Shown here one piece after another: positions 1-47,042 of a stretch of 47,042 bases of DNA. Both the position numbers and the translations under genes were made by a program. Origin of the DNA: Chloroflexota bacterium. GTDB lineage: Bacteria > Chloroflexota > Limnocylindria > Limnocylindrales > CSP1-4. The stretch is taken from NCBI GenBank assembly GCA_043743315.1, contig JAYTWS010000066.1, forward strand, positions 1 through 47,042. The letters are read 5' to 3'. Position 1 is the stretch's first letter. Every line of letters begins with the position of its first letter. Under the pieces are notes generated by a model that was not told the origin of the DNA, searched no databases, and worked only from the letters and a program-made list of their open reading frames with translations.

Positions 1-854
1 CAGGCCGCGAACACCAGTTCAGGGGATGCCTGCGTGATCTCGATCCCGTCGGCCGAGACGTGCGGCTCGAACGATCCTCCGGGCAGTGTGACGAGCAAGT
101 TTGGTTCAAAGACGTCGACGACCCCGGAGCCGCCCAAGCTCGGCCCCGCTGACAGGGACCTCACCCAGGTTCTGGCGAGGACGGCCGTCCGGTAGGCGCA
201 GACATCGTCGATGGTCGTCAGCGTCAATCGGGACCCATCGGTCGACAGGGACGGGCGATAGCGACCGAGAACCTCAGGAGCGCATGGGGCGAGTTGCCGG
301 CCATCGAGGCTGATCGCAGCTGCCGACGAGACGGTGCCAAAAACGATCTCGGCTCCGGCGCCGAGCTGACCGACGGAGAAGACGAACCGGTCGCCAGGGC
401 CGCTGCTGACCCGCACCGACGCATCAACGCCGGACGCTGAGAAGACAAGGAAGACTCGCGCCGGGCCGGACGGATCTCCGAATGAGAGTCCGTCCGGCTT
501 GTCGGCCAGCCACGTTTGACGGAGGGCTGAGTCGGCGGGCGGGAGGCCGACGACCCCACTCGGCGAGGTCGACGGAGTCGCTGAGGGCGACGGAGTCGGC
601 CCGCCCACTGACGGCCCCAAACGTCCGAGTACCAGGGCGCCACCGACAACGACGACCGTGACCACCGCCACAGCGGCGCTCAGGCCACGGTCGCGCAAGA
701 GGGCGCGTGCCATCGAGGCCAAGAGCGGTGGGCGCACCTGCTCGATCGCCTCGATCGCATCGACGATCGAAATCGTCACCCGCTCCGGCGCCTGGTCCGG
801 CATGAGATCCATCCACGCCTGGGTGATCCGCTCGAAGTCGCGGTCGTTGGTCAT
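1..854 (-). CDS. ECF-sigma-associated single-pass membrane protein, putative anti-sigma factor (C-terminal part runs off the window edge)
   Basis: The minus-strand frame is open from ATG (854-852) to the window edge. I checked every tca/cta/tta triplet in this frame and found none. It is absent from the ORF track only because it has no stop inside the window. Its ATG overlaps the sigma-factor TGA (ATGA at 851-854). Translation begins MTNDRDFERITQAWMDLMPDQAPERV..., followed by one hydrophobic helix (LSAAVAVVTVVVVGGALVLG), a P/S/T-rich linker and an outer domain. Third codon positions are G/C-rich. Confidence 0.5.
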   Translation of the reverse strand, partial: MTNDRDFERITQAWMDLMPDQAPERVTISIVDAIEAIEQVRPPLLASMARALLRDRGLSAAVAVVTVVVVGGALVLGRLGPSVGGPTPSPSATPSTSPSGVVGLPPADSALRQTWLADKPDGLSFGDPSGPARVFLVFSASGVDASVRVSSGPGDRFVFSVGQLGAGAEIVFGTVSSAAAISLDGRQLAPCAPEVLGRYRPSLSTDGSRLTLTTIDDVCAYRTAVLARTWVRSLSAGPSLGGSGVVDVFEPNLLVTLPGGSFEPHVSADGIEITQASPELVFAA

Positions 855-1399
855 GCCATCCGTCCTTCCGACGCGGACGGCGCCGTTTCGGCATCGAGCG
901 CCTCCCGGAGCGTCCTGATCGCGTAGTGGAGCCGGGAACGGGCGGTCCCGGCGGGAATGCCAAGCGATTCGGCAATCTCGACCAGCGGCAGCCCGACATG
1001 GTGATGGAGGACGAACACCGCTCGCTGCTCAGCGGTCAGGCGTCGGAAGGCCCGATCGAGGGCGTCACGGTCGCCGATCGACAGGATCTCGTCCGATGCG
1101 GCAGGCCCCTCGATCGGAAGGACCCGTACGTTCGCGGCCCAGGTCCGGCGCCTTCGTGCCTCCGCATAGCAGGCATGGACCAGCAGTTTCCGGAGCCACG
1201 CTTCAAATCGCTCCGGGTCCCGGAGGGCCGGGAGCTGACGCCAGGCTGTGATGAATGCCGCCTGCATGGCGTCCTCGGCCAGGTGCGTGTCGCGCAGGAT
1301 GCGAGTCGCGATCGCGAACATCCGATCGGTGGTCAGGCCGACGAGGGCGCCGAACGCCTCGCGGTCGCCGCGCATCGCCTGTTCGACGATTTCGCGCAC
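851..1399 (-). CDS. RNA polymerase ECF-type sigma-70 family factor
   Basis: 182 aa. Region 2 (FGALVGLTTDRMFAIATRILRDTHLAEDAMQAAFITAWRQLPALRD) and region 4 (LTAEQRAVFVLHHHVGLPLVEIAESLGIPAGTARSRLHYA) are both recognisable. GTG start, with GGAGGG 5 nt upstream. Confidence 0.9.
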   Translation of the reverse strand: MREIVEQAMRGDREAFGALVGLTTDRMFAIATRILRDTHLAEDAMQAAFITAWRQLPALRDPERFEAWLRKLLVHACYAEARRRRTWAANVRVLPIEGPAASDEILSIGDRDALDRAFRRLTAEQRAVFVLHHHVGLPLVEIAESLGIPAGTARSRLHYAIRTLREALDAETAPSASEGRMA

Positions 1400-1518
1400 T
1401 CAGCCCTCCATCCAAACCAGACCCTGCGTCCTACACCACATTGAGTCTCCATCGCATGTCGAACGTTCACAAGGTTTAGGAATAGCCCCGCGGCCGACCG
1501 ATCCGGAGAAGCGACGTC

Positions 1519-1563
1519 GTGATGATGCGCATAGCATCACATTGATGCTGCTATGATGCGTCG
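1519..1563 (+). promoter_or_regulatory. Candidate vapBC promoter/operator: TGATGC-type repeats plus a TATGAT -10 hexamer
   Basis: The sequence is GTGATGATGCGCATAGCATCACATTGATGCTGCTATGATGCGTCG. It contains the inverted repeat GTGATG(1519-1524)/CATCAC(1535-1540) around the palindrome ATGCGCAT, and two further direct TGATGC copies. TATGAT (1552-1557) lies exactly 6 nt before the vapB ATG at 1564. Confidence 0.4.
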
Positions 1564-1821
1564 ATGAGAACCACGGTTACCCTGGATGAGGACGTCGCCG
1601 CTCGGTTGCGGCGCCTGACCCGCGAGCGCAGGATCTCGTTCAAGGAAGCCGTCAACTCGACGCTACGAGCGGGCCTCTCGGGCGAGCCACGAGCAACCCC
1701 CTACCAATTGCCGGCCTACCCGATGGGCGTCCGTCCCAATATCGACCTCGATAGGGCCATGCAGCTGGACGCGGCGCTCGACGACGAGGAGATCATCCGC
1801 AAGCTCGAGATCCGGAAGTGA
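1564..1821 (+). CDS. vapB: Type II antitoxin, VapB-like (ribbon-helix-helix type)
   Basis: 85 aa. The N-terminus MRTTVTLDEDVAARLRRLTRERRISFKEAVNSTLR is typical of antitoxins paired with PIN toxins. The stop overlaps the downstream PIN gene start (GTGA at 1818-1821). Confidence 0.8.
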   Translation: MRTTVTLDEDVAARLRRLTRERRISFKEAVNSTLRAGLSGEPRATPYQLPAYPMGVRPNIDLDRAMQLDAALDDEEIIRKLEIRK

Positions 1822-2249
1822 TCCTGACCGACGTCAACCTGCTCCTGTACGCGGTCGACTCGACGTCGCCTCGACACGCCGGCGCGCGTGACTGGCTGGA
1901 GCGTCGACTCTCTGGCTCCGAATCGTTCGCCTTCTCATGGTCGGTCCTCACCGCGTTCATCCGCCTGAGCACCCGACCGGCGGTCTTCGAGCGACCGCTC
2001 ACGACGCCGCAGGCCTTCGACCTCGTGACCGGATGGCTGGCCCAGCCGCCGGTCGTGGTCCTCCACCCGACCGAGACGCATCACATCGCCCTCAGGGAGC
2101 TCCTCGAACCGCTCGGCACGGCCGGCAACCTCGTGCCAGACGCGCACCTCGCCGCCCTGGCGGTCGAGCACGGCGCAACAATTGCCTCGAGCGACCGGGA
2201 CTTCGGCAGGTTCGCCGGCGTGCGATGGACAGACCCGCTCAGGGCCTGA
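1818..2249 (+). CDS. vapC: Type II toxin, PIN-domain ribonuclease VapC
   Basis: 143 aa. The PIN acidic residues sit in the expected contexts (MILTDVNLLLYA..., ...NLVPDAHLAALAVEHGATIASSDRDFGRF). It is translationally coupled to vapB. Confidence 0.85.
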   Translation: MILTDVNLLLYAVDSTSPRHAGARDWLERRLSGSESFAFSWSVLTAFIRLSTRPAVFERPLTTPQAFDLVTGWLAQPPVVVLHPTETHHIALRELLEPLGTAGNLVPDAHLAALAVEHGATIASSDRDFGRFAGVRWTDPLRA

Positions 2250-2312
2250 GGGCTGCGACAGGACGAGTTGTGTCAGCCGCCTCGGAGCCCTGTGGTCCGG
2301 GTATCTGGTCGA

Positions 2313-2468
2313 TCAGGCGCGGTCCTGATCGAGCTCGAGCGAATCCTCGTCCGTCTCTTCAGTCAGCTTGAGCCACACGAACAGGCCCGCCAGAACGATC
2401 AGCGGGATGACCACCATGGCGCCGAGGGTGATCCCCAGCGCGACGGCGACGGTCTTGAGAGCACGCAT
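2313..2468 (-). CDS. Small (51 aa) single-pass membrane protein with an acidic tail
   Basis: Too short for the ORF track. Translated by hand: MRALKTVAVALGITLGAMVVIPLIVLAGLFVWLKLTEETDEDSLELDQDRA. A GGAGGGGG Shine-Dalgarno lies about 6 nt upstream of the ATG. Third positions are G/C-rich. It starts 32 nt after the stop of the upstream 175-aa gene on the same strand. Confidence 0.5.
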   Translation of the reverse strand: MRALKTVAVALGITLGAMVVIPLIVLAGLFVWLKLTEETDEDSLELDQDRA

Positions 2469-2500
2469 TCCGTTCCCCCTCCTGGTACGGCGATGGTCGG

Positions 2501-3028
2501 TCAGTTGGCAGCGCCCTGCGCGCCGGTGGGTCGAGGCGGCAGCCGGAATGTCGGTCCGCGGGCGATGAGCGCCTCGACGTCTTCGCGGGTGAACTCCGCG
2601 AGCTCGTGATGATCCGCGTTCTGGGTGACGACATGGAGCCGCAGGACGAACGCCCCGTCCTGTTCGAAGAAGAACATGTCCTTGGGCTTTTGCTCGTCGA
2701 TGTAGTGACCGATGACCCGGAAGGCATGCTCATAACGACCGGGTGGCGGCAGCTGCGCCTTCGGCCCGGTTCCACGACGAGCGATGGATTCATCCATGAA
2801 CTTGCCGATGTCCTCGTCCAGGAAGGTCATCGTTTCCTTGGTCATCTGGCCGATCGTCTCCGACCATGTACTCGCCGAGGACCCGACACGGGCGAGGCCC
2901 TGGACGATGAACCCGTCGGGCGCCTCCATCACGATGACGTCCTTCATCCCGCGCTGGTCGAGGTAGGCACCGATGGACCGGAGGACCTCCTCGAAATCTT
3001 GGCGAGGGCTCCCGTCATAGATGCGCAT
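2501..3028 (-). CDS. Hypothetical protein built from two copies of one module of about 70 aa
   Basis: 175 aa with GGGAGAA upstream of the ATG. There is an internal duplication. Compare DFEEVLRSIGAYLDQRGMKDVIVMEAPDGFIVQG...LDEDIGKFMDESIARRG with YEHAFRVIGHYIDEQKPKDMFFFEQDGAFVLRL...TREDVEALIARG. I do not recognise the family. Confidence 0.65.
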   Translation of the reverse strand: MRIYDGSPRQDFEEVLRSIGAYLDQRGMKDVIVMEAPDGFIVQGLARVGSSASTWSETIGQMTKETMTFLDEDIGKFMDESIARRGTGPKAQLPPPGRYEHAFRVIGHYIDEQKPKDMFFFEQDGAFVLRLHVVTQNADHHELAEFTREDVEALIARGPTFRLPPRPTGAQGAAN

Positions 3029-3064
3029 GGATTCTCCCTGCTGCCAGTGGCATGTGGGCGGCCC

Positions 3065-4033
3065 CTAGGAGCCAGTCGTTCGATCGTACAGGCCCGCCTG
3101 CTTCGCGCGTCGGTCGCTGATCCGGAAGACGGCTACTGCGCCGAGTGTAACGAGGGCCCCCGTGACGAGCAAACCAAGAACGATCTCGGTTGGCGTCGGT
3201 TGGGCGTGCCCGAAGAGGCTGGCGAACAGGGTCCCGTCGCCGCCGATCGAACCCGGGCCATCCACGAACAACGCCCGGCGAACCCCGGCGATCCACCAGC
3301 TCAAGGGGGTGAGCAGGCCGATGACCTGGACGGGTGCCGGCAGAACGCCGAGTGGAAACACGGCGCCCGCCACGAGAAAGATCGCGCCTGCGAACGCCTC
3401 TGGGTAGCTCCACGACTCCTGGCGCGTCTGGATGACGATGCCGGCCATCAGGAGGCCGATACCGATGATCGAGCCGAGGCCGAGGACGAAGACGGCTGCA
3501 AGGAGCAGCCAGTCCACGGTCGCGGGCTCAAAGGGCACGCCAAGCGCCGTGACGCCGACCGCGAGCGTGATCACGGCGCCGGCCAGGCCGACCCCCAGGC
3601 GCGCGACGCCACGCCCGATCAGGACGGTCAGGAAATCGCTCGGGCTGACGTACACGTACTTCAGAACGCGGTAGCGCTCACGGTCCTCGAGGATCGACCA
3701 GGCGAGGCCGGCGATGCCGCTCACCACGAACGCCCAGAGAGCACTTCCGACGACCACGAACGGGCGGAAGGCACGGCCCGCCTCCCCACCGATGACCTCG
3801 AGCATGACCACGAGGATCAGCGCCGAACTCACCGGCTTGGCGACCGAGTAGATGAAGAACAGGAATGGGTCGGTCCAGTTGGCCTCGAGTTGCCAACCGA
3901 GACGCACTGCCACCGCGAACGTCCGGAGGCGGTCCTCGAGGCCGCGGCCATCAGCCTTCCTGAAATCGAAGAGCGCGGCGGTGCCGCCCGTCCCCGGATC
4001 CGGCCCCGGAACGGGGGCCGCCGCGGCGGTCAT
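3065..4033 (-). CDS. ABC-2 type transporter permease (second permease of the operon)
   Basis: Multi-helix hydrophobic protein with an ABC-2-like layout. I chose the start at ATG 4033 (MTAAAAPVPG...) because the longer ORF to 4126 would overlap the upstream permease by 77 nt. Confidence 0.8.
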   Translation of the reverse strand: MTAAAAPVPGPDPGTGGTAALFDFRKADGRGLEDRLRTFAVAVRLGWQLEANWTDPFLFFIYSVAKPVSSALILVVMLEVIGGEAGRAFRPFVVVGSALWAFVVSGIAGLAWSILEDRERYRVLKYVYVSPSDFLTVLIGRGVARLGVGLAGAVITLAVGVTALGVPFEPATVDWLLLAAVFVLGLGSIIGIGLLMAGIVIQTRQESWSYPEAFAGAIFLVAGAVFPLGVLPAPVQVIGLLTPLSWWIAGVRRALFVDGPGSIGGDGTLFASLFGHAQPTPTEIVLGLLVTGALVTLGAVAVFRISDRRAKQAGLYDRTTGS

Positions 4034-4049
4034 GGCCGAGGCCCCCGAT

Positions 4050-4937
4050 TCACTGCCAGCGGACCGATAGCCGCCCGTCACGGCGTGCTCGCCGCTCCAT
4101 CTTGAGCAGCATCCAGCGCGCGCCAACGATTGACACGACGGTCATCACCCCAAGGATCGCGACCTCGACGAGCGGGGCCGGCGTCCCGACGGGAAACGGG
4201 GCATCCGCGAACACGAGCTGGCGCATGGCGTCGAGGCCGGTGGCAAGTGGGATGAACGCGACGGACAGGGCGCCGAGGAACCCGAGCCGCGCGACGGGGA
4301 AGTTCAGCCCGGACACGAAGTAGACCGGCTCGGTCAGCATCTGGCCGAGATGCCACGCCTCACGGCCCCAGACCAGGAACAGGCTCGCCAGGACCATGCC
4401 GAGCCCATACAGCGCACCCAGGGTCAACATGAACACGCTGAACAGAAGCGCCCACTGATCGACGCGAAAGGTGACACCGAAGAGCGTGCCCGCGATGAGC
4501 AGCACCGCGAGCGCCCGGGTGGAGCTCATGAACATGCCACCCAGCGCCATCCCGAACAGGATCGACATGAAGTGCATCGGCGCGGCGAAGTACAACTCCA
4601 GGTTGCCCTGGCTCTTCTCCCACCACAGCTGGTTTGCCATCATCCAGATGACGTTCAGCCAGAACGCGGTCAGTGCGCCGCCCAGGACCACGAACCCGAC
4701 GTAGGCCTGCGGCGCGCCGATGGCCCGGTAGACGAACACGAATGCAGACGTCGAGAGGAACGGCAGAAGGATCTCGAACAGCACCCACGATGGCTCACGC
4801 ATGAGCCCGATGATTCGCGGGTAGGCACGTCCCCGCACGGACCGAAGATCGGTCATGAGCTCCTGGCGTCGAGTCCAGTTCGCGTCCTGGCGCGGGCCCG
4901 CCCCGGAGCGGCCCACGAAATCGATCGGCGCGACCAT
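4050..4937 (-). CDS. ABC-2 type transporter permease (first permease)
   Basis: 295 aa with six hydrophobic segments and an ABC-2-like layout. Its ATG shares one base with the ATPase stop (TGATG at 4935-4939). Confidence 0.8.
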   Translation of the reverse strand: MVAPIDFVGRSGAGPRQDANWTRRQELMTDLRSVRGRAYPRIIGLMREPSWVLFEILLPFLSTSAFVFVYRAIGAPQAYVGFVVLGGALTAFWLNVIWMMANQLWWEKSQGNLELYFAAPMHFMSILFGMALGGMFMSSTRALAVLLIAGTLFGVTFRVDQWALLFSVFMLTLGALYGLGMVLASLFLVWGREAWHLGQMLTEPVYFVSGLNFPVARLGFLGALSVAFIPLATGLDAMRQLVFADAPFPVGTPAPLVEVAILGVMTVVSIVGARWMLLKMERRARRDGRLSVRWQ

Positions 4938-5965
4938 CAGGCCGGGACCTCGCCCGAGTCCACATCGGATTCCGCGAAGCCGCGGCCGACGAGCTCGACG
5001 AAGACGTCCTCGAGCGTCGGCTCCGACTTCCGCAGGCCCAGGATCTGCGATCCGGTTCGGGCCAGCGCGCCGACCACCTGGCCGAGGGCGCCGTCATCTT
5101 CGAGGACCAGGTTCATGACCACGGTCTGTCGGGCCGCAGCGTCGAGGGACGCGGCGGCCTCGCTGGCCGATACGACGCCGGGCAGGATCGCGATCGACGC
5201 AGCGCCGCCATCGAGGTGGTCCAACTCCAGCCGAAAGATCGATTCGCGCTGGACGCGGCGCTTGAGTTCCGCGGGCGATCCGATCGCGAGGATCCGACCG
5301 CGATCGACGATGGCGATCCGATCGCACAGTTCGTCCGCCTCGGCCATGTAATGCGTCGTGATGAGGATCGTCCGGCCCGGCACGGCCTGCTTCCAGTCGA
5401 CGATGAGCGCGCGCAGGGAGCGGGCGGCGGACACATCCAGCCCGAGCGTCGGCTCGTCGAGGAACAGGATCCATGGATCGTTGAGGAGCCCCCGCGCGAG
5501 GTTCATCTTCTGGCGCTGCCCGGTCGAGAGCGTGCTGACCCGTTGGAGCCGCTGCTCCGCGAGCCCGACCGCTTCGATGAGCTCGTCGACCCGCCGCCAG
5601 CCGTCGCCGCCGGTCAGGCCGTAGAACTGGGTGAACATCCAGAGTTGCTCGCGGACCGTGAGAATCCCGTACCCGGACTGCTCGCCGCCCGCGACTATGT
5701 TCATGATCCGGCGGATTTTCGTGGTGTCGTGCTCGACATCGAAGCCGAAGACGCGCGCCTGGCCCGACGAGGGCAGCAGCAGGGTGGTGAGGATCTTGAT
5801 CAGCGTGGTTTTGCCGGCTCCGTTCGGACCGAGCAGGCCGAAGAACTCGCCGGGTTCCACCCGCAGGTCAATGCCCTCGAGGGCCACGACGGGCGCGGGT
5901 TTGGCCGCGTAGACACGACGAACCGCGTCCACCTCGATCGCGAACGGCGGGATCGCGTCGTTCAT
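4937..5965 (-). CDS. ABC transporter ATP-binding protein (DrrA/ABC-2 subfamily-like, with a C-terminal extra domain)
   Basis: Walker A GPNGAGKTT, signature LSTGQRQK and Walker B ILFLDEPT are present. I chose the start at ATG 5965 (MNDAIPPFAIEVD...), which overlaps the upstream stop (ATGA at 5962-5965). The 79-aa extension of the tracked ORF is R-rich and looks non-coding. Confidence 0.9.
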   Translation of the reverse strand: MNDAIPPFAIEVDAVRRVYAAKPAPVVALEGIDLRVEPGEFFGLLGPNGAGKTTLIKILTTLLLPSSGQARVFGFDVEHDTTKIRRIMNIVAGGEQSGYGILTVREQLWMFTQFYGLTGGDGWRRVDELIEAVGLAEQRLQRVSTLSTGQRQKMNLARGLLNDPWILFLDEPTLGLDVSAARSLRALIVDWKQAVPGRTILITTHYMAEADELCDRIAIVDRGRILAIGSPAELKRRVQRESIFRLELDHLDGGAASIAILPGVVSASEAAASLDAAARQTVVMNLVLEDDGALGQVVGALARTGSQILGLRKSEPTLEDVFVELVGRGFAESDVDSGEVPA

Positions 5966-6777
5966 GGGCGGGGCGGTCGTGGAAAGAAGCCGCTGGTCCG
6001 TCGCGCGTAGTCGGCGTAGCCGGGCCGCCGTTCGCCGATGGTCCGCTCCAGCAACCCTGCGCCCGACACCCGGATGAGCAGGATCGACATCACGATCGGC
6101 CCGACCACGGTCCACCAGGCGCCGATCGAGGCGGCGATCAGGAAGATGCCCCACCACACGCAGAAATCGCCGAAGTAGTTGGGATGCCGCGTGTACCGCC
6201 ACAGGCCTCGATCCATGACCTCACCCTTGTTGTCCGGGTTCCGCTTGAAGGCCGCAAGCTGGAGATCTCCGACGGTCTCGAAGACGAGACCCAGCGCCCA
6301 CAGGCCGAAACCGGCCACCGCCAGTGGTGCGTCGGTCGGGATCATCGTGGTCGCAACCTGTGCCGGTAGCGAAACGACCCAGGCGAGGAGGGCCTGGAGC
6401 AGGAAGACGACAACCAGGCTGGTGAGCGGGAACCGCGGGCCGATCCGCTTGCGCATCCGGACATAGCGCTGATCTTCACCCTTGCCCAGGTTCCGCCCCG
6501 CGAGGTAGAGGGATAGGCGCAGACCCCAGATCGTGACCAGGATCGGGATGATCAGGGCCGTCGTCGGCGGATACGCACCACCCTCGCACTGCTCCGGAAG
6601 ACAGGCAGGGCCCTGAAGCACCCAGACGCGGGCGTACTGCGCCCAGACGATCGCGACAAAGGCCATGCCCCAGAAGATGTCGACGATCGAGGCGTCGCGA
6701 ACGACCAGGGACACCAGCCAGAGACCGGTCATCAATCCTGCGATGACCACGAGGTTGCCGAGCAGGGCCTCGATCAT
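5962..6777 (-). CDS. DUF1295 / steroid-5-alpha-reductase-like polytopic membrane protein
   Basis: The C-terminal motif block GLWRYTRHPNYFGDFCVWWG is typical of the DUF1295/ICMT/5-alpha-reductase superfamily. Start at ATG 6777 (MIEALLGN...), overlapping the psuG stop (ATGA at 6774-6777). Confidence 0.8.
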   Translation of the reverse strand: MIEALLGNLVVIAGLMTGLWLVSLVVRDASIVDIFWGMAFVAIVWAQYARVWVLQGPACLPEQCEGGAYPPTTALIIPILVTIWGLRLSLYLAGRNLGKGEDQRYVRMRKRIGPRFPLTSLVVVFLLQALLAWVVSLPAQVATTMIPTDAPLAVAGFGLWALGLVFETVGDLQLAAFKRNPDNKGEVMDRGLWRYTRHPNYFGDFCVWWGIFLIAASIGAWWTVVGPIVMSILLIRVSGAGLLERTIGERRPGYADYARRTSGFFPRPPRP

Positions 6778-7733
6778 CGCGGCAGGTGCGCCAGCCAGAG
6801 CGCGATCTCGCCGGCCACCCGGGCGTCGTTGATGATCAGGGCCGTATTGGCACGGATCGACGCGCCATTGGTGATCTCGGCGATCCGGGCCAGGAGCCAC
6901 GGCGTGAGCGCGGGGCCGTGGATCGCGGCCTCATCTGCCTCACGGGCGGCTCGTTCCGCGACGGCACGAGCAACGTCATCGGGCAGCGCAACGTCGGCGG
7001 GCACCGGCACGCAGATGACGATCCCGCTGCCCAGGCCGAGGGCCAGGTGGGCCTCCGCGAGGGCCGCGGCCCCAGCGACATCCGGGACGTTCCACGGCGC
7101 GCGAATGCCGGCGGAACGCGCCGTGAATCCCGGGAGATCCACCTGTCCAACGGCCACGACCGGGACCCCGCGCGTTTCGAGGACCTCGAGTGTGGCGGGA
7201 ACATCGAGGATCGCTTTCGGGCCGGCGCACACGACGATCATCGGCGTCTTCGCGAGCTCCTCGAGATCGGATGAGATGTCGAACGTCGGCGGGTGGGTGG
7301 CATCGGGGCCACCAAGGGCTCCACGATGCACCCCGCCGATCCCGCCCGTGGCGAAGACCCGGATGCCGGCTGCGTGAGCTGCGATCATCGTGGCCGAGAC
7401 GGTGGTCGCGGACCAGCCTTTCCGCGTCAGCGCCGCCGAGAGGCTCGGGCGAGCCGCCTTCAGGACGCTCCCCAACGGCGCGGTTGCCAGTTCCTCGAGT
7501 GCCGCATCGTCGAGTCCAACGAGGATCCGGCCGTCCCGGATCGCGATGGTCGCCGGGACGGCGCCGGCCTCGCGGACGGCCGCTTCGGACGCCCGGGCCA
7601 CCTCCACGTTCTGGGGGTAGGGCAGGCCGTGGCTGATGAGCGTCGATTCAAGGGCGACGACGGGCCGCCCGGTCGCGAGGGCCTGGTCGATCTCCGACTT
7701 GATCGTGAGGCGGTCATGCAGGGACGCGGTCAT
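6774..7733 (-). CDS. psuG: Pseudouridine-5'-phosphate glycosidase
   Basis: 319 aa. The IndA/PsuG hallmarks are PVVALESTLISHGLPYPQN and TGGIGGVHRG. ATGA overlap with the upstream kinase (7730-7733). Confidence 0.9.
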   Translation of the reverse strand: MTASLHDRLTIKSEIDQALATGRPVVALESTLISHGLPYPQNVEVARASEAAVREAGAVPATIAIRDGRILVGLDDAALEELATAPLGSVLKAARPSLSAALTRKGWSATTVSATMIAAHAAGIRVFATGGIGGVHRGALGGPDATHPPTFDISSDLEELAKTPMIVVCAGPKAILDVPATLEVLETRGVPVVAVGQVDLPGFTARSAGIRAPWNVPDVAGAAALAEAHLALGLGSGIVICVPVPADVALPDDVARAVAERAAREADEAAIHGPALTPWLLARIAEITNGASIRANTALIINDARVAGEIALWLAHLPR

Positions 7734-8668
7734 CCGGGGGGGAGCTCCTGCTTCGATGTCGTCAGATGACGGGCTGCCGCCCGGTGACCGGCGAGGGTCG
7801 CGCGATGGAGCGCATCAGGAACCTGCCGACCCGCCGCGAGGGCCGTCAGCCAGCCGGCGATGAAGCCCGCGCTGAACGCATCACCGGCTCCGGTCGTGTC
7901 GGCTGCGGCAACCTGCGGCGTCGCGACGTCGAAGCGCAGCGGCTCGGCGGCCGTCCCGCGCGCCAGTACCCGCGCGCCGCGCGATCCGCGCTTGATCACG
8001 GCGATCGCTGCGTGCTCCAGAATCCCGTCGCCGGCGTGGCGCCCGAGAAAGGCCTCGACCTCGGTCTCGGTCGCGAACAGGACGTCCGGGGTAACCGACG
8101 CGACGAGCTCTCGGGCGGCACGGCGACCCTCCGCAAGCAGCGGCCCGATCGACGACAGGTCGAGCGAGATCTGCGCACCCGAGGTTGCGCGGGCTGTCGC
8201 CACCGCAGCCCGTGCGGCGGCCCCGATGGGCTCGCCCATCAGCGAGTAGGCGGGAACGTGCACCAGGTCCAGGCGGGCGAACCACTCGTCCTTGAGGTGG
8301 TCCGGCCGCACGGCGAGCGCCGCTCGTCGATCCGCCACGAACGATCGCTCGCCATTGGGCGCCACCAGGACGCCGACCCGACCCGTGCGTTGGCCGGCAA
8401 TTCGAGCCGCCCGAACACGGACGCCGTCCGCTTCCAGCTGGGACACGAGGCTTCGACCCGCCCCATCTCGTCCGACGGCGCACACCAGCTGGACGTCCAT
8501 GCCGAGGCGGGCGAGCCAGCGCGCGGTGTTCGCGGCGGAGCCCCCCTGTCGGATCCCGACCGTGCCGGGCACATCGGTGCCGGTCTCGATGGGTCGCGCC
8601 GGTGCCAGCACGACGTCGAGGACGAGGTCGCCGAGCACGAGAACGCGAGGCTTCGGTTCAGCGGGCAT
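7730..8668 (-). CDS. psuK: PfkB-family carbohydrate kinase, probable pseudouridine kinase
   Basis: This is the C-terminal 312 aa of the tracked 1023-aa ORF, starting MPAEPKPRVLVLGDLVLDVV. It has the PfkB motifs GGSAANTA and DTTGAGDAFSAGF. It is fused by ATGA to psuG. The rest of the long ORF is antisense to tkt. Confidence 0.8.
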   Translation of the reverse strand: MPAEPKPRVLVLGDLVLDVVLAPARPIETGTDVPGTVGIRQGGSAANTARWLARLGMDVQLVCAVGRDGAGRSLVSQLEADGVRVRAARIAGQRTGRVGVLVAPNGERSFVADRRAALAVRPDHLKDEWFARLDLVHVPAYSLMGEPIGAAARAAVATARATSGAQISLDLSSIGPLLAEGRRAARELVASVTPDVLFATETEVEAFLGRHAGDGILEHAAIAVIKRGSRGARVLARGTAAEPLRFDVATPQVAAADTTGAGDAFSAGFIAGWLTALAAGRQVPDALHRATLAGHRAAARHLTTSKQELPPG

Positions 8669-8674
8669 GTGGGC

Positions 8675-8680
8675 ATGGTA
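8675..8680 (-). promoter_or_regulatory. -10-like hexamer TACCAT, 6 nt upstream of the psuK ATG (leaderless-type)
   Basis: The minus strand reads TACCAT-gcccac-ATG. No Shine-Dalgarno can fit in that space. Confidence 0.45.
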
Positions 8681-8701
8681 TCGGGGAGGTCGTTGCGTTG
8701 G

Positions 8702-8707
8702 TAGGAT
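8702..8707 (+). promoter_or_regulatory. -10-like hexamer TAGGAT, 6 nt upstream of the tkt GTG (leaderless-type)
   Basis: The sequence is TAGGAT-cagcgt-GTG(8714). The whole divergent psuK-tkt spacer is only 45 bp. Confidence 0.45.
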
Positions 8708-8713
8708 CAGCGT

Positions 8714-10813
8714 GTGCCTGACCTGACCCCCGACCTCGAGCGCCTCGCGATCAACACCATTCGCACGCTGTCGATCGACGGGGTCCAGCAGGCGAACTCG
8801 GGCCACCCCGGCGCACCGATGGGCATGGCCCCGATGGCGTACACGCTGTGGACCCGATTCCTGCGACACGCCCCGACGAACCCGCGTTGGCCGGACCGCG
8901 ATCGCTTCGTGCTGTCGGCCGGGCATGCATCGATGCTCCTCTACTCGCTCCTCCACCTCACCGGCTATGACGTCACGCTCGACGACCTCAAGTCGTTCCG
9001 CCAGTGGGGCTCGCGAACGCCGGGGCACCCCGAGTACGGCCTGACACCGGGCGTCGAGGCAACGACCGGGCCGCTCGGCCAGGGATTCACGAATGCGATC
9101 GGGATGGCGATCGCGGAGCGCCGCCTCGCCCACGAGTTCAATCGCCCCGGGCACGACGTCATCGACCACTGGACATACGCGCTGGCCAGCGATGGGGACC
9201 TCCAGGAGGGCATCGCGTCCGAGGCCGCGAGCCTTGCCGGGCACCTGATGCTGCGCAAGCTCGTGGTCCTGTACGACGACAACCACATCCAGCTCGACGG
9301 GCCGACCGACATGGCCTGGTCTGAGGATGTCCTCGCCCGGTTCGAGGCCTATCGTTGGCAGACCGCCCGGGTCGAGGATGGCAACGACGTTGGGGCGATT
9401 GCCGCCGCAATCGCCGGGGCGCACCGGGACGCGAGGCCGTCGATCATCGCGGTCCGGACGCACATCGGCTTCGGCAGCCCGAACAAGCAGGACAGCCAGA
9501 AAGCGCACGGTGCCCCGCTCGGCCCCGACGAGGTTCGCCTCACCAAGGAGGCGTACGGCTGGGATCCCGATGCCCAGTTCCTGGTGCCGGACGAAGCACT
9601 CGACGTCTTCCGGGCAGCCATCCCCGCGGGCGACGCCCTTGTCGCCGAGTGGAAAGGACGGATGTCGCGCTACGCGGACGGGTTCCCGACGGAAGCGGCC
9701 GAGTTGCGGCGCAGGTTTGCCGGCGAGCTGCGGGACGACTGGGACGCGGGTCTTCGGACGTATGCACTCGGCGAGGACTTCGCCACCCGGCAGGCGAGCC
9801 AGCAGGCGATCGCTTCGCTTGCCGAGCCGGTGCCGGAACTCTTCGGCGGCGCGGCGGACCTGTCCGAATCGAACCTGACCGACATCAAGGGCGCCGGTGA
9901 CTTCGAGGTCGAGGCCGCTGGGCGCAACCTGCGCTTCGGGGTGCGCGAGCATGCCATGGGTGCCGTCGCCAACGGGATCGCCTATCACGGTGGTTTCATC
10001 CCGTACGCGGCCACGTTCCTGACCTTTTCCGACTACATGCGCGGCTCGGTTCGCCTGGCGGCACTCGCCGGCCTGCACGTGATCTACGTCTGGACCCATG
10101 ATTCGGTCGGCCTGGGCGAGGACGGACCGACGCACCAACCGGTCGAGCATTACGCCGCCCTGCGGGCCATCCCGAACCTGTGGTTCGTCCGCCCCGGCGA
10201 TGCGAATGAGGCCGCCGCGGCGTGGGCGCTCGCGATCGAGCGGCGCGACGGACCGGTGGCCCTGGCCCTGACGCGTCAGAAGCTGCCGACGCTGCCCGGC
10301 ACGGCCGAACTGGCGCGTGAGGGACTGCGGAGCGGTGGATATATCCTCCGACGCGCCTCGTCCGAAGCAGACGGCGGTGCCCCCGCGATCATCCTCATCG
10401 CCACCGGATCCGAGTTGCAGCTGGCGATGGGCGCGGCCGAGGCCCTCGAGGCGGAGGGGACGCCGGCGCGGGTGGTCTCGCTCCCGTGCTGGGAGCGGTT
10501 CGATGTCCAGGATTCGGCGTATCGGGACGCCGTGCTGCCGCGTGCCGTAACGGCGCGGGTCACAGTGGAGATGGGCGTTTCCCTCGGCTGGGAGCGGTAC
10601 GCCGGTGACGCCGGGGCGATCGTCAGCATCGATCATTTCGGGGCGTCCGCACCGGCACCCACGATCTTCGAACGCTTCGGTTTCACCACCGAGCGCATCA
10701 TGGACGTCGCGCGTCGCGTCGCCGCCGGCGAGCGGCCCGGGCGGGTCCCGACGGTCGATCCGGGACACCAGCCGCCCGGCCTCGCTCGATCCGCCGATCA
10801 CGTGGCCGGGTGA
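8714..10813 (+). CDS. tkt: Transketolase
   Basis: 699 aa. The ThDP motifs are [34 protein letters not shown] and [14 protein letters not shown]. The C-terminal tail of about 25 aa is not typical of transketolases. Confidence 0.95.
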
Positions 10814-11280
10814 TGCGGATCGGGTTCGCGGCCGATCATGCCGGCGCCGCGCTCAAGGACGAGCTGCTCGGCCGGATTGGCGCGGCTGGTCTGGGGCATG
10901 AGCTGATCGACCTCGGTGGCGACGGATCAGATCCCACGGACGACTATCCCGACTTCGCCGCGCGGCTCGGCCACGCCGTTCGTGATGGCGAGGTCGAGCG
11001 AGGGATTTTGGTCTGCGGATCCGGGGTCGGGGCGTCCATCGCCGCCAACAAGATCCGCGGCGTCCGCGCGGCCGTGTGCCATGACACCTATTCCGCACAC
11101 CAGGGCGTGGAGCATGACGACATGAACGTCCTCACCCTCGGGGCTCGCGTCATCGGATCGGCGCCGGCCCTCGAAGCGGCCATCGCCTTCCTCGGCGCGA
11201 CCTTCTCGGGCGAATCACGGCACGTTCGACGCCTGAGCAAGGTCCTCGCCATCGAGGCCGAAGGCATAGCCCCGGACTGA
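10813..11280 (+). CDS. rpiB: Ribose-5-phosphate isomerase B
   Basis: [18 protein letters not shown]...[24 protein letters not shown] matches the RpiB/LacAB family. The ATG overlaps the tkt TGA by one base (TGATG). A GTG at 10810 is an alternative start. Confidence 0.9.
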
Positions 11281-11319
11281 TTACGTCGGCGACCAAGCGC
11301 CGCGTCTGTGCCGGGAGTC

Positions 11320-12750
11320 TCAGACCGCGGGCGGCACGAACGGCTCGTAACCCGGCGCCACGATGGGCCACGGATGCGCCGCTTCCCAGCGCTCGGCGAC
11401 CCTGAGCAGCAGTTCGTCCCCGGAGCGCGGCCCGGTGACCTGGAGCCCGAACGGGATCCCGTTATCGGATAGTCCGGCCGGCAGCGTCACCGCGGGATGC
11501 CCCGTGACGTTCTGGAGAGCGGTCGAATAGGCCGACGGCGGAAGCATCGACCCCGCGGCACCGCCACCGGGGCGACCATCGGGCGTCCAGCCCTCGAGGG
11601 CGACGGTCGGGGTGAGGAGGAGACCGGCCTCGCCGAGGAGCAGATCCAGCTGGCGGATGTGCTCGAACCGGCGACGGCGCACGGCCAGGTATGCATCGAT
11701 CCCGACCGCGAGGCCATCGGAGAGGAACGCCCTGGCTGCCGGATGCATCCGATCGCGCCCGGCCTCGACCCACCCCCGGCCAAGCGACGCTACGTGCTCG
11801 GCCGTGGCAATCACGAACCAGTCGAGGTCCGGGTCACCGGTAGTGAAGAAGCTCCCGGGCTCGCGCCACTCGGCTTCAAGACCCACGATGTCGGCGAACG
11901 CCCGGACCGCGGCCTCGAACTGCGAGGCGAGCCGCGGCGGCAACGGTCCGAGGTCACTGGTTCGGTGAGCGGCGAACAGACGATCCAGCGGGCGGCCGTC
12001 GGCAGAACGGACTCCGAACGGAGCCGTCGCGGGATCGCCCGCCACTGGCCCCGACTCGACATCCAGGAGCCGCCTGAGGTCGGCGACCGTCGTCGCAAAC
12101 GGACCCGGCGTCGAGAAGTCGATCCAGTCGTGGGGCGGCCAGCGGCCGATCCGCCCGGTCGTCGGCTTGATCCCCACCAGTCCACAGAATGCCGCGGGAA
12201 TGCGGATCGACCCACCGCCGTCGGTCGCGGTTGCGACGGGCACAAGTCCTGCCGCGACGGCCGCCGCGGACCCGCCGCTCGATCCGCCCGGCGACCAGGC
12301 GAGGCCCCAGGGGTTCCGCGTGGGACCGAACAGGAGGTTATCCGTGTAGCCCTCGGTCGCAAACTCCGGCATGTTCGACTTGCCCACGACGATCGCGCCG
12401 GCGGCTCGCAGGCGGGCCGGAATCGTGCCGTCCTCGACCGCGAAGGAGGCGTCCGCGAACAACACGGAGCCGTGCGTGGTTCGCATCCCGGCGACGTTCT
12501 CGGAATCCTTGACCAGGACCGGTACCCCTGCGAGCGCGCCGGGGTCGCGGCCGCCAGCGGCGATCAGGTCATCCAGGGCATCGGCCTCCCGCAGCGCTTC
12601 GTCTGCCCGAAGTGCGACCACCGCACCGAGCGTCGGATTGTCCCGCTCGATTCGCGTCAGTGCCAGTTCAACGACCGAACGAGCGCGGCTCCGGCCCGAC
12701 CGCACCGCCTCGGCAACGGCCATGACGGCACCGGTCGGCGCGCGGGTCAC
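11320..12750 (-). CDS. Amidase (amidase-signature family)
   Basis: 476 aa. AS signature [43 protein letters not shown]. The GTG start overlaps the upstream stop (GTGA at 12747-12750). An internal ATG at 12723 is an alternative start. Confidence 0.85.
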
Positions 12751-13697
12751 CGCGCTGGACGCGTGAGTGCCAGGAGTCCCAGGAACTCGTAGGCGACGTT
12801 GGCCGCCGCGAGGGCGGTCAGCTCGGCATGGTCGTAGGCCGGCGCCACCTCTACGACGTCGGCGCCGACGATCGGGAGGCCCGCGAGGCCACGCAGGATG
12901 GCCTGCAGTTCCCGTGACGTGAGTCCGCCCGGCTCGGGCGTCCCGGTTCCCGGCGCATGCGCCGGGTCGAGAACATCGATATCCACGCTCAGGTAAACGG
13001 GAGCGTCACCCGCGCGGGTCCGGATACGCTCGATCGCCACGTCGACACCACCCCGGGCCACTTCCGTGGTCGAGATAATGGCGAAGCCCATCCCGGCGTC
13101 ATCGGCGAGGTCCGACGCCGCATATAGCGGGCCGCGGATGCCGACATGCGAGGAACGATCCACCGCGAGGAGTCCCTCCTCGAACGCTCGCCGGAACGGC
13201 GTGCCGTGCGTATACGGGGCGCCGAAGTACGTGTCCCAGGTATCCAGATGAGCGTCGAAGTGGACGAGCGCAACCGGACCGTGACGCGCATGGGCTGCCC
13301 GCAGCAGCGGGAGGGCGATGGTGTGGTCGCCGCCGAGGGCGACGATCACCTGGGCGGACCGCAGCGTCTCGTGCGCTACCGCTTCGATCTGGCCGATCGC
13401 CTCGAGAATGTCGAACGGATTGCAGGACACGTCGCCGGCGTCTGCCACCTGCTGGACGGTCCACGGCTCGACCTGGAGCCCGGGGTGGTACGGCCGCAGG
13501 AGCTTGGACCCGGCGCGGATCGCCGACGGGCCGAACCGCGCGCCCGGTCGATACGAGACCCCGGAGTCGAACGGGACGCCGAGGATGGCCACGGCCGACG
13601 AGCCGACATCCGCGAGGCGCGGCAGCCGGGCGAACGTATCTGGGCCAACGTAGCGGGGCCGAACCCTGCCGTCCGGCGCACCGATCGGATCGGTCAT
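12747..13697 (-). CDS. Ureohydrolase of the agmatinase/guanidino-acid hydrolase (arginase) family
   Basis: Metal-binding motifs [16 protein letters not shown] and [22 protein letters not shown] are present. Start at ATG 13697 ([10 protein letters not shown]...), overlapping the upstream stop (ATGA). The 75-aa extension in the ORF track is R/P-rich and looks non-coding. Confidence 0.85.
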
Positions 13698-14086
13698 GGC
13701 GCGGCCGAGAGGTGTTCGTGGACGCCGAGCCATCGACCGCTGAGCGTGCGCCGGAAGACGATCGTCTCCCGCTCCTGCAGGTCGTGCTCGCCGTCGGCGT
13801 CGCGGTTCCGCGTCGCCACATCGTGCGTGAACACGGCGATCCCGTCCTCGATGATCTGGACCCGACCATTGCTGGATCGACAGCCGAGGACGCGGAAACC
13901 CGCCTCCTCCCATGACCGCCACTCGGCCTCATACGCGGCCCGGGACGGCAGGAGCGCCGCGGTCGTGTAGAAGAGGAACGTGGCCTCGGGCGCGAACGCG
14001 TCGAAGTACGCCCCCACGTCGTGAGCGCCGAAGGCGGCGACCAGTCGGGCCGCCGCCTCCAGGACCTCGGATGTCCGATCGGTCAT
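13694..14086 (-). CDS. NTF2-like / SnoaL-like (DUF4440-type) small protein
   Basis: 130 aa with length and pattern typical of the NTF2-like fold (...[12 protein letters not shown]...[19 protein letters not shown]). It has ATGA overlaps on both sides. Confidence 0.6.
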
Positions 14087-15501
14087 GGGCGCTCGGCGGC
14101 CAGCCGCCGCTCACTCTCCGCGATGGCCACCTCTTCCGCGGCCAGATCGAGCGAGCGTGTGAGAGCGAAGTAGGCGCCGGCGGACACAACCAGCCCGACG
14201 ATCGCCGAGATGTCGACGCCTCCGACCGAACCAACGAGCGGTCCCGAGAAGTAGCCCGGGATCACGACGAACGGGTACATCGAGGCGAGCCCGATCGCGT
14301 ACGAGATCAGCCCTCGACGGCCCCAGGCGCCGTAGATCCCCTTCGGGGTCGCGAGGTCGGTGATCGCGTAGCGGCCCTTCCGGACGAAGAAGTAGTCGAC
14401 AAGGTTGATCGCTGTCCAGGGGATGATCAGGTAGAGCATCACGATCAGGCTGTTGAACAGCGCCGTGATCGCGTCGCCAGGCAGCTGGAAGGCGACAATC
14501 GTCCAGACGACCGCCAGAACGACGATCGTGATGACACGAATCTGCCGGGTGGGCTTGATCGCCACGACCGAGTCGATCGCCGTCACGGTGGAGAGCATGG
14601 CGCTGTACCCGTTGATGCCCATCGTCGCCACGAGGGCGCACACGGACAGGATCGCGAGGAGCGAGCCGAGGCCCCCGAAGACGGCGTTGCCGCCGTCGCT
14701 CAGCGCAACGAGCGCATCCGTCGCACCAAGGTTCGTGGCAAGCCATGCCCCGAGGGCGATGAGCCAGACGGCTGATCCCGCCGCGCCCAGGAACACCGAG
14801 AGCACGATCGGTCGCGTTGGCGTGCCCTTCGGCAGGTACCGCGAGTAGTCAGACACATAGGGCGCGTAGGTGATGTTGTACGCCGCGGCGGCCACGAACA
14901 TCGAGGCGAAGCCGGCCAGTGTGAACTCGCCTCCCGCCGCCGGCGTCCCGCCCGCATTCCCGGTCACGATCGCGATCGTCAGGATCACGTAGAACGGGAA
15001 CGAGACGAAGAAGAGCACGCGGAAGACCCTGTGCAGGAGGTCGTGACCATAAATGGCCAGGGCGGTCGCGATCACGGTCACGACGATCCCGACAACGATC
15101 GGATCGAGACCGAACAGCCCATTGATCCCGCCGTCGATCAGCATCACGTCGACGACATTGAAGAGCATGAACGTGACCAACGATCCGAAGAGAGCGATGA
15201 TGACGCCGCTGTAGCCGAGCTGGGCTCTCGACTGGATCATCTGGGGCAGGCCCAGATGCGGCCCCTGCGTGGCGTGGAACGCCATGAAGAGCGTGCCGAA
15301 GAGGATCCCGAGCGTGCCGGCCACGATCGTGTCCACGATCCCCAGGCCGAACACCGGTCCGAGGAAGCCGATTGAGATCGTGAAGAACTGGAAGTTCCCG
15401 AGGAACCAGAATGGCCCCTGCTGCCAGACTTTGCCATGTCGCTCGGATTCCGGGACGTAGTCGATCGAGCGCGCTTCGATGACGGTCGCTTGCTCAGCCA
15501 T
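14083..15501 (-). CDS. NCS1-family (purine-cytosine/hydantoin/allantoin type) permease
   Basis: 472 aa with about 12 TM segments. The N-terminal NCS1 hallmark is IDYVPESERHGKVWQQGPFWFLGNFQFFT. GAGGGAGG lies upstream of the ATG. Confidence 0.85.
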   Translation of the reverse strand: MAEQATVIEARSIDYVPESERHGKVWQQGPFWFLGNFQFFTISIGFLGPVFGLGIVDTIVAGTLGILFGTLFMAFHATQGPHLGLPQMIQSRAQLGYSGVIIALFGSLVTFMLFNVVDVMLIDGGINGLFGLDPIVVGIVVTVIATALAIYGHDLLHRVFRVLFFVSFPFYVILTIAIVTGNAGGTPAAGGEFTLAGFASMFVAAAAYNITYAPYVSDYSRYLPKGTPTRPIVLSVFLGAAGSAVWLIALGAWLATNLGATDALVALSDGGNAVFGGLGSLLAILSVCALVATMGINGYSAMLSTVTAIDSVVAIKPTRQIRVITIVVLAVVWTIVAFQLPGDAITALFNSLIVMLYLIIPWTAINLVDYFFVRKGRYAITDLATPKGIYGAWGRRGLISYAIGLASMYPFVVIPGYFSGPLVGSVGGVDISAIVGLVVSAGAYFALTRSLDLAAEEVAIAESERRLAAERP

Positions 15502-15542
15502 GGTCCTCCCTCGAAGATCTTGCAGGCCGGGTTGCTCGGCCG

Positions 15543-15548
15543 AGTCTA
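15543..15548 (-). promoter_or_regulatory. -10-like hexamer TAGACT for the NCS1 operon (leader of about 35-40 nt with a Shine-Dalgarno)
   Basis: The minus strand reads cgaGTAGACTCgg, 41 nt upstream of ATG 15501. The same GTAGACT word precedes pgi and gnd. Confidence 0.4.
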
Positions 15549-15592
15549 CTCGTCGCGAGGACGGATTTGGCGGCCCTTTTGCCTCAGGAGAT

Positions 15593-15609
15593 CCGGCGCC
15601 CTGCGCCGG
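15593..15609 (-). terminator. GC hairpin just after the DUF4389 gene stop (possible terminator, no U-tract)
   Basis: CCGGCGC-cct-GCGCCGG is a perfect 7-bp stem. On the minus strand it lies 7 nt downstream of the stop at 15616-15618. Confidence 0.35.
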
Positions 15610-15615
15610 CCGCAG

Positions 15616-16257
15616 CTATTCGCTCGGTCCGAACGGCGGGTACGGCATCGGCATGAACAGGGCCCACAGCGACGTGCGCGACGTCATCCGGAGATAGCCG
15701 CCGAACAGGTCGTAGCCGACCTGGGGAAATCGCCCGTTGACGAGGACCGGGATCCACATGACGAACAGCAGAACGTAGACCGCGATCCCGAGGAAGAACA
15801 GGACGATGAACTGCGGAATCAGGGCGATCGCGCGAACGACAAAGCCGGTCCAGGGTATGCCCCATAGCCGGTTGATGCTCGACCGACGCTCGACAAGCAG
15901 GTCGACGCCGTAGGGCGCGTTGAGCGAAAACGGCGGATACGCATCGGTCATGAGGACCGCGTACGCGGCGACGCGCACGCCCCATCGGTACGTCGTCACG
16001 TACAGATCGAACAGCATCGCCGGCATCCTGCCGAGGAATAGCACCGGAATCCAAAGGAAATTCAGGAACAGGACACCGACGGTCCCAAGGACCGCCAGGA
16101 TCAGCCAGTGCGGAATGAGCAGAATCCAGCGCACCAGCAAGCCGAAGAACGGGATGCCCCACAGGCGATTGATTGTCTGGTTTCGATCGATCACCAGGTG
16201 CACCGGATAGCCCGAACCACCCGGGCCGCCGGGCGTGCCTGAAACTGCTGTAACCAT
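15616..16257 (-). CDS. DUF4389-like membrane protein (two tandem copies of the module)
   Basis: The block INRLWGIP(F/W)xGxxVRxIxLIPxxxxL...WIPVL(F/V)xGR(M/F)P occurs twice. Start at ATG 16257 (MVTAVSGTPG...) with GGGAGTGGAG upstream. Confidence 0.7.
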   Translation of the reverse strand: MVTAVSGTPGGPGGSGYPVHLVIDRNQTINRLWGIPFFGLLVRWILLIPHWLILAVLGTVGVLFLNFLWIPVLFLGRMPAMLFDLYVTTYRWGVRVAAYAVLMTDAYPPFSLNAPYGVDLLVERRSSINRLWGIPWTGFVVRAIALIPQFIVLFFLGIAVYVLLFVMWIPVLVNGRFPQVGYDLFGGYLRMTSRTSLWALFMPMPYPPFGPSE

Positions 16258-16323
16258 CTCCACTCCCTCGAGTATCTGTGCGCGCGGACCGGCAGCATAC
16301 GTCGGCTGGACGCCTCCGGATCC

Positions 16324-16380
16324 GGTCGATCGGCGCCCGCGGGGCCGATCGGCGCTTGGGGGGCCGATCGGCGCACGCGG
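16324..16380. repeat. Three tandem 19-bp direct repeats (core CGATCGGCGC) abutting the pgi -10 element
   Basis: The three units are ggtCGATCGGCGCccgcgg, ggcCGATCGGCGCttgggg and ggcCGATCGGCGCacgcgg. The cores start at 16327, 16346 and 16365. They lie in the divergent DUF4389-pgi spacer. Confidence 0.8.
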
Positions 16381-16381
16381 G

Positions 16382-16387
16382 TAGACT
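16382..16387 (+). promoter_or_regulatory. -10-like hexamer TAGACT upstream of pgi
   Basis: gGTAGACTTg lies 48 nt before ATG 16436. A GAGGTGGAG Shine-Dalgarno follows. Confidence 0.4.
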
Positions 16388-16435
16388 TGAAGTGCGGTCC
16401 CGCGATGCCCCGGAAGCTGCGACAGAGGTGGAGTC

Positions 16436-18226
16436 ATGAGCGCCGAATTCGACCTTCGCCTGTCGTCGACCGACGAGGCGGCCGTGATGGCTGTGGCTGA
16501 TCACGCGCGACGAAACAGCTGGGCCGAGCGCCTCATGGACCGCGACGTGACCCTCTGGTCAGACGACCCCGACGTGCAGCGCTCCATCGCAGATCGCCTC
16601 GGGTGGCTCGACGCCCCGGCCCATTTCACCGATCAGATCGCAGCCCTCGAGGGCTTCGGCGATGGCATTCGGGTGGCGGGCTTCCGGACGGCAGTCGTGA
16701 TGGGGATGGGCGGTTCGAGCCTGGCCCCGGAGGTCCTGCATCGGACCTTCGGCACCGCCGACGGGTACCTCGATCTCCGGGTCCTCGATTCCACCGATCC
16801 AGCAGCCGTTGCCGCCGTCGTCGACGACCTCGACCCGCTCTCAACCCTGTGGATCGTGGCATCGAAGTCGGGCACCACGACCGAACCGCTGGCTTTCCTG
16901 GCCGATGCCTGGGCGCGAATCGCCGACGCGCTGGCGGTGGCCGGCTCATCGCAGCAACCGGGCGAGTTCATCGTGGCCATCACCGATCCGGGAACGAGCG
17001 TCGGAGCGATCCCGCACCACGACGACCTTCGCGAGGTATTCCTCAATCCGCCCGACATCGGGGGCCGCTACGCCGCGTTGTCCTACGTCGGCCTCGTGCC
17101 TGCTTCCTTGATCGGGCTGGACCTCGATTCGCTGCTGGCGTCCGCCTCGATGATGGTCGCCGCAAGTCGAGAACCGGAGCCGCAGCGCAATCCGGCACTC
17201 CTGCTGGGGATTGCCCTCGGCGAGCTCGTACGACAGGGCCGGGACAAGTTGACGTTCATGATGGATCCGGCGCTCGCCAGCTTCGGGGCGTGGGCCGAGC
17301 AGCTGATCGCCGAGTCGACCGGCAAGCACGGCATCGGGATCGTTCCCGTCGATCGGGAACCACTTGGTGCCACTGACGCGTACGGCACGGATCGGGTGTT
17401 CGTGTCGATGGCCCTGACCGACTCGGCGGATCCATCGCACGGACTGCTCGATGCACTCGCTGCCGCCGGGCATCCCGTGATCCGACTGGTCCTCGATGAC
17501 CCGATGGACCTCGGCGCCGAATTCATCCGCTGGGAGGTGGCTACGGCGATCGCGGGCGCCGTCCTGGGCATCGACCCATTCGATCAGCCGAACGTCGAGG
17601 AGGCCAAGGAGCTGACCCGTCAGCTGCTCGCAGCCAAGGGGACCGCCGCCGGGCTCGCGGGCGCCGCCGGGCGCGCGGGTGCCGCCGGACGCGCGGGCGC
17701 CGCCGGACGCGCGGGTGCCGCCGGGCGCGCGGGTGCCGACTCGGTCGAGGATCCGATGCGCCCGCTCGACATCGAGTCAGTCGGGCAGGATGCCCTCATC
17801 GAAGCGATCCGAGCCGGACTCAGGAGCGATGCGCGCGCGGGCCATTACATGGCGATCCAGGCGTTCATTGCCCCGAACGACGCGGCCGATGCGACCTTCG
17901 AGCGGATCCGCGCCCTGGTCCGCGACCGAACCGGCATGGCCACGACCTCCGGCTACGGGCCACGCTTCCTCCACTCGACCGGCCAGTTGCACAAGGGAGG
18001 AGCGGCCACGGGCTGGTTCGTTCAGTTGATCTCGGCTCATCCGCTCGATCGCGAAATTCCCGGCTGGCCGTATACGTTCGGCGGCCTCATCGATGCCCAG
18101 GCTCAGGGCGATGCCGGTGCCATCTCATCTCACGACCTTCCAATCCTTCGCTTGCGGCTGGGCATCGACCGTGATGCCGACCTCGCCATGCTGGAGCGAG
18201 CCTTCGCCAAGGCGCTCAACGCCTAA
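16436..18226 (+). CDS. pgi: Glucose-6-phosphate isomerase (the PGI type often found fused to transaldolase)
   Basis: 596 aa. SIS-domain motifs VVMGMGGSSLAPEV and WIVASKSGTTTEPLAF are present. The N-terminus RDVTLWSDDP...LGWLD resembles the PGI half of Tal-PGI fusions. It carries an internal tandem-repeat insert. Confidence 0.85.
   Translation: MSAEFDLRLSSTDEAAVMAVADHARRNSWAERLMDRDVTLWSDDPDVQRSIADRLGWLDAPAHFTDQIAALEGFGDGIRVAGFRTAVVMGMGGSSLAPEVLHRTFGTADGYLDLRVLDSTDPAAVAAVVDDLDPLSTLWIVASKSGTTTEPLAFLADAWARIADALAVAGSSQQPGEFIVAITDPGTSVGAIPHHDDLREVFLNPPDIGGRYAALSYVGLVPASLIGLDLDSLLASASMMVAASREPEPQRNPALLLGIALGELVRQGRDKLTFMMDPALASFGAWAEQLIAESTGKHGIGIVPVDREPLGATDAYGTDRVFVSMALTDSADPSHGLLDALAAAGHPVIRLVLDDPMDLGAEFIRWEVATAIAGAVLGIDPFDQPNVEEAKELTRQLLAAKGTAAGLAGAAGRAGAAGRAGAAGRAGAAGRAGADSVEDPMRPLDIESVGQDALIEAIRAGLRSDARAGHYMAIQAFIAPNDAADATFERIRALVRDRTGMATTSGYGPRFLHSTGQLHKGGAATGWFVQLISAHPLDREIPGWPYTFGGLIDAQAQGDAGAISSHDLPILRLRLGIDRDADLAMLERAFAKALNA
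17645..17734 (+). repeat. In-frame tandem repeat inside pgi: 5 x 18 bp encoding (AAG[L/R]AG)5
   Basis: The unit gccgccggNcgcgcgggY occurs five times back to back. It translates to AAGLAG AAGRAG AAGRAG AAGRAG AAGRAG. (17645-16436) is divisible by 3. Confidence 0.9.
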
Positions 18227-18260
18227 GGGCCGGTCGCGGAGTCCGGGCGGCGGGGCGGCG

Positions 18261-18368
18261 CGCTGCCACGCCAGGCCCGGTGGACCCCCACGCTGCCACG
18301 GCAGGCGCACCGGACCCCCACGCTGCCACGCCAGGCCCGGTGGACCCCCACGCTGCCACGGCAGGCCC
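18261..18368. repeat. Tandem array of about 3.6 x 30 bp with alternating A/B variants (60-bp higher-order period)
   Basis: A=cgctgccacgccaggcccggtggaccccca (18261, 18321). B=cgctgccacggcaggcgcaccggaccccca (18291). A truncated B-like copy lies at 18351-18368. The array starts 35 nt after the pgi TAA. Confidence 0.9.
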
Positions 18369-18430
18369 GTCATTCGTCCGGCGTAAGAAGTCGACGTGAT
18401 GAGCCCTCGCGCGGTGGGCACCGTGTCGAT

Positions 18431-18603
18431 CTCGTACGTGGGGCGTATGAGATCGACGAATCACCGCCGCGAAGCTGTCTGCAGGTCGCTTGGCAAGCTC
18501 CGTTCCTAGGCCCGGCGTATGAACTGGCCGTTCTTCGGGCTCCATGCGTCAACTTCTTACGTGGCAGGTATGACGATGCGGGTTTCATACGTGGCGCGTA
18601 TGA
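18431..18603. promoter_or_regulatory. Three operator-like 19-21 bp palindromes (TCnTACG-N5-CGTATGA) plus half-sites in a lower-GC core
   Basis: The three sites are cTCGTACGtggggCGTATGAg (18431-18451), TCTTACGtggcagGTATGA (18555-18573) and TCATACGtggcgCGTATGA (18585-18603, perfect 7-bp arms). Half-sites are cggCGTATGA (18513-18522) and CGTAAGAAG (18382-18390). Confidence 0.45.
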
Positions 18604-18620
18604 AGGACGCAAGAGTGCCG

Positions 18621-18817
18621 AGCAGGCTGGCGCGCCGAGCAGGCTGGCGCGCCGGGCGGGAACCAAGGCGCCGCGCAGGCTGGCGCGCCGCGCAGGCTGG
18701 CGCGCCGCGCAGGCTGGCGCGCCGGGCGGGAACCAGGGCGCCGCGCAGGCTGGCGCGCCGGGCGGGAACCAGGGCGCCGGGCGGGAACCAAGGCGCCGGG
18801 CGGGAACCAGGGCGCGC
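18621..18817. repeat. Interleaved two-unit tandem array: X (17 bp) and Y (19 bp) in the order XXYXXXYXYYY
   Basis: X=NGCAGGCTGGCGCGCCG and Y=GGCGGGAACCARGGCGCCG. There are eleven contiguous units with no spacers. Periods of 17 and 19 bp are not multiples of 3. Confidence 0.9.
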
Positions 18818-18885
18818 GGGGAGCTGCCCAGGGAGTACCTCGTAGCCTCAGGTCACGCCGCTTCGGCGCAGGAACGGTCCGCGCG

Positions 18886-18891
18886 TAGACT
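18886..18891 (+). promoter_or_regulatory. -10-like hexamer TAGACT upstream of gnd
   Basis: gcGTAGACTTgg lies 61 nt before ATG 18953. A GGAGG Shine-Dalgarno follows. Confidence 0.35.
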
Positions 18892-18952
18892 TGGTGCAAG
18901 GTCGGCGGCTGCACATCAGTCGCGCCGCCACCTGCATCGGAGGCGTCGCGAC

Positions 18953-19852
18953 ATGCGCATCGGGTTCATCGGACTTGGCCGGATGGGGGCCAACATGTGC
19001 CGCCGGCTAATGCAGGACGGCCACCAGATCGTGGCCTACAACCGCAGCCCCGAGAAGACCCAGGAGCTCGCGACCGAGGGTGCCGAACCGTCGTTCTCGA
19101 TCGCCGAACTCGTGGGCAAGCTCGAGAAGCCTCGAACGGTCTGGATCATGGTCCCGGCGGGCGACGCCACGGAGGCCCAGATCGCGGAGCTGACGGCGCA
19201 CCTCGAACCGGGCGACACGATCGTCGACGGCGGCAACACGAACTTCCATGACGACGTCCGGCGCCACGCGGACCTCGCGAAGCAGGGCGTCCAGTACGTC
19301 GATGCCGGCGTATCCGGCGGGATCTGGGGCCTGAAGGTCGGCTTCTGTCTGATGGTCGGCGGCGAGGTGGCCGCGGCGACGCCCCTGGAGCCCGTCTTCC
19401 TGAGCCTCGCGCCCGAGGGCGGCTACATCCATGCCGGCCCGCCCGGCGCCGGCCACTACGTGAAGATGATTCACAACGGGATCGAGTACGGAATGATGCA
19501 GTCATACGCGGAGGGATTCGAGATCCTCCACGCCTCGGAGTACGACCTCGACCTGGCGGCCATCGCCGACAACTGGATGCATGGCAGCGTCGTCCGGAGC
19601 TGGCTGCTCGAGCTGCTAGGGCTCGCCTACAAGGGCCAGGGCCAGGACCTCGAGCACCTCAAGGGCTGGGTCGCCGATTCCGGCGAGGGCCGCTGGACCG
19701 TCCAGGAGGCGATTGATCGGGACGTCCCGGCGCCCGTCATCACGATCGCGCTGCAGACGCGGTTCCGTTCGCGCCAGGACGACAGCTACGGAGCCAAGGT
19801 CCTCGCGGCGCTGCGCAACGAGTTCGGCGGACACGCGGTCAAGAACAGCTGA
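18953..19852 (+). CDS. gnd: 6-phosphogluconate dehydrogenase, short decarboxylating form (about 300 aa)
   Basis: The Rossmann N-terminus is MRIGFIGLGRMGANM. VDGGNTNFHDD, DAGVSGGIWG and KMIHNGIEYGMMQSYAEGF match the Gnd family. Confidence 0.9.
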   Translation: MRIGFIGLGRMGANMCRRLMQDGHQIVAYNRSPEKTQELATEGAEPSFSIAELVGKLEKPRTVWIMVPAGDATEAQIAELTAHLEPGDTIVDGGNTNFHDDVRRHADLAKQGVQYVDAGVSGGIWGLKVGFCLMVGGEVAAATPLEPVFLSLAPEGGYIHAGPPGAGHYVKMIHNGIEYGMMQSYAEGFEILHASEYDLDLAAIADNWMHGSVVRSWLLELLGLAYKGQGQDLEHLKGWVADSGEGRWTVQEAIDRDVPAPVITIALQTRFRSRQDDSYGAKVLAALRNEFGGHAVKNS

Positions 19853-19853
19853 C

Positions 19854-21473
19854 GTGGCAAGCGCCGCGAGCCCCGCACCATCGGGACCCCGCACGATCCG
19901 CGAGGAGCGCCTCGAGCGCGGCGGCAAGCGGCGCCGCGCGCCGAAGGTCGTCGCGAATCCACTCCGCGAGGGCCTTCGCCTGGAGCGCGTCCCGGATCCG
20001 CACGTCATGGTCCTGTTCGGGGCCACCGGTGACCTGTCGCATCGCAAGGTCTTCCCGGCGCTTGCCCAGCTCTGGCGGACCAACCTGCTGCCCCAGGACT
20101 GGCAGCTCGTGGCGGTCGGCCGGCGGCCGTATGACGACGAGACATTCCGGGCCGAGATCGGCAAGTCCCTCGAGCAGCACAGCCGTGTCCAGCTCGATGC
20201 CGAGGTCGGAGCGCAGTTCCTGAGCCGGATCTCCTACCACCAGGGCGACTTCGGCGATGACGCCGCGTTCGATCGACTGGCCGAACGCCTCGATGCGATG
20301 GACGCCGAGCACGGCATGCTGGGCCACCGCCTGTTCTATCTCGCGACCCAGTCCTCGGCATTCCCGGTCATCGTGGCCCAGCTCGGCCGGTGCGGGCTCG
20401 ATCACGAGGTCCACGGTGGCGGCTGGCGCCGGATCGTCATCGAGAAGCCGTTCGGGCGAGACCTCGATTCCGCGAAGAAGCTCAACCGCGAGGTCGGCCG
20501 GGTCTTCCGCGAGTCGCAGGTCTATCGGATCGACCACTACCTCGGCAAGGAAACGGTCCGGAACCTGATGGTCTTCCGGTTCGGCAACGGGATCTTCGAG
20601 CCGCTCTGGAACCGCCGGTACGTCGATCACGTGCAGATCACGATGGCCGAATCGATCGGGGTCGAGGAGCGCGGCTCGTTCTACGAGGAGACCGGCGCGA
20701 CCCGCGACGTCGTCCAGAACCACCTGCTCCAGCTCCTCACGCTCGTGGCGATGGAGCCCCCGGCAACCTTCGAGGCCGATGCCCTCCGGGACGAGAAACT
20801 GAAAGTCCTCCGGGCCATCCAGCCCCCGACGCCAGCCGACGTCGCGGCCAATGTGGTTCGCGGCCAGTACGGTCCGGGCTGGGTTGCCGCCGAGGCCGTC
20901 AAGGGCTATCGGCAGGAGCTTGAAGTCGACCCCGAATCGGAGACCGAGACGTTTCTGGCGGCCCGCTTCCAGGTCGACGACTGGCGCTGGTCCGACGTCC
21001 CGTTCTATCTCCGAACCGGCAAGCGGTTGCCCAAGCGCGCGACTGAGATCGCCATCCAGTTCAAGCAGGTCCCACATCGGCTGTTCCAGGACGCAGCCGT
21101 GGATCCGGAGCCCAACCTGCTGGCGATCCGGATCCAGCCCGATGAGGGGATCCTGCTCCGGTTCGGCTCGAAGGTGCCGGGTCTGGGCCTCGACATCCGG
21201 ACCGTGACGATGGACTTCACCTACGGGTCCGCGTTCTCGGTGGACAGCCCCGACGCCTACGAGACCCTGATCCTCGATGCCATGCTCGGCGACGCCTCGT
21301 TGTTCACGCGGGCCGACGAGGTCGAGGCGGCCTGGGCCATCGCGACGCCGATCGTCGAGACCTGGGTGGATGGCCCCGCGCCCGAGATGCCGAACTACAC
21401 CGCCGGGACGTGGGGCCCGGATGCCGCCGATGCCCTGATCGAGCGAGACGGCCGCCGCTGGCGCCGGATCTGA
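19854..21473 (+). CDS. zwf: Glucose-6-phosphate 1-dehydrogenase
   Basis: VLFGATGDLSHRKVFPAL, the active-site motif RIDHYLGKE and QNHLLQLL are present. I chose the start at GTG 19854, 1 nt after the gnd stop. The tracked ORF start at 19713 lies inside gnd. The exact start is uncertain. Confidence 0.9.
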   Translation: MASAASPAPSGPRTIREERLERGGKRRRAPKVVANPLREGLRLERVPDPHVMVLFGATGDLSHRKVFPALAQLWRTNLLPQDWQLVAVGRRPYDDETFRAEIGKSLEQHSRVQLDAEVGAQFLSRISYHQGDFGDDAAFDRLAERLDAMDAEHGMLGHRLFYLATQSSAFPVIVAQLGRCGLDHEVHGGGWRRIVIEKPFGRDLDSAKKLNREVGRVFRESQVYRIDHYLGKETVRNLMVFRFGNGIFEPLWNRRYVDHVQITMAESIGVEERGSFYEETGATRDVVQNHLLQLLTLVAMEPPATFEADALRDEKLKVLRAIQPPTPADVAANVVRGQYGPGWVAAEAVKGYRQELEVDPESETETFLAARFQVDDWRWSDVPFYLRTGKRLPKRATEIAIQFKQVPHRLFQDAAVDPEPNLLAIRIQPDEGILLRFGSKVPGLGLDIRTVTMDFTYGSAFSVDSPDAYETLILDAMLGDASLFTRADEVEAAWAIATPIVETWVDGPAPEMPNYTAGTWGPDAADALIERDGRRWRRI

Positions 21474-21481
21474 TCACGACC

Positions 21482-22741
21482 GTGGAAGAGATCGGGATCC
21501 AGGACGCGCCTGTGGTCGGGCAACCCATCCTTCGGTGGTCCTCGCGGACCGATTCCCTGGCCGGCATCGAGGCGGAGCTCGCCAAGGCCTGGTCCTCGAC
21601 GCCGCTGACCACGGCGGGAGACGACGGCGCCCCGGAGCGCCGGATCGCCGCCCGGACGAGCGTGCTCAACCTGGTGGTGATCGCCCGGCAGCCGGAGATC
21701 GGGGCACGGGCCGCGGCGGTGATCCGGATGCTGACCGGCCGGCACCCATCGCGGACCCTGATCGTCTCGAGCGCCGATCCGGACGGTCCGTCGTGGCTCG
21801 ATGCGCACATCCAGGCCCATTGCGTGCTGCCCAGACCGGACGCGGCGGAGACCTGCGCTGAGTTCATCGATCTCGTCGCCGGCGGCGAGACCGGACGCCA
21901 CGTCGCCGCGATCGTCGCGCCGCTATTGGTCCACGATCTGCCGGTGACCGTCTGGTGGCCAGGGGATCCGCCCCTCGGCACGCGCCAGGCCCGCGACATG
22001 GTGGACATGGCCGATCGCCTGGTGGTCGATGGCTCCCACTGGTCCGGTGACGGCCTCGAGCGACTGCGAGCGCTGGCGCACGTCGTGGCGAGTCACCAGG
22101 CCAGCGGTCATCCGCTGGCCGTGTCGGATTTCGCGATGATTCGCCAGTCGCGCTGGCGTGAGGCGATCGCCTCGAGCTTCGATCGCCCGGAGCTGCGGCC
22201 GTTCCTGGCGGGAATCACCGACATCACCGTCCGTTATGCCGCGCATGCGGAGACCGATGCCAACAGCACGAACCTGATCAAGCCGCTCTACCACCTCGGC
22301 TGGCTGGCCTCGCGGCTCGGGATGGTCGTCGTGGACCCGCTCCACCCGGTTGTGCCGAATACGGATCCCGACACCGAAGATGGCGAGGGCCTCGACGATG
22401 GCGAGGGCCTCGGGCCGCCCCTGGTCGGCGAGCTCAGGGCCGGTCGGCGGCGCGTGCGGGTCTCGATCAGGCCCATGGCTTCGCCGATGCCGCCCGGCAC
22501 CACGCTGACCGTGGAGCTGGCCGCGCGCCGCCGCGGCGTCGATCTCGCGGTCGTGGTGTCCGCGGAGGCCGAGGCCGTCATCGTGAGTGCGACGCTCGAC
22601 GGCCGGGCCATGCCGGTTCGCAGGTTCATGGCGCCACGACGAACGGAGGTCGAGCTGCTCGCCGAGACCGTCGAATCCGTCGGCGTGGATCCGGTGGCCG
22701 TCGCAGCACTGTTCGCCGCCGCCGCCCTGGTCCCGGCGTGA
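21482..22741 (+). CDS. opcA: Glucose-6-phosphate dehydrogenase assembly protein OpcA
   Basis: RTSVLNLVVIA...GRHPSRTLIV...ETCAEFIDL...VAPLLVHDLPVTVWWPGDPP are typical OpcA blocks. It sits between zwf and pgl. The start is uncertain (GTG 21482 chosen, ATG 21410 would overlap zwf by 64 nt). The C-terminus is longer than usual. Confidence 0.8.
   Translation: MEEIGIQDAPVVGQPILRWSSRTDSLAGIEAELAKAWSSTPLTTAGDDGAPERRIAARTSVLNLVVIARQPEIGARAAAVIRMLTGRHPSRTLIVSSADPDGPSWLDAHIQAHCVLPRPDAAETCAEFIDLVAGGETGRHVAAIVAPLLVHDLPVTVWWPGDPPLGTRQARDMVDMADRLVVDGSHWSGDGLERLRALAHVVASHQASGHPLAVSDFAMIRQSRWREAIASSFDRPELRPFLAGITDITVRYAAHAETDANSTNLIKPLYHLGWLASRLGMVVVDPLHPVVPNTDPDTEDGEGLDDGEGLGPPLVGELRAGRRRVRVSIRPMASPMPPGTTLTVELAARRRGVDLAVVVSAEAEAVIVSATLDGRAMPVRRFMAPRRTEVELLAETVESVGVDPVAVAALFAAAALVPA
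22379..22414 (+). repeat. In-frame 2 x 18 bp tandem duplication inside opcA (DGEGLD DGEGLG)
   Basis: gatggcgagggcctcgac is followed directly by gatggcgagggcctcggg. Confidence 0.85.
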
Positions 22742-23577
22742 TGGACGACCCCGAGATTACGGTCTTCCCGGCAGCGGGGGACGTGTCGCACGCGGCGGCG
22801 GGACGGATCGCCAACGCGATCATCGATGCCGTCACCGAGCGGGGTGTCGCCCACTGGGTCACGACCGGCGGCTCGACCCCGGGCCTGATCTACCGCCATC
22901 TCGCGGATTCGCCGCTCCGGGAGATGATCCCCTGGGATCGCGTTCACCTTTGGTGGAGCGACGATCGCTGGGTTCCGCCAGACGACGTCCTCTCGAATGC
23001 CCTCGCCTGCTGGGATCTCCTGCTGCGCGATGTGCCCGTCCCCCTCGATCAGGTCCACGTGATGCCGATTGCCGAGGCGATGCGGTCGGGCGACCCACCC
23101 GAGGTCGTGGCTGCACGGTACGAGGGGACGATGCGGGACGCCGGCCTCGAGGTCGATGACGCTGGATTCCCACGGATGGATGTCGTCCTCGTCGGCATCG
23201 GCTCTGACGGGCATCTCTTCTCGGTCTTTCCCGATTCACCCACCTGGGCCGACCCGAGCTGGGTCCAGGCCGTGGCTGCGCCGACCCATATCGCGCCGAG
23301 GGTCGCCCGCGTGACCCTCAACCCGAACGTGATCACGGCCGCTCGGTGGCCGTTGGCGGTCGTCCACGGTGCGGCCAAGGCGCCGATTCTGGGCGAGCTC
23401 TTCGGCCCCGTGCTCGATACGCGCCGGTGGCCGGCCCAGTTGATGCGTCGCGCTGGCGCTGCTTGGCTGCTCGACGAAAGCGCGGCCGCGGGACTTCCGT
23501 CCGAGGCGGTCGTGCGCCGCGAGGCGGCCGCCCCGGATATGGGCGAGTCGGGCCGCTCGGTGGCCTGGACGCCGTAA
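22738..23577 (+). CDS. pgl: 6-phosphogluconolactonase
   Basis: GGSTP...LHLWWSDDRWVPPDD...VLVGIGSDGHLFSVFP is the Pgl/NagB-like signature. The start overlaps the opcA stop (GTGATG at 22738-22743), so ATG 22741 is equally possible. Confidence 0.85.
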   Translation: MMDDPEITVFPAAGDVSHAAAGRIANAIIDAVTERGVAHWVTTGGSTPGLIYRHLADSPLREMIPWDRVHLWWSDDRWVPPDDVLSNALACWDLLLRDVPVPLDQVHVMPIAEAMRSGDPPEVVAARYEGTMRDAGLEVDDAGFPRMDVVLVGIGSDGHLFSVFPDSPTWADPSWVQAVAAPTHIAPRVARVTLNPNVITAARWPLAVVHGAAKAPILGELFGPVLDTRRWPAQLMRRAGAAWLLDESAAAGLPSEAVVRREAAAPDMGESGRSVAWTP

Positions 23578-23581
23578 GGCC

Positions 23582-24499
23582 ATGGCGGTCCCGGATCGGT
23601 TCGTTCGGTCCCGGGACGGGACGCCCATCGCGGTCTTCTCGTCGGGGCCCCCGGGCAGGGCCGATGCCGGAGCCGGGCCAACGCCCGAAACGGGGCCCGG
23701 AGCCGGGCCAACGCCCGAAACGGGGCCCGGACCCGGAGCCCTTGCCCCGCCGGTGGTCCTGGTCCATGGAACGACTGCGGATCACCTGACGTTCCGGGTC
23801 GTCGCGCCGCTGCTCGGAACGCGATACCGCCTCCACGCCATCGATCGGCGCGGCCGGGGTGATTCGGGCGATGCACCGAACTCGTACACCGTCGAGCGCG
23901 AGTTCGAGGATGTCGCCGCGGTGGCGGACGCGATCGCCGCGGAGACCGGCGGGCCGGTCGACGTAGTGGGGCACTCCTTCGGTGGGCGCTGCGCGCTCGG
24001 GGCGGCGCTCCGGACAACCTCGATCCGCCGCGTGGTCTGCTATGAGGGTGCCCCGCCGGCTTCACGGGACCTTGCTTCGGCGTACGAGCCGCCCTGGCTC
24101 CTGCCCGCGCTCGCCGCCGATCTCGCAGACGGCGACCTCGAGGGTCTCCTTGAGCGGTTCATGCGAACCGTCGTGGGGATGGACGATGCGGGCATGGCCC
24201 GATTACAGGCGGACCCCGTGTGGCCCCTGCGGGTGGCGGCGGCACCGACGATCCTCCGGGAGCTCGCGGCATCGAACGATCACGCGGCAGGGCTCGATGC
24301 CCTCGGTGCAGTGACCATTCCGGTCCTCCAGATCCTGGGATCGGCCAGCTCCGCCGCATTCGCCCGTAATACGGCGGCACTCGATCGACGGCTCGCGCAC
24401 GGCTCGATCGTCCGCATCGGAGGCGCGGCGCACGCGGCGCACCACACGCATCCCTCCGAGTTCGTCGCCGATGTGGAGGCGTTCCTCGACGCGCCATGA
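23582..24499 (+). CDS. Alpha/beta-fold hydrolase
   Basis: 305 aa. It has VLVHGTTADH, the nucleophile elbow GHSFGG and a C-terminal GGAAHAAHHTHP block. It starts 4 nt after the pgl stop and carries an N-terminal tandem duplication. Confidence 0.8.
   Translation: MAVPDRFVRSRDGTPIAVFSSGPPGRADAGAGPTPETGPGAGPTPETGPGPGALAPPVVLVHGTTADHLTFRVVAPLLGTRYRLHAIDRRGRGDSGDAPNSYTVEREFEDVAAVADAIAAETGGPVDVVGHSFGGRCALGAALRTTSIRRVVCYEGAPPASRDLASAYEPPWLLPALAADLADGDLEGLLERFMRTVVGMDDAGMARLQADPVWPLRVAAAPTILRELAASNDHAAGLDALGAVTIPVLQILGSASSAAFARNTAALDRRLAHGSIVRIGGAAHAAHHTHPSEFVADVEAFLDAP
23669..23728 (+). repeat. In-frame perfect 2 x 30 bp tandem duplication (GAGPTPETGP x2) in the hydrolase N-terminus
   Basis: ggagccgggccaacgcccgaaacggggccc is repeated exactly. 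(23669-23582) is divisible by 3. Confidence 0.9.
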
Positions 24500-24516
24500 G
24501 GGAGTGCGCCAGCGAT

Positions 24517-24522
24517 TATCGT
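24517..24522 (+). promoter_or_regulatory. -10-like hexamer TATCGT, 7 nt upstream of the ATG of the FAD-oxidase remnant
   Basis: The sequence is TATCGT-tcgcacc-ATG(24530). Confidence 0.3.
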
Positions 24523-24529
24523 TCGCACC

Positions 24530-24937
24530 ATGGAGGAAGCATTGAGCAACGAACTGCGTGACATCGATTTGCTCGAGGGCATGGTCCGTGGCGCCGTCAT
24601 CCGGCCGGGCTCGGACATCTACGAACAGCGGAGCCGAACGTTCAACGCCATGATCGAGCGGTACCCGGCCGTCATCGTCCGGCCGCTGGGCACGCTCGTC
24701 GTCGCGGCCGCGGTCCGCTGGGCCGGCCAGACCGACCTCCCAATCTCCGTTCGCGGCGGTGGGCACAGCGTGGCCGGCCACTCTGTCGGCGAGGGGTCGC
24801 TGATGATCGACCTCAAGGAGCTTCGGGCCGTCACGGTCGACGCGGCGGCCCGTACGGCCGATGTCGGTGGCGGCGCCCTGCTCGAGGACGTCGACCGAGC
24901 CACGACCGCGCACGGTCTCGTGGCGCCATCCGGCTGA
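24530..24937 (+). pseudogene. Truncated FAD-binding (PCMH/FAD_binding_4, BBE-like) oxidoreductase, N-terminal ~135 aa only
   Basis: AVIVRPLGTLVVAAAVRWAGQTDLPISVRGGGHSVAGHSVGEGSLMIDL...VGGGALLEDVDRATTAHGLVAPSG stops at TGA in the middle of the FAD domain. Intact family members are about 450 aa. None of the three downstream frames (24938-25042) continues the domain. Confidence 0.65.
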
Positions 24938-25030
24938 GCCTGGGGCCCTAGCGACGAGCGACCGCGGCAAACGTCGTGCATTCGGCACGCATTCGGGACC
25001 TTCGGCTCTCCGCGAATTCGGCGTCGCGAC

Positions 25031-25036
25031 TACCAT
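25031..25036 (+). promoter_or_regulatory. -10-like hexamer TACCAT, 6 nt upstream of the citrate synthase ATG (leaderless-type)
   Basis: The sequence is TACCAT-ccccct-ATG(25043). Confidence 0.45.
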
Positions 25037-25042
25037 CCCCCT

Positions 25043-26167
25043 ATGACCGATCGACCATCGACGGCGCCGGCCGAGGCCCCGACCTACCCGTACTCCCCCG
25101 GGCTCGAGGGCGTCCCAGCCGCCGAGTCGGCGCTCGGCTATGTGGACGGCGCTGCGGGTCGGCTGACCTACCGCGGCTACCGGATCGGGGACCTCGTCGA
25201 GCATGGCACGTATCCCGCCGTTGCCAACCTGCTATGGACCGGCGACTGGGAGCCGAGCCACCACCTGGCGACCTCGGCGGTGCCCGCCGCGGTCATGACT
25301 GCGCTTCGGGCCCTGCCGACGTGGGCGAAGCCGATGGACGCCCTTCGAACCGCTGTGTCGGTCTGGGGTGCCACCCAGGTCCTCGAGTGGCCGCCGAGCG
25401 CAGAGCAGGCGCGGGCGCTCACGTCGTTCTCGCCGTCTGCCCTCGCGGCGTTCTCCCGGCTGCGTCAGGGTCTTGAGCCGATCGCGCCAGATCCCGACCT
25501 CGATCTGGTGCCCGGCTACCTCTACCAGCTCACCGGATCGCGCGCCGACGCCAGCACCGCCCGCGCCCTCGATGCGTACTTCGTCGTCGGGGCCGAGCAC
25601 GGGCTCAACGCATCGACCTTCGCGGCCCGCGTCATCACCTCCACCCGGAGCGACATCGCGTCCGCCGTCGGCGGCGCCATCGGCGCCATGAAGGGGCCGC
25701 TGCATGGCGGAGCCCCATCCGAGGTCGTCGAGCAGCTCCACAAGGTCGGTTCGCCCGAGCGCGCGGAGCAGTGGGTCCGGGACGCCATCGATCGAGGCGA
25801 GCGCCTCATGGGTTTCGGGCATCGTGTCTACCGCGCTTACGACCCCCGAGCCGCCGCCCTGCGCAAGGTCGTCGAGGCCATGGACCACAAGCCCGACTGG
25901 CTCGACCTCGCGATCAAGGTCGAGGATGTCGCCCTCCGGGTCCTTGCCGAGAAGCATCCGGATCGACCGCTCAAGACGAACGTCGAGTATTACGCGGCGG
26001 CGGTCCTCCAAGGGGTGGGCCTCACGCCGGATCTCTTCCCGGCGACGTTCGCGCTCGCGCGCCATGCCGGCTGGACCGCCCACATCATCGAGCAGGCCAC
26101 CGACAACCGGCTCATCCGCCCGAACGCGATCTACACCGGCCCGGCCGAGCGCGACCTCCCCGCCTGA
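25043..26167 (+). CDS. Citrate synthase family protein (short ~375 aa form, citrate/2-methylcitrate synthase type)
   Basis: YSPGLEGVPAAESALGYVDG..LTYRGY, GAEHGLNASTFAARV, GPLHGGA, GFGHRVYRAYDPRA and NVEYY are catalytic His/Asp contexts of citrate synthases. Confidence 0.9.
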   Translation: MTDRPSTAPAEAPTYPYSPGLEGVPAAESALGYVDGAAGRLTYRGYRIGDLVEHGTYPAVANLLWTGDWEPSHHLATSAVPAAVMTALRALPTWAKPMDALRTAVSVWGATQVLEWPPSAEQARALTSFSPSALAAFSRLRQGLEPIAPDPDLDLVPGYLYQLTGSRADASTARALDAYFVVGAEHGLNASTFAARVITSTRSDIASAVGGAIGAMKGPLHGGAPSEVVEQLHKVGSPERAEQWVRDAIDRGERLMGFGHRVYRAYDPRAAALRKVVEAMDHKPDWLDLAIKVEDVALRVLAEKHPDRPLKTNVEYYAAAVLQGVGLTPDLFPATFALARHAGWTAHIIEQATDNRLIRPNAIYTGPAERDLPA

Positions 26168-26170
26168 CCG

Positions 26171-27451
26171 TCAGCCGGCCTCTTCGGCCTCGACGATCGC
26201 CACCTGTGCGGCCAACCCGGCAGCCGGCGAGGCATGGCGCGGCGAACGGTCCCGGCGCCGCGCCACCGCGACCCCGCCGATGAGCAGCGTCGCCGCGCCG
26301 AGGAAGAACGGTGCCGGCAGCCCCGCCTGGACCACGACCGCCCCAAGCACAGGGCCCACGATTCCGGCGGCATACAGAGGCAGGTACACGAGGTTAAGCG
26401 TCTGGCTTCGGCGCTCCGGCGACACCTCGGTCGCGAGCAGGCTGAAGACCATCGCCGACGTTGACGACACACAGGCGGCGAAGACGACCGCCACGAGCGC
26501 AAGCAATCCGATGCCCCCGACCTGCGGGGCCAATGGCATGGCAACGAGCGCCAGTCCCCCCACGAACAGGGCCCAGACGAGGATCTGTCGATAGCCCAGT
26601 CGATCGCCGAGCGCGCCGACCAACGGGGCGAGGAGCGCACCTGCCAGCGCCGCTGTGCCCGCAACGAGCGCAATGCCGCTGGCCAGGCCCGGGCCGCGGC
26701 CCGTGATGCTCTCGACGACCACCGGCACGTACGGCCGCGACATCTGGTTGGCCAGGAACGCGGTCCCGAAGATCAGGAAGATGCCGCGGACGGCGCCGTC
26801 GGACAGGACACCCCGCACCGCACCGAAGGCCAGGGTCAGGACGCGCCCCTCCGGGACGACCTCGGGCCGAACCTCGCGCGATCCGAACGCGACGAGGAGC
26901 GCCGTTCCGACCGAGAGCGCGGCGGACACCGCGAACACGCCGCTGAGGGACCACCCGAGGCCGTCGATCAAGATCCCGGCGAGCGTCGGGCCAACGGCGA
27001 AGCCGATCGGTCCGGATGCGCCGAAGATCGCGATGACGGTCCCGATCCGGGCCTTGGGCGCCGCGTCACGAATGCCGCCCAGCATGACCCCGGTGTTGCC
27101 GAGCTGAAATCCGATGAGCAGGATGCTGACCGCCACGTGCCACGGCTCGGTGGCGAGCGCCATGCCCAGGAACACCACGGCCTCGACGAGCGCGCTCCGG
27201 ACGATGACGGCCTTGCGGCTGTACTTGTCCGCCCACACGCCCCAGAGCGGGACGAGCGGCATACCGAGGACGAACAGCAAGGCGCTGAACAACCCGATGA
27301 AGGAGAGTCGATCGGCATCGGGCACCCCGATCGCCGACAGCTGTGATGGTAGAAGGGCGAAGACCTGGCTGACCCCGAGTCCCTCGACCATGGACGTGAC
27401 CCAGAACACCGCGACCAGCGGGATCCAGGAGCGAGAGGACGATGTCGGCAT
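26171..27451 (-). CDS. MFS transporter (12-TM type)
   Basis: 426 aa, uniformly hydrophobic. It has the MFS loop motif GVWADKYSRK. Confidence 0.85.
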   Translation of the reverse strand: MPTSSSRSWIPLVAVFWVTSMVEGLGVSQVFALLPSQLSAIGVPDADRLSFIGLFSALLFVLGMPLVPLWGVWADKYSRKAVIVRSALVEAVVFLGMALATEPWHVAVSILLIGFQLGNTGVMLGGIRDAAPKARIGTVIAIFGASGPIGFAVGPTLAGILIDGLGWSLSGVFAVSAALSVGTALLVAFGSREVRPEVVPEGRVLTLAFGAVRGVLSDGAVRGIFLIFGTAFLANQMSRPYVPVVVESITGRGPGLASGIALVAGTAALAGALLAPLVGALGDRLGYRQILVWALFVGGLALVAMPLAPQVGGIGLLALVAVVFAACVSSTSAMVFSLLATEVSPERRSQTLNLVYLPLYAAGIVGPVLGAVVVQAGLPAPFFLGAATLLIGGVAVARRRDRSPRHASPAAGLAAQVAIVEAEEAG

Positions 27452-27457
27452 TCGGTC

Positions 27458-27463
27458 AGGCTA
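27458..27463 (-). promoter_or_regulatory. -10-like hexamer TAGCCT, 6 nt upstream of the MFS ATG (leaderless-type)
   Basis: The minus strand reads TAGCCT-gaccga-ATG(27451). Confidence 0.4.
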
Positions 27464-27517
27464 CCGGAATCGGAGTGATCGGCTGAGCCGTCGTAGATTC
27501 ACCCTCGGGAGGTGGTC

Positions 27518-28393
27518 ATGCACCGCTGGATCGATTCGCTCATTGCGCGCCAAGGGCGCTGGGCGCGGCCACTCGGAGACTTCAATCATCGCTGGCTGCA
27601 GGCCTTGTTCCGGCCCATGCTGCCCATCCGCGACCTGCTCAATGGACGCTGGCTCGGGCATCCCCTGCACGCGGTCCTGACCGATGCCCCGATCGGGATC
27701 CTGTTCCTCGTCATCGTCCTCGATGTCCTTGACCAGCGCGCGGCGGCCGATGTCGCGCTGATCGTCGGGATCCTCTCGATGCTCGGGTCCGCGGTCACCG
27801 GCGCCGCGGACTACTCGGACACGGACGGCAGCGCCCGGGAGCGCGCCACGGTTCACAGCACGCTGATGGTGATCGCGCTCCTGGTCTACGTTACTTCGCT
27901 GGTCCTCCGAATCGGGCAGGCGGAACATGCTGATCGGGCGGCCCCGATCTGGGTCTCGATCATCGCGTTCGGGATCCTGACGGCCGGCGCCTACGTCGGC
28001 GGGGCCGTGGTCTACAGCCTCGGCAACATGGTCAGCCGCCATGCGTTCCGCGGCAGCGGGGCCAAATGGATCGCCCTGGATCCGGCGGAGCTCGACGGCG
28101 AAGGAGACATCCCGGAGGGCCGTCCGGTCAAGGGCAAGCTCGGGATCAATGCCGTGGCTTTGGTCCGCCAGGGTGACGCCGTCCTCGCGGTCCACGACCA
28201 GTGCGCCCATGCCGGGGGCCCGCTGTCGGATGGGTCGCTCAACGCCGGCATCATCGAATGTCCGTGGCACGGGTCGCGCTTCCGGCTGGCCGATGGCCGT
28301 GTCGTTCGCGGCCCGTCGGTCCATGACCAGCCGGCATACGAGGTCCGGAGAACCGAAGCTGGCGGATGGGAGGCACGCCGACGGCCAGCCTGA
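27518..28393 (+). CDS. Membrane-anchored Rieske [2Fe-2S] protein (DUF2231-like TM domain fused to a Rieske domain)
   Basis: The N-terminus has about 4 TM helices (HPLHAVLTDAPIGILFLVIVLD...). The C-terminus has the Rieske ligands CAHAGGPL and CPWHGSRF. I preferred ATG 27518 because it follows GGGAGGTGG. Confidence 0.8.
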   Translation: MHRWIDSLIARQGRWARPLGDFNHRWLQALFRPMLPIRDLLNGRWLGHPLHAVLTDAPIGILFLVIVLDVLDQRAAADVALIVGILSMLGSAVTGAADYSDTDGSARERATVHSTLMVIALLVYVTSLVLRIGQAEHADRAAPIWVSIIAFGILTAGAYVGGAVVYSLGNMVSRHAFRGSGAKWIALDPAELDGEGDIPEGRPVKGKLGINAVALVRQGDAVLAVHDQCAHAGGPLSDGSLNAGIIECPWHGSRFRLADGRVVRGPSVHDQPAYEVRRTEAGGWEARRRPA

Positions 28394-29007
28394 CCCTGCC
28401 ACGAGGTTCGGTCGTGGTGCTCATCGGTCCGGCGGGGAGCGGCAAGTCGACCCTCGCCGCGCGGCTGTTCCCTGATGGGGCCGTCCTGTCCTCCGATGCG
28501 TTTCGGGCGCGGATCGGGAAGGGCGAGTCTGACCAGTCGGTGACCGGGCCCGCGTTCGCGGCACTGCACCGGGCACTCGAGGCTCGGCTGGCGGCCGGGA
28601 AGACCACCGTCGTCGATGCCACGAGCCTCGCGCCGGCGGCGCGGTCCGCGCTGCTCAAGCGCGCCCGGGCCCGCGGCGCCGTGACTGTAGCGATCGTGCT
28701 CGACCTGCCGCCCGACCTGGTGCTGGCGCGGAATGCGGGCCGGACCGACCGGGTGGTTCCCGAGGCCGCCGTCCGCCGACAGCAGGCGATGCTTCGAGTC
28801 GTGAGCGATCCCGGGCTGGCTGCGGAGGGCTTCGCGATCGTGCGCCGGATCCGCTCGGACGCGAGCTCGCCGCCCTGCGGATCGAGGACGAAGGAGCCTA
28901 GATCTCGTCGCGCACCCGCCCGAACGGTCGGATCCGGATCTCCACCCAGACGCCGTTGCGCATGTAGACATCGTCGCGGGCGAGCGCGAGGACCTCCTCT
29001 TCGGTGA
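28366..29007 (+). CDS. Stand-alone Pnkp-type 5'-OH polynucleotide kinase domain (AAA_33-like P-loop kinase). The 3' end is probably frameshifted, with the true stop likely at 28899-28901
   Basis: LTLPRGSVVVLIGPAGSGKSTLA..VLSSDAFR...ESDQSVTGPAFAALH...GKTTVVDATSL...VAIVLDLP...RNAGRTDR parallels the kinase module of bacterial Pnkp. After about 28860 the tracked frame becomes R/P/S-rich and overlaps the convergent gene by 110 nt. A shifted frame instead reads ELAALRIEDEGA-stop. Confidence 0.7.
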   Translation: MGGTPTASLTLPRGSVVVLIGPAGSGKSTLAARLFPDGAVLSSDAFRARIGKGESDQSVTGPAFAALHRALEARLAAGKTTVVDATSLAPAARSALLKRARARGAVTVAIVLDLPPDLVLARNAGRTDRVVPEAAVRRQQAMLRVVSDPGLAAEGFAIVRRIRSDASSPPCGSRTKEPRSRRAPARTVGSGSPPRRRCACRHRRGRARGPPLR

Positions 29008-29203
29008 CCGCACGGACGATCATCACGGTCGCCGACACGTCGGTGAAGGCCCCGGCCTCGATGAGCGTCCCTGCGGCTTTCATGCGCTGCAGGCGTGCGA
29101 TGTGCTCGGCCCGGAACGGCGCGCGCGACTCGGCACCATCGGGCGCGTACGTTGCCTCGACATGCCAGACCACCTCGATCGGGCCCGCGGTCGCCTGGGT
29201 CAT
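28898..29203 (-). CDS. YciI-like (YCII-related) small protein
   Basis: VVWHVEATYAPDGAESRAPFRAEHIARLQRMKAAGTLIEAGAF...DDVYMRNGVW fits the YciI family pattern. Start at the second ATG (29203), which is preceded by AGGAGGGAG. Confidence 0.75.
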   Translation of the reverse strand: MTQATAGPIEVVWHVEATYAPDGAESRAPFRAEHIARLQRMKAAGTLIEAGAFTDVSATVMIVRAVTEEEVLALARDDVYMRNGVWVEIRIRPFGRVRDEI

Positions 29204-29270
29204 CGGATCTCCCTCCTGCTGGTCCATATCGGAGCGACGGGCGTGCGAACCGGCGCGCCGGAGGCCGCCG

Positions 29271-30137
29271 TCACGCGGCGTTCGCGGTGATCAGGGCGAT
29301 GGCCACGAACGCCAGCACGACGCCGGCGGCGTGGGATCTCGTGATTCGCTCACGCAGGGTGGTGGCGGCGAGAAGCACCGTGACCACGGGGTAGAGCGAC
29401 GAGAGGACGGCCGCGATCGAAAGGTCCCCGGTCCGGGCCGCCGTGAGGAACGCGAGATTCCCGGCGACGTCCACGATCCCGACGAGCACGACGAGGGGGA
29501 GGCTGGATCGTGGCATCCGCCACGGCAACCGGCGGAGCCCGACGATGCCCGCGAAGAGGATCAGTTCGATGGCGCGAACCAGGGCCAGAGGCGTGAAGGC
29601 GAGCTGGAGATCGATCCGACTCAGGACCACGCCGAGGAGGCCGAGCGTCAACCCACCGACGAGCGCGTACCCGATGCCGGCCGGTCGGTCGCTGGTCTCG
29701 TCCGGCACGATCGACACGATGATCACCGCCACGATCGCCGCCGCGAACCCAAGGAACACGATCGGGCCGGGGAACCCCTGCCAGGCGATCCCGATGATCG
29801 CCGGAGTCGTGGCTGTCAGGACCGCGGTGATCGGCGCGACGACGCCCATCCTCCCGACCGCGAGTCCGCGATAGAGGCTCCCGACGCCGATCGCAGCCAG
29901 CCCACCCGCGAGCACGGACAGTCCGAGGTCCGAGCCGACAGGCGGTCGCTCGGAGCTCGCGAGCATGCCGCTGATCGCGATCAGGAAGCCGACACCCTGC
30001 GTCGCGAGCAGGACGCCAAAGATCGGGGCGCGCCGGCCGAGCACCCCACCGCCGAAGTCCGAGATGCCCCAGAGCACGGCCGAGGCCAGCGCGAGGAGCG
30101 CGGGTACGAGCGTCGGGGACAGATCCAGATCCGGCAT
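29271..30137 (-). CDS. EamA/DMT-superfamily transporter
   Basis: 288 aa with 10 hydrophobic segments arranged as two EamA-like halves. Confidence 0.85.
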   Translation of the reverse strand: MPDLDLSPTLVPALLALASAVLWGISDFGGGVLGRRAPIFGVLLATQGVGFLIAISGMLASSERPPVGSDLGLSVLAGGLAAIGVGSLYRGLAVGRMGVVAPITAVLTATTPAIIGIAWQGFPGPIVFLGFAAAIVAVIIVSIVPDETSDRPAGIGYALVGGLTLGLLGVVLSRIDLQLAFTPLALVRAIELILFAGIVGLRRLPWRMPRSSLPLVVLVGIVDVAGNLAFLTAARTGDLSIAAVLSSLYPVVTVLLAATTLRERITRSHAAGVVLAFVAIALITANAA

Positions 30138-30155
30138 GGCGAGGTGTCGGCAGCG

Positions 30156-32327
30156 TCAGTCGACGACGGCAGGTTCGACATCCACGGCCGTGGGGGCCTC
30201 GAGCACCTGCACCGCATCGGCGGTCGCGTCGTAGCGATCCGAGGTCGTCAGGTAGATGACCTGGAAGTCGGTGCTGATCCGCTTGAGCAGCTCCAGCGCC
30301 CGCGTCGCCCGGACGTCGTCGAGGGTCACGAACGGGTCGTCCAGAATGAGCGGCGGCCGGCGATCGCCCGTGACCAGGCGCACCAGACCGATGCGAGCCG
30401 CGAGATAGACGAGATCCAGGGTGCCCTGCGAGAGCGATTCGACGGGCACCCAGTCGTTGCGCTCCGGCGCGAACACCTCGATCCCGAGGTTGGTGTCATC
30501 GACCCGGACCCGTCGATATCGACCGGCCGTCACCTGCTCGATGTCACCGACCATGTGCTTCTCGAGATACCGGGTGGCGCGCTGCATGGTCGCTCGCTCG
30601 GCGGCCTCGATGGCGCTGAGCGTCCCGGCATAGATCCGGGCGCGCCGCTCCAGCGTGGCCAGCCGCTCCCGGTCCTGCTCCAGGCGCTCCGCCTCGGCGG
30701 CCACGGCCTCGGCATCGACTGGATTGGCCTCGACGCGGGCACGGGCATCGGCCTCGTCATTCCGGGCCTGGTCGATCAGGCGCTCGGCGTCCTTGACCTC
30801 GACCTCAAGGCGCTCACGGGCCCGAGGCTCCTTGGCGATCGGGCCGAGATGTTCGAGGGCACGGGTCTTCTGCTCGATCTCGAGCGCGGAGGCGTCCCGG
30901 AGCGGTGGCAGGGTCTCGATGGGCTCACGGCCGACGAGCCCTTCCAGCTGCGCCGCGAGGCGGTCGATGGCCGCCACGTGGGCTTCCTCGGCGACAAGGA
31001 GTTCCTCGACCGCGGCCATGTCCGCGAGTTCCAGACCCGACAATTGGTTGGCGAGCTCGAGGTCCCGATCCGTCAGTTCCTGCTCGAGTTGCGAGCGGCC
31101 TCGCAGGCGACGGTCGATCTCGTCGTCGCGGAGCTGGCGTTCGCGCCCGATGTCGGTAGCCTCCATCCGCTGGCGCCTGCCGATGAACGAAAGACCGAGG
31201 CCGGCCACCACGAGCACCAGCGGGCCGATGAGGCCGCCGGGGATCGCGAGCACGTTGAGGACGGTGACCGCGGCGCTCGCCACGCCCGCAAGGATCAGAA
31301 CCAGGGCGACCCGCGCCGTTGGCAGCCAGGTGCGCGGCTCCGGCGCCCGCAGCTCGAACTGGACGTCGGTATCCCCCGACAGGAGTGCGCGCAGCTCGCG
31401 GACCCGGGCATCGAGCTCACGCATCCGTCCGACGGTGGTCCGTAGGACCGGCAGCGGATCGCGCGCCGGATGCGAGTCGTGGAGGACGGCCATCTGCTCC
31501 GTGACGGACACGGCGGTGCTCAACCGCTCGAACCGTTCCTGGGCGGTGGCCCGATCCGCGACCAGGCGCTCGGCCTGATGGGCCTTCTCCAGCATGGATT
31601 TTCGCTCGGTCAGGGCCGTGTCGGCCTCGACCCGCCGTTCACGCGCCTGTGTCAGCCGGTCGCGGTCCTGCTCGAGGCGCCCGAGCGCAGCCTCTCCCTC
31701 GGCGAACGCGGCGGCGCCCCGGCTGACGTCGGCGGCCGCGACCTTGAGTCGGCCCGGGTTCTTGTCGCCCTTCGTGTTCAGGTCGTGGAGCGCCTTCTCG
31801 AGCTGCCGTTTGGATCGACCGGTGCCGCGGTCGGCGCCCGAGATCGACGCCTGGAGTCGGTCCCGAAGCGCACTCTCGTCCCGGGCGACATCGTCCATCT
31901 CGTGATGCCGAACCGATGCGGTCGAGCGAAAGAAGGCCTCGGTAGGCACGCCGGTCAGCTCGGCGAGGATCTGGTCGGCCGTCGCCGGGTCGGTGACGAC
32001 GTTCCCGTCGTACTCCAGGCGCACCGTGCCCTTGCCGCCCCGAAACGCCTTGTCGACGCTGCCCGGGTGCATGCCGTCTTCCTCGTCCTGCTCGAATTCG
32101 AGGCGGATGGCGGGTCGGGCGTCCTCGCCGGCTCCCCATGTCTGCATCGCCTCCATCTCGGCGGAGGCCGAGGTGACCCGCCGGGTCAGGGCGAGCTCCA
32201 GCGCACGTTGCAGCGTGGTCTTGCCGGACTCGTTTGGACCGCGGACGACGGTCAATCCACGATCGAGGGTGAGGTCGAGGGCTCGATGACGTCGGAGGTT
32301 CTCGATCTTGAGCCGGGTGATCCTCAC
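30156..32327 (-). CDS. SbcC/Rad50-like AAA ATPase of the YhaN type, with a two-helix hydrophobic hairpin at the coiled-coil apex
   Basis: The N-terminal head has MRITRLKIENLRRH...VVRGPNESGKTTL (Walker A). The C-terminal head has LSQGTLDLVYLAARIGL and PPLILDDPFVTLDD (signature and Walker B). The arms are long and E/R/L/A-rich. Residues ~337-383 (31179-31319) read RVALVLILAGVASAAVTVLNVLAIPGGLIGPLVLVVAGLGLSFIG. There is no CxxC hook. Confidence 0.8.
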   Translation of the reverse strand: MRITRLKIENLRRHRALDLTLDRGLTVVRGPNESGKTTLQRALELALTRRVTSASAEMEAMQTWGAGEDARPAIRLEFEQDEEDGMHPGSVDKAFRGGKGTVRLEYDGNVVTDPATADQILAELTGVPTEAFFRSTASVRHHEMDDVARDESALRDRLQASISGADRGTGRSKRQLEKALHDLNTKGDKNPGRLKVAAADVSRGAAAFAEGEAALGRLEQDRDRLTQARERRVEADTALTERKSMLEKAHQAERLVADRATAQERFERLSTAVSVTEQMAVLHDSHPARDPLPVLRTTVGRMRELDARVRELRALLSGDTDVQFELRAPEPRTWLPTARVALVLILAGVASAAVTVLNVLAIPGGLIGPLVLVVAGLGLSFIGRRQRMEATDIGRERQLRDDEIDRRLRGRSQLEQELTDRDLELANQLSGLELADMAAVEELLVAEEAHVAAIDRLAAQLEGLVGREPIETLPPLRDASALEIEQKTRALEHLGPIAKEPRARERLEVEVKDAERLIDQARNDEADARARVEANPVDAEAVAAEAERLEQDRERLATLERRARIYAGTLSAIEAAERATMQRATRYLEKHMVGDIEQVTAGRYRRVRVDDTNLGIEVFAPERNDWVPVESLSQGTLDLVYLAARIGLVRLVTGDRRPPLILDDPFVTLDDVRATRALELLKRISTDFQVIYLTTSDRYDATADAVQVLEAPTAVDVEPAVVD

Positions 32328-33484
32328 AGGGTCACCTCCTCGCCCGCGAGGAGCAGTCGTCCGAGCCGAAGGATGTCGCGCGCCTCGACGGCGGCATCGG
32401 CGTTGTCGGCGGCCTCGAATTCCGCGATGCTGGCCTCGATATCCCGGACGAATGCGCCGAGGATCGTGTCCTCGGGCGGCATCGGTCCCTCCGACAGCGG
32501 CGGGACGGATCGATCGCGAACCCGGACCTTGAGGAACGAGTCGGCCAGCGCTGCCTCGATCTCCTCCTCATGGATATCGAGCGCATCCGGGCGGACGCCG
32601 ATGAGCCGGACATCCATGACGATGTCCGGGTTGGCCAGCATCTGCAGGTCTTCGATCAGGCCGGCCTGCGAGGCCAGCGTGGCGGCGTCGACATCGAACT
32701 TCTGGAATCCGGTCCGGCCGACCCGGCGCTCCTTGACCTGGACGTCGCGCACGCCGTCGTGCAGGTCGAGACTGACCAACAGGACGTTGCCGGCGCGATC
32801 CTGGTCCAAGGCGACGGGCTCCGGTGCACCGGAGTAGGCATGGACCGTGTTGCCTGCCTTGCCCTTGCTCGACGAGTGCCAATGGCCCAGCGCGAGGTAG
32901 TCGAGTTTGCTGGCCGCAATTTCTTCAGTCGTGATCACGACCTCGTCGTGCTCGGTCTGCTTCGGGATGGCCACGGATCCGTGGACCATGCCGATCTGCC
33001 AGGTGGACGGATCCCCGCTCACGTCGAGCCCGTCCAGGGGTGACCGGGGAGCCCGCTTCGTGGCGAATACCTGCGCGTGGATGGTGACGTCGAGCGCCTC
33101 GATCCGGACCGACGCCTGCTCGGGAGTGAGCAGGGTGACGAAGTCCGATCCGCTGGCTCCGGCGAGGGCCGGGAGGTCGTAGGAGCGGTAGATGGACGCC
33201 CGGTCGTAGACATCATGCGTGCCCGGGATCAGGACGCTCCGGATCCGCTCGTCGACGAGGCGTTTCAGTTCGGCCGCGACGCGGTCAACCGATCGGCGCG
33301 GTTGCACGTTCGAATCGAACAGGTCGCCGGCGATGAGGAAGAGATCGACCTTCTCGGCGATCGCGAGATCCACGCTGGCACGGAATGCGGCGAATTGCCG
33401 TTCGCGCTGGGCGGTGGCGGCTTCCCCGAGATCGGCGTGTCGCGCCCCGAGGTGGACGTCAGCCGTGTGGAGCAGTCGAAGCAT
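32324..33484 (-). CDS. SbcD/Mre11-like metallophosphoesterase (YhaO type)
   Basis: MLRLLHTADVHLG, FLIAGDLFD, GTHD and LALGHWH are calcineurin-like phosphoesterase motifs. Start at ATG 33484 with GGGGAGG upstream. GTGA overlap with the ATPase gene (32324-32327). Confidence 0.85.
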   Translation of the reverse strand: MLRLLHTADVHLGARHADLGEAATAQRERQFAAFRASVDLAIAEKVDLFLIAGDLFDSNVQPRRSVDRVAAELKRLVDERIRSVLIPGTHDVYDRASIYRSYDLPALAGASGSDFVTLLTPEQASVRIEALDVTIHAQVFATKRAPRSPLDGLDVSGDPSTWQIGMVHGSVAIPKQTEHDEVVITTEEIAASKLDYLALGHWHSSSKGKAGNTVHAYSGAPEPVALDQDRAGNVLLVSLDLHDGVRDVQVKERRVGRTGFQKFDVDAATLASQAGLIEDLQMLANPDIVMDVRLIGVRPDALDIHEEEIEAALADSFLKVRVRDRSVPPLSEGPMPPEDTILGAFVRDIEASIAEFEAADNADAAVEARDILRLGRLLLAGEEVTL

Positions 33485-33900
33485 CCGGTCCGTGGCCTCC
33501 CCGTGCCATCTTCCTGCGCGACGGCTCGCGGGGCACCCGAACCCGTCCGGGCCGACGGAACCACCTCGACGGCAGCGTCCGACGGCCCCACGGGTCCTGG
33601 CCAACGAGGCGCCCCCATTGCTCCTCGTCCGCCACCCGAACCATCGCCCGTCATTGTGACAGGTAGGCTGTCACGACTCCCCGGCAGTTCGCAGAAAGGC
33701 TGAACCGACCGCGCGAGGCCCGGATTCGGGCCACCGCGCCGATCCGATGTATCGTTGGGTTCAACGAAATCACCGGTGCGCCCCGCCCAAGGGACTCCAC
33801 ATCGGCACCAAGGGTCGCGCGGCCCCGGCTCGACGCCATTCCGGGTCCTGCCGATCCCTGGGGCGTCGCACCACGCTGACCATCGCGCTCGGAGGCTCCC

Positions 33901-34233
33901 GTGACCTACGCTGACCGGACACTCACCTGCGTCGACTGCAGTCAGGAATTCATTCACTCGGCCGACGATCAGAAGTACTACTCGGAGAAGGGGTTCTCGT
34001 CCGAGCCCAAGCGCTGCGTGTCCTGCCGAGCCAGCCGTCGAGCGGCTCGCGACGGCGGCGGCTACGACGCCCACGACCTGGGCGGCCCGCGCGGCTACGA
34101 AAGCGGCGGCGGACGCGAGTTCTTCGCGGTGCTCTGCTCCGACTGCGGCAACCAGGCCCAGGTCCCGTTCCGCCCGCGGATGGACCGTCCGGTCTACTGC
34201 TCCGACTGCTTCCGCAAGGTCCGCCCCGACTGA
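33901..34233 (+). CDS. Zinc-ribbon protein with two CxxC...CxxC modules
   Basis: 110 aa. The modules are CVDCSQEF-x21-CVSCR and CSDCGNQAQVPFRPRMDRPVYCSDCF, joined by a G/R-rich linker. GTG start with GGAGG upstream. Confidence 0.75.
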   Translation: MTYADRTLTCVDCSQEFIHSADDQKYYSEKGFSSEPKRCVSCRASRRAARDGGGYDAHDLGGPRGYESGGGREFFAVLCSDCGNQAQVPFRPRMDRPVYCSDCFRKVRPD

Positions 34234-34267
34234 CCTCGAACGCCCGGAGCGGCGGGCCCGTGCCGGA

Positions 34268-34975
34268 TCAGAGCCGAAACGTTTCTCCGCGCCGGTAGCG
34301 CTCGCGACGTCGCCCACGCCACACGGTGACCCGGCCGCGCCCGTGGACCTGGCAATTGCCATCGCGCGTGACGACCGCCGTGTCCTCGTCGATCCCAAGG
34401 ACCACGATGTGACGCGGTGCCTGGAGCACCATGAGCGCCAGAATCGCCTCGGGCCACGCGTCGTAATGCGGCAGGACCGCGACACCCGGCACCAGCGACG
34501 CGCCCGCGGACCACCGCATCGGCCAGGGCGGTTTGCGCCGACGGAAGTCGGCCTGGACCTCGGCGACCGCCATGGCACCCGCCGAGCAACCCGCGATGAC
34601 CGCGCCTCGCGCGTGGGCCGCTCTGATCGATCCCCCGAGCGGACTGCCCGAGAGGACCGAGCGCAGGTGGTCGGGCTTGCCGCCCGATAGGTAGACGAGA
34701 TCTGCCTCGCCGATCGCCTGGAGCGCGGCAGCATCGAATCCCTCTTCGACCGTCCGGACGAGGACGCACTCGACTTCGGCTCCCAGAGCGGCAAAGTGGG
34801 ACCGACCCATCTCCGCCCATCCCCGAAAGACCGCGTCACCGTCGGGCGCGCTGGCCGTCGGCAGGATCGCGACGCGCGGACGAGGGCGAGAGATGCCGTC
34901 AAGCAGGAGGCGATCCAGCGTGGCCATTCCGGGCAGGAACTCGCCCGCACCGATCAGGGCGACGGGTCCGGACAT
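34268..34975 (-). CDS. Peptidase S51 family (cyanophycinase/dipeptidase E-like) protein
   Basis: VAILPTAS...ADLVYLSGGKP...GAVIAGCSAGAM has the nucleophile Ser in a G-x-S-A-G context. Start at ATG 34975 (MSGPVALIGAGE). Confidence 0.75.
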   Translation of the reverse strand: MSGPVALIGAGEFLPGMATLDRLLLDGISRPRPRVAILPTASAPDGDAVFRGWAEMGRSHFAALGAEVECVLVRTVEEGFDAAALQAIGEADLVYLSGGKPDHLRSVLSGSPLGGSIRAAHARGAVIAGCSAGAMAVAEVQADFRRRKPPWPMRWSAGASLVPGVAVLPHYDAWPEAILALMVLQAPRHIVVLGIDEDTAVVTRDGNCQVHGRGRVTVWRGRRRERYRRGETFRL

Positions 34976-34982
34976 GCCTCGG

Positions 34983-34988
34983 AGTCTA
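34983..34988 (-). promoter_or_regulatory. -10-like hexamer TAGACT, 7 nt upstream of the S51 peptidase ATG
   Basis: The minus strand reads TAGACT-ccgaggc-ATG(34975). Confidence 0.4.
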
Positions 34989-35020
34989 GCCTCAATGTCG
35001 CGATCAGCAACGGGGCACCC

Positions 35021-35026
35021 TACACT
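35021..35026 (+). promoter_or_regulatory. -10-like hexamer TACACT, 7 nt upstream of the DHA2-MFS ATG
   Basis: The sequence is TACACT-ccggcgc-ATG(35034). Confidence 0.4.
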
Positions 35027-35033
35027 CCGGCGC

Positions 35034-36614
35034 ATGACGTCCTCATCTCGCGGCGCCCTGGCGGCCGCCATCATCGGGTCGGCGATCGTCTTCCTCGACG
35101 GCACGATCGTGAACATCGCCCTGCCGCGGATCGGCGCGACCCTGCCTGCTGTGGCGATCGGTGTCCTCGAGGGCCAGGTCTACATCGTGGCTGGGTACAT
35201 GGCGACGCTGGCCGCCTTCCTCCTGCTGGCGGGGGCTCTGGGTGATCGCTATGGACGGCGGCGGATCTTCCTCATCGGGCTCGTCGGCTTCGGTATCGCC
35301 TCGATTCTCTGTGCGCTGGCACCATCGCTCGACGTCCTCGCCGCGGCGCGGCTGCTCCAGGGGGTGGCCGGCGCCATGCTCGTGCCGGGCTCGCTGGCGA
35401 TCATCACGGCGACCTTCGTGGGCGCCGAACGCGGACGTGCCTTCGGGATCTGGGCGGCGTCGACATCGGTCGTGGCCATCTTCGGGCCACCGGTGGGTGG
35501 CGCGCTCGTCGAGCTCTATGGCTGGCCGAGCATCTTCCTGATGAACGCCCCGCTCGTCGTGCTTGGCATGATCCTGACCCTCCGGTACGTGCCGGAGCTT
35601 CGTGCCACCACGACCCAGGGACGATTCGACTCGATCGGCGCCATCGTCGCTGCGATCGCCGTGGGCGGCCTGGCGTTCGGGGCCATTCGCGGACAGCAGG
35701 TCGCCTGGTCCGAGGCCGGTCCCTTCGTGATGCTCGGCGTCGGGTTCATCGCCTTGGCCGCGTTCCCCATCCTCATGATCCGGCGGCGTGACCCGTTGGT
35801 TCCACCCGAGATGTTCCGGAATCCCACGTTCGCCGCGATCAACGTCTCGACGGTCCTGATCTACGCCGCGCTCTACGTCCTGCTCTACATGCAAAGCCTG
35901 TTCCTCCAGGGCGTGCTCGGCTATACGCCGCTGGCCGCGGCCCTGGTCAGTCTGCCGACGGGCCTCGCCCTGGCCTTGATCTCCGCCTGGGCGGGCGTGC
36001 TCGCAGGCCGCTACGGCGCGCGGCGTTTCCTGGTGGGTGGGCCGTTACTGATGGCTGCCGGCACGCTGTGGTGGCTTCGGGTCCCGAGCGATTCGACGCC
36101 CTGGCTCGCCCGGCCAGGCGACCCCGCCTCCCTTGTCCCGCCGCTCGCCGCACTCATCGATCCGCTGCCGGCGGTCCTGGCGTTCGGGATCGGGATCGCG
36201 TTCGTGGTGGCACCCCTGACCTCGACCCTGATGAGCTCCGTGGCGGTCGAGCGAGCCGGCCTGGCGTCGGCCATCAACAACGCCCTGTCAAGGGTCGGTC
36301 AGCCCCTCGCTTCGGCCGTCATCTTCATCCTGATCACGGAGCGCTTCTATGCCTCGCTCGCGGCGGCGGTGCCGGGCCTGGATCCCCGGTCGGCGGCGCT
36401 CCGAACGTCGATCCAGCCGCTCAACGCCCCGCATCCGTCGGTCGGCGCGGCGATCGAACAAGCCGCTCGCCTCGCCTCGACGGATGCGTTCCACGCCACG
36501 GTCCTCGTCGTCGCGGCACTGCTGCTCGCCGGCGCCTGGGTCAACTGGCGCTGGCTCCGGGACACGCCGCGAACAGACGCAGCCCCGATTCCCGCTTCCC
36601 CGGCTGTCGGCTAG
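35034..36614 (+). CDS. MFS transporter, DHA2/EmrB-like 14-TM drug:H+ antiporter type
   Basis: Starts MTSSSRGALAAAIIGSAIVFLDGTIVNIALPRIG and contains LGDRYGRRRIF. Its 526-aa length fits a 14-helix MFS. Confidence 0.85.
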   Translation: MTSSSRGALAAAIIGSAIVFLDGTIVNIALPRIGATLPAVAIGVLEGQVYIVAGYMATLAAFLLLAGALGDRYGRRRIFLIGLVGFGIASILCALAPSLDVLAAARLLQGVAGAMLVPGSLAIITATFVGAERGRAFGIWAASTSVVAIFGPPVGGALVELYGWPSIFLMNAPLVVLGMILTLRYVPELRATTTQGRFDSIGAIVAAIAVGGLAFGAIRGQQVAWSEAGPFVMLGVGFIALAAFPILMIRRRDPLVPPEMFRNPTFAAINVSTVLIYAALYVLLYMQSLFLQGVLGYTPLAAALVSLPTGLALALISAWAGVLAGRYGARRFLVGGPLLMAAGTLWWLRVPSDSTPWLARPGDPASLVPPLAALIDPLPAVLAFGIGIAFVVAPLTSTLMSSVAVERAGLASAINNALSRVGQPLASAVIFILITERFYASLAAAVPGLDPRSAALRTSIQPLNAPHPSVGAAIEQAARLASTDAFHATVLVVAALLLAGAWVNWRWLRDTPRTDAAPIPASPAVG

Positions 36615-36720
36615 GACGCCTTCGACCGTCACCCAGGGCCGATTCCGACATTGACCCGGCGCTCGCGCGGCGCGCATGATCGCGACGCCCACGCAATCAC
36701 AGCGAAACTTGGAGGGAAGC

Positions 36721-37491
36721 ATGGCGCTCTTTGGTGGTAAGTCCTCGTCACAGTTGACCCTTACGGATGCGCTCATGGTCGGATTCCGGACGGTGCTCCA
36801 ACCCAACTTCATCATCCCGATCATCGTGATCGGCGCCATCGTCAATGTCATCGTGATCGCCGCCATCGTGCCGATCGTGACCAGCCTGGTCCTCGGCGGA
36901 TCGACCGGGGACTCCACGCTCGTCGGGGGCGCGATCGTTGGCAGTATTCTCGGTGCCGTGATCGCCGGAATCGTCGGCGGTCTGATCCTGAACCTGTATG
37001 GCCAGGTCTGGGCCACGATGGCGAGTGTTGGCGATGCGCCGAAAGTCAAAGCGGCATTCACCCGGGTCGGCGAGCGCTGGGTGGGCATGCTCGGAGCCGG
37101 GATCATCACCGGCGGCATCACCCTCGGGATCATCATTGTCGGCGGCATCATTGCCGCCCTCCTCGGGGCGCTGGGCGCCCTCGTCATGATCGTCGCGGTC
37201 GTGGCGGCCATCTACATCGGTGCCCGTTTGTCCATGAGCGGCTGGCTTGCGGCCGACGGCGCGGCGGCGATGGAAGCCGTCAATGGGTCGTGGGCGCTGA
37301 CCCAGGGCAAGCTGCTGCTGATCGTCGGCTGGGGCCTGGCCTTCGCGGTCGTCTTCGGGATCATCGGCTTCATCATCAGCGCCGTCCTCGGCATCGTCCC
37401 GGTCGTCGGACCCGCACTCTCGCAGGCGATCGTGTCCGCGTTCGGATTCGGGGCCGGCGTGACCCTGTACCGCAAGGTCAAGGGCGACTGA
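36721..37491 (+). CDS. Polytopic membrane protein of unknown function (G/I/V-rich helices)
   Basis: Start at ATG 36721 (MALFGGKSS...), preceded by GGAGGG. It has about 5-6 hydrophobic segments. I recognise no motif. Confidence 0.65.
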   Translation: MALFGGKSSSQLTLTDALMVGFRTVLQPNFIIPIIVIGAIVNVIVIAAIVPIVTSLVLGGSTGDSTLVGGAIVGSILGAVIAGIVGGLILNLYGQVWATMASVGDAPKVKAAFTRVGERWVGMLGAGIITGGITLGIIIVGGIIAALLGALGALVMIVAVVAAIYIGARLSMSGWLAADGAAAMEAVNGSWALTQGKLLLIVGWGLAFAVVFGIIGFIISAVLGIVPVVGPALSQAIVSAFGFGAGVTLYRKVKGD

Positions 37492-37511
37492 GCGGTCACC
37501 TCCTCAGCCGG

Positions 37512-37539
37512 CAACGGCCTCGCCCGACGGCGGGGCCGT
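37512..37539 (+). terminator. Intrinsic-terminator-like hairpin after the membrane protein gene
   Basis: AACGGCCTCGCC-cgac-GGCGGGGCCGTT forms a 12-bp stem with one G-U pair, followed by CTGATT. It lies 21 nt after the stop at 37491. Confidence 0.55.
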
Positions 37540-37617
37540 TCTGATTCCCGGCGCCGTCACGGATCGATCCGTGGGTCGTCACCGCCCGTCGCCGGCCGCG
37601 GGAGCCGCGGACGCCGA

Positions 37618-38178
37618 TCAGCCGCGACCGGTGCGGAATGCCTCGCCGTGCCCAGGGATGACGATGTCCGCCGCTCCGAGGATCCGCGCACGGCCACGCT
37701 CGATGGCTGCCTGATCGACACCCAGCGGATCGACCGCCGGCGTCCGATCGGCCTTCCACCACAGGTGGGTCAGGGCGTAGACGGCGTCGTCCGCCTCGAT
37801 GATCAGCGACGCGTCCTCGTCGGTGTGCCCCGGCGTGAGCCACAGCCGTGTCCGGGGCGACAGCGCGTACCCATCGCCATCATGGTCGAGCCACAGGTCG
37901 TCCCGGTAGCGGGCCCAGAAGTCGACCACCTCGGCGTTCGGGAACAGCGCGATGTTGACCGTGTGATCCGGGTGATGGTGGCTCAGGAAGACATGGGTCA
38001 CGGCCTCGGGGGCGACGCCGAGGGCGGCCATCGGATCGAGGATCAGGTTGCGTGAGGCCACCATGCCCGGGTCGGCCACGATGATCGCGTCGGCATCCCG
38101 CACGAGGGTGACCGACCCACCGACGCGGCCTTCGTCGCGGATGTACCCGGGATGGAGCAGGTTGACCGTGGTGCGCAT
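37618..38178 (-). CDS. MBL-fold metallo-hydrolase
   Basis: 186 aa. It has the HxHxDH motif (LSHHHPDH), plus TPGHT and PGHG. Confidence 0.85.
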   Translation of the reverse strand: MRTTVNLLHPGYIRDEGRVGGSVTLVRDADAIIVADPGMVASRNLILDPMAALGVAPEAVTHVFLSHHHPDHTVNIALFPNAEVVDFWARYRDDLWLDHDGDGYALSPRTRLWLTPGHTDEDASLIIEADDAVYALTHLWWKADRTPAVDPLGVDQAAIERGRARILGAADIVIPGHGEAFRTGRG

Positions 38179-38184
38179 GGCGCG

Positions 38185-38190
38185 ATCCTA
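38185..38190 (-). promoter_or_regulatory. -10-like hexamer TAGGAT, 6 nt upstream of the MBL hydrolase ATG (leaderless-type)
   Basis: The minus strand reads TAGGAT-cgcgcc-ATG(38178). Confidence 0.45.
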
Positions 38191-38214
38191 CCGCCCGCCA
38201 CCGTCGGCCGCGGG

Positions 38215-38220
38215 TACAGT
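38215..38220 (+). promoter_or_regulatory. -10-like hexamer TACAGT, 6 nt upstream of the amidohydrolase ATG (leaderless-type)
   Basis: The sequence is TACAGT-gcgccg-ATG(38227). It sits back to back with the MBL promoter in a 48-bp spacer. Confidence 0.45.
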
Positions 38221-38226
38221 GCGCCG

Positions 38227-39951
38227 ATGGATGAACAGCCGACGGACCTGATCCTCTTTGGTGGCCGCATCCGGACCATGGAGCCGCGCGATGGGGATGG
38301 GCTGGCGACCGGCACTCGCGCCGACGCGCCGACCGCACTCGCGGTGGCCGGGGACCGGGTCGTGGCGATCGGGCGCGATACGGCCGTGCTCGGCCTTGGT
38401 GGCCCGCGAACGCGGGTGATCGACCTTCGCGGACGGACGGTCCTCCCGGGGTTCACCGATGCGCACGTCCATCCGATCTCGGGCGGGCTTCGGCACGTCG
38501 AATGCGATCTCGATCGCTTCAGCACTGCGGCCGACCATGTCGCGGCCGTGGCGAGGTATGCGGCCTCCCATCCGGATCTCGAATGGATCGTGGGTGACGG
38601 CTGGTCGATGGAGACGTTCCCGGGCGGAATCCCACGTCGCGAGCTGCTCGACGACGTCGTTCCCGATCGACCGGTGCTCCTGACGAACCGCGATGGCCAT
38701 GGTGCGTGGGTGAACTCACGTGCCCTCGAGCTGGCCGGGGTCACGGCAACGACCCCCGATCCGGCCCTGGGCCGGATCGAGCGCGATCCGGACGGGACCC
38801 CGGTCGGCACGCTCCAGGAAGCGGCGATCGACCTGGTTCGGCGGCTGATTCCGGACCACGCGCCCGCCACGCTGGAGCAGGCGATCCGTGACGCGCAGGC
38901 CGAATTGCACGCTCTGGGGATCACTGGATGGCAGGACGCCCACGTGGATCCCGGCGGGGTCGCCGCCTATCGGGCCGTCGCGCAGTCCGGAGACCTCACC
39001 GCGCGTGTCGTGCTTTCGATGGGCATCGCCGAGCGCGAGGCCTTCGGCGGTCTCGACGGGCTCGAGGCCACCCGGGATGCGGTCCGGACGGCGGCGGTGG
39101 CGTCAGCAGCGTCGTCAGCGCCGGGTGCAGCCGACGCCTCCCGTCTCGCCGCGAGCTCGATCAAGTTCTTCCTTGATGGCGTCCTCGAGAACCGCACCGG
39201 GGCGCTCCTGGAACCGTATCTCGATGCCGACGGGCGCCCGACCGGCCGGAACGGAATGGCCAACTTCGACCCGGACGAGCTTCGGCGCCTGTCGGTCGAC
39301 CTCGATGCCCGTGGATTCCAGCTCCACTACCACGCTATCGGTGACCGGGCCGTGCGCGAGGCCCTTGATGCCATCGAGGCGGCCCGCTCGGCCAATGGCG
39401 CACGCGATGCACGCCATCACATTGCGCACATCCAGCTGATCCATCCGGATGACGTGCCGCGGTTCGCCGCACTCGGCGCGATCGCCAACGCCCAGCCGCT
39501 GTGGGCCGTCCACGAGGCGCAGATGGACGAGCTCACCATCCCGTTCCTCGGCCCGGAACGCGCCGGCTGGCAGTACCCGTTCGGCTCGCTGCTTCGAGCC
39601 GGCGCGCGGCTGGCGTTCGGTTCGGACTGGACGGTCAGCACCGCGAACCCATTTCCGCAGATCGAGGTCGCGGTTCGCCGGGTGTGGCCAGAGCGTCGCG
39701 ACACGGAACCGTTCCTGCCGGACGAGCGGCTGACACTCGACCAGGCGCTCCGGGCCGCGACGGTCGGATCCGCCTTCGTGAACCGGCAGGACGACGCTGG
39801 CTGGCTCGGTGTCGGCCGGCTCGCGGATCTCGCGATCGCGGACCGCGACATCGACGCCGCGGACGCCGGCCCGATCGGCGACACGTCCGTGGTTGCCACG
39901 ATGGTCGGTGGCGTCTTCGTTTTCGAAGGGGCCGCGCTCGAGGCGGGCTGA
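38227..39951 (+). CDS. Metal-dependent amidohydrolase (Amidohydro_3 / YtcJ-like)
   Basis: Starts MDEQPTDLILFGGRIRTM. It has GFTDAHVHP (HxH), KFFLDGVLE, HYHAIGDRA and FGSDW. An A/S-rich low-complexity insert (AAVASAASSAPGAADAS) is present. Confidence 0.85.
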   Translation: MDEQPTDLILFGGRIRTMEPRDGDGLATGTRADAPTALAVAGDRVVAIGRDTAVLGLGGPRTRVIDLRGRTVLPGFTDAHVHPISGGLRHVECDLDRFSTAADHVAAVARYAASHPDLEWIVGDGWSMETFPGGIPRRELLDDVVPDRPVLLTNRDGHGAWVNSRALELAGVTATTPDPALGRIERDPDGTPVGTLQEAAIDLVRRLIPDHAPATLEQAIRDAQAELHALGITGWQDAHVDPGGVAAYRAVAQSGDLTARVVLSMGIAEREAFGGLDGLEATRDAVRTAAVASAASSAPGAADASRLAASSIKFFLDGVLENRTGALLEPYLDADGRPTGRNGMANFDPDELRRLSVDLDARGFQLHYHAIGDRAVREALDAIEAARSANGARDARHHIAHIQLIHPDDVPRFAALGAIANAQPLWAVHEAQMDELTIPFLGPERAGWQYPFGSLLRAGARLAFGSDWTVSTANPFPQIEVAVRRVWPERRDTEPFLPDERLTLDQALRAATVGSAFVNRQDDAGWLGVGRLADLAIADRDIDAADAGPIGDTSVVATMVGGVFVFEGAALEAG

Positions 39952-39954
39952 GCC

Positions 39955-39972
39955 CGCGGATCGCTATCCGCG
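39955..39972. terminator. Hairpin between the convergent amidohydrolase and mobA genes (possible bidirectional terminator)
   Basis: CGCGGAT-cgct-ATCCGCG is a perfect 7-bp stem that overlaps the mobA stop codon. There is no U-tract. Confidence 0.3.
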
Positions 39973-40590
39973 CAGGTCGCCGGGTCGGTTCACGTCCAGG
40001 ATCGTGGTGCCGGCTGGGTCCAGGCTCAGCCAGACCGGCGTCGGGATGGCCGACGCTCCGAGCTCGGTGAGCAGGGCGTGAAGTGACCGCTCCCCTCGTC
40101 CGAGCAACGACGCCACCGCGGCCCGAGCGAGCTCGACGTCGATGGCCATCGGCAACGGCTGGACCCGTCGGGGCACCTCCAGGTTCACGGCGGCGCGACC
40201 GGATCCCACGGTCGAGGCAAGTCGCTTGAGGACCGCTGCCACCATCCTGGGCATATCACCGGCCACGACCAGGGCGACCGGCGTCTCGACGGCGTCGAGG
40301 GCGTTTGAGAGCGCGGCCAGCGGGCCGTCGAACGGCGTGGCGTCATGCACGACCTGGATCGAGCGACTGCCGCCCGGCGGCCGCCGAGGTCCAGCGCCGG
40401 ATCCGGCTGACTCGGGCGCCAGGACCAGGATGATCCGCGGGGCCACGCTCGCCAGGACGTCGACCGCGTGGTCCAGCATCGGCCTCCCGTCGATCTCGAA
40501 GGCCAGTTTGTCCGAGCCGAAGCGTGAGGATCGACCGCCCGCGAGGACGATTCCGGTGACGTCATCGAGCATCGGTACAGCCTGCATCAT
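39964..40590 (-). CDS. mobA: Molybdenum cofactor guanylyltransferase (MobA-like)
   Basis: GIVLAGGRSSRFGSDKL...DGRPML... and GPLAALSNAL...VVAGDMP fit MobA. Start at ATG 40590, overlapping the selB stop (ATGA at 40587-40590). The longer tracked ORF to 40998 is antisense to selB. Confidence 0.8.
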   Translation of the reverse strand: MMQAVPMLDDVTGIVLAGGRSSRFGSDKLAFEIDGRPMLDHAVDVLASVAPRIILVLAPESAGSGAGPRRPPGGSRSIQVVHDATPFDGPLAALSNALDAVETPVALVVAGDMPRMVAAVLKRLASTVGSGRAAVNLEVPRRVQPLPMAIDVELARAAVASLLGRGERSLHALLTELGASAIPTPVWLSLDPAGTTILDVNRPGDLRG

Positions 40591-42548
40591 TTCGCGACCT
40601 CCGGTTCGCGCGGCGCTCGAGGTCCCGGCACGTGGCCGGCCGGCGTCCGGACGAGGATCCCCCGCCGGTTGAGGTCCTCGATGAGTGGCATCACGTAGCG
40701 GCGGCTCGTGCTCGTCGCGTCGCGCAGGGCGGACGGCGTCAGCGGCTCGCGTCGCGCGATCGAAAGGGCAATCCCCGCGAGCCGGTGGAATGCCGGTGTG
40801 GCCCAGGCCATGTCCGCTTCGACCCGGACGATTCGTCCGGCCGCCTCGAGCGCTCGAACACCCTCGGGAGGGCAGCCTGCAGCCTGTGCCGCCGAGGCCA
40901 GCGTCGGGGGAGCCGCGACGTCGAGCGCGGCCTCGAGGCGATCCATCGCCGAGGCCAGAGCGGCTGGCATCGTTGGTGCACGGTTCGGATCCCGCCATCG
41001 ATCGCGATCCCGCGCGAGCGTGCCTCGCTGAACGAGACCATCCAGGACTCCGTCGATGGCCCGATCCACGCCTGTGGATTCGTCGCGACGGACTGTGACG
41101 AGGCGACGTAGCGTCGCGCGCAGACGCTGACGGAGCGCTGCGGTCGGGACGCCCGGCTCCACCGATTGCAGCGCGTGGAAGTCGCCCACGATCGTGAGGG
41201 CCGCGTTCTCCAGCTCGGTCTCGACATCCGGCGCCAGGACCAGTCCGTGGGGGCCCTGCCGTTCGACCCTTCCGGCCAGCGCCAATGCCGCGGTGACCCG
41301 CTCGATCCGATCGGCGCCGAGCATGCCGTGCAGGCCGACCAGCGCATCTGCGGCGGCATCGGCATCGCCAACGCCAACGGCTGCGGCCAGCGCGGCCATC
41401 CGTTCCGGTGTGGCACGCCGACGAGCGGTCCCGCGGGCGGGGTCCGCATCGAGAATCTCGAACCCGGCCACGACATCGCCCGGCGACGGCCGGCGGGCAA
41501 TGCCCCGGTCGCCGACGAAGGTCGCGATGGGCTCGGCGAGCCGGACGATCGCGGTCACGCGCCCATCCGGCAGGTCCTGGGCGTCACGGCCACGCCGCCC
41601 GAGCACGCCATCGACCTGGGCCGTCCCGAGATGGATCCGGACCCGGGCGTCGTCAAGTGGTGGCCACGCGGGACGCCTGCCCCTTCCCGTGCGGCCATCG
41701 ATGCGCGCCGGTGGTCGCAGTGCGATGAGGGCGCGGGACGTGGCCTCGACTCCGGGGCCCCAGGTCGCCACCACGCCGCGCCGGACGTCGCCGAGTTCCG
41801 CCCCCGCAAGGTTGATCGCCACGCGGCCGGGTGGCGCCGATTCCGTTGGCCCGTGATGGATGTGGGCGCCTCGAATGCGGACCTGCCTGCCGCCCGGTTC
41901 GAGCCGCAGTCCATCGCCGACCCGGAGCTCGCCGCCGCGCAGTGACCCGGTCACGACGAGGCCCCGGCCGCGGACCACGAACGCACGATCCACCGCCAGC
42001 CGGCCGGGCCCACCGACTCCGACGGCCTGCTCCACGGCCACGCGGTCGCGAATGGCCAGGAGTGCGGCGCGCAGGTCATCGAGGCCAGCGCCGGTCACGG
42101 ACGAGACCGCAAGGACCGAGGCGCCGGCGAGGCTCGTTCGGGCCACCAACTGCGCGGTCTCGGCGACGACCTCGGACGCCCGCTCCGGATCGACGACGTC
42201 GGATTTCGTCACGACCACGATGCCGGCGCGCAGTCCGAGCGCGTCGATGAGCTCGAGGTGCTCGATCGTCTGGGCCCGCGGTCCATCGTCGGCTGCGACG
42301 ACCAGCATCACCGCGTCGATTTCGCCCGCCCCGACGAGCATGTTGCCGATCAGCGCGTCGTGTCCTGGCACGTCGACGAAGTCGAGCGACGTTCCATCGC
42401 CAACATCGAGGTGGGCATATCCGATGTCGATCGTCATGCCACGGCGCTGCTCCTCGGGCAGCCGGTCGGCATCGATACCGGTCAGCGCACGGAGGAGCGT
42501 CGTCTTGCCATGATCGATGTGCCCGGCGGTGCCGATGACGACGGTCAT
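40587..42548 (-). CDS. selB: Selenocysteine-specific translation elongation factor SelB
   Basis: The GTPase motifs are GTAGHIDHGKTTL, DVPGH and TKSD. The long C-terminal extension is consistent with mRNA-binding winged-helix domains. It lies immediately downstream of selA. Confidence 0.9.
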   Translation of the reverse strand: MTVVIGTAGHIDHGKTTLLRALTGIDADRLPEEQRRGMTIDIGYAHLDVGDGTSLDFVDVPGHDALIGNMLVGAGEIDAVMLVVAADDGPRAQTIEHLELIDALGLRAGIVVVTKSDVVDPERASEVVAETAQLVARTSLAGASVLAVSSVTGAGLDDLRAALLAIRDRVAVEQAVGVGGPGRLAVDRAFVVRGRGLVVTGSLRGGELRVGDGLRLEPGGRQVRIRGAHIHHGPTESAPPGRVAINLAGAELGDVRRGVVATWGPGVEATSRALIALRPPARIDGRTGRGRRPAWPPLDDARVRIHLGTAQVDGVLGRRGRDAQDLPDGRVTAIVRLAEPIATFVGDRGIARRPSPGDVVAGFEILDADPARGTARRRATPERMAALAAAVGVGDADAAADALVGLHGMLGADRIERVTAALALAGRVERQGPHGLVLAPDVETELENAALTIVGDFHALQSVEPGVPTAALRQRLRATLRRLVTVRRDESTGVDRAIDGVLDGLVQRGTLARDRDRWRDPNRAPTMPAALASAMDRLEAALDVAAPPTLASAAQAAGCPPEGVRALEAAGRIVRVEADMAWATPAFHRLAGIALSIARREPLTPSALRDATSTSRRYVMPLIEDLNRRGILVRTPAGHVPGPRAPREPEVAK

Positions 42549-42554
42549 CGACGA

Positions 42555-43976
42555 TCAGCCGCCGAGGGCGCGGGCGATCGCATTGGCGAGTTCGTGATCC
42601 GTCGCCGGATCGACGGTCCGGAGATCCAGGACGACCCGATCATGCTCGATCCGGGCGATCACGCAGGGGTCCCCGGCGCGGAGGGCCGCGAGGAGGGCCG
42701 CGGCCGTTCGGCCCGCGGCGGGAGCTAGCGTCACGCCGGACGACGGGATCGATTGACCCGGCACCGAACCGCCACCCACCGTTGCCTCGAGGTCCGCAGG
42801 CCCCGCTGCGCGCGCCGGCAGGTGTGAAACGAGGGCCTCAGCGCGCGCCCGAAGCTCGGCCACGGTCATTCCGAGCATCCGCCAGATGGGGATGTCCGCC
42901 TGCGCCCGGCCGCCGCGATACAGCGCGAGGGTCGCCGCGACGCCGGCGAGGATCGTCTTGTCGGGCCGCATCGCCCGAGCGAGCGGATCGCGACGCAGCC
43001 GGGCGACGAGATCGGCTCGGCCCACGATCAAGCCGGCCTGCGGCCCGCCGACAAGCTTGTCGCCAGAGAACGTGACGATGTCGGCACCCGCTGCCAGCCG
43101 CTCGCCCGGCATCGGCTCATGGGCGAGGCCGACTCGCTCGGTCGGGAGCAGGGCGCCGCTCCCGAGATCGTCGATGACGATCGCACCGTGACGATGCGCC
43201 AACTCGGCCAGGTCGGCCGGGTCGGGTGCTTCGACGAACCCGGTCTGGACGAAATTCGAGGGATGGACCCGCAGGACGGCGCGGATCCTGGACTTGGGAT
43301 CGTCGAGAACCGCTTGGAAGTCCGCGACTCGCGTCCGATTCGTCGTACCTACCTCGACGAGGCGGACGCCGGCCCGGTGCAGGATCTCGGGGATTCGCAC
43401 GCCTCCGCCGATCTCGATCAGCTCGCCTCGTGAAACGGCCACGCCACCACCGCGACCTGCCAGGCCCACGGCGAGCGCGATCGCCGCTGCGTTGTTGGTG
43501 ACGACCATCGCGTCCTCGGCGCCGGTGAGTGCGATGAGATGGTCCTCGCCCGCACGATCGCGCCGTCCGCGCCGGCCCGTGGCGCGATCCAGCTCCAGGA
43601 GCGTTGGGCCCTGAGCCGCCAGGCGCGCGGCCTCGATCGCAGCGTCGGGCCACCCAGCGCGGCCAAGATTCGTGTGGACGATGACGCCGGTCGCGTTGAT
43701 CACGTGCGTCTTGGCGTGCATGCCGGCTGCAGCGCCTGGCGGCCCATCGAAGGCCTCGAGCGCGGCCACGAGCTGCGCGCCGAGCGCCTCGGCCGTACGG
43801 ACCGACGCCCCTTGCCGGATCCGGGTTCGCTCGTCATCGATGACGGCCCGCGCCACCACCAGGATGGCATCCGGGTCCCGCATGCCGGCCAGCGGCCGAG
43901 CGGCCACGAGGACTCGCTCGACACTCGGCGGGTTCCGGCGCGGGCTGGAGGCGGTGGCGACGGACTTCGCGGCCAA
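42555..43976 (-). CDS. selA: L-seryl-tRNA(Sec) selenium transferase SelA
   Basis: PSVERVL occupies the position of the N-terminal SelA motif. INATGVIVHTNLGRA and FSGDKLVGGPQAG (PLP-Lys context) are present. I chose the start at TTG 43976, 4 nt after AGGAGG. The tracked ORF start at 44087 lies inside the tRNA gene. Confidence 0.9.
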   Translation of the reverse strand: MAAKSVATASSPRRNPPSVERVLVAARPLAGMRDPDAILVVARAVIDDERTRIRQGASVRTAEALGAQLVAALEAFDGPPGAAAGMHAKTHVINATGVIVHTNLGRAGWPDAAIEAARLAAQGPTLLELDRATGRRGRRDRAGEDHLIALTGAEDAMVVTNNAAAIALAVGLAGRGGGVAVSRGELIEIGGGVRIPEILHRAGVRLVEVGTTNRTRVADFQAVLDDPKSRIRAVLRVHPSNFVQTGFVEAPDPADLAELAHRHGAIVIDDLGSGALLPTERVGLAHEPMPGERLAAGADIVTFSGDKLVGGPQAGLIVGRADLVARLRRDPLARAMRPDKTILAGVAATLALYRGGRAQADIPIWRMLGMTVAELRARAEALVSHLPARAAGPADLEATVGGGSVPGQSIPSSGVTLAPAAGRTAAALLAALRAGDPCVIARIEHDRVVLDLRTVDPATDHELANAIARALGG

Positions 43977-43994
43977 GGGGCCTCCTGTGGATCG

Positions 43995-44091
43995 TGGCGG
44001 GAGCGCGTGGGAGTCGAACCCACCGCGCGACGCCAAGCGCCGCGCCACCGGTTTTGAAGACCGGACCGGGCACCGGCCCGAACCCACTCCC
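43995..44091 (-). tRNA. selC: tRNA-Sec (anticodon UCA)
   Basis: The reverse complement reads GGGAGTGG-GT-TCGGGC-CGGT-GCCCGG-T-CCGGT-CTTCAAA-ACCGG-(24-nt GC-rich extra arm)-GTGGG-TTCGACT-CCCAC-GCGCTCCC-G-CCA, 97 nt in total. The D stem is 6 bp with a 4-nt loop. The UCA anticodon sits in a CU-UCA-AA loop. The variable arm is long and the T arm is 5 bp. The acceptor stem is 8 positions with one G-U pair and one G-G mismatch, and CCA is encoded. selA and selB lie directly downstream. Confidence 0.85.
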
Positions 44092-44096
44092 AGCGC

Positions 44097-44102
44097 ATCG
44101 TA
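44097..44102 (-). promoter_or_regulatory. -10-like hexamer TACGAT, 5 nt upstream of the mature tRNA-Sec 5' end
   Basis: The minus strand reads TACGAT-gcgct-GGGAGTGG. This would start transcription at or next to the first tRNA nucleotide. Confidence 0.4.
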
Positions 44103-44153
44103 GCGGCTCGCGAATTCCCGCTCGGCGGGCTCCGATCGGGGCCGGCCTGTGCG

Positions 44154-46412
44154 TCAGTCGGCAGCGCGCTCGGCCGCGGAGGATGCTCCCGCGAGTGCGG
44201 CGATGAGCGAGAGGGCCGCCGGCGGGCCTGGTACTGCGAATCGGGCGCGGGTCTGGCCTCCGCCGACATGCACGGTCCATGCCTCCGGCGGCAGCCGATC
44301 GAACATGTCCTCGTCGGTCCGATCGTCCCCGAAGGCCAGCTCGAAGTCGGGGGTCTCGCCGATGGACCGAACATGGGACACGACCTCGCCCTTGTTGGCC
44401 CACGCGTAGCGGATCTCGATGACCTTGCTGCCACGCAGGACGGCGAGCTCGGTTCCTGCGAGCTGTTGTTCGAGCGTGACGCCGAGTTCGTTCGCCAGCC
44501 AGGTCCCGAACTCGGGTTCGACGAGCCGGAAATGCCAGGCCAGGGCGTAATCCTTTTCCTCGACCGTGCTCCCTGGTGCACGCGCGGCGAAGTCCTCGAG
44601 GACGGGCCGAACGCGATCCTTCCAATCCGTCGTGGCTCCGAGGCGCAGCGACTGCCACTCTGTGCTGCCCGGCTCGCGGAGGAGCGCCCCGTGTTCCGCA
44701 GCCAGCCAGACGCTCGGGAGATGCCCGAACCAGCGCTCGAGGTCCACTGCCGGGCGTCCCGAGACGATCACCACCGTCGTTCCGCGCTTCTTCGCGAGGG
44801 ATCCGACGATCTCGCTCACCGCTGGCCCCGGCACCGCGTCGGCCGGACGGGACGCGAGGGGGACGAGGGTCCCGTCGTAGTCGAGATAACAGACCCGGCG
44901 CTTCGCCGACCGGAACGCGCGACGGAGTGCCACCAGCTTTGGTTCGCCGACCGGTCCACCGGCGATATCCCGATCGGCTGCCGCCGTCCGAAGCGACGCG
45001 ACGAAGCCCTTTGCCCAGGCGATCGCATTGCTGCGCCGAACGCGGGCCAGCAGCGCATCCTGCCGTTCGTGGCGCTCGTCCTCTGGCATCTTCAGGGCCC
45101 GCTCGAGGGCATCGGCCGAGCCCTGCTCGTCGTATGGGTTCACCCGGATGGCCTCGCCCATCTCACCCGCCGCGCCGGCGAACTCGCTCAGCAGGAGGAC
45201 GCCGGCCCGGTCCTGCTGGCAGGCCACGAATTCCTTGGCGACGAGGTTCATCCCGTCCCGCAGCGAGGCGACCCAGGCGATGTTGGCGGCAGCGTAGAGC
45301 GCGGCCAATTCGGAACGGGTCACGGACCGCCGGAGGTAGATGACCGGGTTCCAGGTGGCCGTGCCGAGCTCGCCGTTAAGCTCGCCGACCAGCTCGCTGA
45401 CCTCGCGCCGAAGCTCAACGTAGCGCGGAATCCGCTCGCGGGATGGGACGGCCACCTGGATCATCGTCACCCGACCGCGCCATTCGGGTCGCGTAACGAG
45501 GAAATGGCGGAACGCGCGAAGTCGCTCCGGAATGCCCTTCGTGTAGTCGAGTCGATCAACCGCGAGGATCAGCTGTCGGCCGGCATGCCGTTCCCGCAGG
45601 TCCGCGACGCGTCTGGCGACCCCACGATCGTCGGTGACCAGGCGCTCCCATTCGTCGGTCACGATCCCGATCGGGTGCGCCTCGAGGGCGACGACCCGCC
45701 CGTCAACTTCGACCCGGTCCATGCGGCTCTCGGTTCCGAGGACCTGGAGGAGCGTCCGCCGGAACGCACCGAGGTGCTCGTGGGTCTGGAAGCCGATGAG
45801 GTCCGAGCCGAGCAGGCCACGGAGGACCTCTTCGCGCTGCGGCAGGATGCGGAAGACCTCCGCCGACGGGAACGGGACGTGCAGGAAGAAGCCGATCCGG
45901 ATGTCGGGCCGAGCGGCTCGGAGCAGCCCCGGGACGAGCATCAGCTGGTAGTCGTGGATCCAGACGAGATCACCGGGCTTCGTGCGCTCGATGACCGCAG
46001 CAGCGAAGCGCTCGTTGGCATCGAGGTAGGCGTGCCAGGTCGCGCGATCGAAGCTGACGAGCGTGGGAAACCCGTGGAGCAGCGGCCAGATCGTGTTGTT
46101 GCTGTAGCCCTCGTAGAAGGCGCGCGTGATCCTGGGAGGAAGGTCGACCGACACGAAGCGGTGCTCCTTCTCCCAGGACCGAAGGAGCGCGTCGCGCCCT
46201 GTCGTGTCGCCTGAGGGGGCGTCGCCGGGCCAGCCGATCCACAGCCCCCGTGCCCGTTCCATGACCGGCGTGAGAGCGGCGACAAGACCGCCGCTGCTCA
46301 GGTCCGCCTGCCACTCGGCTCCGGCACGGCGGGTGGTCAGCGGCAGGCGATTGGAGACGACGAGCAGGCGATCGGACACGGGTTCAGCAACTCGGCTAGG
46401 GTCCCCAGTCAA
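44154..46412 (-). CDS. Bifunctional trehalose-6-phosphate synthase / trehalose-6-phosphate phosphatase (OtsA-OtsB fusion)
   Basis: The N-terminal GT20 domain has LLVVSNRLP, GGLVAAL, WIHDYQLMLVP and LRDGMNLVAKEF. The C-terminal HAD domain has YLDYDGTLVP, IVSGR and GDDRTDEDMF. The start is uncertain (TTG 46412 as tracked, or GTG 33 nt downstream). Confidence 0.85.
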   Translation of the reverse strand: MTGDPSRVAEPVSDRLLVVSNRLPLTTRRAGAEWQADLSSGGLVAALTPVMERARGLWIGWPGDAPSGDTTGRDALLRSWEKEHRFVSVDLPPRITRAFYEGYSNNTIWPLLHGFPTLVSFDRATWHAYLDANERFAAAVIERTKPGDLVWIHDYQLMLVPGLLRAARPDIRIGFFLHVPFPSAEVFRILPQREEVLRGLLGSDLIGFQTHEHLGAFRRTLLQVLGTESRMDRVEVDGRVVALEAHPIGIVTDEWERLVTDDRGVARRVADLRERHAGRQLILAVDRLDYTKGIPERLRAFRHFLVTRPEWRGRVTMIQVAVPSRERIPRYVELRREVSELVGELNGELGTATWNPVIYLRRSVTRSELAALYAAANIAWVASLRDGMNLVAKEFVACQQDRAGVLLLSEFAGAAGEMGEAIRVNPYDEQGSADALERALKMPEDERHERQDALLARVRRSNAIAWAKGFVASLRTAAADRDIAGGPVGEPKLVALRRAFRSAKRRVCYLDYDGTLVPLASRPADAVPGPAVSEIVGSLAKKRGTTVVIVSGRPAVDLERWFGHLPSVWLAAEHGALLREPGSTEWQSLRLGATTDWKDRVRPVLEDFAARAPGSTVEEKDYALAWHFRLVEPEFGTWLANELGVTLEQQLAGTELAVLRGSKVIEIRYAWANKGEVVSHVRSIGETPDFELAFGDDRTDEDMFDRLPPEAWTVHVGGGQTRARFAVPGPPAALSLIAALAGASSAAERAAD

Positions 46413-46509
46413 CCATTGCGGCCTGAGGGCGTCAACGCGACCGGCCCTGCGCGACCCCGCGCGTCGGCCGGTACGAAAGTCGCGGCGAAGGTCGCGGGCG
46501 GGCTCGGCC

Positions 46510-46515
46510 TATCAT
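46510..46515 (+). promoter_or_regulatory. -10-like hexamer TATCAT, 6 nt upstream of the selD ATG (leaderless-type)
   Basis: The sequence is TATCAT-ccggcc-ATG(46522). Confidence 0.45.
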
Positions 46516-46521
46516 CCGGCC

Positions 46522-47042
46522 ATGACCACCGAGAGCGGGGCGCCGGACGGCCCGCGCGCCATGCGCCTGACCGACCTCACCGACTGCGGCGGTTGCGCCG
46601 CCAAACTCGGGGCCGACCTCCTGGCGGACGCGCTGCGTGGGCTCGGTGCCCAGACGGCACCGCCCGAATTGATCGCCGGCCTCGATCCGCCCGATGATGC
46701 CGCGGCGTACCTGGTGTCGCCGGATCTCGCAATCATCGGCACCCTCGATTTCTTCCCACCGCTCGTCGACGACCCACGCCTGTTCGGCGAGATCGCGGCG
46801 GCGAATGCCCTGTCCGATGTGTTCGCGATGGGCGGGCGCGTGCTCTTCGCCCTGTCCATCGCCGCCTTTCCGGAGGACCTTCCCCGGGATACGCTCGCGG
46901 CGATCTTCGAGGGTGCCTCGGACAAGGTTCGGGAAGCCGGCGGAACGCTGGCGGGCGGCCACACGATCAAGGATTCGGAGCCGAAGTACGGGCTAGCGGT
47001 GATCGGTGCGGCACATCCGGACCGCCTCTTCCGAAAGGGTGG
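46522..47042 (+). CDS. selD: Selenide, water dikinase SelD (N-terminal part, runs off the window edge)
   Basis: Not in the ORF track because it has no stop in the window. The hand translation is MTTESGAPDGPRAMRLTDLTDCGGCAAKLGADLL...DDAAAYLVSPDLAIIGTLDFFPP.VDDP..FG.IAAANALSDVFAMGG...AGGHTIKDSEPKYGLAV. It shows a PurM-like fold with the N-terminal Cys-containing glycine-rich loop. The active-site position is Cys (TGC), not Sec. Confidence 0.85.
   Translation, partial: MTTESGAPDGPRAMRLTDLTDCGGCAAKLGADLLADALRGLGAQTAPPELIAGLDPPDDAAAYLVSPDLAIIGTLDFFPPLVDDPRLFGEIAAANALSDVFAMGGRVLFALSIAAFPEDLPRDTLAAIFEGASDKVREAGGTLAGGHTIKDSEPKYGLAVIGAAHPDRLFRKG

Follow-up and report, generated by a model that had tools for sequence, protein, structure and literature searches.

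The pgi-gnd spacer of an uncultured soil Chloroflexota bacterium: a conserved promoter, minisatellites and a candidate operator array

The locus and the parts of the spacer

The window, by which we mean the whole 47,042-nucleotide stretch of DNA analysed here, comes from the genome of an uncultured soil Chloroflexota bacterium. Its largest non-coding stretch is a gap of 726 bp between pgi and gnd; two other apparent gaps of more than 500 bp both contain genes. The 5' boundary is pgi, encoding the PGI half of the transaldolase/PGI family (Pfam PGI; NF007080 positions 385-948), with orthologues in relatives that are 68-74% identical and lie directly upstream of gnd. The 3' boundary is gnd, for a short 6-phosphogluconate dehydrogenase (TIGR00872/NF007161), after which come zwf, opcA and pgl. 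A previous sequence-only reading had found no credible ORF in the gap, and this was borne out: none of its ORFs has a coding-like GC3, all those of at least 20 aa have R/P/G/A-rich translations, and three translated ORFs had zero matches among 5.8 billion proteins, a search that is a weak proxy for dispersed DNA copies, as gene calling may have passed over such ORFs. The features, in window coordinates, are as follows.

16436-18226, plus strand: pgi
18261-18369, unstranded: array A, a 30-bp minisatellite of 3.6 copies (TRF, 86% matches, score 176)
18370-18616, unstranded: core, 59.5% GC, with five dyad-symmetric sites (composition, motif clustering)
18368-18406 and 18537-18575 (span 18368-18575), unstranded: long-range imperfect inverted repeat, 39 nt, 74% complementary
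18370-18388, unstranded: site 1, TCATTCG-TCCGG-CGTAAGA, degenerate, one mismatch per arm
18425-18457, unstranded: site 2, TCGTACG-TGGGG-CGTATGA (18432-18450) within an extended 14+14 palindrome, GTCGATC...GATCGAC
18504-18522, unstranded: site 3, TCCTAGG-CCCGG-CGTATGA, with a degenerate left arm
18555-18573, unstranded: site 4, TCTTACG-TGGCA-GGTATGA
18584-18604, unstranded: site 5, a perfect palindrome, TTCATACG-TGGCG-CGTATGAA
18617-18815 (end at 18813 or 18815), unstranded: array B, 11 contiguous units in the order XXYXXXYXYYY (unit listing, TRF scores 245-267)
18886-18891, plus strand: TAGACT, likely -10 box of an internal gnd-zwf-opcA-pgl promoter, invariant in 7 related genomes
18939-18943, plus strand: GGAGG, Shine-Dalgarno of gnd, invariant in 7 related genomes
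18953-19852, plus strand: gnd

The main parts of the spacer had been described from the sequence alone, and most of that description holds. Base composition sets the lower-GC core apart, at 59.5% GC where the window has 69.4% and the arrays have 81-84%. TRF recovers array A with the alternating variants expected: unit 1 equals unit 3, units 2 and 4 are variants, and exact copies starting at 18261 and 18321 define a 60-bp higher-order unit. Array B has the predicted order of units and begins 4 bp to the left of the start given previously. It is made of six X units of 17 bp (GCCGMGCAGGCTGGCGC) and five Y units of 19 bp (GCCGGGCGGGAACCARGGC), which have GCC...GGCGC ends in common, and TRF reports a nested 70-bp higher-order repeat, (XXYX)x2, with 95% matches. 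As had been proposed, the spacer is neither a CRISPR, its units being contiguous, its best CRISPR-DR Rfam score 16.8 bits against a threshold of 45 and the window free of cas domains, nor a terminator, with 0 terminator-like sites in 18100-19050.

The concern that the arrays might be assembly artefacts could be addressed with two short-read assemblies from other samples of the same species, which match the flanks at 99.98-100%. One, a Logan contig, stops at 18290, the end of array A unit 1, and the other, an ENA contig, begins at 18792, within the last Y unit of array B. The breaks of both fall exactly inside the arrays, which marks the repeats as real; this one assembly is the source for the interior (18291-18791) and for the copy numbers. 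No strain more than 92% identical in gnd was present in the metagenome and genome collections searched, and an exact-protein look-up of rpiB gave no record.

The predicted gnd promoter and Shine-Dalgarno are present downstream of array B. TAGACT occurs only four times in the 47 kb, always upstream of a gene and in the correct orientation, and ATCGGAGGC, at the gnd Shine-Dalgarno, is invariant across the 7-genome alignment. Neither a sigma-70 promoter nor a terminator came out of a scan of the spacer; the TAGACT box escaped it and was recognised by its conservation alone. A sigma-54 promoter was rejected, as the alignment has no conserved GG-N10-GC. We read the last ~130 bp (18820-18952) as the conserved internal promoter and leader of gnd-zwf-opcA-pgl.

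For the core, the sequence-only reading had proposed three palindromes and two half-sites. The palindromes stand, and a pattern search yields five sites in all, some with degenerate arms. With up to three mismatches allowed, TCATACG-N5-CGTATGA has 6 matches in 47 kb against 0.9 expected, and five of the six fall within 235 bp (starts at 18370, 18432, 18504, 18555 and 18585). The shorter TACGTGG occurs three times in the window, each time in the core. The long-range inverted repeat noted earlier is also there, pairing site 1 and its right flank with site 4 and its left flank, and it dominates the single-strand fold of the core; on its own it is marginally above shuffled sequences (z 2.4). Imperfect inverted repeats spanning 178-221 bp are found in the window and in three relatives (L003, L002 and L082), and they were rejected as stand-alone evidence because each reaches only z 0.9-2.4 against shuffles. 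Pfam scans of ~50 window ORFs gave no HTH regulator near the locus. The window also encodes an ECF sigma factor and an RHH-PIN pair, far from the spacer.

Comparison with related loci

Searches of the spacer against 161 related loci (1.87 Mb), with blastn-short and tblastx, returned GC-rich low-complexity noise only. In most relatives pgi and gnd are less than 100 bp apart. The expanded spacer is confined to the small clade of the window, within which it ranges from 108 to 726 bp.

Palindromes were found in the corresponding spacer of three members of this clade, with other sequences. L003 has five TTGCR-N5-YGCAA palindromes and L082 three TGATGC-N8-GCATCA sites, in both cases in this spacer only, and L001 has one palindrome of the TTGCR-N5-YGCAA type, a hairpin 10 bp after the pgi stop. 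Elsewhere in the 1.87 Mb of related loci these motifs gave nothing beyond chance singletons, and no palindrome arrays were found upstream of gnd in more distant relatives. The sister genome L002 has three CGGCGTCGT motifs exactly 31 bp apart, in a plain 31-bp tandem repeat. The whole block of ~350 bp is missing from L081 and L004, and the flanking proteins of L081 are 93% identical to those of L003.

Number and spacing of the sites recur. The centre-to-centre distances are 62/72/51/30 bp in the window, 62/50/51/30 in L003 and 93/31 in L082, and with a period of 10.3-10.45 bp they all fall into a single phase (R 0.95; p ~2e-4 under a phasing null for 7 independent spacings), that is, whole helical turns. 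Aligned arms read TCATACG in the window, TGATGCG in L082 and nnTTGCR in L003, with positions 2 and 5 differing between lineages on both arms and in every copy. A global alignment of the core is weakly significant between the window and L003 (z 2.4) and not significant between the window and L002, and we therefore used a site-anchored register. Without gaps, this register is the best of all offsets between the window and L003, with 43 of 107 inter-site positions identical (z 3.1), where 120 other offsets average 29. Both the phasing and the register tests were devised after the pattern had already been seen. An 8-mer common to the window and L003, CAACTTCT, was set aside as chance, about 1.75 such matches being expected. 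The distance from the palindromes to the -10 box differs between genomes, at about 45, 82, 115 and 295 bp.

Arrays A and B were absent from every relative compared: L002 has different arrays, and L081 and L004 have none. The sequence-only reading had treated arrays and core as one composite island, and this unity is not supported by the relatives, in which core sites recur and these arrays do not. Four minisatellites lie in the window, all within 16.3-18.8 kb, and five in 21 kb of L002; the host genome carries similar arrays inside pgi, in frame, and beside the pgi promoter. Given that the lineage forms such repeats there too, arrays A and B look like ordinary local slippage minisatellites around, and not part of, the conserved feature. 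They consist of head-to-tail units with variants, within the ~10-100 bp unit size of VNTRs. Mycobacterial MIRU loci are VNTR minisatellites in bacterial operon spacers. Like these, arrays A and B are non-coding, lie between operon genes, and combine units of 17-30 bp with variants and nested duplications in a lineage-specific manner. Unlike MIRUs, their units occur at no other locus of the window, and the interleaving of two unit types with shared ends in array B is a less common layout.

Interpretation of the core

Our leading, if still tentative, interpretation is that the spacer is built of three layers: a conserved promoter, a core that is a putative operator array, and young neutral minisatellites. 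The internal promoter would have arisen in the ancestor of this small Chloroflexota clade, pgi and gnd being nearly fused elsewhere. The five evenly phased palindromes are most likely candidate docking sites for a DNA-binding regulator, in which case the core would present five dyads to a putative dimeric, sequence-specific protein. With intervals of 6, 7, 5 and 3 helical turns, the bound dimers would all sit on one side of the DNA and could assemble cooperatively into a higher-order complex, probably bending or wrapping it. Such a complex, between the pgi stop and the gnd promoter, would tune entry into the oxidative pentose-phosphate genes. It could activate or repress the promoter from an upstream platform, block transcription that reads through from pgi, or do both. 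Its specificity may have drifted between lineages, with all of its sites following. The arrays, most likely neutral, probably arose when GC-rich, hairpin-prone units in non-coding DNA slipped in replication or were exchanged unequally, and would at most alter how far the promoter lies from the site array and how the two are rotated against each other. We infer protein binding at the core, the family of the protein and the regulatory outcome, and several observations speak against an operator: no candidate regulator is encoded in the 47-kb window, the distance of the sites from the -10 box, 80-290 bp upstream and variable between genomes, is unusual for a simple repressor, the block can be dispensed with (it is missing in L081 and L004), and the palindromes, the ~200-bp inverted repeat and the strong folding would also fit hairpin-type elements.

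Several known systems offer parallels. The glnAp2 promoter has five NtrC sites in an enhancer-like upstream array. Like it, the core has several dyad sites with the strongest pair about three turns apart, at a flexible 80-300 bp upstream of the promoter. Unlike it, gnd has a sigma-70-type TAGACT and no GG-N10-GC sigma-54 element. Lrp-family targets are clusters of multiple imperfect palindromes on the same helix face that are wrapped, with Lrp/AsnC proteins binding imperfect palindromes of 13-15 bp cooperatively (PMC2995911). Their optimal arms include TACGA-WWW-TCGTA and TTGCAA-WWW-TTGCAA, and a single residue change moves one base symmetrically (PMC2715240). As in the Ss-LrpB boxes and the TvFL3/FL11 targets, the core is a multi-site cluster of imperfect palindromes on one helix face. 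TACG-N5-CGTA in the window corresponds to the first of these arms and TTGCA-N5-TGCAA in L003 to the second, and a symmetric shift of specificity would explain the lineage-specific arms (PMC2715240). However, the centres in the window and L003 are GC-rich (TGGGG, TGGCG, TGGCA, CTCGG, CAGGG) and depart from the A/T-rich-centre rule, spacings of 5-7 turns stand beside the usual 2-3, L082 has a centre of even length (N8), and no Lrp/AsnC gene was found in the window. A second candidate type is HexR, of the RpiR family, which binds TTGT-N7-8-ACAA as a dimer and controls zwf in Pseudomonas (PMC5489143). The 4-N7/8-4 format is likewise present upstream of gnd-zwf, as TTGC-N7-GCAA, ATAC-N7-GTAT and ATGC-N8-GCAT. 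Here too there are differences: the half-sites are not the same (ATAC/GTAT in the window), the window has no RpiR gene, and there are five phased copies about 295 bp from the -10 box in place of one or two at the promoter. On balance, the pattern speaks for a dimeric protein that would bind cooperatively along one face of the DNA, to operators that would be Lrp/AsnC- or HexR-like.

This also bears on the four functions offered for the spacer in the sequence-only reading. A regulatory hub or protein-loading region fits best, for the core and its recurring, one-faced dyads, and leaves the arrays outside. An iteron-like role in replication finds no support, with no rep gene, no AT-rich unwinding region (lowest GC 59%) and irregular dyad spacing, and a structured ncRNA is weakened by the helical phasing and the equal folding of both strands. 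The scar of a non-autonomous element, the fourth of these functions, is a less probable candidate that may yet apply. The comparison of related spacers that the same reading had called for separates the parts, with the arrays unshared and the number and spacing of sites recurring in L003.

Alternatively, the core could be a cluster of selfish palindromes of the REP/REPIN or MITE kind, a species-specific family gathered after the pgi stop, with the inverted sites 1 and 4 and their flanks forming a REPIN-like long hairpin of ~210 nt and any mRNA 3' protection or termination a mere by-product. We consider this unlikely. Several traits of the sites would fit it, however. REP elements are imperfect palindromes of 20-40 bp. 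They are extragenic within operons, species-specific and often in inverted pairs that form a larger hairpin (PMC3733652), and the core sites are imperfect dyads of 19-21 bp (33 bp for site 2), extragenic and within an operon of co-directional genes, homogeneous within a genome and different between genomes. The inverted repeats of four genomes, the strong single-strand folding of both strands (MFE z -4.4 and -5.2) and the block present in L003 and missing in its sister L081 would also fit. REPs carry an unpaired GTAG or CGTC tag at one end (PMC3733652); a CGTC stands ahead of site 1 and, read on the minus strand, ahead of site 4. REP families can be small, with dimers that form larger hairpins (PMC3733652). 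Yet the GTAG/CGTC tag is missing at three of the five sites (2, 3 and 5) and elsewhere is part of the stem, so that the core lacks a consistent tag. No other copy exists in the 47-kb window at up to three mismatches or in 6.5-21 kb of L003, L082 and L001, and the failure of the spacer ORF translations to match any of the 5.8 billion proteins points the same way. No target-site duplication surrounds 18368-18575, the flanks being GGCAGGCC and ATGCGGGT. The number and spacing of sites recurring across lineages, the in-register identity and the whole-turn phasing would be unexpected for independent insertions. A typical MITE finds no support, the 39-nt repeat being only 74% complementary and no target-site duplication or further copy having been found.

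The spacer might instead be non-functional, fast-evolving DNA that became a sink for duplications and slippage once a new promoter had uncoupled pgi from gnd, its palindromes being recent local copies and their spacing a chance result of the way in which, for instance, a ~31-bp unit was duplicated. It lacks nucleotide similarity to any relative, its length is variable and its block lost in two genomes, the lineage is minisatellite-prone, and L002 has its plain 31-bp repeat where others have palindromes. In addition, the three full window sites have an asymmetric GTGG centre in common, as recent copies would. We nevertheless regard this as improbable. With flanking proteins no more than 70-92% identical, one would expect neutral DNA to be randomised. 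Three lineages nonetheless retain near-perfect palindromes whose arms have changed symmetrically, and two of the three agree in the number and spacing of sites. A 31-bp unit would not give the spacings of 50, 51 and 72 bp, which are nevertheless whole helical turns, and the sequences between the sites are not repeats of one another.

A structured RNA, either a pgi 3' UTR that acts as a stabiliser or as an RNase III processing site through which the mRNA levels of pgi and gnd are uncoupled, or a small RNA in its own right, would have its stems kept by compensatory change. In its favour, the core folds well on the plus strand in the window and also folds well in L003 (z -3.3), stem sequences vary between genomes while pairing is preserved, and the element begins just past the pgi stop, as does the single hairpin of L001. 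We judge it quite improbable, however. The minus strand folds better than the plus strand, which makes the signal one of DNA palindromy, and the short stems of sites 1, 3 and 4 contain non-wobble mismatches. The spacer has no Rfam 15 match at gathering score, and permissive E-values added none (the best hits have E-values of 2.6-4.8 and scores far below threshold), and its scan gave no promoter or terminator for a separate RNA. Neither a shared stem sequence nor spacing by whole DNA turns is required by an RNA. That 18368-18575 (~208 bp) is an invertible switch flipping a promoter or terminator upstream of gnd is highly improbable, despite inverted repeats bounding a 178-221-bp segment in four genomes and ends that are recombinase-core-like 6-7-6 dyads with an asymmetric centre: the arms are 74% complementary, the central 7-mers of sites 1 and 4 differ (GTCCGGC and GTGGCAG), there are five sites instead of two, the window has no recombinase gene and the segment no promoter-like site, and a single orientation was seen in the one assembly that spans it.

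Implications for the lineage

GC-rich minisatellites form with ease in this lineage, not only in promoters and spacers but also in coding linkers. Short-read assemblies break exactly at such arrays, which is a practical warning for MAG-based annotation. Dispersed palindromes, by contrast with the operator reading, would point to a REP-like family in Chloroflexota that is new and carries no tag.

A stronger form of the operator interpretation, to which we give little credence, would make the core a vertically inherited nucleoprotein switch in which regulator and operators co-evolve, with array B as a copy-number dial. The sister lineages would then have the specificities TACG-N5-CGTA, TGCR-N5-YGCA and TGCG-N6-YGCA, and the 17/19-bp minisatellite would change the distance and rotation between complex and promoter, generating heritable, reversible expression variants. 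If true, this would be a natural case of concerted drift in regulator and operator specificity with a repeat-based tuner, in an uncultured phylum.

Next to nothing is known of how soil Chloroflexota regulate central carbon metabolism. If the three-layer interpretation holds, the locus would provide a concrete cis-element of five phased dyads upstream of gnd-zwf-opcA-pgl, and its three natural specificity variants could help to find the cognate regulator through correlated changes in the recognition helices of the three genomes. It would then also be a case in which to study joint shifts of specificity in a regulator and its multi-site operator.

Anatomy of the spacer and its neighborhood

The window derives from an uncultured soil Chloroflexota bacterium (69% GC). 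Its gnd finds the best matches in Chloroflexota MAGs, several of which carry a Limnocylindrales label; identity there does not exceed 92%, or 88% in metagenome contigs. The pgi-gnd spacer sits inside a plus-strand pentose-phosphate super-operon whose gene order is kept in relatives.

Super-operon members (window coordinates)
8714-10813, plus strand, tkt
10810-11280, plus strand, rpiB
16436-18226, plus strand, pgi
18953-19852, plus strand, gnd
to 21473, plus strand, zwf
21410-22741, plus strand, opcA
22738-23577, plus strand, pgl

As mechanically called from a TTG at 19713, the zwf ORF shares 19713-19852, the last 140 nt of gnd; since its G6PD_N domain begins only at residue 100, the true start is probably well downstream. 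The window is the only compared genome in which rpiB and pgi are separated by about 5 kb of minus-strand genes (11320-16258), encoding an amidase, an arginase-family protein, a SnoaL-like protein, a cytosine/purine permease and a DUF4389 membrane protein. In relatives this distance is 10-116 bp, and the related locus L003 has just a DUF4389 homologue there.

Other features of the window include a selenocysteine set at 40587-44091, with selB (40587-42548), selA (42555-44087) and tRNA-Sec (43999-44091, 74 bits) all on the minus strand; the real start of selA lies further in, because the listed ORF overlaps the tRNA. On the minus strand, 851-1399 encodes an ECF sigma factor; a toxin-antitoxin pair of ribbon-helix-helix and PIN type occupies 1564-1821 and 1818-2249, and a CRP-like dyad, TTGTGACA-N7-TGTCACGA, lies at 33654-33676 within a 296-bp divergent intergenic region (33605-33900).

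Every spacer element listed in the sequence-only reading, including the palindromic sites and the inverted repeat, was found again.

Elements of the spacer (window coordinates)
18261-18369, array A: 3.6 copies of a 30-bp unit, units 1 and 3 identical
18370-18616, core: GC 59.5%, against 81-84% in the arrays and 69.4% in the whole window
18617-18815, array B: six 17-bp X and five 19-bp Y units, ordered XXYXXXYXYYY, with a higher-order 70-bp repeat, (XXYX)x2, at 95% matches (TRF)

The same reading saw no credible ORF here, and indeed none is coding-like by GC3 or by translation; three spacer ORFs searched against 5.8 billion proteins gave zero matches, and an Rfam search of the spacer found no family. 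The two other apparent gaps above 500 bp in the window both proved gene-bearing after Pfam scanning, so the spacer is its largest non-coding stretch.

The repeats are real enough to break short-read assemblies: two independent ones, which come from other samples and represent the same species, end within them. Contig L162 (Logan, SRR23617269) matches window 9997-18290 at 99.98% identity and stops at the end of array A unit 1; L161 (ENA, ERZ28573550) matches 18792-20537 at 100% and begins inside the last Y unit of array B. Minisatellites of this spacer fragment MAG assemblies, at 18290 and 18792 in these two cases. Support for the spacer interior and the array copy numbers comes from the window assembly alone. 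L162 also backs the 11320-16258 arrangement at the same 99.98%.

Phased palindromes in the core

With up to three mismatches allowed, TCATACG-N5-CGTATGA has six matches in 47 kb, against 0.9 expected, and five of the six are in the core. Relatives with expanded spacers have palindrome families of their own, found, apart from chance singletons, in this spacer only across 1.87 Mb of related sequence.

Palindromic sites (starts) and centre-to-centre spacing
Window, TCATACG-N5-CGTATGA, at most three mismatches, sites 1-5: 18370, 18432, 18504, 18555, 18585; spacing 62, 72, 51, 30 bp
L003, TTGCR-N5-YGCAA, n=5: 9609, 9671, 9721, 9772, 9802; spacing 62, 50, 51, 30 bp
L082, TGATGC-N8-GCATCA, n=3: 4638, 4731, 4762; spacing 93, 31 bp
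L001, one site of the L003 type

The sister genome of the window, L002, has three CGGCGTCGT motifs separated by exactly 31 bp. When half-sites are aligned by arm (TCATACG in the window, TGATGCG in L082, nnTTGCR in L003), positions 2 and 5 are altered on both arms in all copies. All spacings fall in one phase with a period of 10.3-10.45 bp, corresponding to 3, 5, 6, 7 or 9 whole turns (R 0.95). In a post hoc test, devised after the pattern was seen, random spacings (seven independent spacings, maximum over periods of 9.5-11.5 bp) attained this R in 1 of 5000 trials. A second post hoc test anchored the window and L003 cores on their sites and counted inter-site positions alone; at offset 0, 43 of the 107 positions were identical, against a mean of 29 and a maximum of 42 at 120 other offsets (z 3.1). 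Because of this excess, the two cores appear to be orthologous, if nearly saturated with change.

We tentatively favor reading the core as a phased operator-type array. Predicted sequence-specific dimers would bind the double-stranded core DNA and assemble cooperatively, with a regulatory outcome that we infer. Cooperative dimer binding is suggested jointly by the single half-site sequence in each genome, the dyad symmetry, the agreement of window and L003 in how many sites there are and how these are spaced, and the placement of the sites on one helix face. The block is dispensable, being missing from L004 and from L081, whose flanking proteins are 93% identical to those of its sister L003, and the distance from the sites to the -10 box varies among genomes from about 45 to 295 bp.

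The core may instead consist of REP/REPIN elements, which would account for species-specific palindromes and for inverted repeats of about 200 bp. However, the core sites fail the tag test (definition in PMC3733652), no dispersed copies occur within the sequence examined (the window and related loci, which are parts of genomes), and neither the recurring spacing nor the phasing is predicted. RNA hairpins would need neither identical stems throughout nor spacing in whole DNA turns, and the core folds as well on one strand as on the other (z -4.4 and -5.2), which argues against them. Purely neutral evolution does not easily explain why near-perfect palindromes persist although flanking proteins are only 70-92% identical.

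For the operator-type reading, the closest known systems are targets of the Lrp/AsnC family, in which multiple imperfect palindromes clustered on one helical face support cooperative binding and wrapping (PMC2995911). Two optimal sites in this family, TACGA-WWW-TCGTA and TTGCAA-WWW-TTGCAA, agree exactly with the window and L003 types in their arms and the distance between arms, and a single residue change can shift one arm base symmetrically (PMC2715240). Because the defining A/T-rich center is absent from the core sites and the 47-kb window encodes no such regulator, we use Lrp/AsnC as a working analogy only and assign no family. The HexR sites of Pseudomonas zwf (TTGT-N7-8-ACAA; PMC5489143) resemble the core sites in their 4-N7/8-4 format and pathway but differ in sequence and position.

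Minisatellites of a repeat-prone lineage

No counterpart of array A or B was found in relatives. L002 has different arrays of its own, among them a 31-bp x2.5 repeat. In L003 the array A position is occupied by irregular GC-rich quasi-repeats, in L082 the middle of the spacer holds an 18-bp x2 repeat, and the spacers of L081, L004 and L001 have no arrays. Counting repeats with period at least 12, copies at least 2.5 and score at least 80, density over all fetched loci is about 2.5 per 100 kb; the window has four, confined to 16.3-18.8 kb, and L002 five per 21 kb. One, at 17644-17738 inside pgi, is an in-frame 18-bp x5.3 array of 90% GC encoding (AAGRAG)5. The linker that contains it (about aa 398-470) is hypervariable in relatives, many of which cannot be aligned over it; L002 pgi has a different 24-bp array (8826-8918) in the same place. 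Another, a 19-bp x2.9 array with GCCGATCGGC as a palindrome in its unit, directly abuts a TAGACT box (16382-16387) that precedes pgi by 48 bp; array and box together span 16324-16387, so that minisatellite units make up the -35 region of what is likely the pgi promoter. Array units carry short GC palindromes (GGCGCGCC, GGCGCC, GCCGATCGGC), and X and Y can interleave because they have common ends (GCC...GGCGC). Separately, an alpha/beta-hydrolase ORF (23582-24499) has a 30-bp x2.3 repeat (23667-23736, 97% matches) close to its 5' end.

From these comparisons we conclude that arrays A and B are ordinary products of slippage or unequal exchange in a repeat-prone lineage, outside any conserved device. 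The sequence-only interpretation is thus partly supported: an operator-type core, with its recurring, phased dyads, is the tentatively favored reading, and the arrays are lineage-specific expansions that lack counterparts in relatives.

The putative gnd promoter and the origin of the spacer

A consensus scan of the spacer detected neither a terminator nor a canonical sigma-70 promoter. Within the window's clade, the block CGNGTAGACTG is invariant in seven genomes, where it precedes gnd by about 60-100 bp, and all seven also have ATCGGAGGC immediately 5' of the gnd ATG. Only four copies of the hexamer TAGACT exist in the 47 kb (15543, minus; 16382; 18886; 34983, minus); all four precede genes and are correctly oriented. 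Given the clade invariance and this rarity, always upstream of genes, 18886-18891 is taken as the putative -10 box of an internal gnd promoter, and TAGACT is a candidate -10 consensus of the lineage. At the matching place upstream of gnd, relatives have TAGACT or TATGCT, and the surroundings of the pgi box (GTAGACTTG..GTGC) are similar to the gnd promoter. L081 has a palindrome, GGATCACG-GCGT-CGTGATAC, at 2125-2144, in the -35 region and some 10 bp ahead of the TAGACT box; its L003 counterpart (about 9893-9912) is partly conserved and non-palindromic. The palindrome may be a separate promoter-proximal operator of the L081/L003 sub-lineage.

Length of the pgi-gnd spacer
L004, 108 bp
L001, 153 bp
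L081, 158 bp
L082, 358 bp
L003, 496 bp
L002, 604 bp
Window, 726 bp

The distance from pgi to gnd is no more than 100 bp in 82 of the 88 loci with pgi upstream, most commonly 2-10 bp. Because the two genes are nearly fused in relatives further away, a spacer with its own putative promoter is, on this comparison, an innovation of a small clade.

Follow-up and report, generated by a model that had tools for sequence, protein, structure and literature searches.

The analyzed window is a stretch of 47,042 nucleotides from a Chloroflexota bacterium of the order Limnocylindrales. In this window, an expanded spacer of 726 bp separates pgi from the gnd-zwf-opcA-pgl genes, and an array of palindromic sites is located inside this spacer. 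The upstream gene (16436..18226, + strand) contains the Pfam domain PGI, and its named homologs are likewise glucose-6-phosphate isomerases. The downstream gene (18953..19852, + strand), the first of gnd-zwf-opcA-pgl, encodes a gnd-like 6-phosphogluconate dehydrogenase with the Pfam domains NAD_binding_2 and 6PGD; it is followed by the genes for G6PD, OpcA, and 6-phosphogluconolactonase. Tandem repeats lie on both sides of the array. The left one (18261..18369) has 3.6 copies of a 30-bp unit, and the right ones (18617..18820) are built from 17-, 19-, and 36-bp units. All of them vary among the orthologous loci: the copy number of the left repeat differs in L292, and the right repeats are absent or different in L296 and L297. 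The GC content of the array is 59–66% vs. 77–86% in the tandem repeats at both sides. The source genome is rich in tandem repeats in general.

Two short elements precede gnd. The hexamer TAGACT (18886..18891, + strand), a putative -10 element of the gnd promoter, is conserved where the array is not, and the sequence CCGCGCGTAGACT is common to L002, L003, L004, L005, L290, L291, L296, and L297. The ribosome-binding site of gnd, GGAGG (18939..18943, + strand), is located within CATCGGAGGCG, which is conserved in relatives. In a short-word BLAST against the spacers of relatives, only these two parts of the spacer were conserved. In the window, 283 bp separate the last dyad of the array from TAGACT; in L296 and L297, the corresponding distances are about 150 and about 90 bp. 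Scanning positions 18100-19100 for promoter and terminator consensus sequences gave no match. No DNA-binding regulator was found within approximately 16 kb of the array, the sole match being a weak RHH open reading frame at 1546-1821.

The array consists of five 19-bp dyads of the form TCATACG-N5-CGTATGA, herein referred to as s1 to s5, which start at positions 18370, 18432, 18504, 18555, and 18585, with start-to-start distances of 62, 72, 51, and 30 bp. Together they form a non-coding module of 234 bp (18370..18603) to which no strand is assigned. Three of the palindromes (TCGTACGTGGGGCGTATGA, TCTTACGTGGCAGGTATGA, and TCATACGTGGCGCGTATGA) had been described in a sequence-only reading, and all of them were found in the window sequence. 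The first was indeed present, but its ends were corrected from 18431-18451 to 18432-18450; the perfect 7-bp arms of the third (18585-18603) and its 30-bp separation from the second (18555-18573) were as described. The additional motifs that had been taken for half-sites are real but represent degenerate full dyads at 18370-18388 (TCATTCGTCCGGCGTAAGA) and 18504-18522 (TCCTAGGCCCGGCGTATGA). A chance origin of the sites was already regarded there as unlikely. The pattern TACGTGGNNNGTATGA with up to two mismatches has four matches in the 47-kb window, all within the array, vs. 0.24 expected, and none of 100 shuffles reached four. With at most one mismatch over the 12 outer arm positions, the array sites were the sole matches in 1.29 Mb comprising the window and 81 related loci.

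Dyad s1 (18370..18388, TCATTCG-TCCGG-CGTAAGA) is degenerate and precedes s2 by 62 bp, a distance shared by all other arrays; its counterpart in L292 (TCATACG..CGTAAGA) is nearer to the consensus. On its right side, outside the dyad, is the tag AGTCGACG (18389..18396), in which CGAC is invariant in the alignment of unrelated loci (alignment A1). Dyad s2 (18432-18450, TCGTACG-TGGGG-CGTATGA) is part of a region (18425..18457) with a longer inverted repeat, GTCGATCTCGTACG / CGTATGAGATCGAC; the arms of this repeat, I7, are 14 nt long and 93% complementary. Dyad s3 (18504..18522, TCCTAGG-CCCGG-CGTATGA), located 51 bp before s4, is again degenerate. Its counterpart is nearer to the consensus in L292 (TCATAGG..CGTATGA), perfect in L296 (TCATACG..CGTATGA), and lost in L104 and L121. 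The tag GCGTCAACT and dyad s4 (18555-18573, TCTTACG-TGGCA-GGTATGA) together occupy 18546..18573. Dyad s5 (18585..18603, TCATACG-TGGCG-CGTATGA) is perfect and follows s4 at 30 bp in all arrays, and the similarity between s4 and s5 is limited to the dyad itself. Additionally, s1 and s4 with their tags form a 39-nt inverted repeat, I1, which is 74% complementary and leaves s5 outside.

Further occurrences beyond this locus, anticipated by the sequence-only reading, were found as copies of the same module in unrelated spacers of other high-GC contigs: L104, L121, L125/L113, and L199. In a metagenome pattern scan, at least six true loci were present among the 120 matches listed, most of which were chance single sites. 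In L104, the array is located between the convergent genes rpoD and an XRE gene, and in L121, between a membrane open reading frame and a convergent ArsC-family gene. The array of L125/L113 lies directly 3' of an acyl-CoA dehydrogenase gene, and that of L199 is near a luciferase-like monooxygenase gene. One metagenome is the source of both L125 and L199, and the proteins closest to the L125 acyl-CoA dehydrogenase are named Limnocylindrales or Chloroflexota. Copies of the module are mostly found directly after gene ends. In a small sample of about nine placements, convergent genes flank three, and five or six have co-directional neighbors or stand at a 3' end; none has divergent neighbors. No gene for a transposase, a binding protein, or a RAYT, the tyrosine transposase whose gene is bordered by repeats of the GTAG type, was found beside any copy in the flanks examined. 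A plasmid collection yielded only two short chance matches from Ralstonia. The module was judged not to be of phage origin: in 88 viral contigs, a perfect TCATACG-N5-CGTATGA occurs as a single low-GC chance site per contig, and there is no array.

The architecture of the module is fixed across these loci. All arrays have the spacing 62, 62/72, 51, and 30 bp. Over six independent arrays, the s1-s2 and s4-s5 distances are constant (62 and 30 bp), and the s2-s4 distance is 101, 103, 113 (three arrays), or 123 bp. Steps of 10 bp are what one would predict if protein-bound DNA were constrained to one helical face. Alignment A1 shows conservation of the dyads, tags, and spacing but not of the inter-site DNA. 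Among the arrays with TCATACG arms, [TC]GAC was found to the right of s1 in 7 of 7, GTCG to the left of s2 in 6 of 7, and GTC[GA] to the left of s4 in 7 of 7. The tag motif [C/T/G]GTC[G/A] lies 2–4 nt from the 7-bp arm; in the window, the stem of s2 reaches 14 bp, up to TGTC. In eight arrays, 228 of 280 arm pairs are complementary, and the unit is 19 bp long with 7-bp arms and a 5-bp center.

The same 7-N5-7 geometry with different arms was found in relatives. The pgi-gnd spacer of L004 contains five GCTTGCA units with the spacing 62, 50, 51, and 30 bp, and a TGGAACG array is located between convergent citrate synthase and MFS genes in the same L004. In L044, a palindromic unit with TTGCTCG arms forms a 51-bp tandem array. 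Single units were also found, in L139 and L002. The copy number of the module looks modest: the window (47 kb) holds one array, and few were seen over 1.1 Mb of related loci that largely span this same region. Perfect 7-N5-7 palindromes are not enriched (40 vs. 29–35 for other spacer lengths); thus, the class is not abundant in the sampled region. Three arm-agnostic detectors (an architecture-summed palindrome score, 6-mer clustering, and a 4-of-5 architecture search) were too noisy or insensitive at 70% GC.

Conservation of the palindromes in orthologous spacers, which the sequence-only reading had also raised, is partial. The pgi-gnd array was found in four of nine close genomes, the window included: L292, L296, and L297 hold the identical layout, and the array is missing from five of the eight closest relatives. 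It was found in none of 81 further relatives with the same synteny, most of which have a pgi-gnd spacer of only 12–70 bp. In the PGI tree, carriers and non-carriers are interleaved. At the acyl-CoA dehydrogenase locus, relatives at 95, 92, and 89% identity have no array, so that very close relatives differ in presence and absence at two loci. Comparison of filled and empty sites revealed neither a clear target-site duplication nor terminal repeats. Within the four carrier lineages, the module aligns gap-free, with no indels over 235 bp (alignment A2), unlike both flanks, which are full of indels. Invariant columns make up 70% of the array vs. 47–52% of the four-fold sites of pgi; for the 3' third of pgi, the four-fold identity between the window and L292 is 0.86–0.89. 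By this comparison of sequences, the whole module is under purifying selection. Among the orthologs, 76% of the columns are invariant in the dyads vs. 66% in the inter-site DNA. Inter-site DNA that is nearly as conserved as the dyads is unexpected under a pure protein-site model, and this high conservation may partly reflect low local divergence.

The sites had been proposed to form an operator array, at which a dimeric helix-turn-helix regulator would bind the dyads cooperatively and control gnd-zwf-opcA-pgl or pgi within a regulon for carbohydrate or redox functions. The dyad symmetry and the spacing on one DNA face were borne out, and symmetric, helically phased dyads upstream of gnd in a pentose-phosphate gene cluster, kept in three orthologous spacers and evolving more slowly than synonymous sites, would agree with such a role. 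The gene-specific part of the proposal did not hold. Array-less relatives (five of the eight closest and 81 others) retain the same operon and also the TAGACT and ribosome-binding-site region, the distance to the -10-like element ranges from 90 to 283 bp, and no regulator gene lies in the neighborhood in the window. The neighbors of the other copies do not form a carbohydrate or redox regulon: they are rpoD/XRE, ArsC-family, acyl-CoA dehydrogenase, and luciferase-like genes, and two of these copies are located between convergent genes, where no promoter is expected. Because the array is absent from the spacers of relatives, stands at a variable distance from the -10-like element, has unrelated neighbors, and lacks a nearby regulator, it does not qualify as an operator dedicated to the pentose-phosphate genes, and control by a local regulator as proposed is distinctly improbable. 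In the lineages that carry it, the array may still influence gnd expression locally. To our knowledge, the arms match none of the Rex, CRP, LexA, and similar consensus sequences. Among the systems known to us, a sigma-54 enhancer, Tn3 res, parS/NBS, and an intrinsic terminator were set aside for wrong geometry, the lack of a U-tail, or missing partner genes.

A structured RNA, i.e., a pgi 3'UTR, an intercistronic RNA, or an sRNA with hairpins for mRNA 3'-end protection, termination, or a protein sponge, is an unlikely alternative, although one with several points in its favor. Folding of the + strand gives -117.8 kcal/mol (z = -4.5), double changes occur in five of the 83 pairs of the RNAalifold consensus, the inter-site sequence is conserved among orthologs, and the module lies downstream of open reading frames, like transcribed REPs (PMC3733652). 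However, the - strand folds nearly equally well (z = -4.0), and no Rfam match was found in 18150-19000 even at E <= 1, the sole match in the window being tRNA-Sec. The hairpins are not followed by a U-tail, the center TGGGG/CCCCA is found in both orientations with respect to the array, the orientation of the array relative to the upstream gene differs between the window and L125, and the 10-bp quantization of the spacing has no RNA rationale. A few compensatory changes retain arm complementarity (L296 s5, L297 s1R/s2L, and L296 s4R/s5L), and these changes and the + strand fold leave room for a role that may involve RNA or a cruciform. Most arm variants are nevertheless uncompensated, including the A/T changes at arm position 3 within dyads, and the arm mismatches (11 GT, 5 AC, and 36 other) have no wobble bias; these observations favor recognition of DNA half-sites over an RNA hairpin. 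The array could also be a non-functional by-product, if tandem duplication and template switching at quasi-palindromes had by chance produced similar palindromes in a spacer that is hypervariable and prone to repeats. Tandem repeats do flank it in a genome rich in them, a palindromic unit forms a young tandem array of 51 bp in L044, and template switching could yield symmetric arm changes. This reading is disfavored, and we regard it as very improbable: the likeness of s4 and s5 stops at the dyad, homologous five-unit arrays occur at no fewer than five unrelated loci, 235 bp are gap-free in four lineages with indel-rich flanks, and the array evolves more slowly than four-fold sites. Coding has practically no probability left. 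In the window, 242 stop-free codons precede the gnd ATG, so that the gnd frame is open through the 726-bp spacer and the sites would encode [LF][VLI]RG[AR]Y[ED] in an N-terminal extension or small protein. This reading is refuted by the frame being closed in L002-L005, 22–48 codons before the ATG, and by the lack of 3-periodicity in the variable columns (23/29/18); moreover, none of the frames stays open through the array in every one of the four orthologs, and the ATG (18953) and ribosome-binding site are conserved.

Two further element classes were compared. CRISPR arrays have identical repeats of 23–47 bp, unique spacers of near-constant length, and usually cas genes. A CRISPR array was rejected, since the units here are 19 bp long and separated by gaps of 43, 53, 32, and 11 bp, the gap DNA is conserved in orthologs, and there are no cas genes. 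A MITE has terminal inverted repeats and a target-site duplication around a unit of 100–400 bp; in the present module, the inverted repeat formed by s1 and s4 leaves s5 outside, and no clear duplication was seen.

Among the closest known systems are the REP/BIME elements. As in these, short palindromic units occur singly, in pairs, or in regularly spaced mosaics; they are intergenic, mostly downstream of open reading frames with unidirectional or convergent neighbors; several sequence families with one geometry exist in related genomes; and their presence among relatives is patchy. The regular spacing and the position-specific tags (s1 right, s2 left, s4 left) are those of a mosaic. The 19-bp unit is also in keeping with REP units, imperfect palindromes with a length of about 20–40 bp. 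Tagged palindromic repeats fall into the GTAG and CGTC super-families, of which the CGTC repeats have 4-5-nt loops, 8-9-bp stems starting with A/T pairs, and no dedicated transposase; in Chloroflexi, GTAG repeats but not CGTC repeats were reported (Di Nocera et al., 2013; PMC3733652). A motif outside the stem is shared, [C/T/G]GTCG here vs. CGTC, also TGTC, in that study. In contrast to REP/BIME, the module has relatively AT-rich arms of 7(-8) bp, a tag 2–4 nt off the arm and not directly at the stem, no CCA tail, and a five-unit architecture that persists from locus to locus, its spacing shifting by 10 bp at a time. Its copy number looks modest in the sampled DNA, whereas classical REPs exceed 100 copies per genome (PMC2817692). 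A literature search for the arm sequence returned the DriD box alone, which is of different geometry. This box of a WYL-family activator, ATACGAC-N7-GTCGTAT, occurs singly in promoters (PMC13004042). It shares the ATACG/CGTAT half-site core and a neighboring GAC/GTC with the present units, but the ATACG half-sites are 5 bp apart here vs. 11 bp, and arrays stand against single boxes; the match is a coincidence-level lead only, based on a 5-mer.

Phased operator arrays offer another comparison. NrdR boxes form pairs about three turns apart, the Lrp/AsnC-family protein Ss-LrpB has three 15-bp dyads (TTGYAW-N3-WTRCAA), and NtrC has five sites upstream of glnAp2. Like these, the module has dyads of 15–19 bp at integral helical turns, with dimers expected on one face. 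Unlike these arrays, which are promoter-fixed and conserved with the regulated gene, it moves among unrelated spacers, some of them between convergent genes, and is dispensable at each locus. With the accessory-site arrays of site-specific recombinases (Tn3/gamma-delta res) and the transposon ends that hold several transposase sites (Tn7 and Mu), it would have in common several protein-binding repeats at fixed distances over 100–250 bp, one higher-order complex, and portable DNA. However, the subsites of Tn3/gamma-delta res differ in half-site spacing and the transposase sites of Tn7 and Mu are not palindromic, and the loci studied here yielded neither a recombinase or transposase gene nor a pair of terminal inverted repeats or a target duplication. 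The mycobacterial MIRU repeats occupy spacers of co-directional operon genes, and their copy number varies among relatives. Only the flanking 30-bp and 17/19-bp repeats resemble them; the core of five dyads has a constant length and no tandem-repeat structure.

The occurrence of the same module between unrelated genes points to a portable repeat element rather than a switch of sugar genes. On balance, we favor the reading in which the sites together make up a single copy of a portable, non-coding module (234 bp) of Limnocylindrales-type Chloroflexota, a REP/BIME-like mosaic that is probably protein-binding. If this reading holds, five dyads at integral turns, with indels only in 10-bp steps, would argue for a defined protein-DNA machine and not for simple hairpins. 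The element is a fixed mosaic of five 19-bp palindromic units with TCATACG arms and a GC-rich 5-bp center, short GTCG(A) tags beside units 1, 2, and 4, and unit separations of about 6, 6–7, 5, and 3 helical turns. Each unit would bind a dimer of one sequence-specific protein, and the phasing would place all dimers on one DNA face, giving a wrapped or looped nucleoprotein complex. Such a complex might act at gene ends like REP/BIME clusters, possibly as a barrier, topological or transcriptional, that separates pgi from a gnd operon with its own promoter; alternatively, the module might be a cis-site through which it is itself copied.

More tentatively, these arrays could represent an undescribed class of portable, phased five-dyad modules in Limnocylindria that assemble multi-dimer complexes at gene ends and serve as an insulator, a topological barrier, or a copying cis-site, their arms being re-coded in concert between lineages (TCATACG, TGATACG, GCTTGCA, TGGAACG, and TTGCTCG) while the scaffold of tags and spacing is conserved. 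This is a possibility that we hold with limited confidence. Arms re-coded in concert on a fixed scaffold would imply co-evolving binding proteins and would provide a natural system in which binding-site arms change together. If the favored reading of a portable module is correct, such arrays should not be taken for operators of the adjacent operon. It would also account for assembly breaks in the pgi-gnd spacer and would offer a well-structured case outside Proteobacteria for the question of how REP/BIME elements function and spread. Uncultured soil and freshwater Chloroflexota would then carry a mobile, selectively maintained family of intergenic modules.

The 726-bp spacer that contains the array separates pgi (16436-18226) from the gene for a gnd-like 6-phosphogluconate dehydrogenase (18953-19852); zwf, opcA, and pgl are downstream of gnd, and transketolase and rpiB are among the upstream genes. 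The three 19-mers reported in the sequence-only reading, TCGTACGTGGGGCGTATGA (s2, 18432-18450), TCTTACGTGGCAGGTATGA (s4, 18555-18573), and TCATACGTGGCGCGTATGA (s5, 18585-18603), are present as described, and the signal is stronger than was stated there. In the window, matches to TACGTGGNNNGTATGA with at most two mismatches are confined to the array (4 observed vs. 0.24 expected), and four matches were attained in 0 of 100 shuffles. CGTATGA was found in 7 copies vs. 1.9 expected, 4 of them inside the array. The two supposed half-sites form parts of degenerate full dyads at 18370 and 18504, recognized using the spacing of other arrays as a template; the start-to-start spacing in the window is therefore 62, 72, 51, and 30 bp. 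The array core has a GC content of 59-66% and is bordered by tandem-repeat blocks (18261-18369 and 18617-18820) of 77-86% GC. Short tandem repeats were also found within pgi (17644-17738, an 18-bp in-frame repeat, 5.3 copies, 83-90% GC; PGI length among close relatives is 578-603 aa) and at the 5' end of an alpha/beta-hydrolase ORF (23667-23736, a 30-bp repeat, 2.3 copies, 97% matches), and the genome is generally prone to them.

The relatives identified through Gnd are Chloroflexota MAGs, in many cases with the label Limnocylindrales. Synteny of pgi and gnd is common in this set, mostly with a spacer of 12-70 bp; expanded spacers were found in the nearest genomes only (L005, 113 bp; L002, 160 bp; L004, 495 bp; L003, 606 bp). 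Within the spacer, the window and these four genomes have in common only CCGCGCGTAGACT, containing a -10-like TAGACT (18886-18891), and the ribosome-binding site CATCGGAGGCG. The motif is absent from all 81 related pgi-gnd loci scanned, and no other match with at most one mismatch in the 12 outer arm positions was found in 1.29 Mb (the window and 81 related loci). Eight closer genomes were reached via PGI homologs of 84-89% identity. Three of them (L292, L296, and L297) have an orthologous array with spacing 62, 72, 51, and 30, and in the other five (L290, L291, L293, L294, and L295) the pgi-gnd spacer is 37-151 bp long and the array is absent. Carriers are interleaved with non-carriers in the PGI tree, so the array has been repeatedly lost or gained. 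Short-read assemblies of this lineage break in the tandem repeats to the right of the array (L001, an ENA contig of 1747 bp, and L292, ending at 8810), and public contigs may consequently contain the array less often than expected. In L290, L292, and L294, rpiB, DUF4389, and pgi are adjacent (DUF4389 is missing in L290), and thus a minus-strand block between rpiB and DUF4389-pgi in the window (11320-15501: amidase, arginase-family enzyme, and cytosine/purine-type permease) appears to have been inserted in the lineage of the window. Elsewhere in the window, a selenocysteine set (40587-44091) includes selB (40587-42548), selA (within 42555-44087), and tRNA-Sec (43999-44091, minus strand, 74 bits).

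Across the carriers, 235 bp align with 0 indels, and repeat number varies in both flanks. Invariant columns make up 70% of the whole array, 76% of the dyads, and 66% of the inter-site DNA, as compared to 47% of pgi four-fold sites (52% in the 3' third) and 89-91% of pgi codon positions 1 and 2. Between pgi of the window (16436-18226) and that of L292 (6510-8291), four-fold identity is 0.55-0.62 mid-gene and 0.86-0.89 in the array-proximal 3' third. This unevenness points to a recombination tract, perhaps one extending into the spacer; conservation of the array between these two genomes may therefore partly reflect recent recombination. In the window, the gnd frame has no stop across the whole spacer (18227-18952, 242 codons). 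A coding reading was rejected because the variable array columns have no codon periodicity, each reading frame is closed in at least one of the four orthologs, and the open gnd frame is not found in L002-L005; this frame was judged a chance event aided by GC-rich repeats, and the module is non-coding.

Among the matches listed in a metagenome scan with TCNTACGTGGNNNGTATGA, most were chance single sites. At least five high-GC contigs, in turn, contain four or five TCATACG-N5-CGTATGA dyads each, with the same spacing as one another. The array of L125 has spacing 62, 61, 52, and 30 (L113 is its mirror image and the same array by sequence), that of L199 has 62, 62, 51, and 30, and those of L104 and L121 have the same architecture with a decayed third site. 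In the alignment of paralogous arrays, dyads 1, 2, 4, and 5 are kept and the remaining inter-site DNA is not, apart from three position-specific, conserved outside tags: [T/C]GAC on the right side of s1 (7 of 7 arrays), GTCG on the left side of s2 (6 of 7), and GTC[G/A] on the left side of s4 (7 of 7).

Neither pgi nor gnd was found on any of the other array contigs. In L104 the array separates rpoD from a convergent XRE-family gene, and in L121 it separates a membrane ORF from a convergent ArsC-family gene. It is located 60 bp beyond the stop of an acyl-CoA dehydrogenase gene in L125, and near a luciferase-like monooxygenase gene, followed by tandem repeats, in L199; L139 has a single unit, in an 85-bp spacer whose flanking genes are co-directional. 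The XRE-family ORF of L104 ends in dyad s1 (L104:2395-2413), which provides its final six codons and its stop, as if insertion had remodelled the 3' end of this gene. Relatives of the L125 locus with 95, 92, and 89% identical dehydrogenases have no array, so its presence is patchy at this second locus as well. L125 and L199 come from a single metagenome, and the proteins nearest to the L125 dehydrogenase are named Limnocylindrales or Chloroflexota, so the copies belong to the bacterial group of the window. No arrays were found on viral contigs or plasmids.

Other arm families were also found. The pgi-gnd spacer of L004 contains five GCTTGCA-type dyads (TTGC-N7-GCAA; L004:9607-9818; spacing 62, 50, 51, and 30), of which s2 and s5 are flanked by GTCG/TCGAC tags; a single unit orthologous to the first of them is located at L002:1437-1455. 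A second array of the L004 genome (L004:19306-19490) consists of TGGAACG-N5-CGTTCCA dyads flanked by GATC..GATCGAC, as is s2 of the window. The genes on either side, citrate synthase and MFS, are convergent, and their orthologs in the window (25043-26167 and 26171-27451) abut, 3 bp apart. In L044 (3176-3501), TTGCTCG-TGGGG-CGAGCAA is repeated seven times between co-directional genes as a 51-bp tandem array, which may be young, its spacers being still undiverged. In the TCATACG family, parallel changes of the left arm to TGATACG were found at s1, s2, and s5 (L296, L297, and L104). Taken with the several arm families, these parallel changes suggest that the arms change together while the scaffold is conserved.

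Across arrays, the s1-s2 distance is invariably 62 bp and the s4-s5 distance invariably 30 bp, and s2-s4 distances are 101, 103, 113 (three times), and 123 bp. Length thus varies by increments of roughly one helical turn; at 10.2-10.3 bp per turn, the intervals correspond to approximately 3, 5, 6, and 7 turns. Because this 10-bp quantization was weighed most heavily, DNA that would be bound by a protein, presumably dimeric, is the favored reading, with structured RNA or a cruciform as a live rival. Several units lie within longer inverted repeats, s2 of the window in one with 14-nt arms, s1 with its tag pairs with s4 with its tag across 39 nt, and inter-site DNA is kept among orthologs, all of which would suit a structural role. 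Changes that keep complementarity point the same way but are few (TGATACG..CGTATCA in s5 of L296, right arm of s1 with left arm of s2 in L297, and right arm of s4 with left arm of s5 in L296), whereas A/T changes at arm position 3 are uncompensated within the dyad and arm mismatches have no wobble bias (11 GT, 5 AC, and 36 other). These changes, like the helical-turn steps, argue against RNA, as do the TGGGG/CCCCA centre found in both orientations, the missing U-tail, the lack of an Rfam match, and folding relative to shuffles that is about equal on the two strands (z = -4.5 and -4.0).

For protein-bound DNA, the earlier proposal of dimer sites on one DNA face is supported by dyad symmetry and helical phasing. 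These are the operator properties found in the array; conservation, position, regulon, and regulator all speak against a local or regulon operator for a helix-turn-helix regulator. An ATACG core is all that the window dyads share with the DriD box (PMC13004042), in which the spacing differs. Among described elements, the module comes closest to those of the REP/BIME kind, in particular to palindromic repeats with GTAG and CGTC tags (PMC3733652). Those repeats form single, dimeric, or clustered units that mostly follow ORFs and have unidirectional or convergent genes on either side, with several families per genome, and the CGTC repeats have 4-5-nt loops and no dedicated transposase (PMC3733652). 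REP/BIME membership of the module is tentative: the tag lies 2-4 nt from the 7-bp arm and not at the stem itself, although the 14-bp stem of s2 in the window reaches a TGTC, and copy number looks modest in the sampled sequence. No RAYT gene was seen in the flanks of the array copies. We know of no REP clusters with an invariant five-unit, helically phased architecture. On balance, we lean toward regarding the array as portable and selectively maintained, a mosaic of palindromic units with BIME-like behavior to which protein probably binds.
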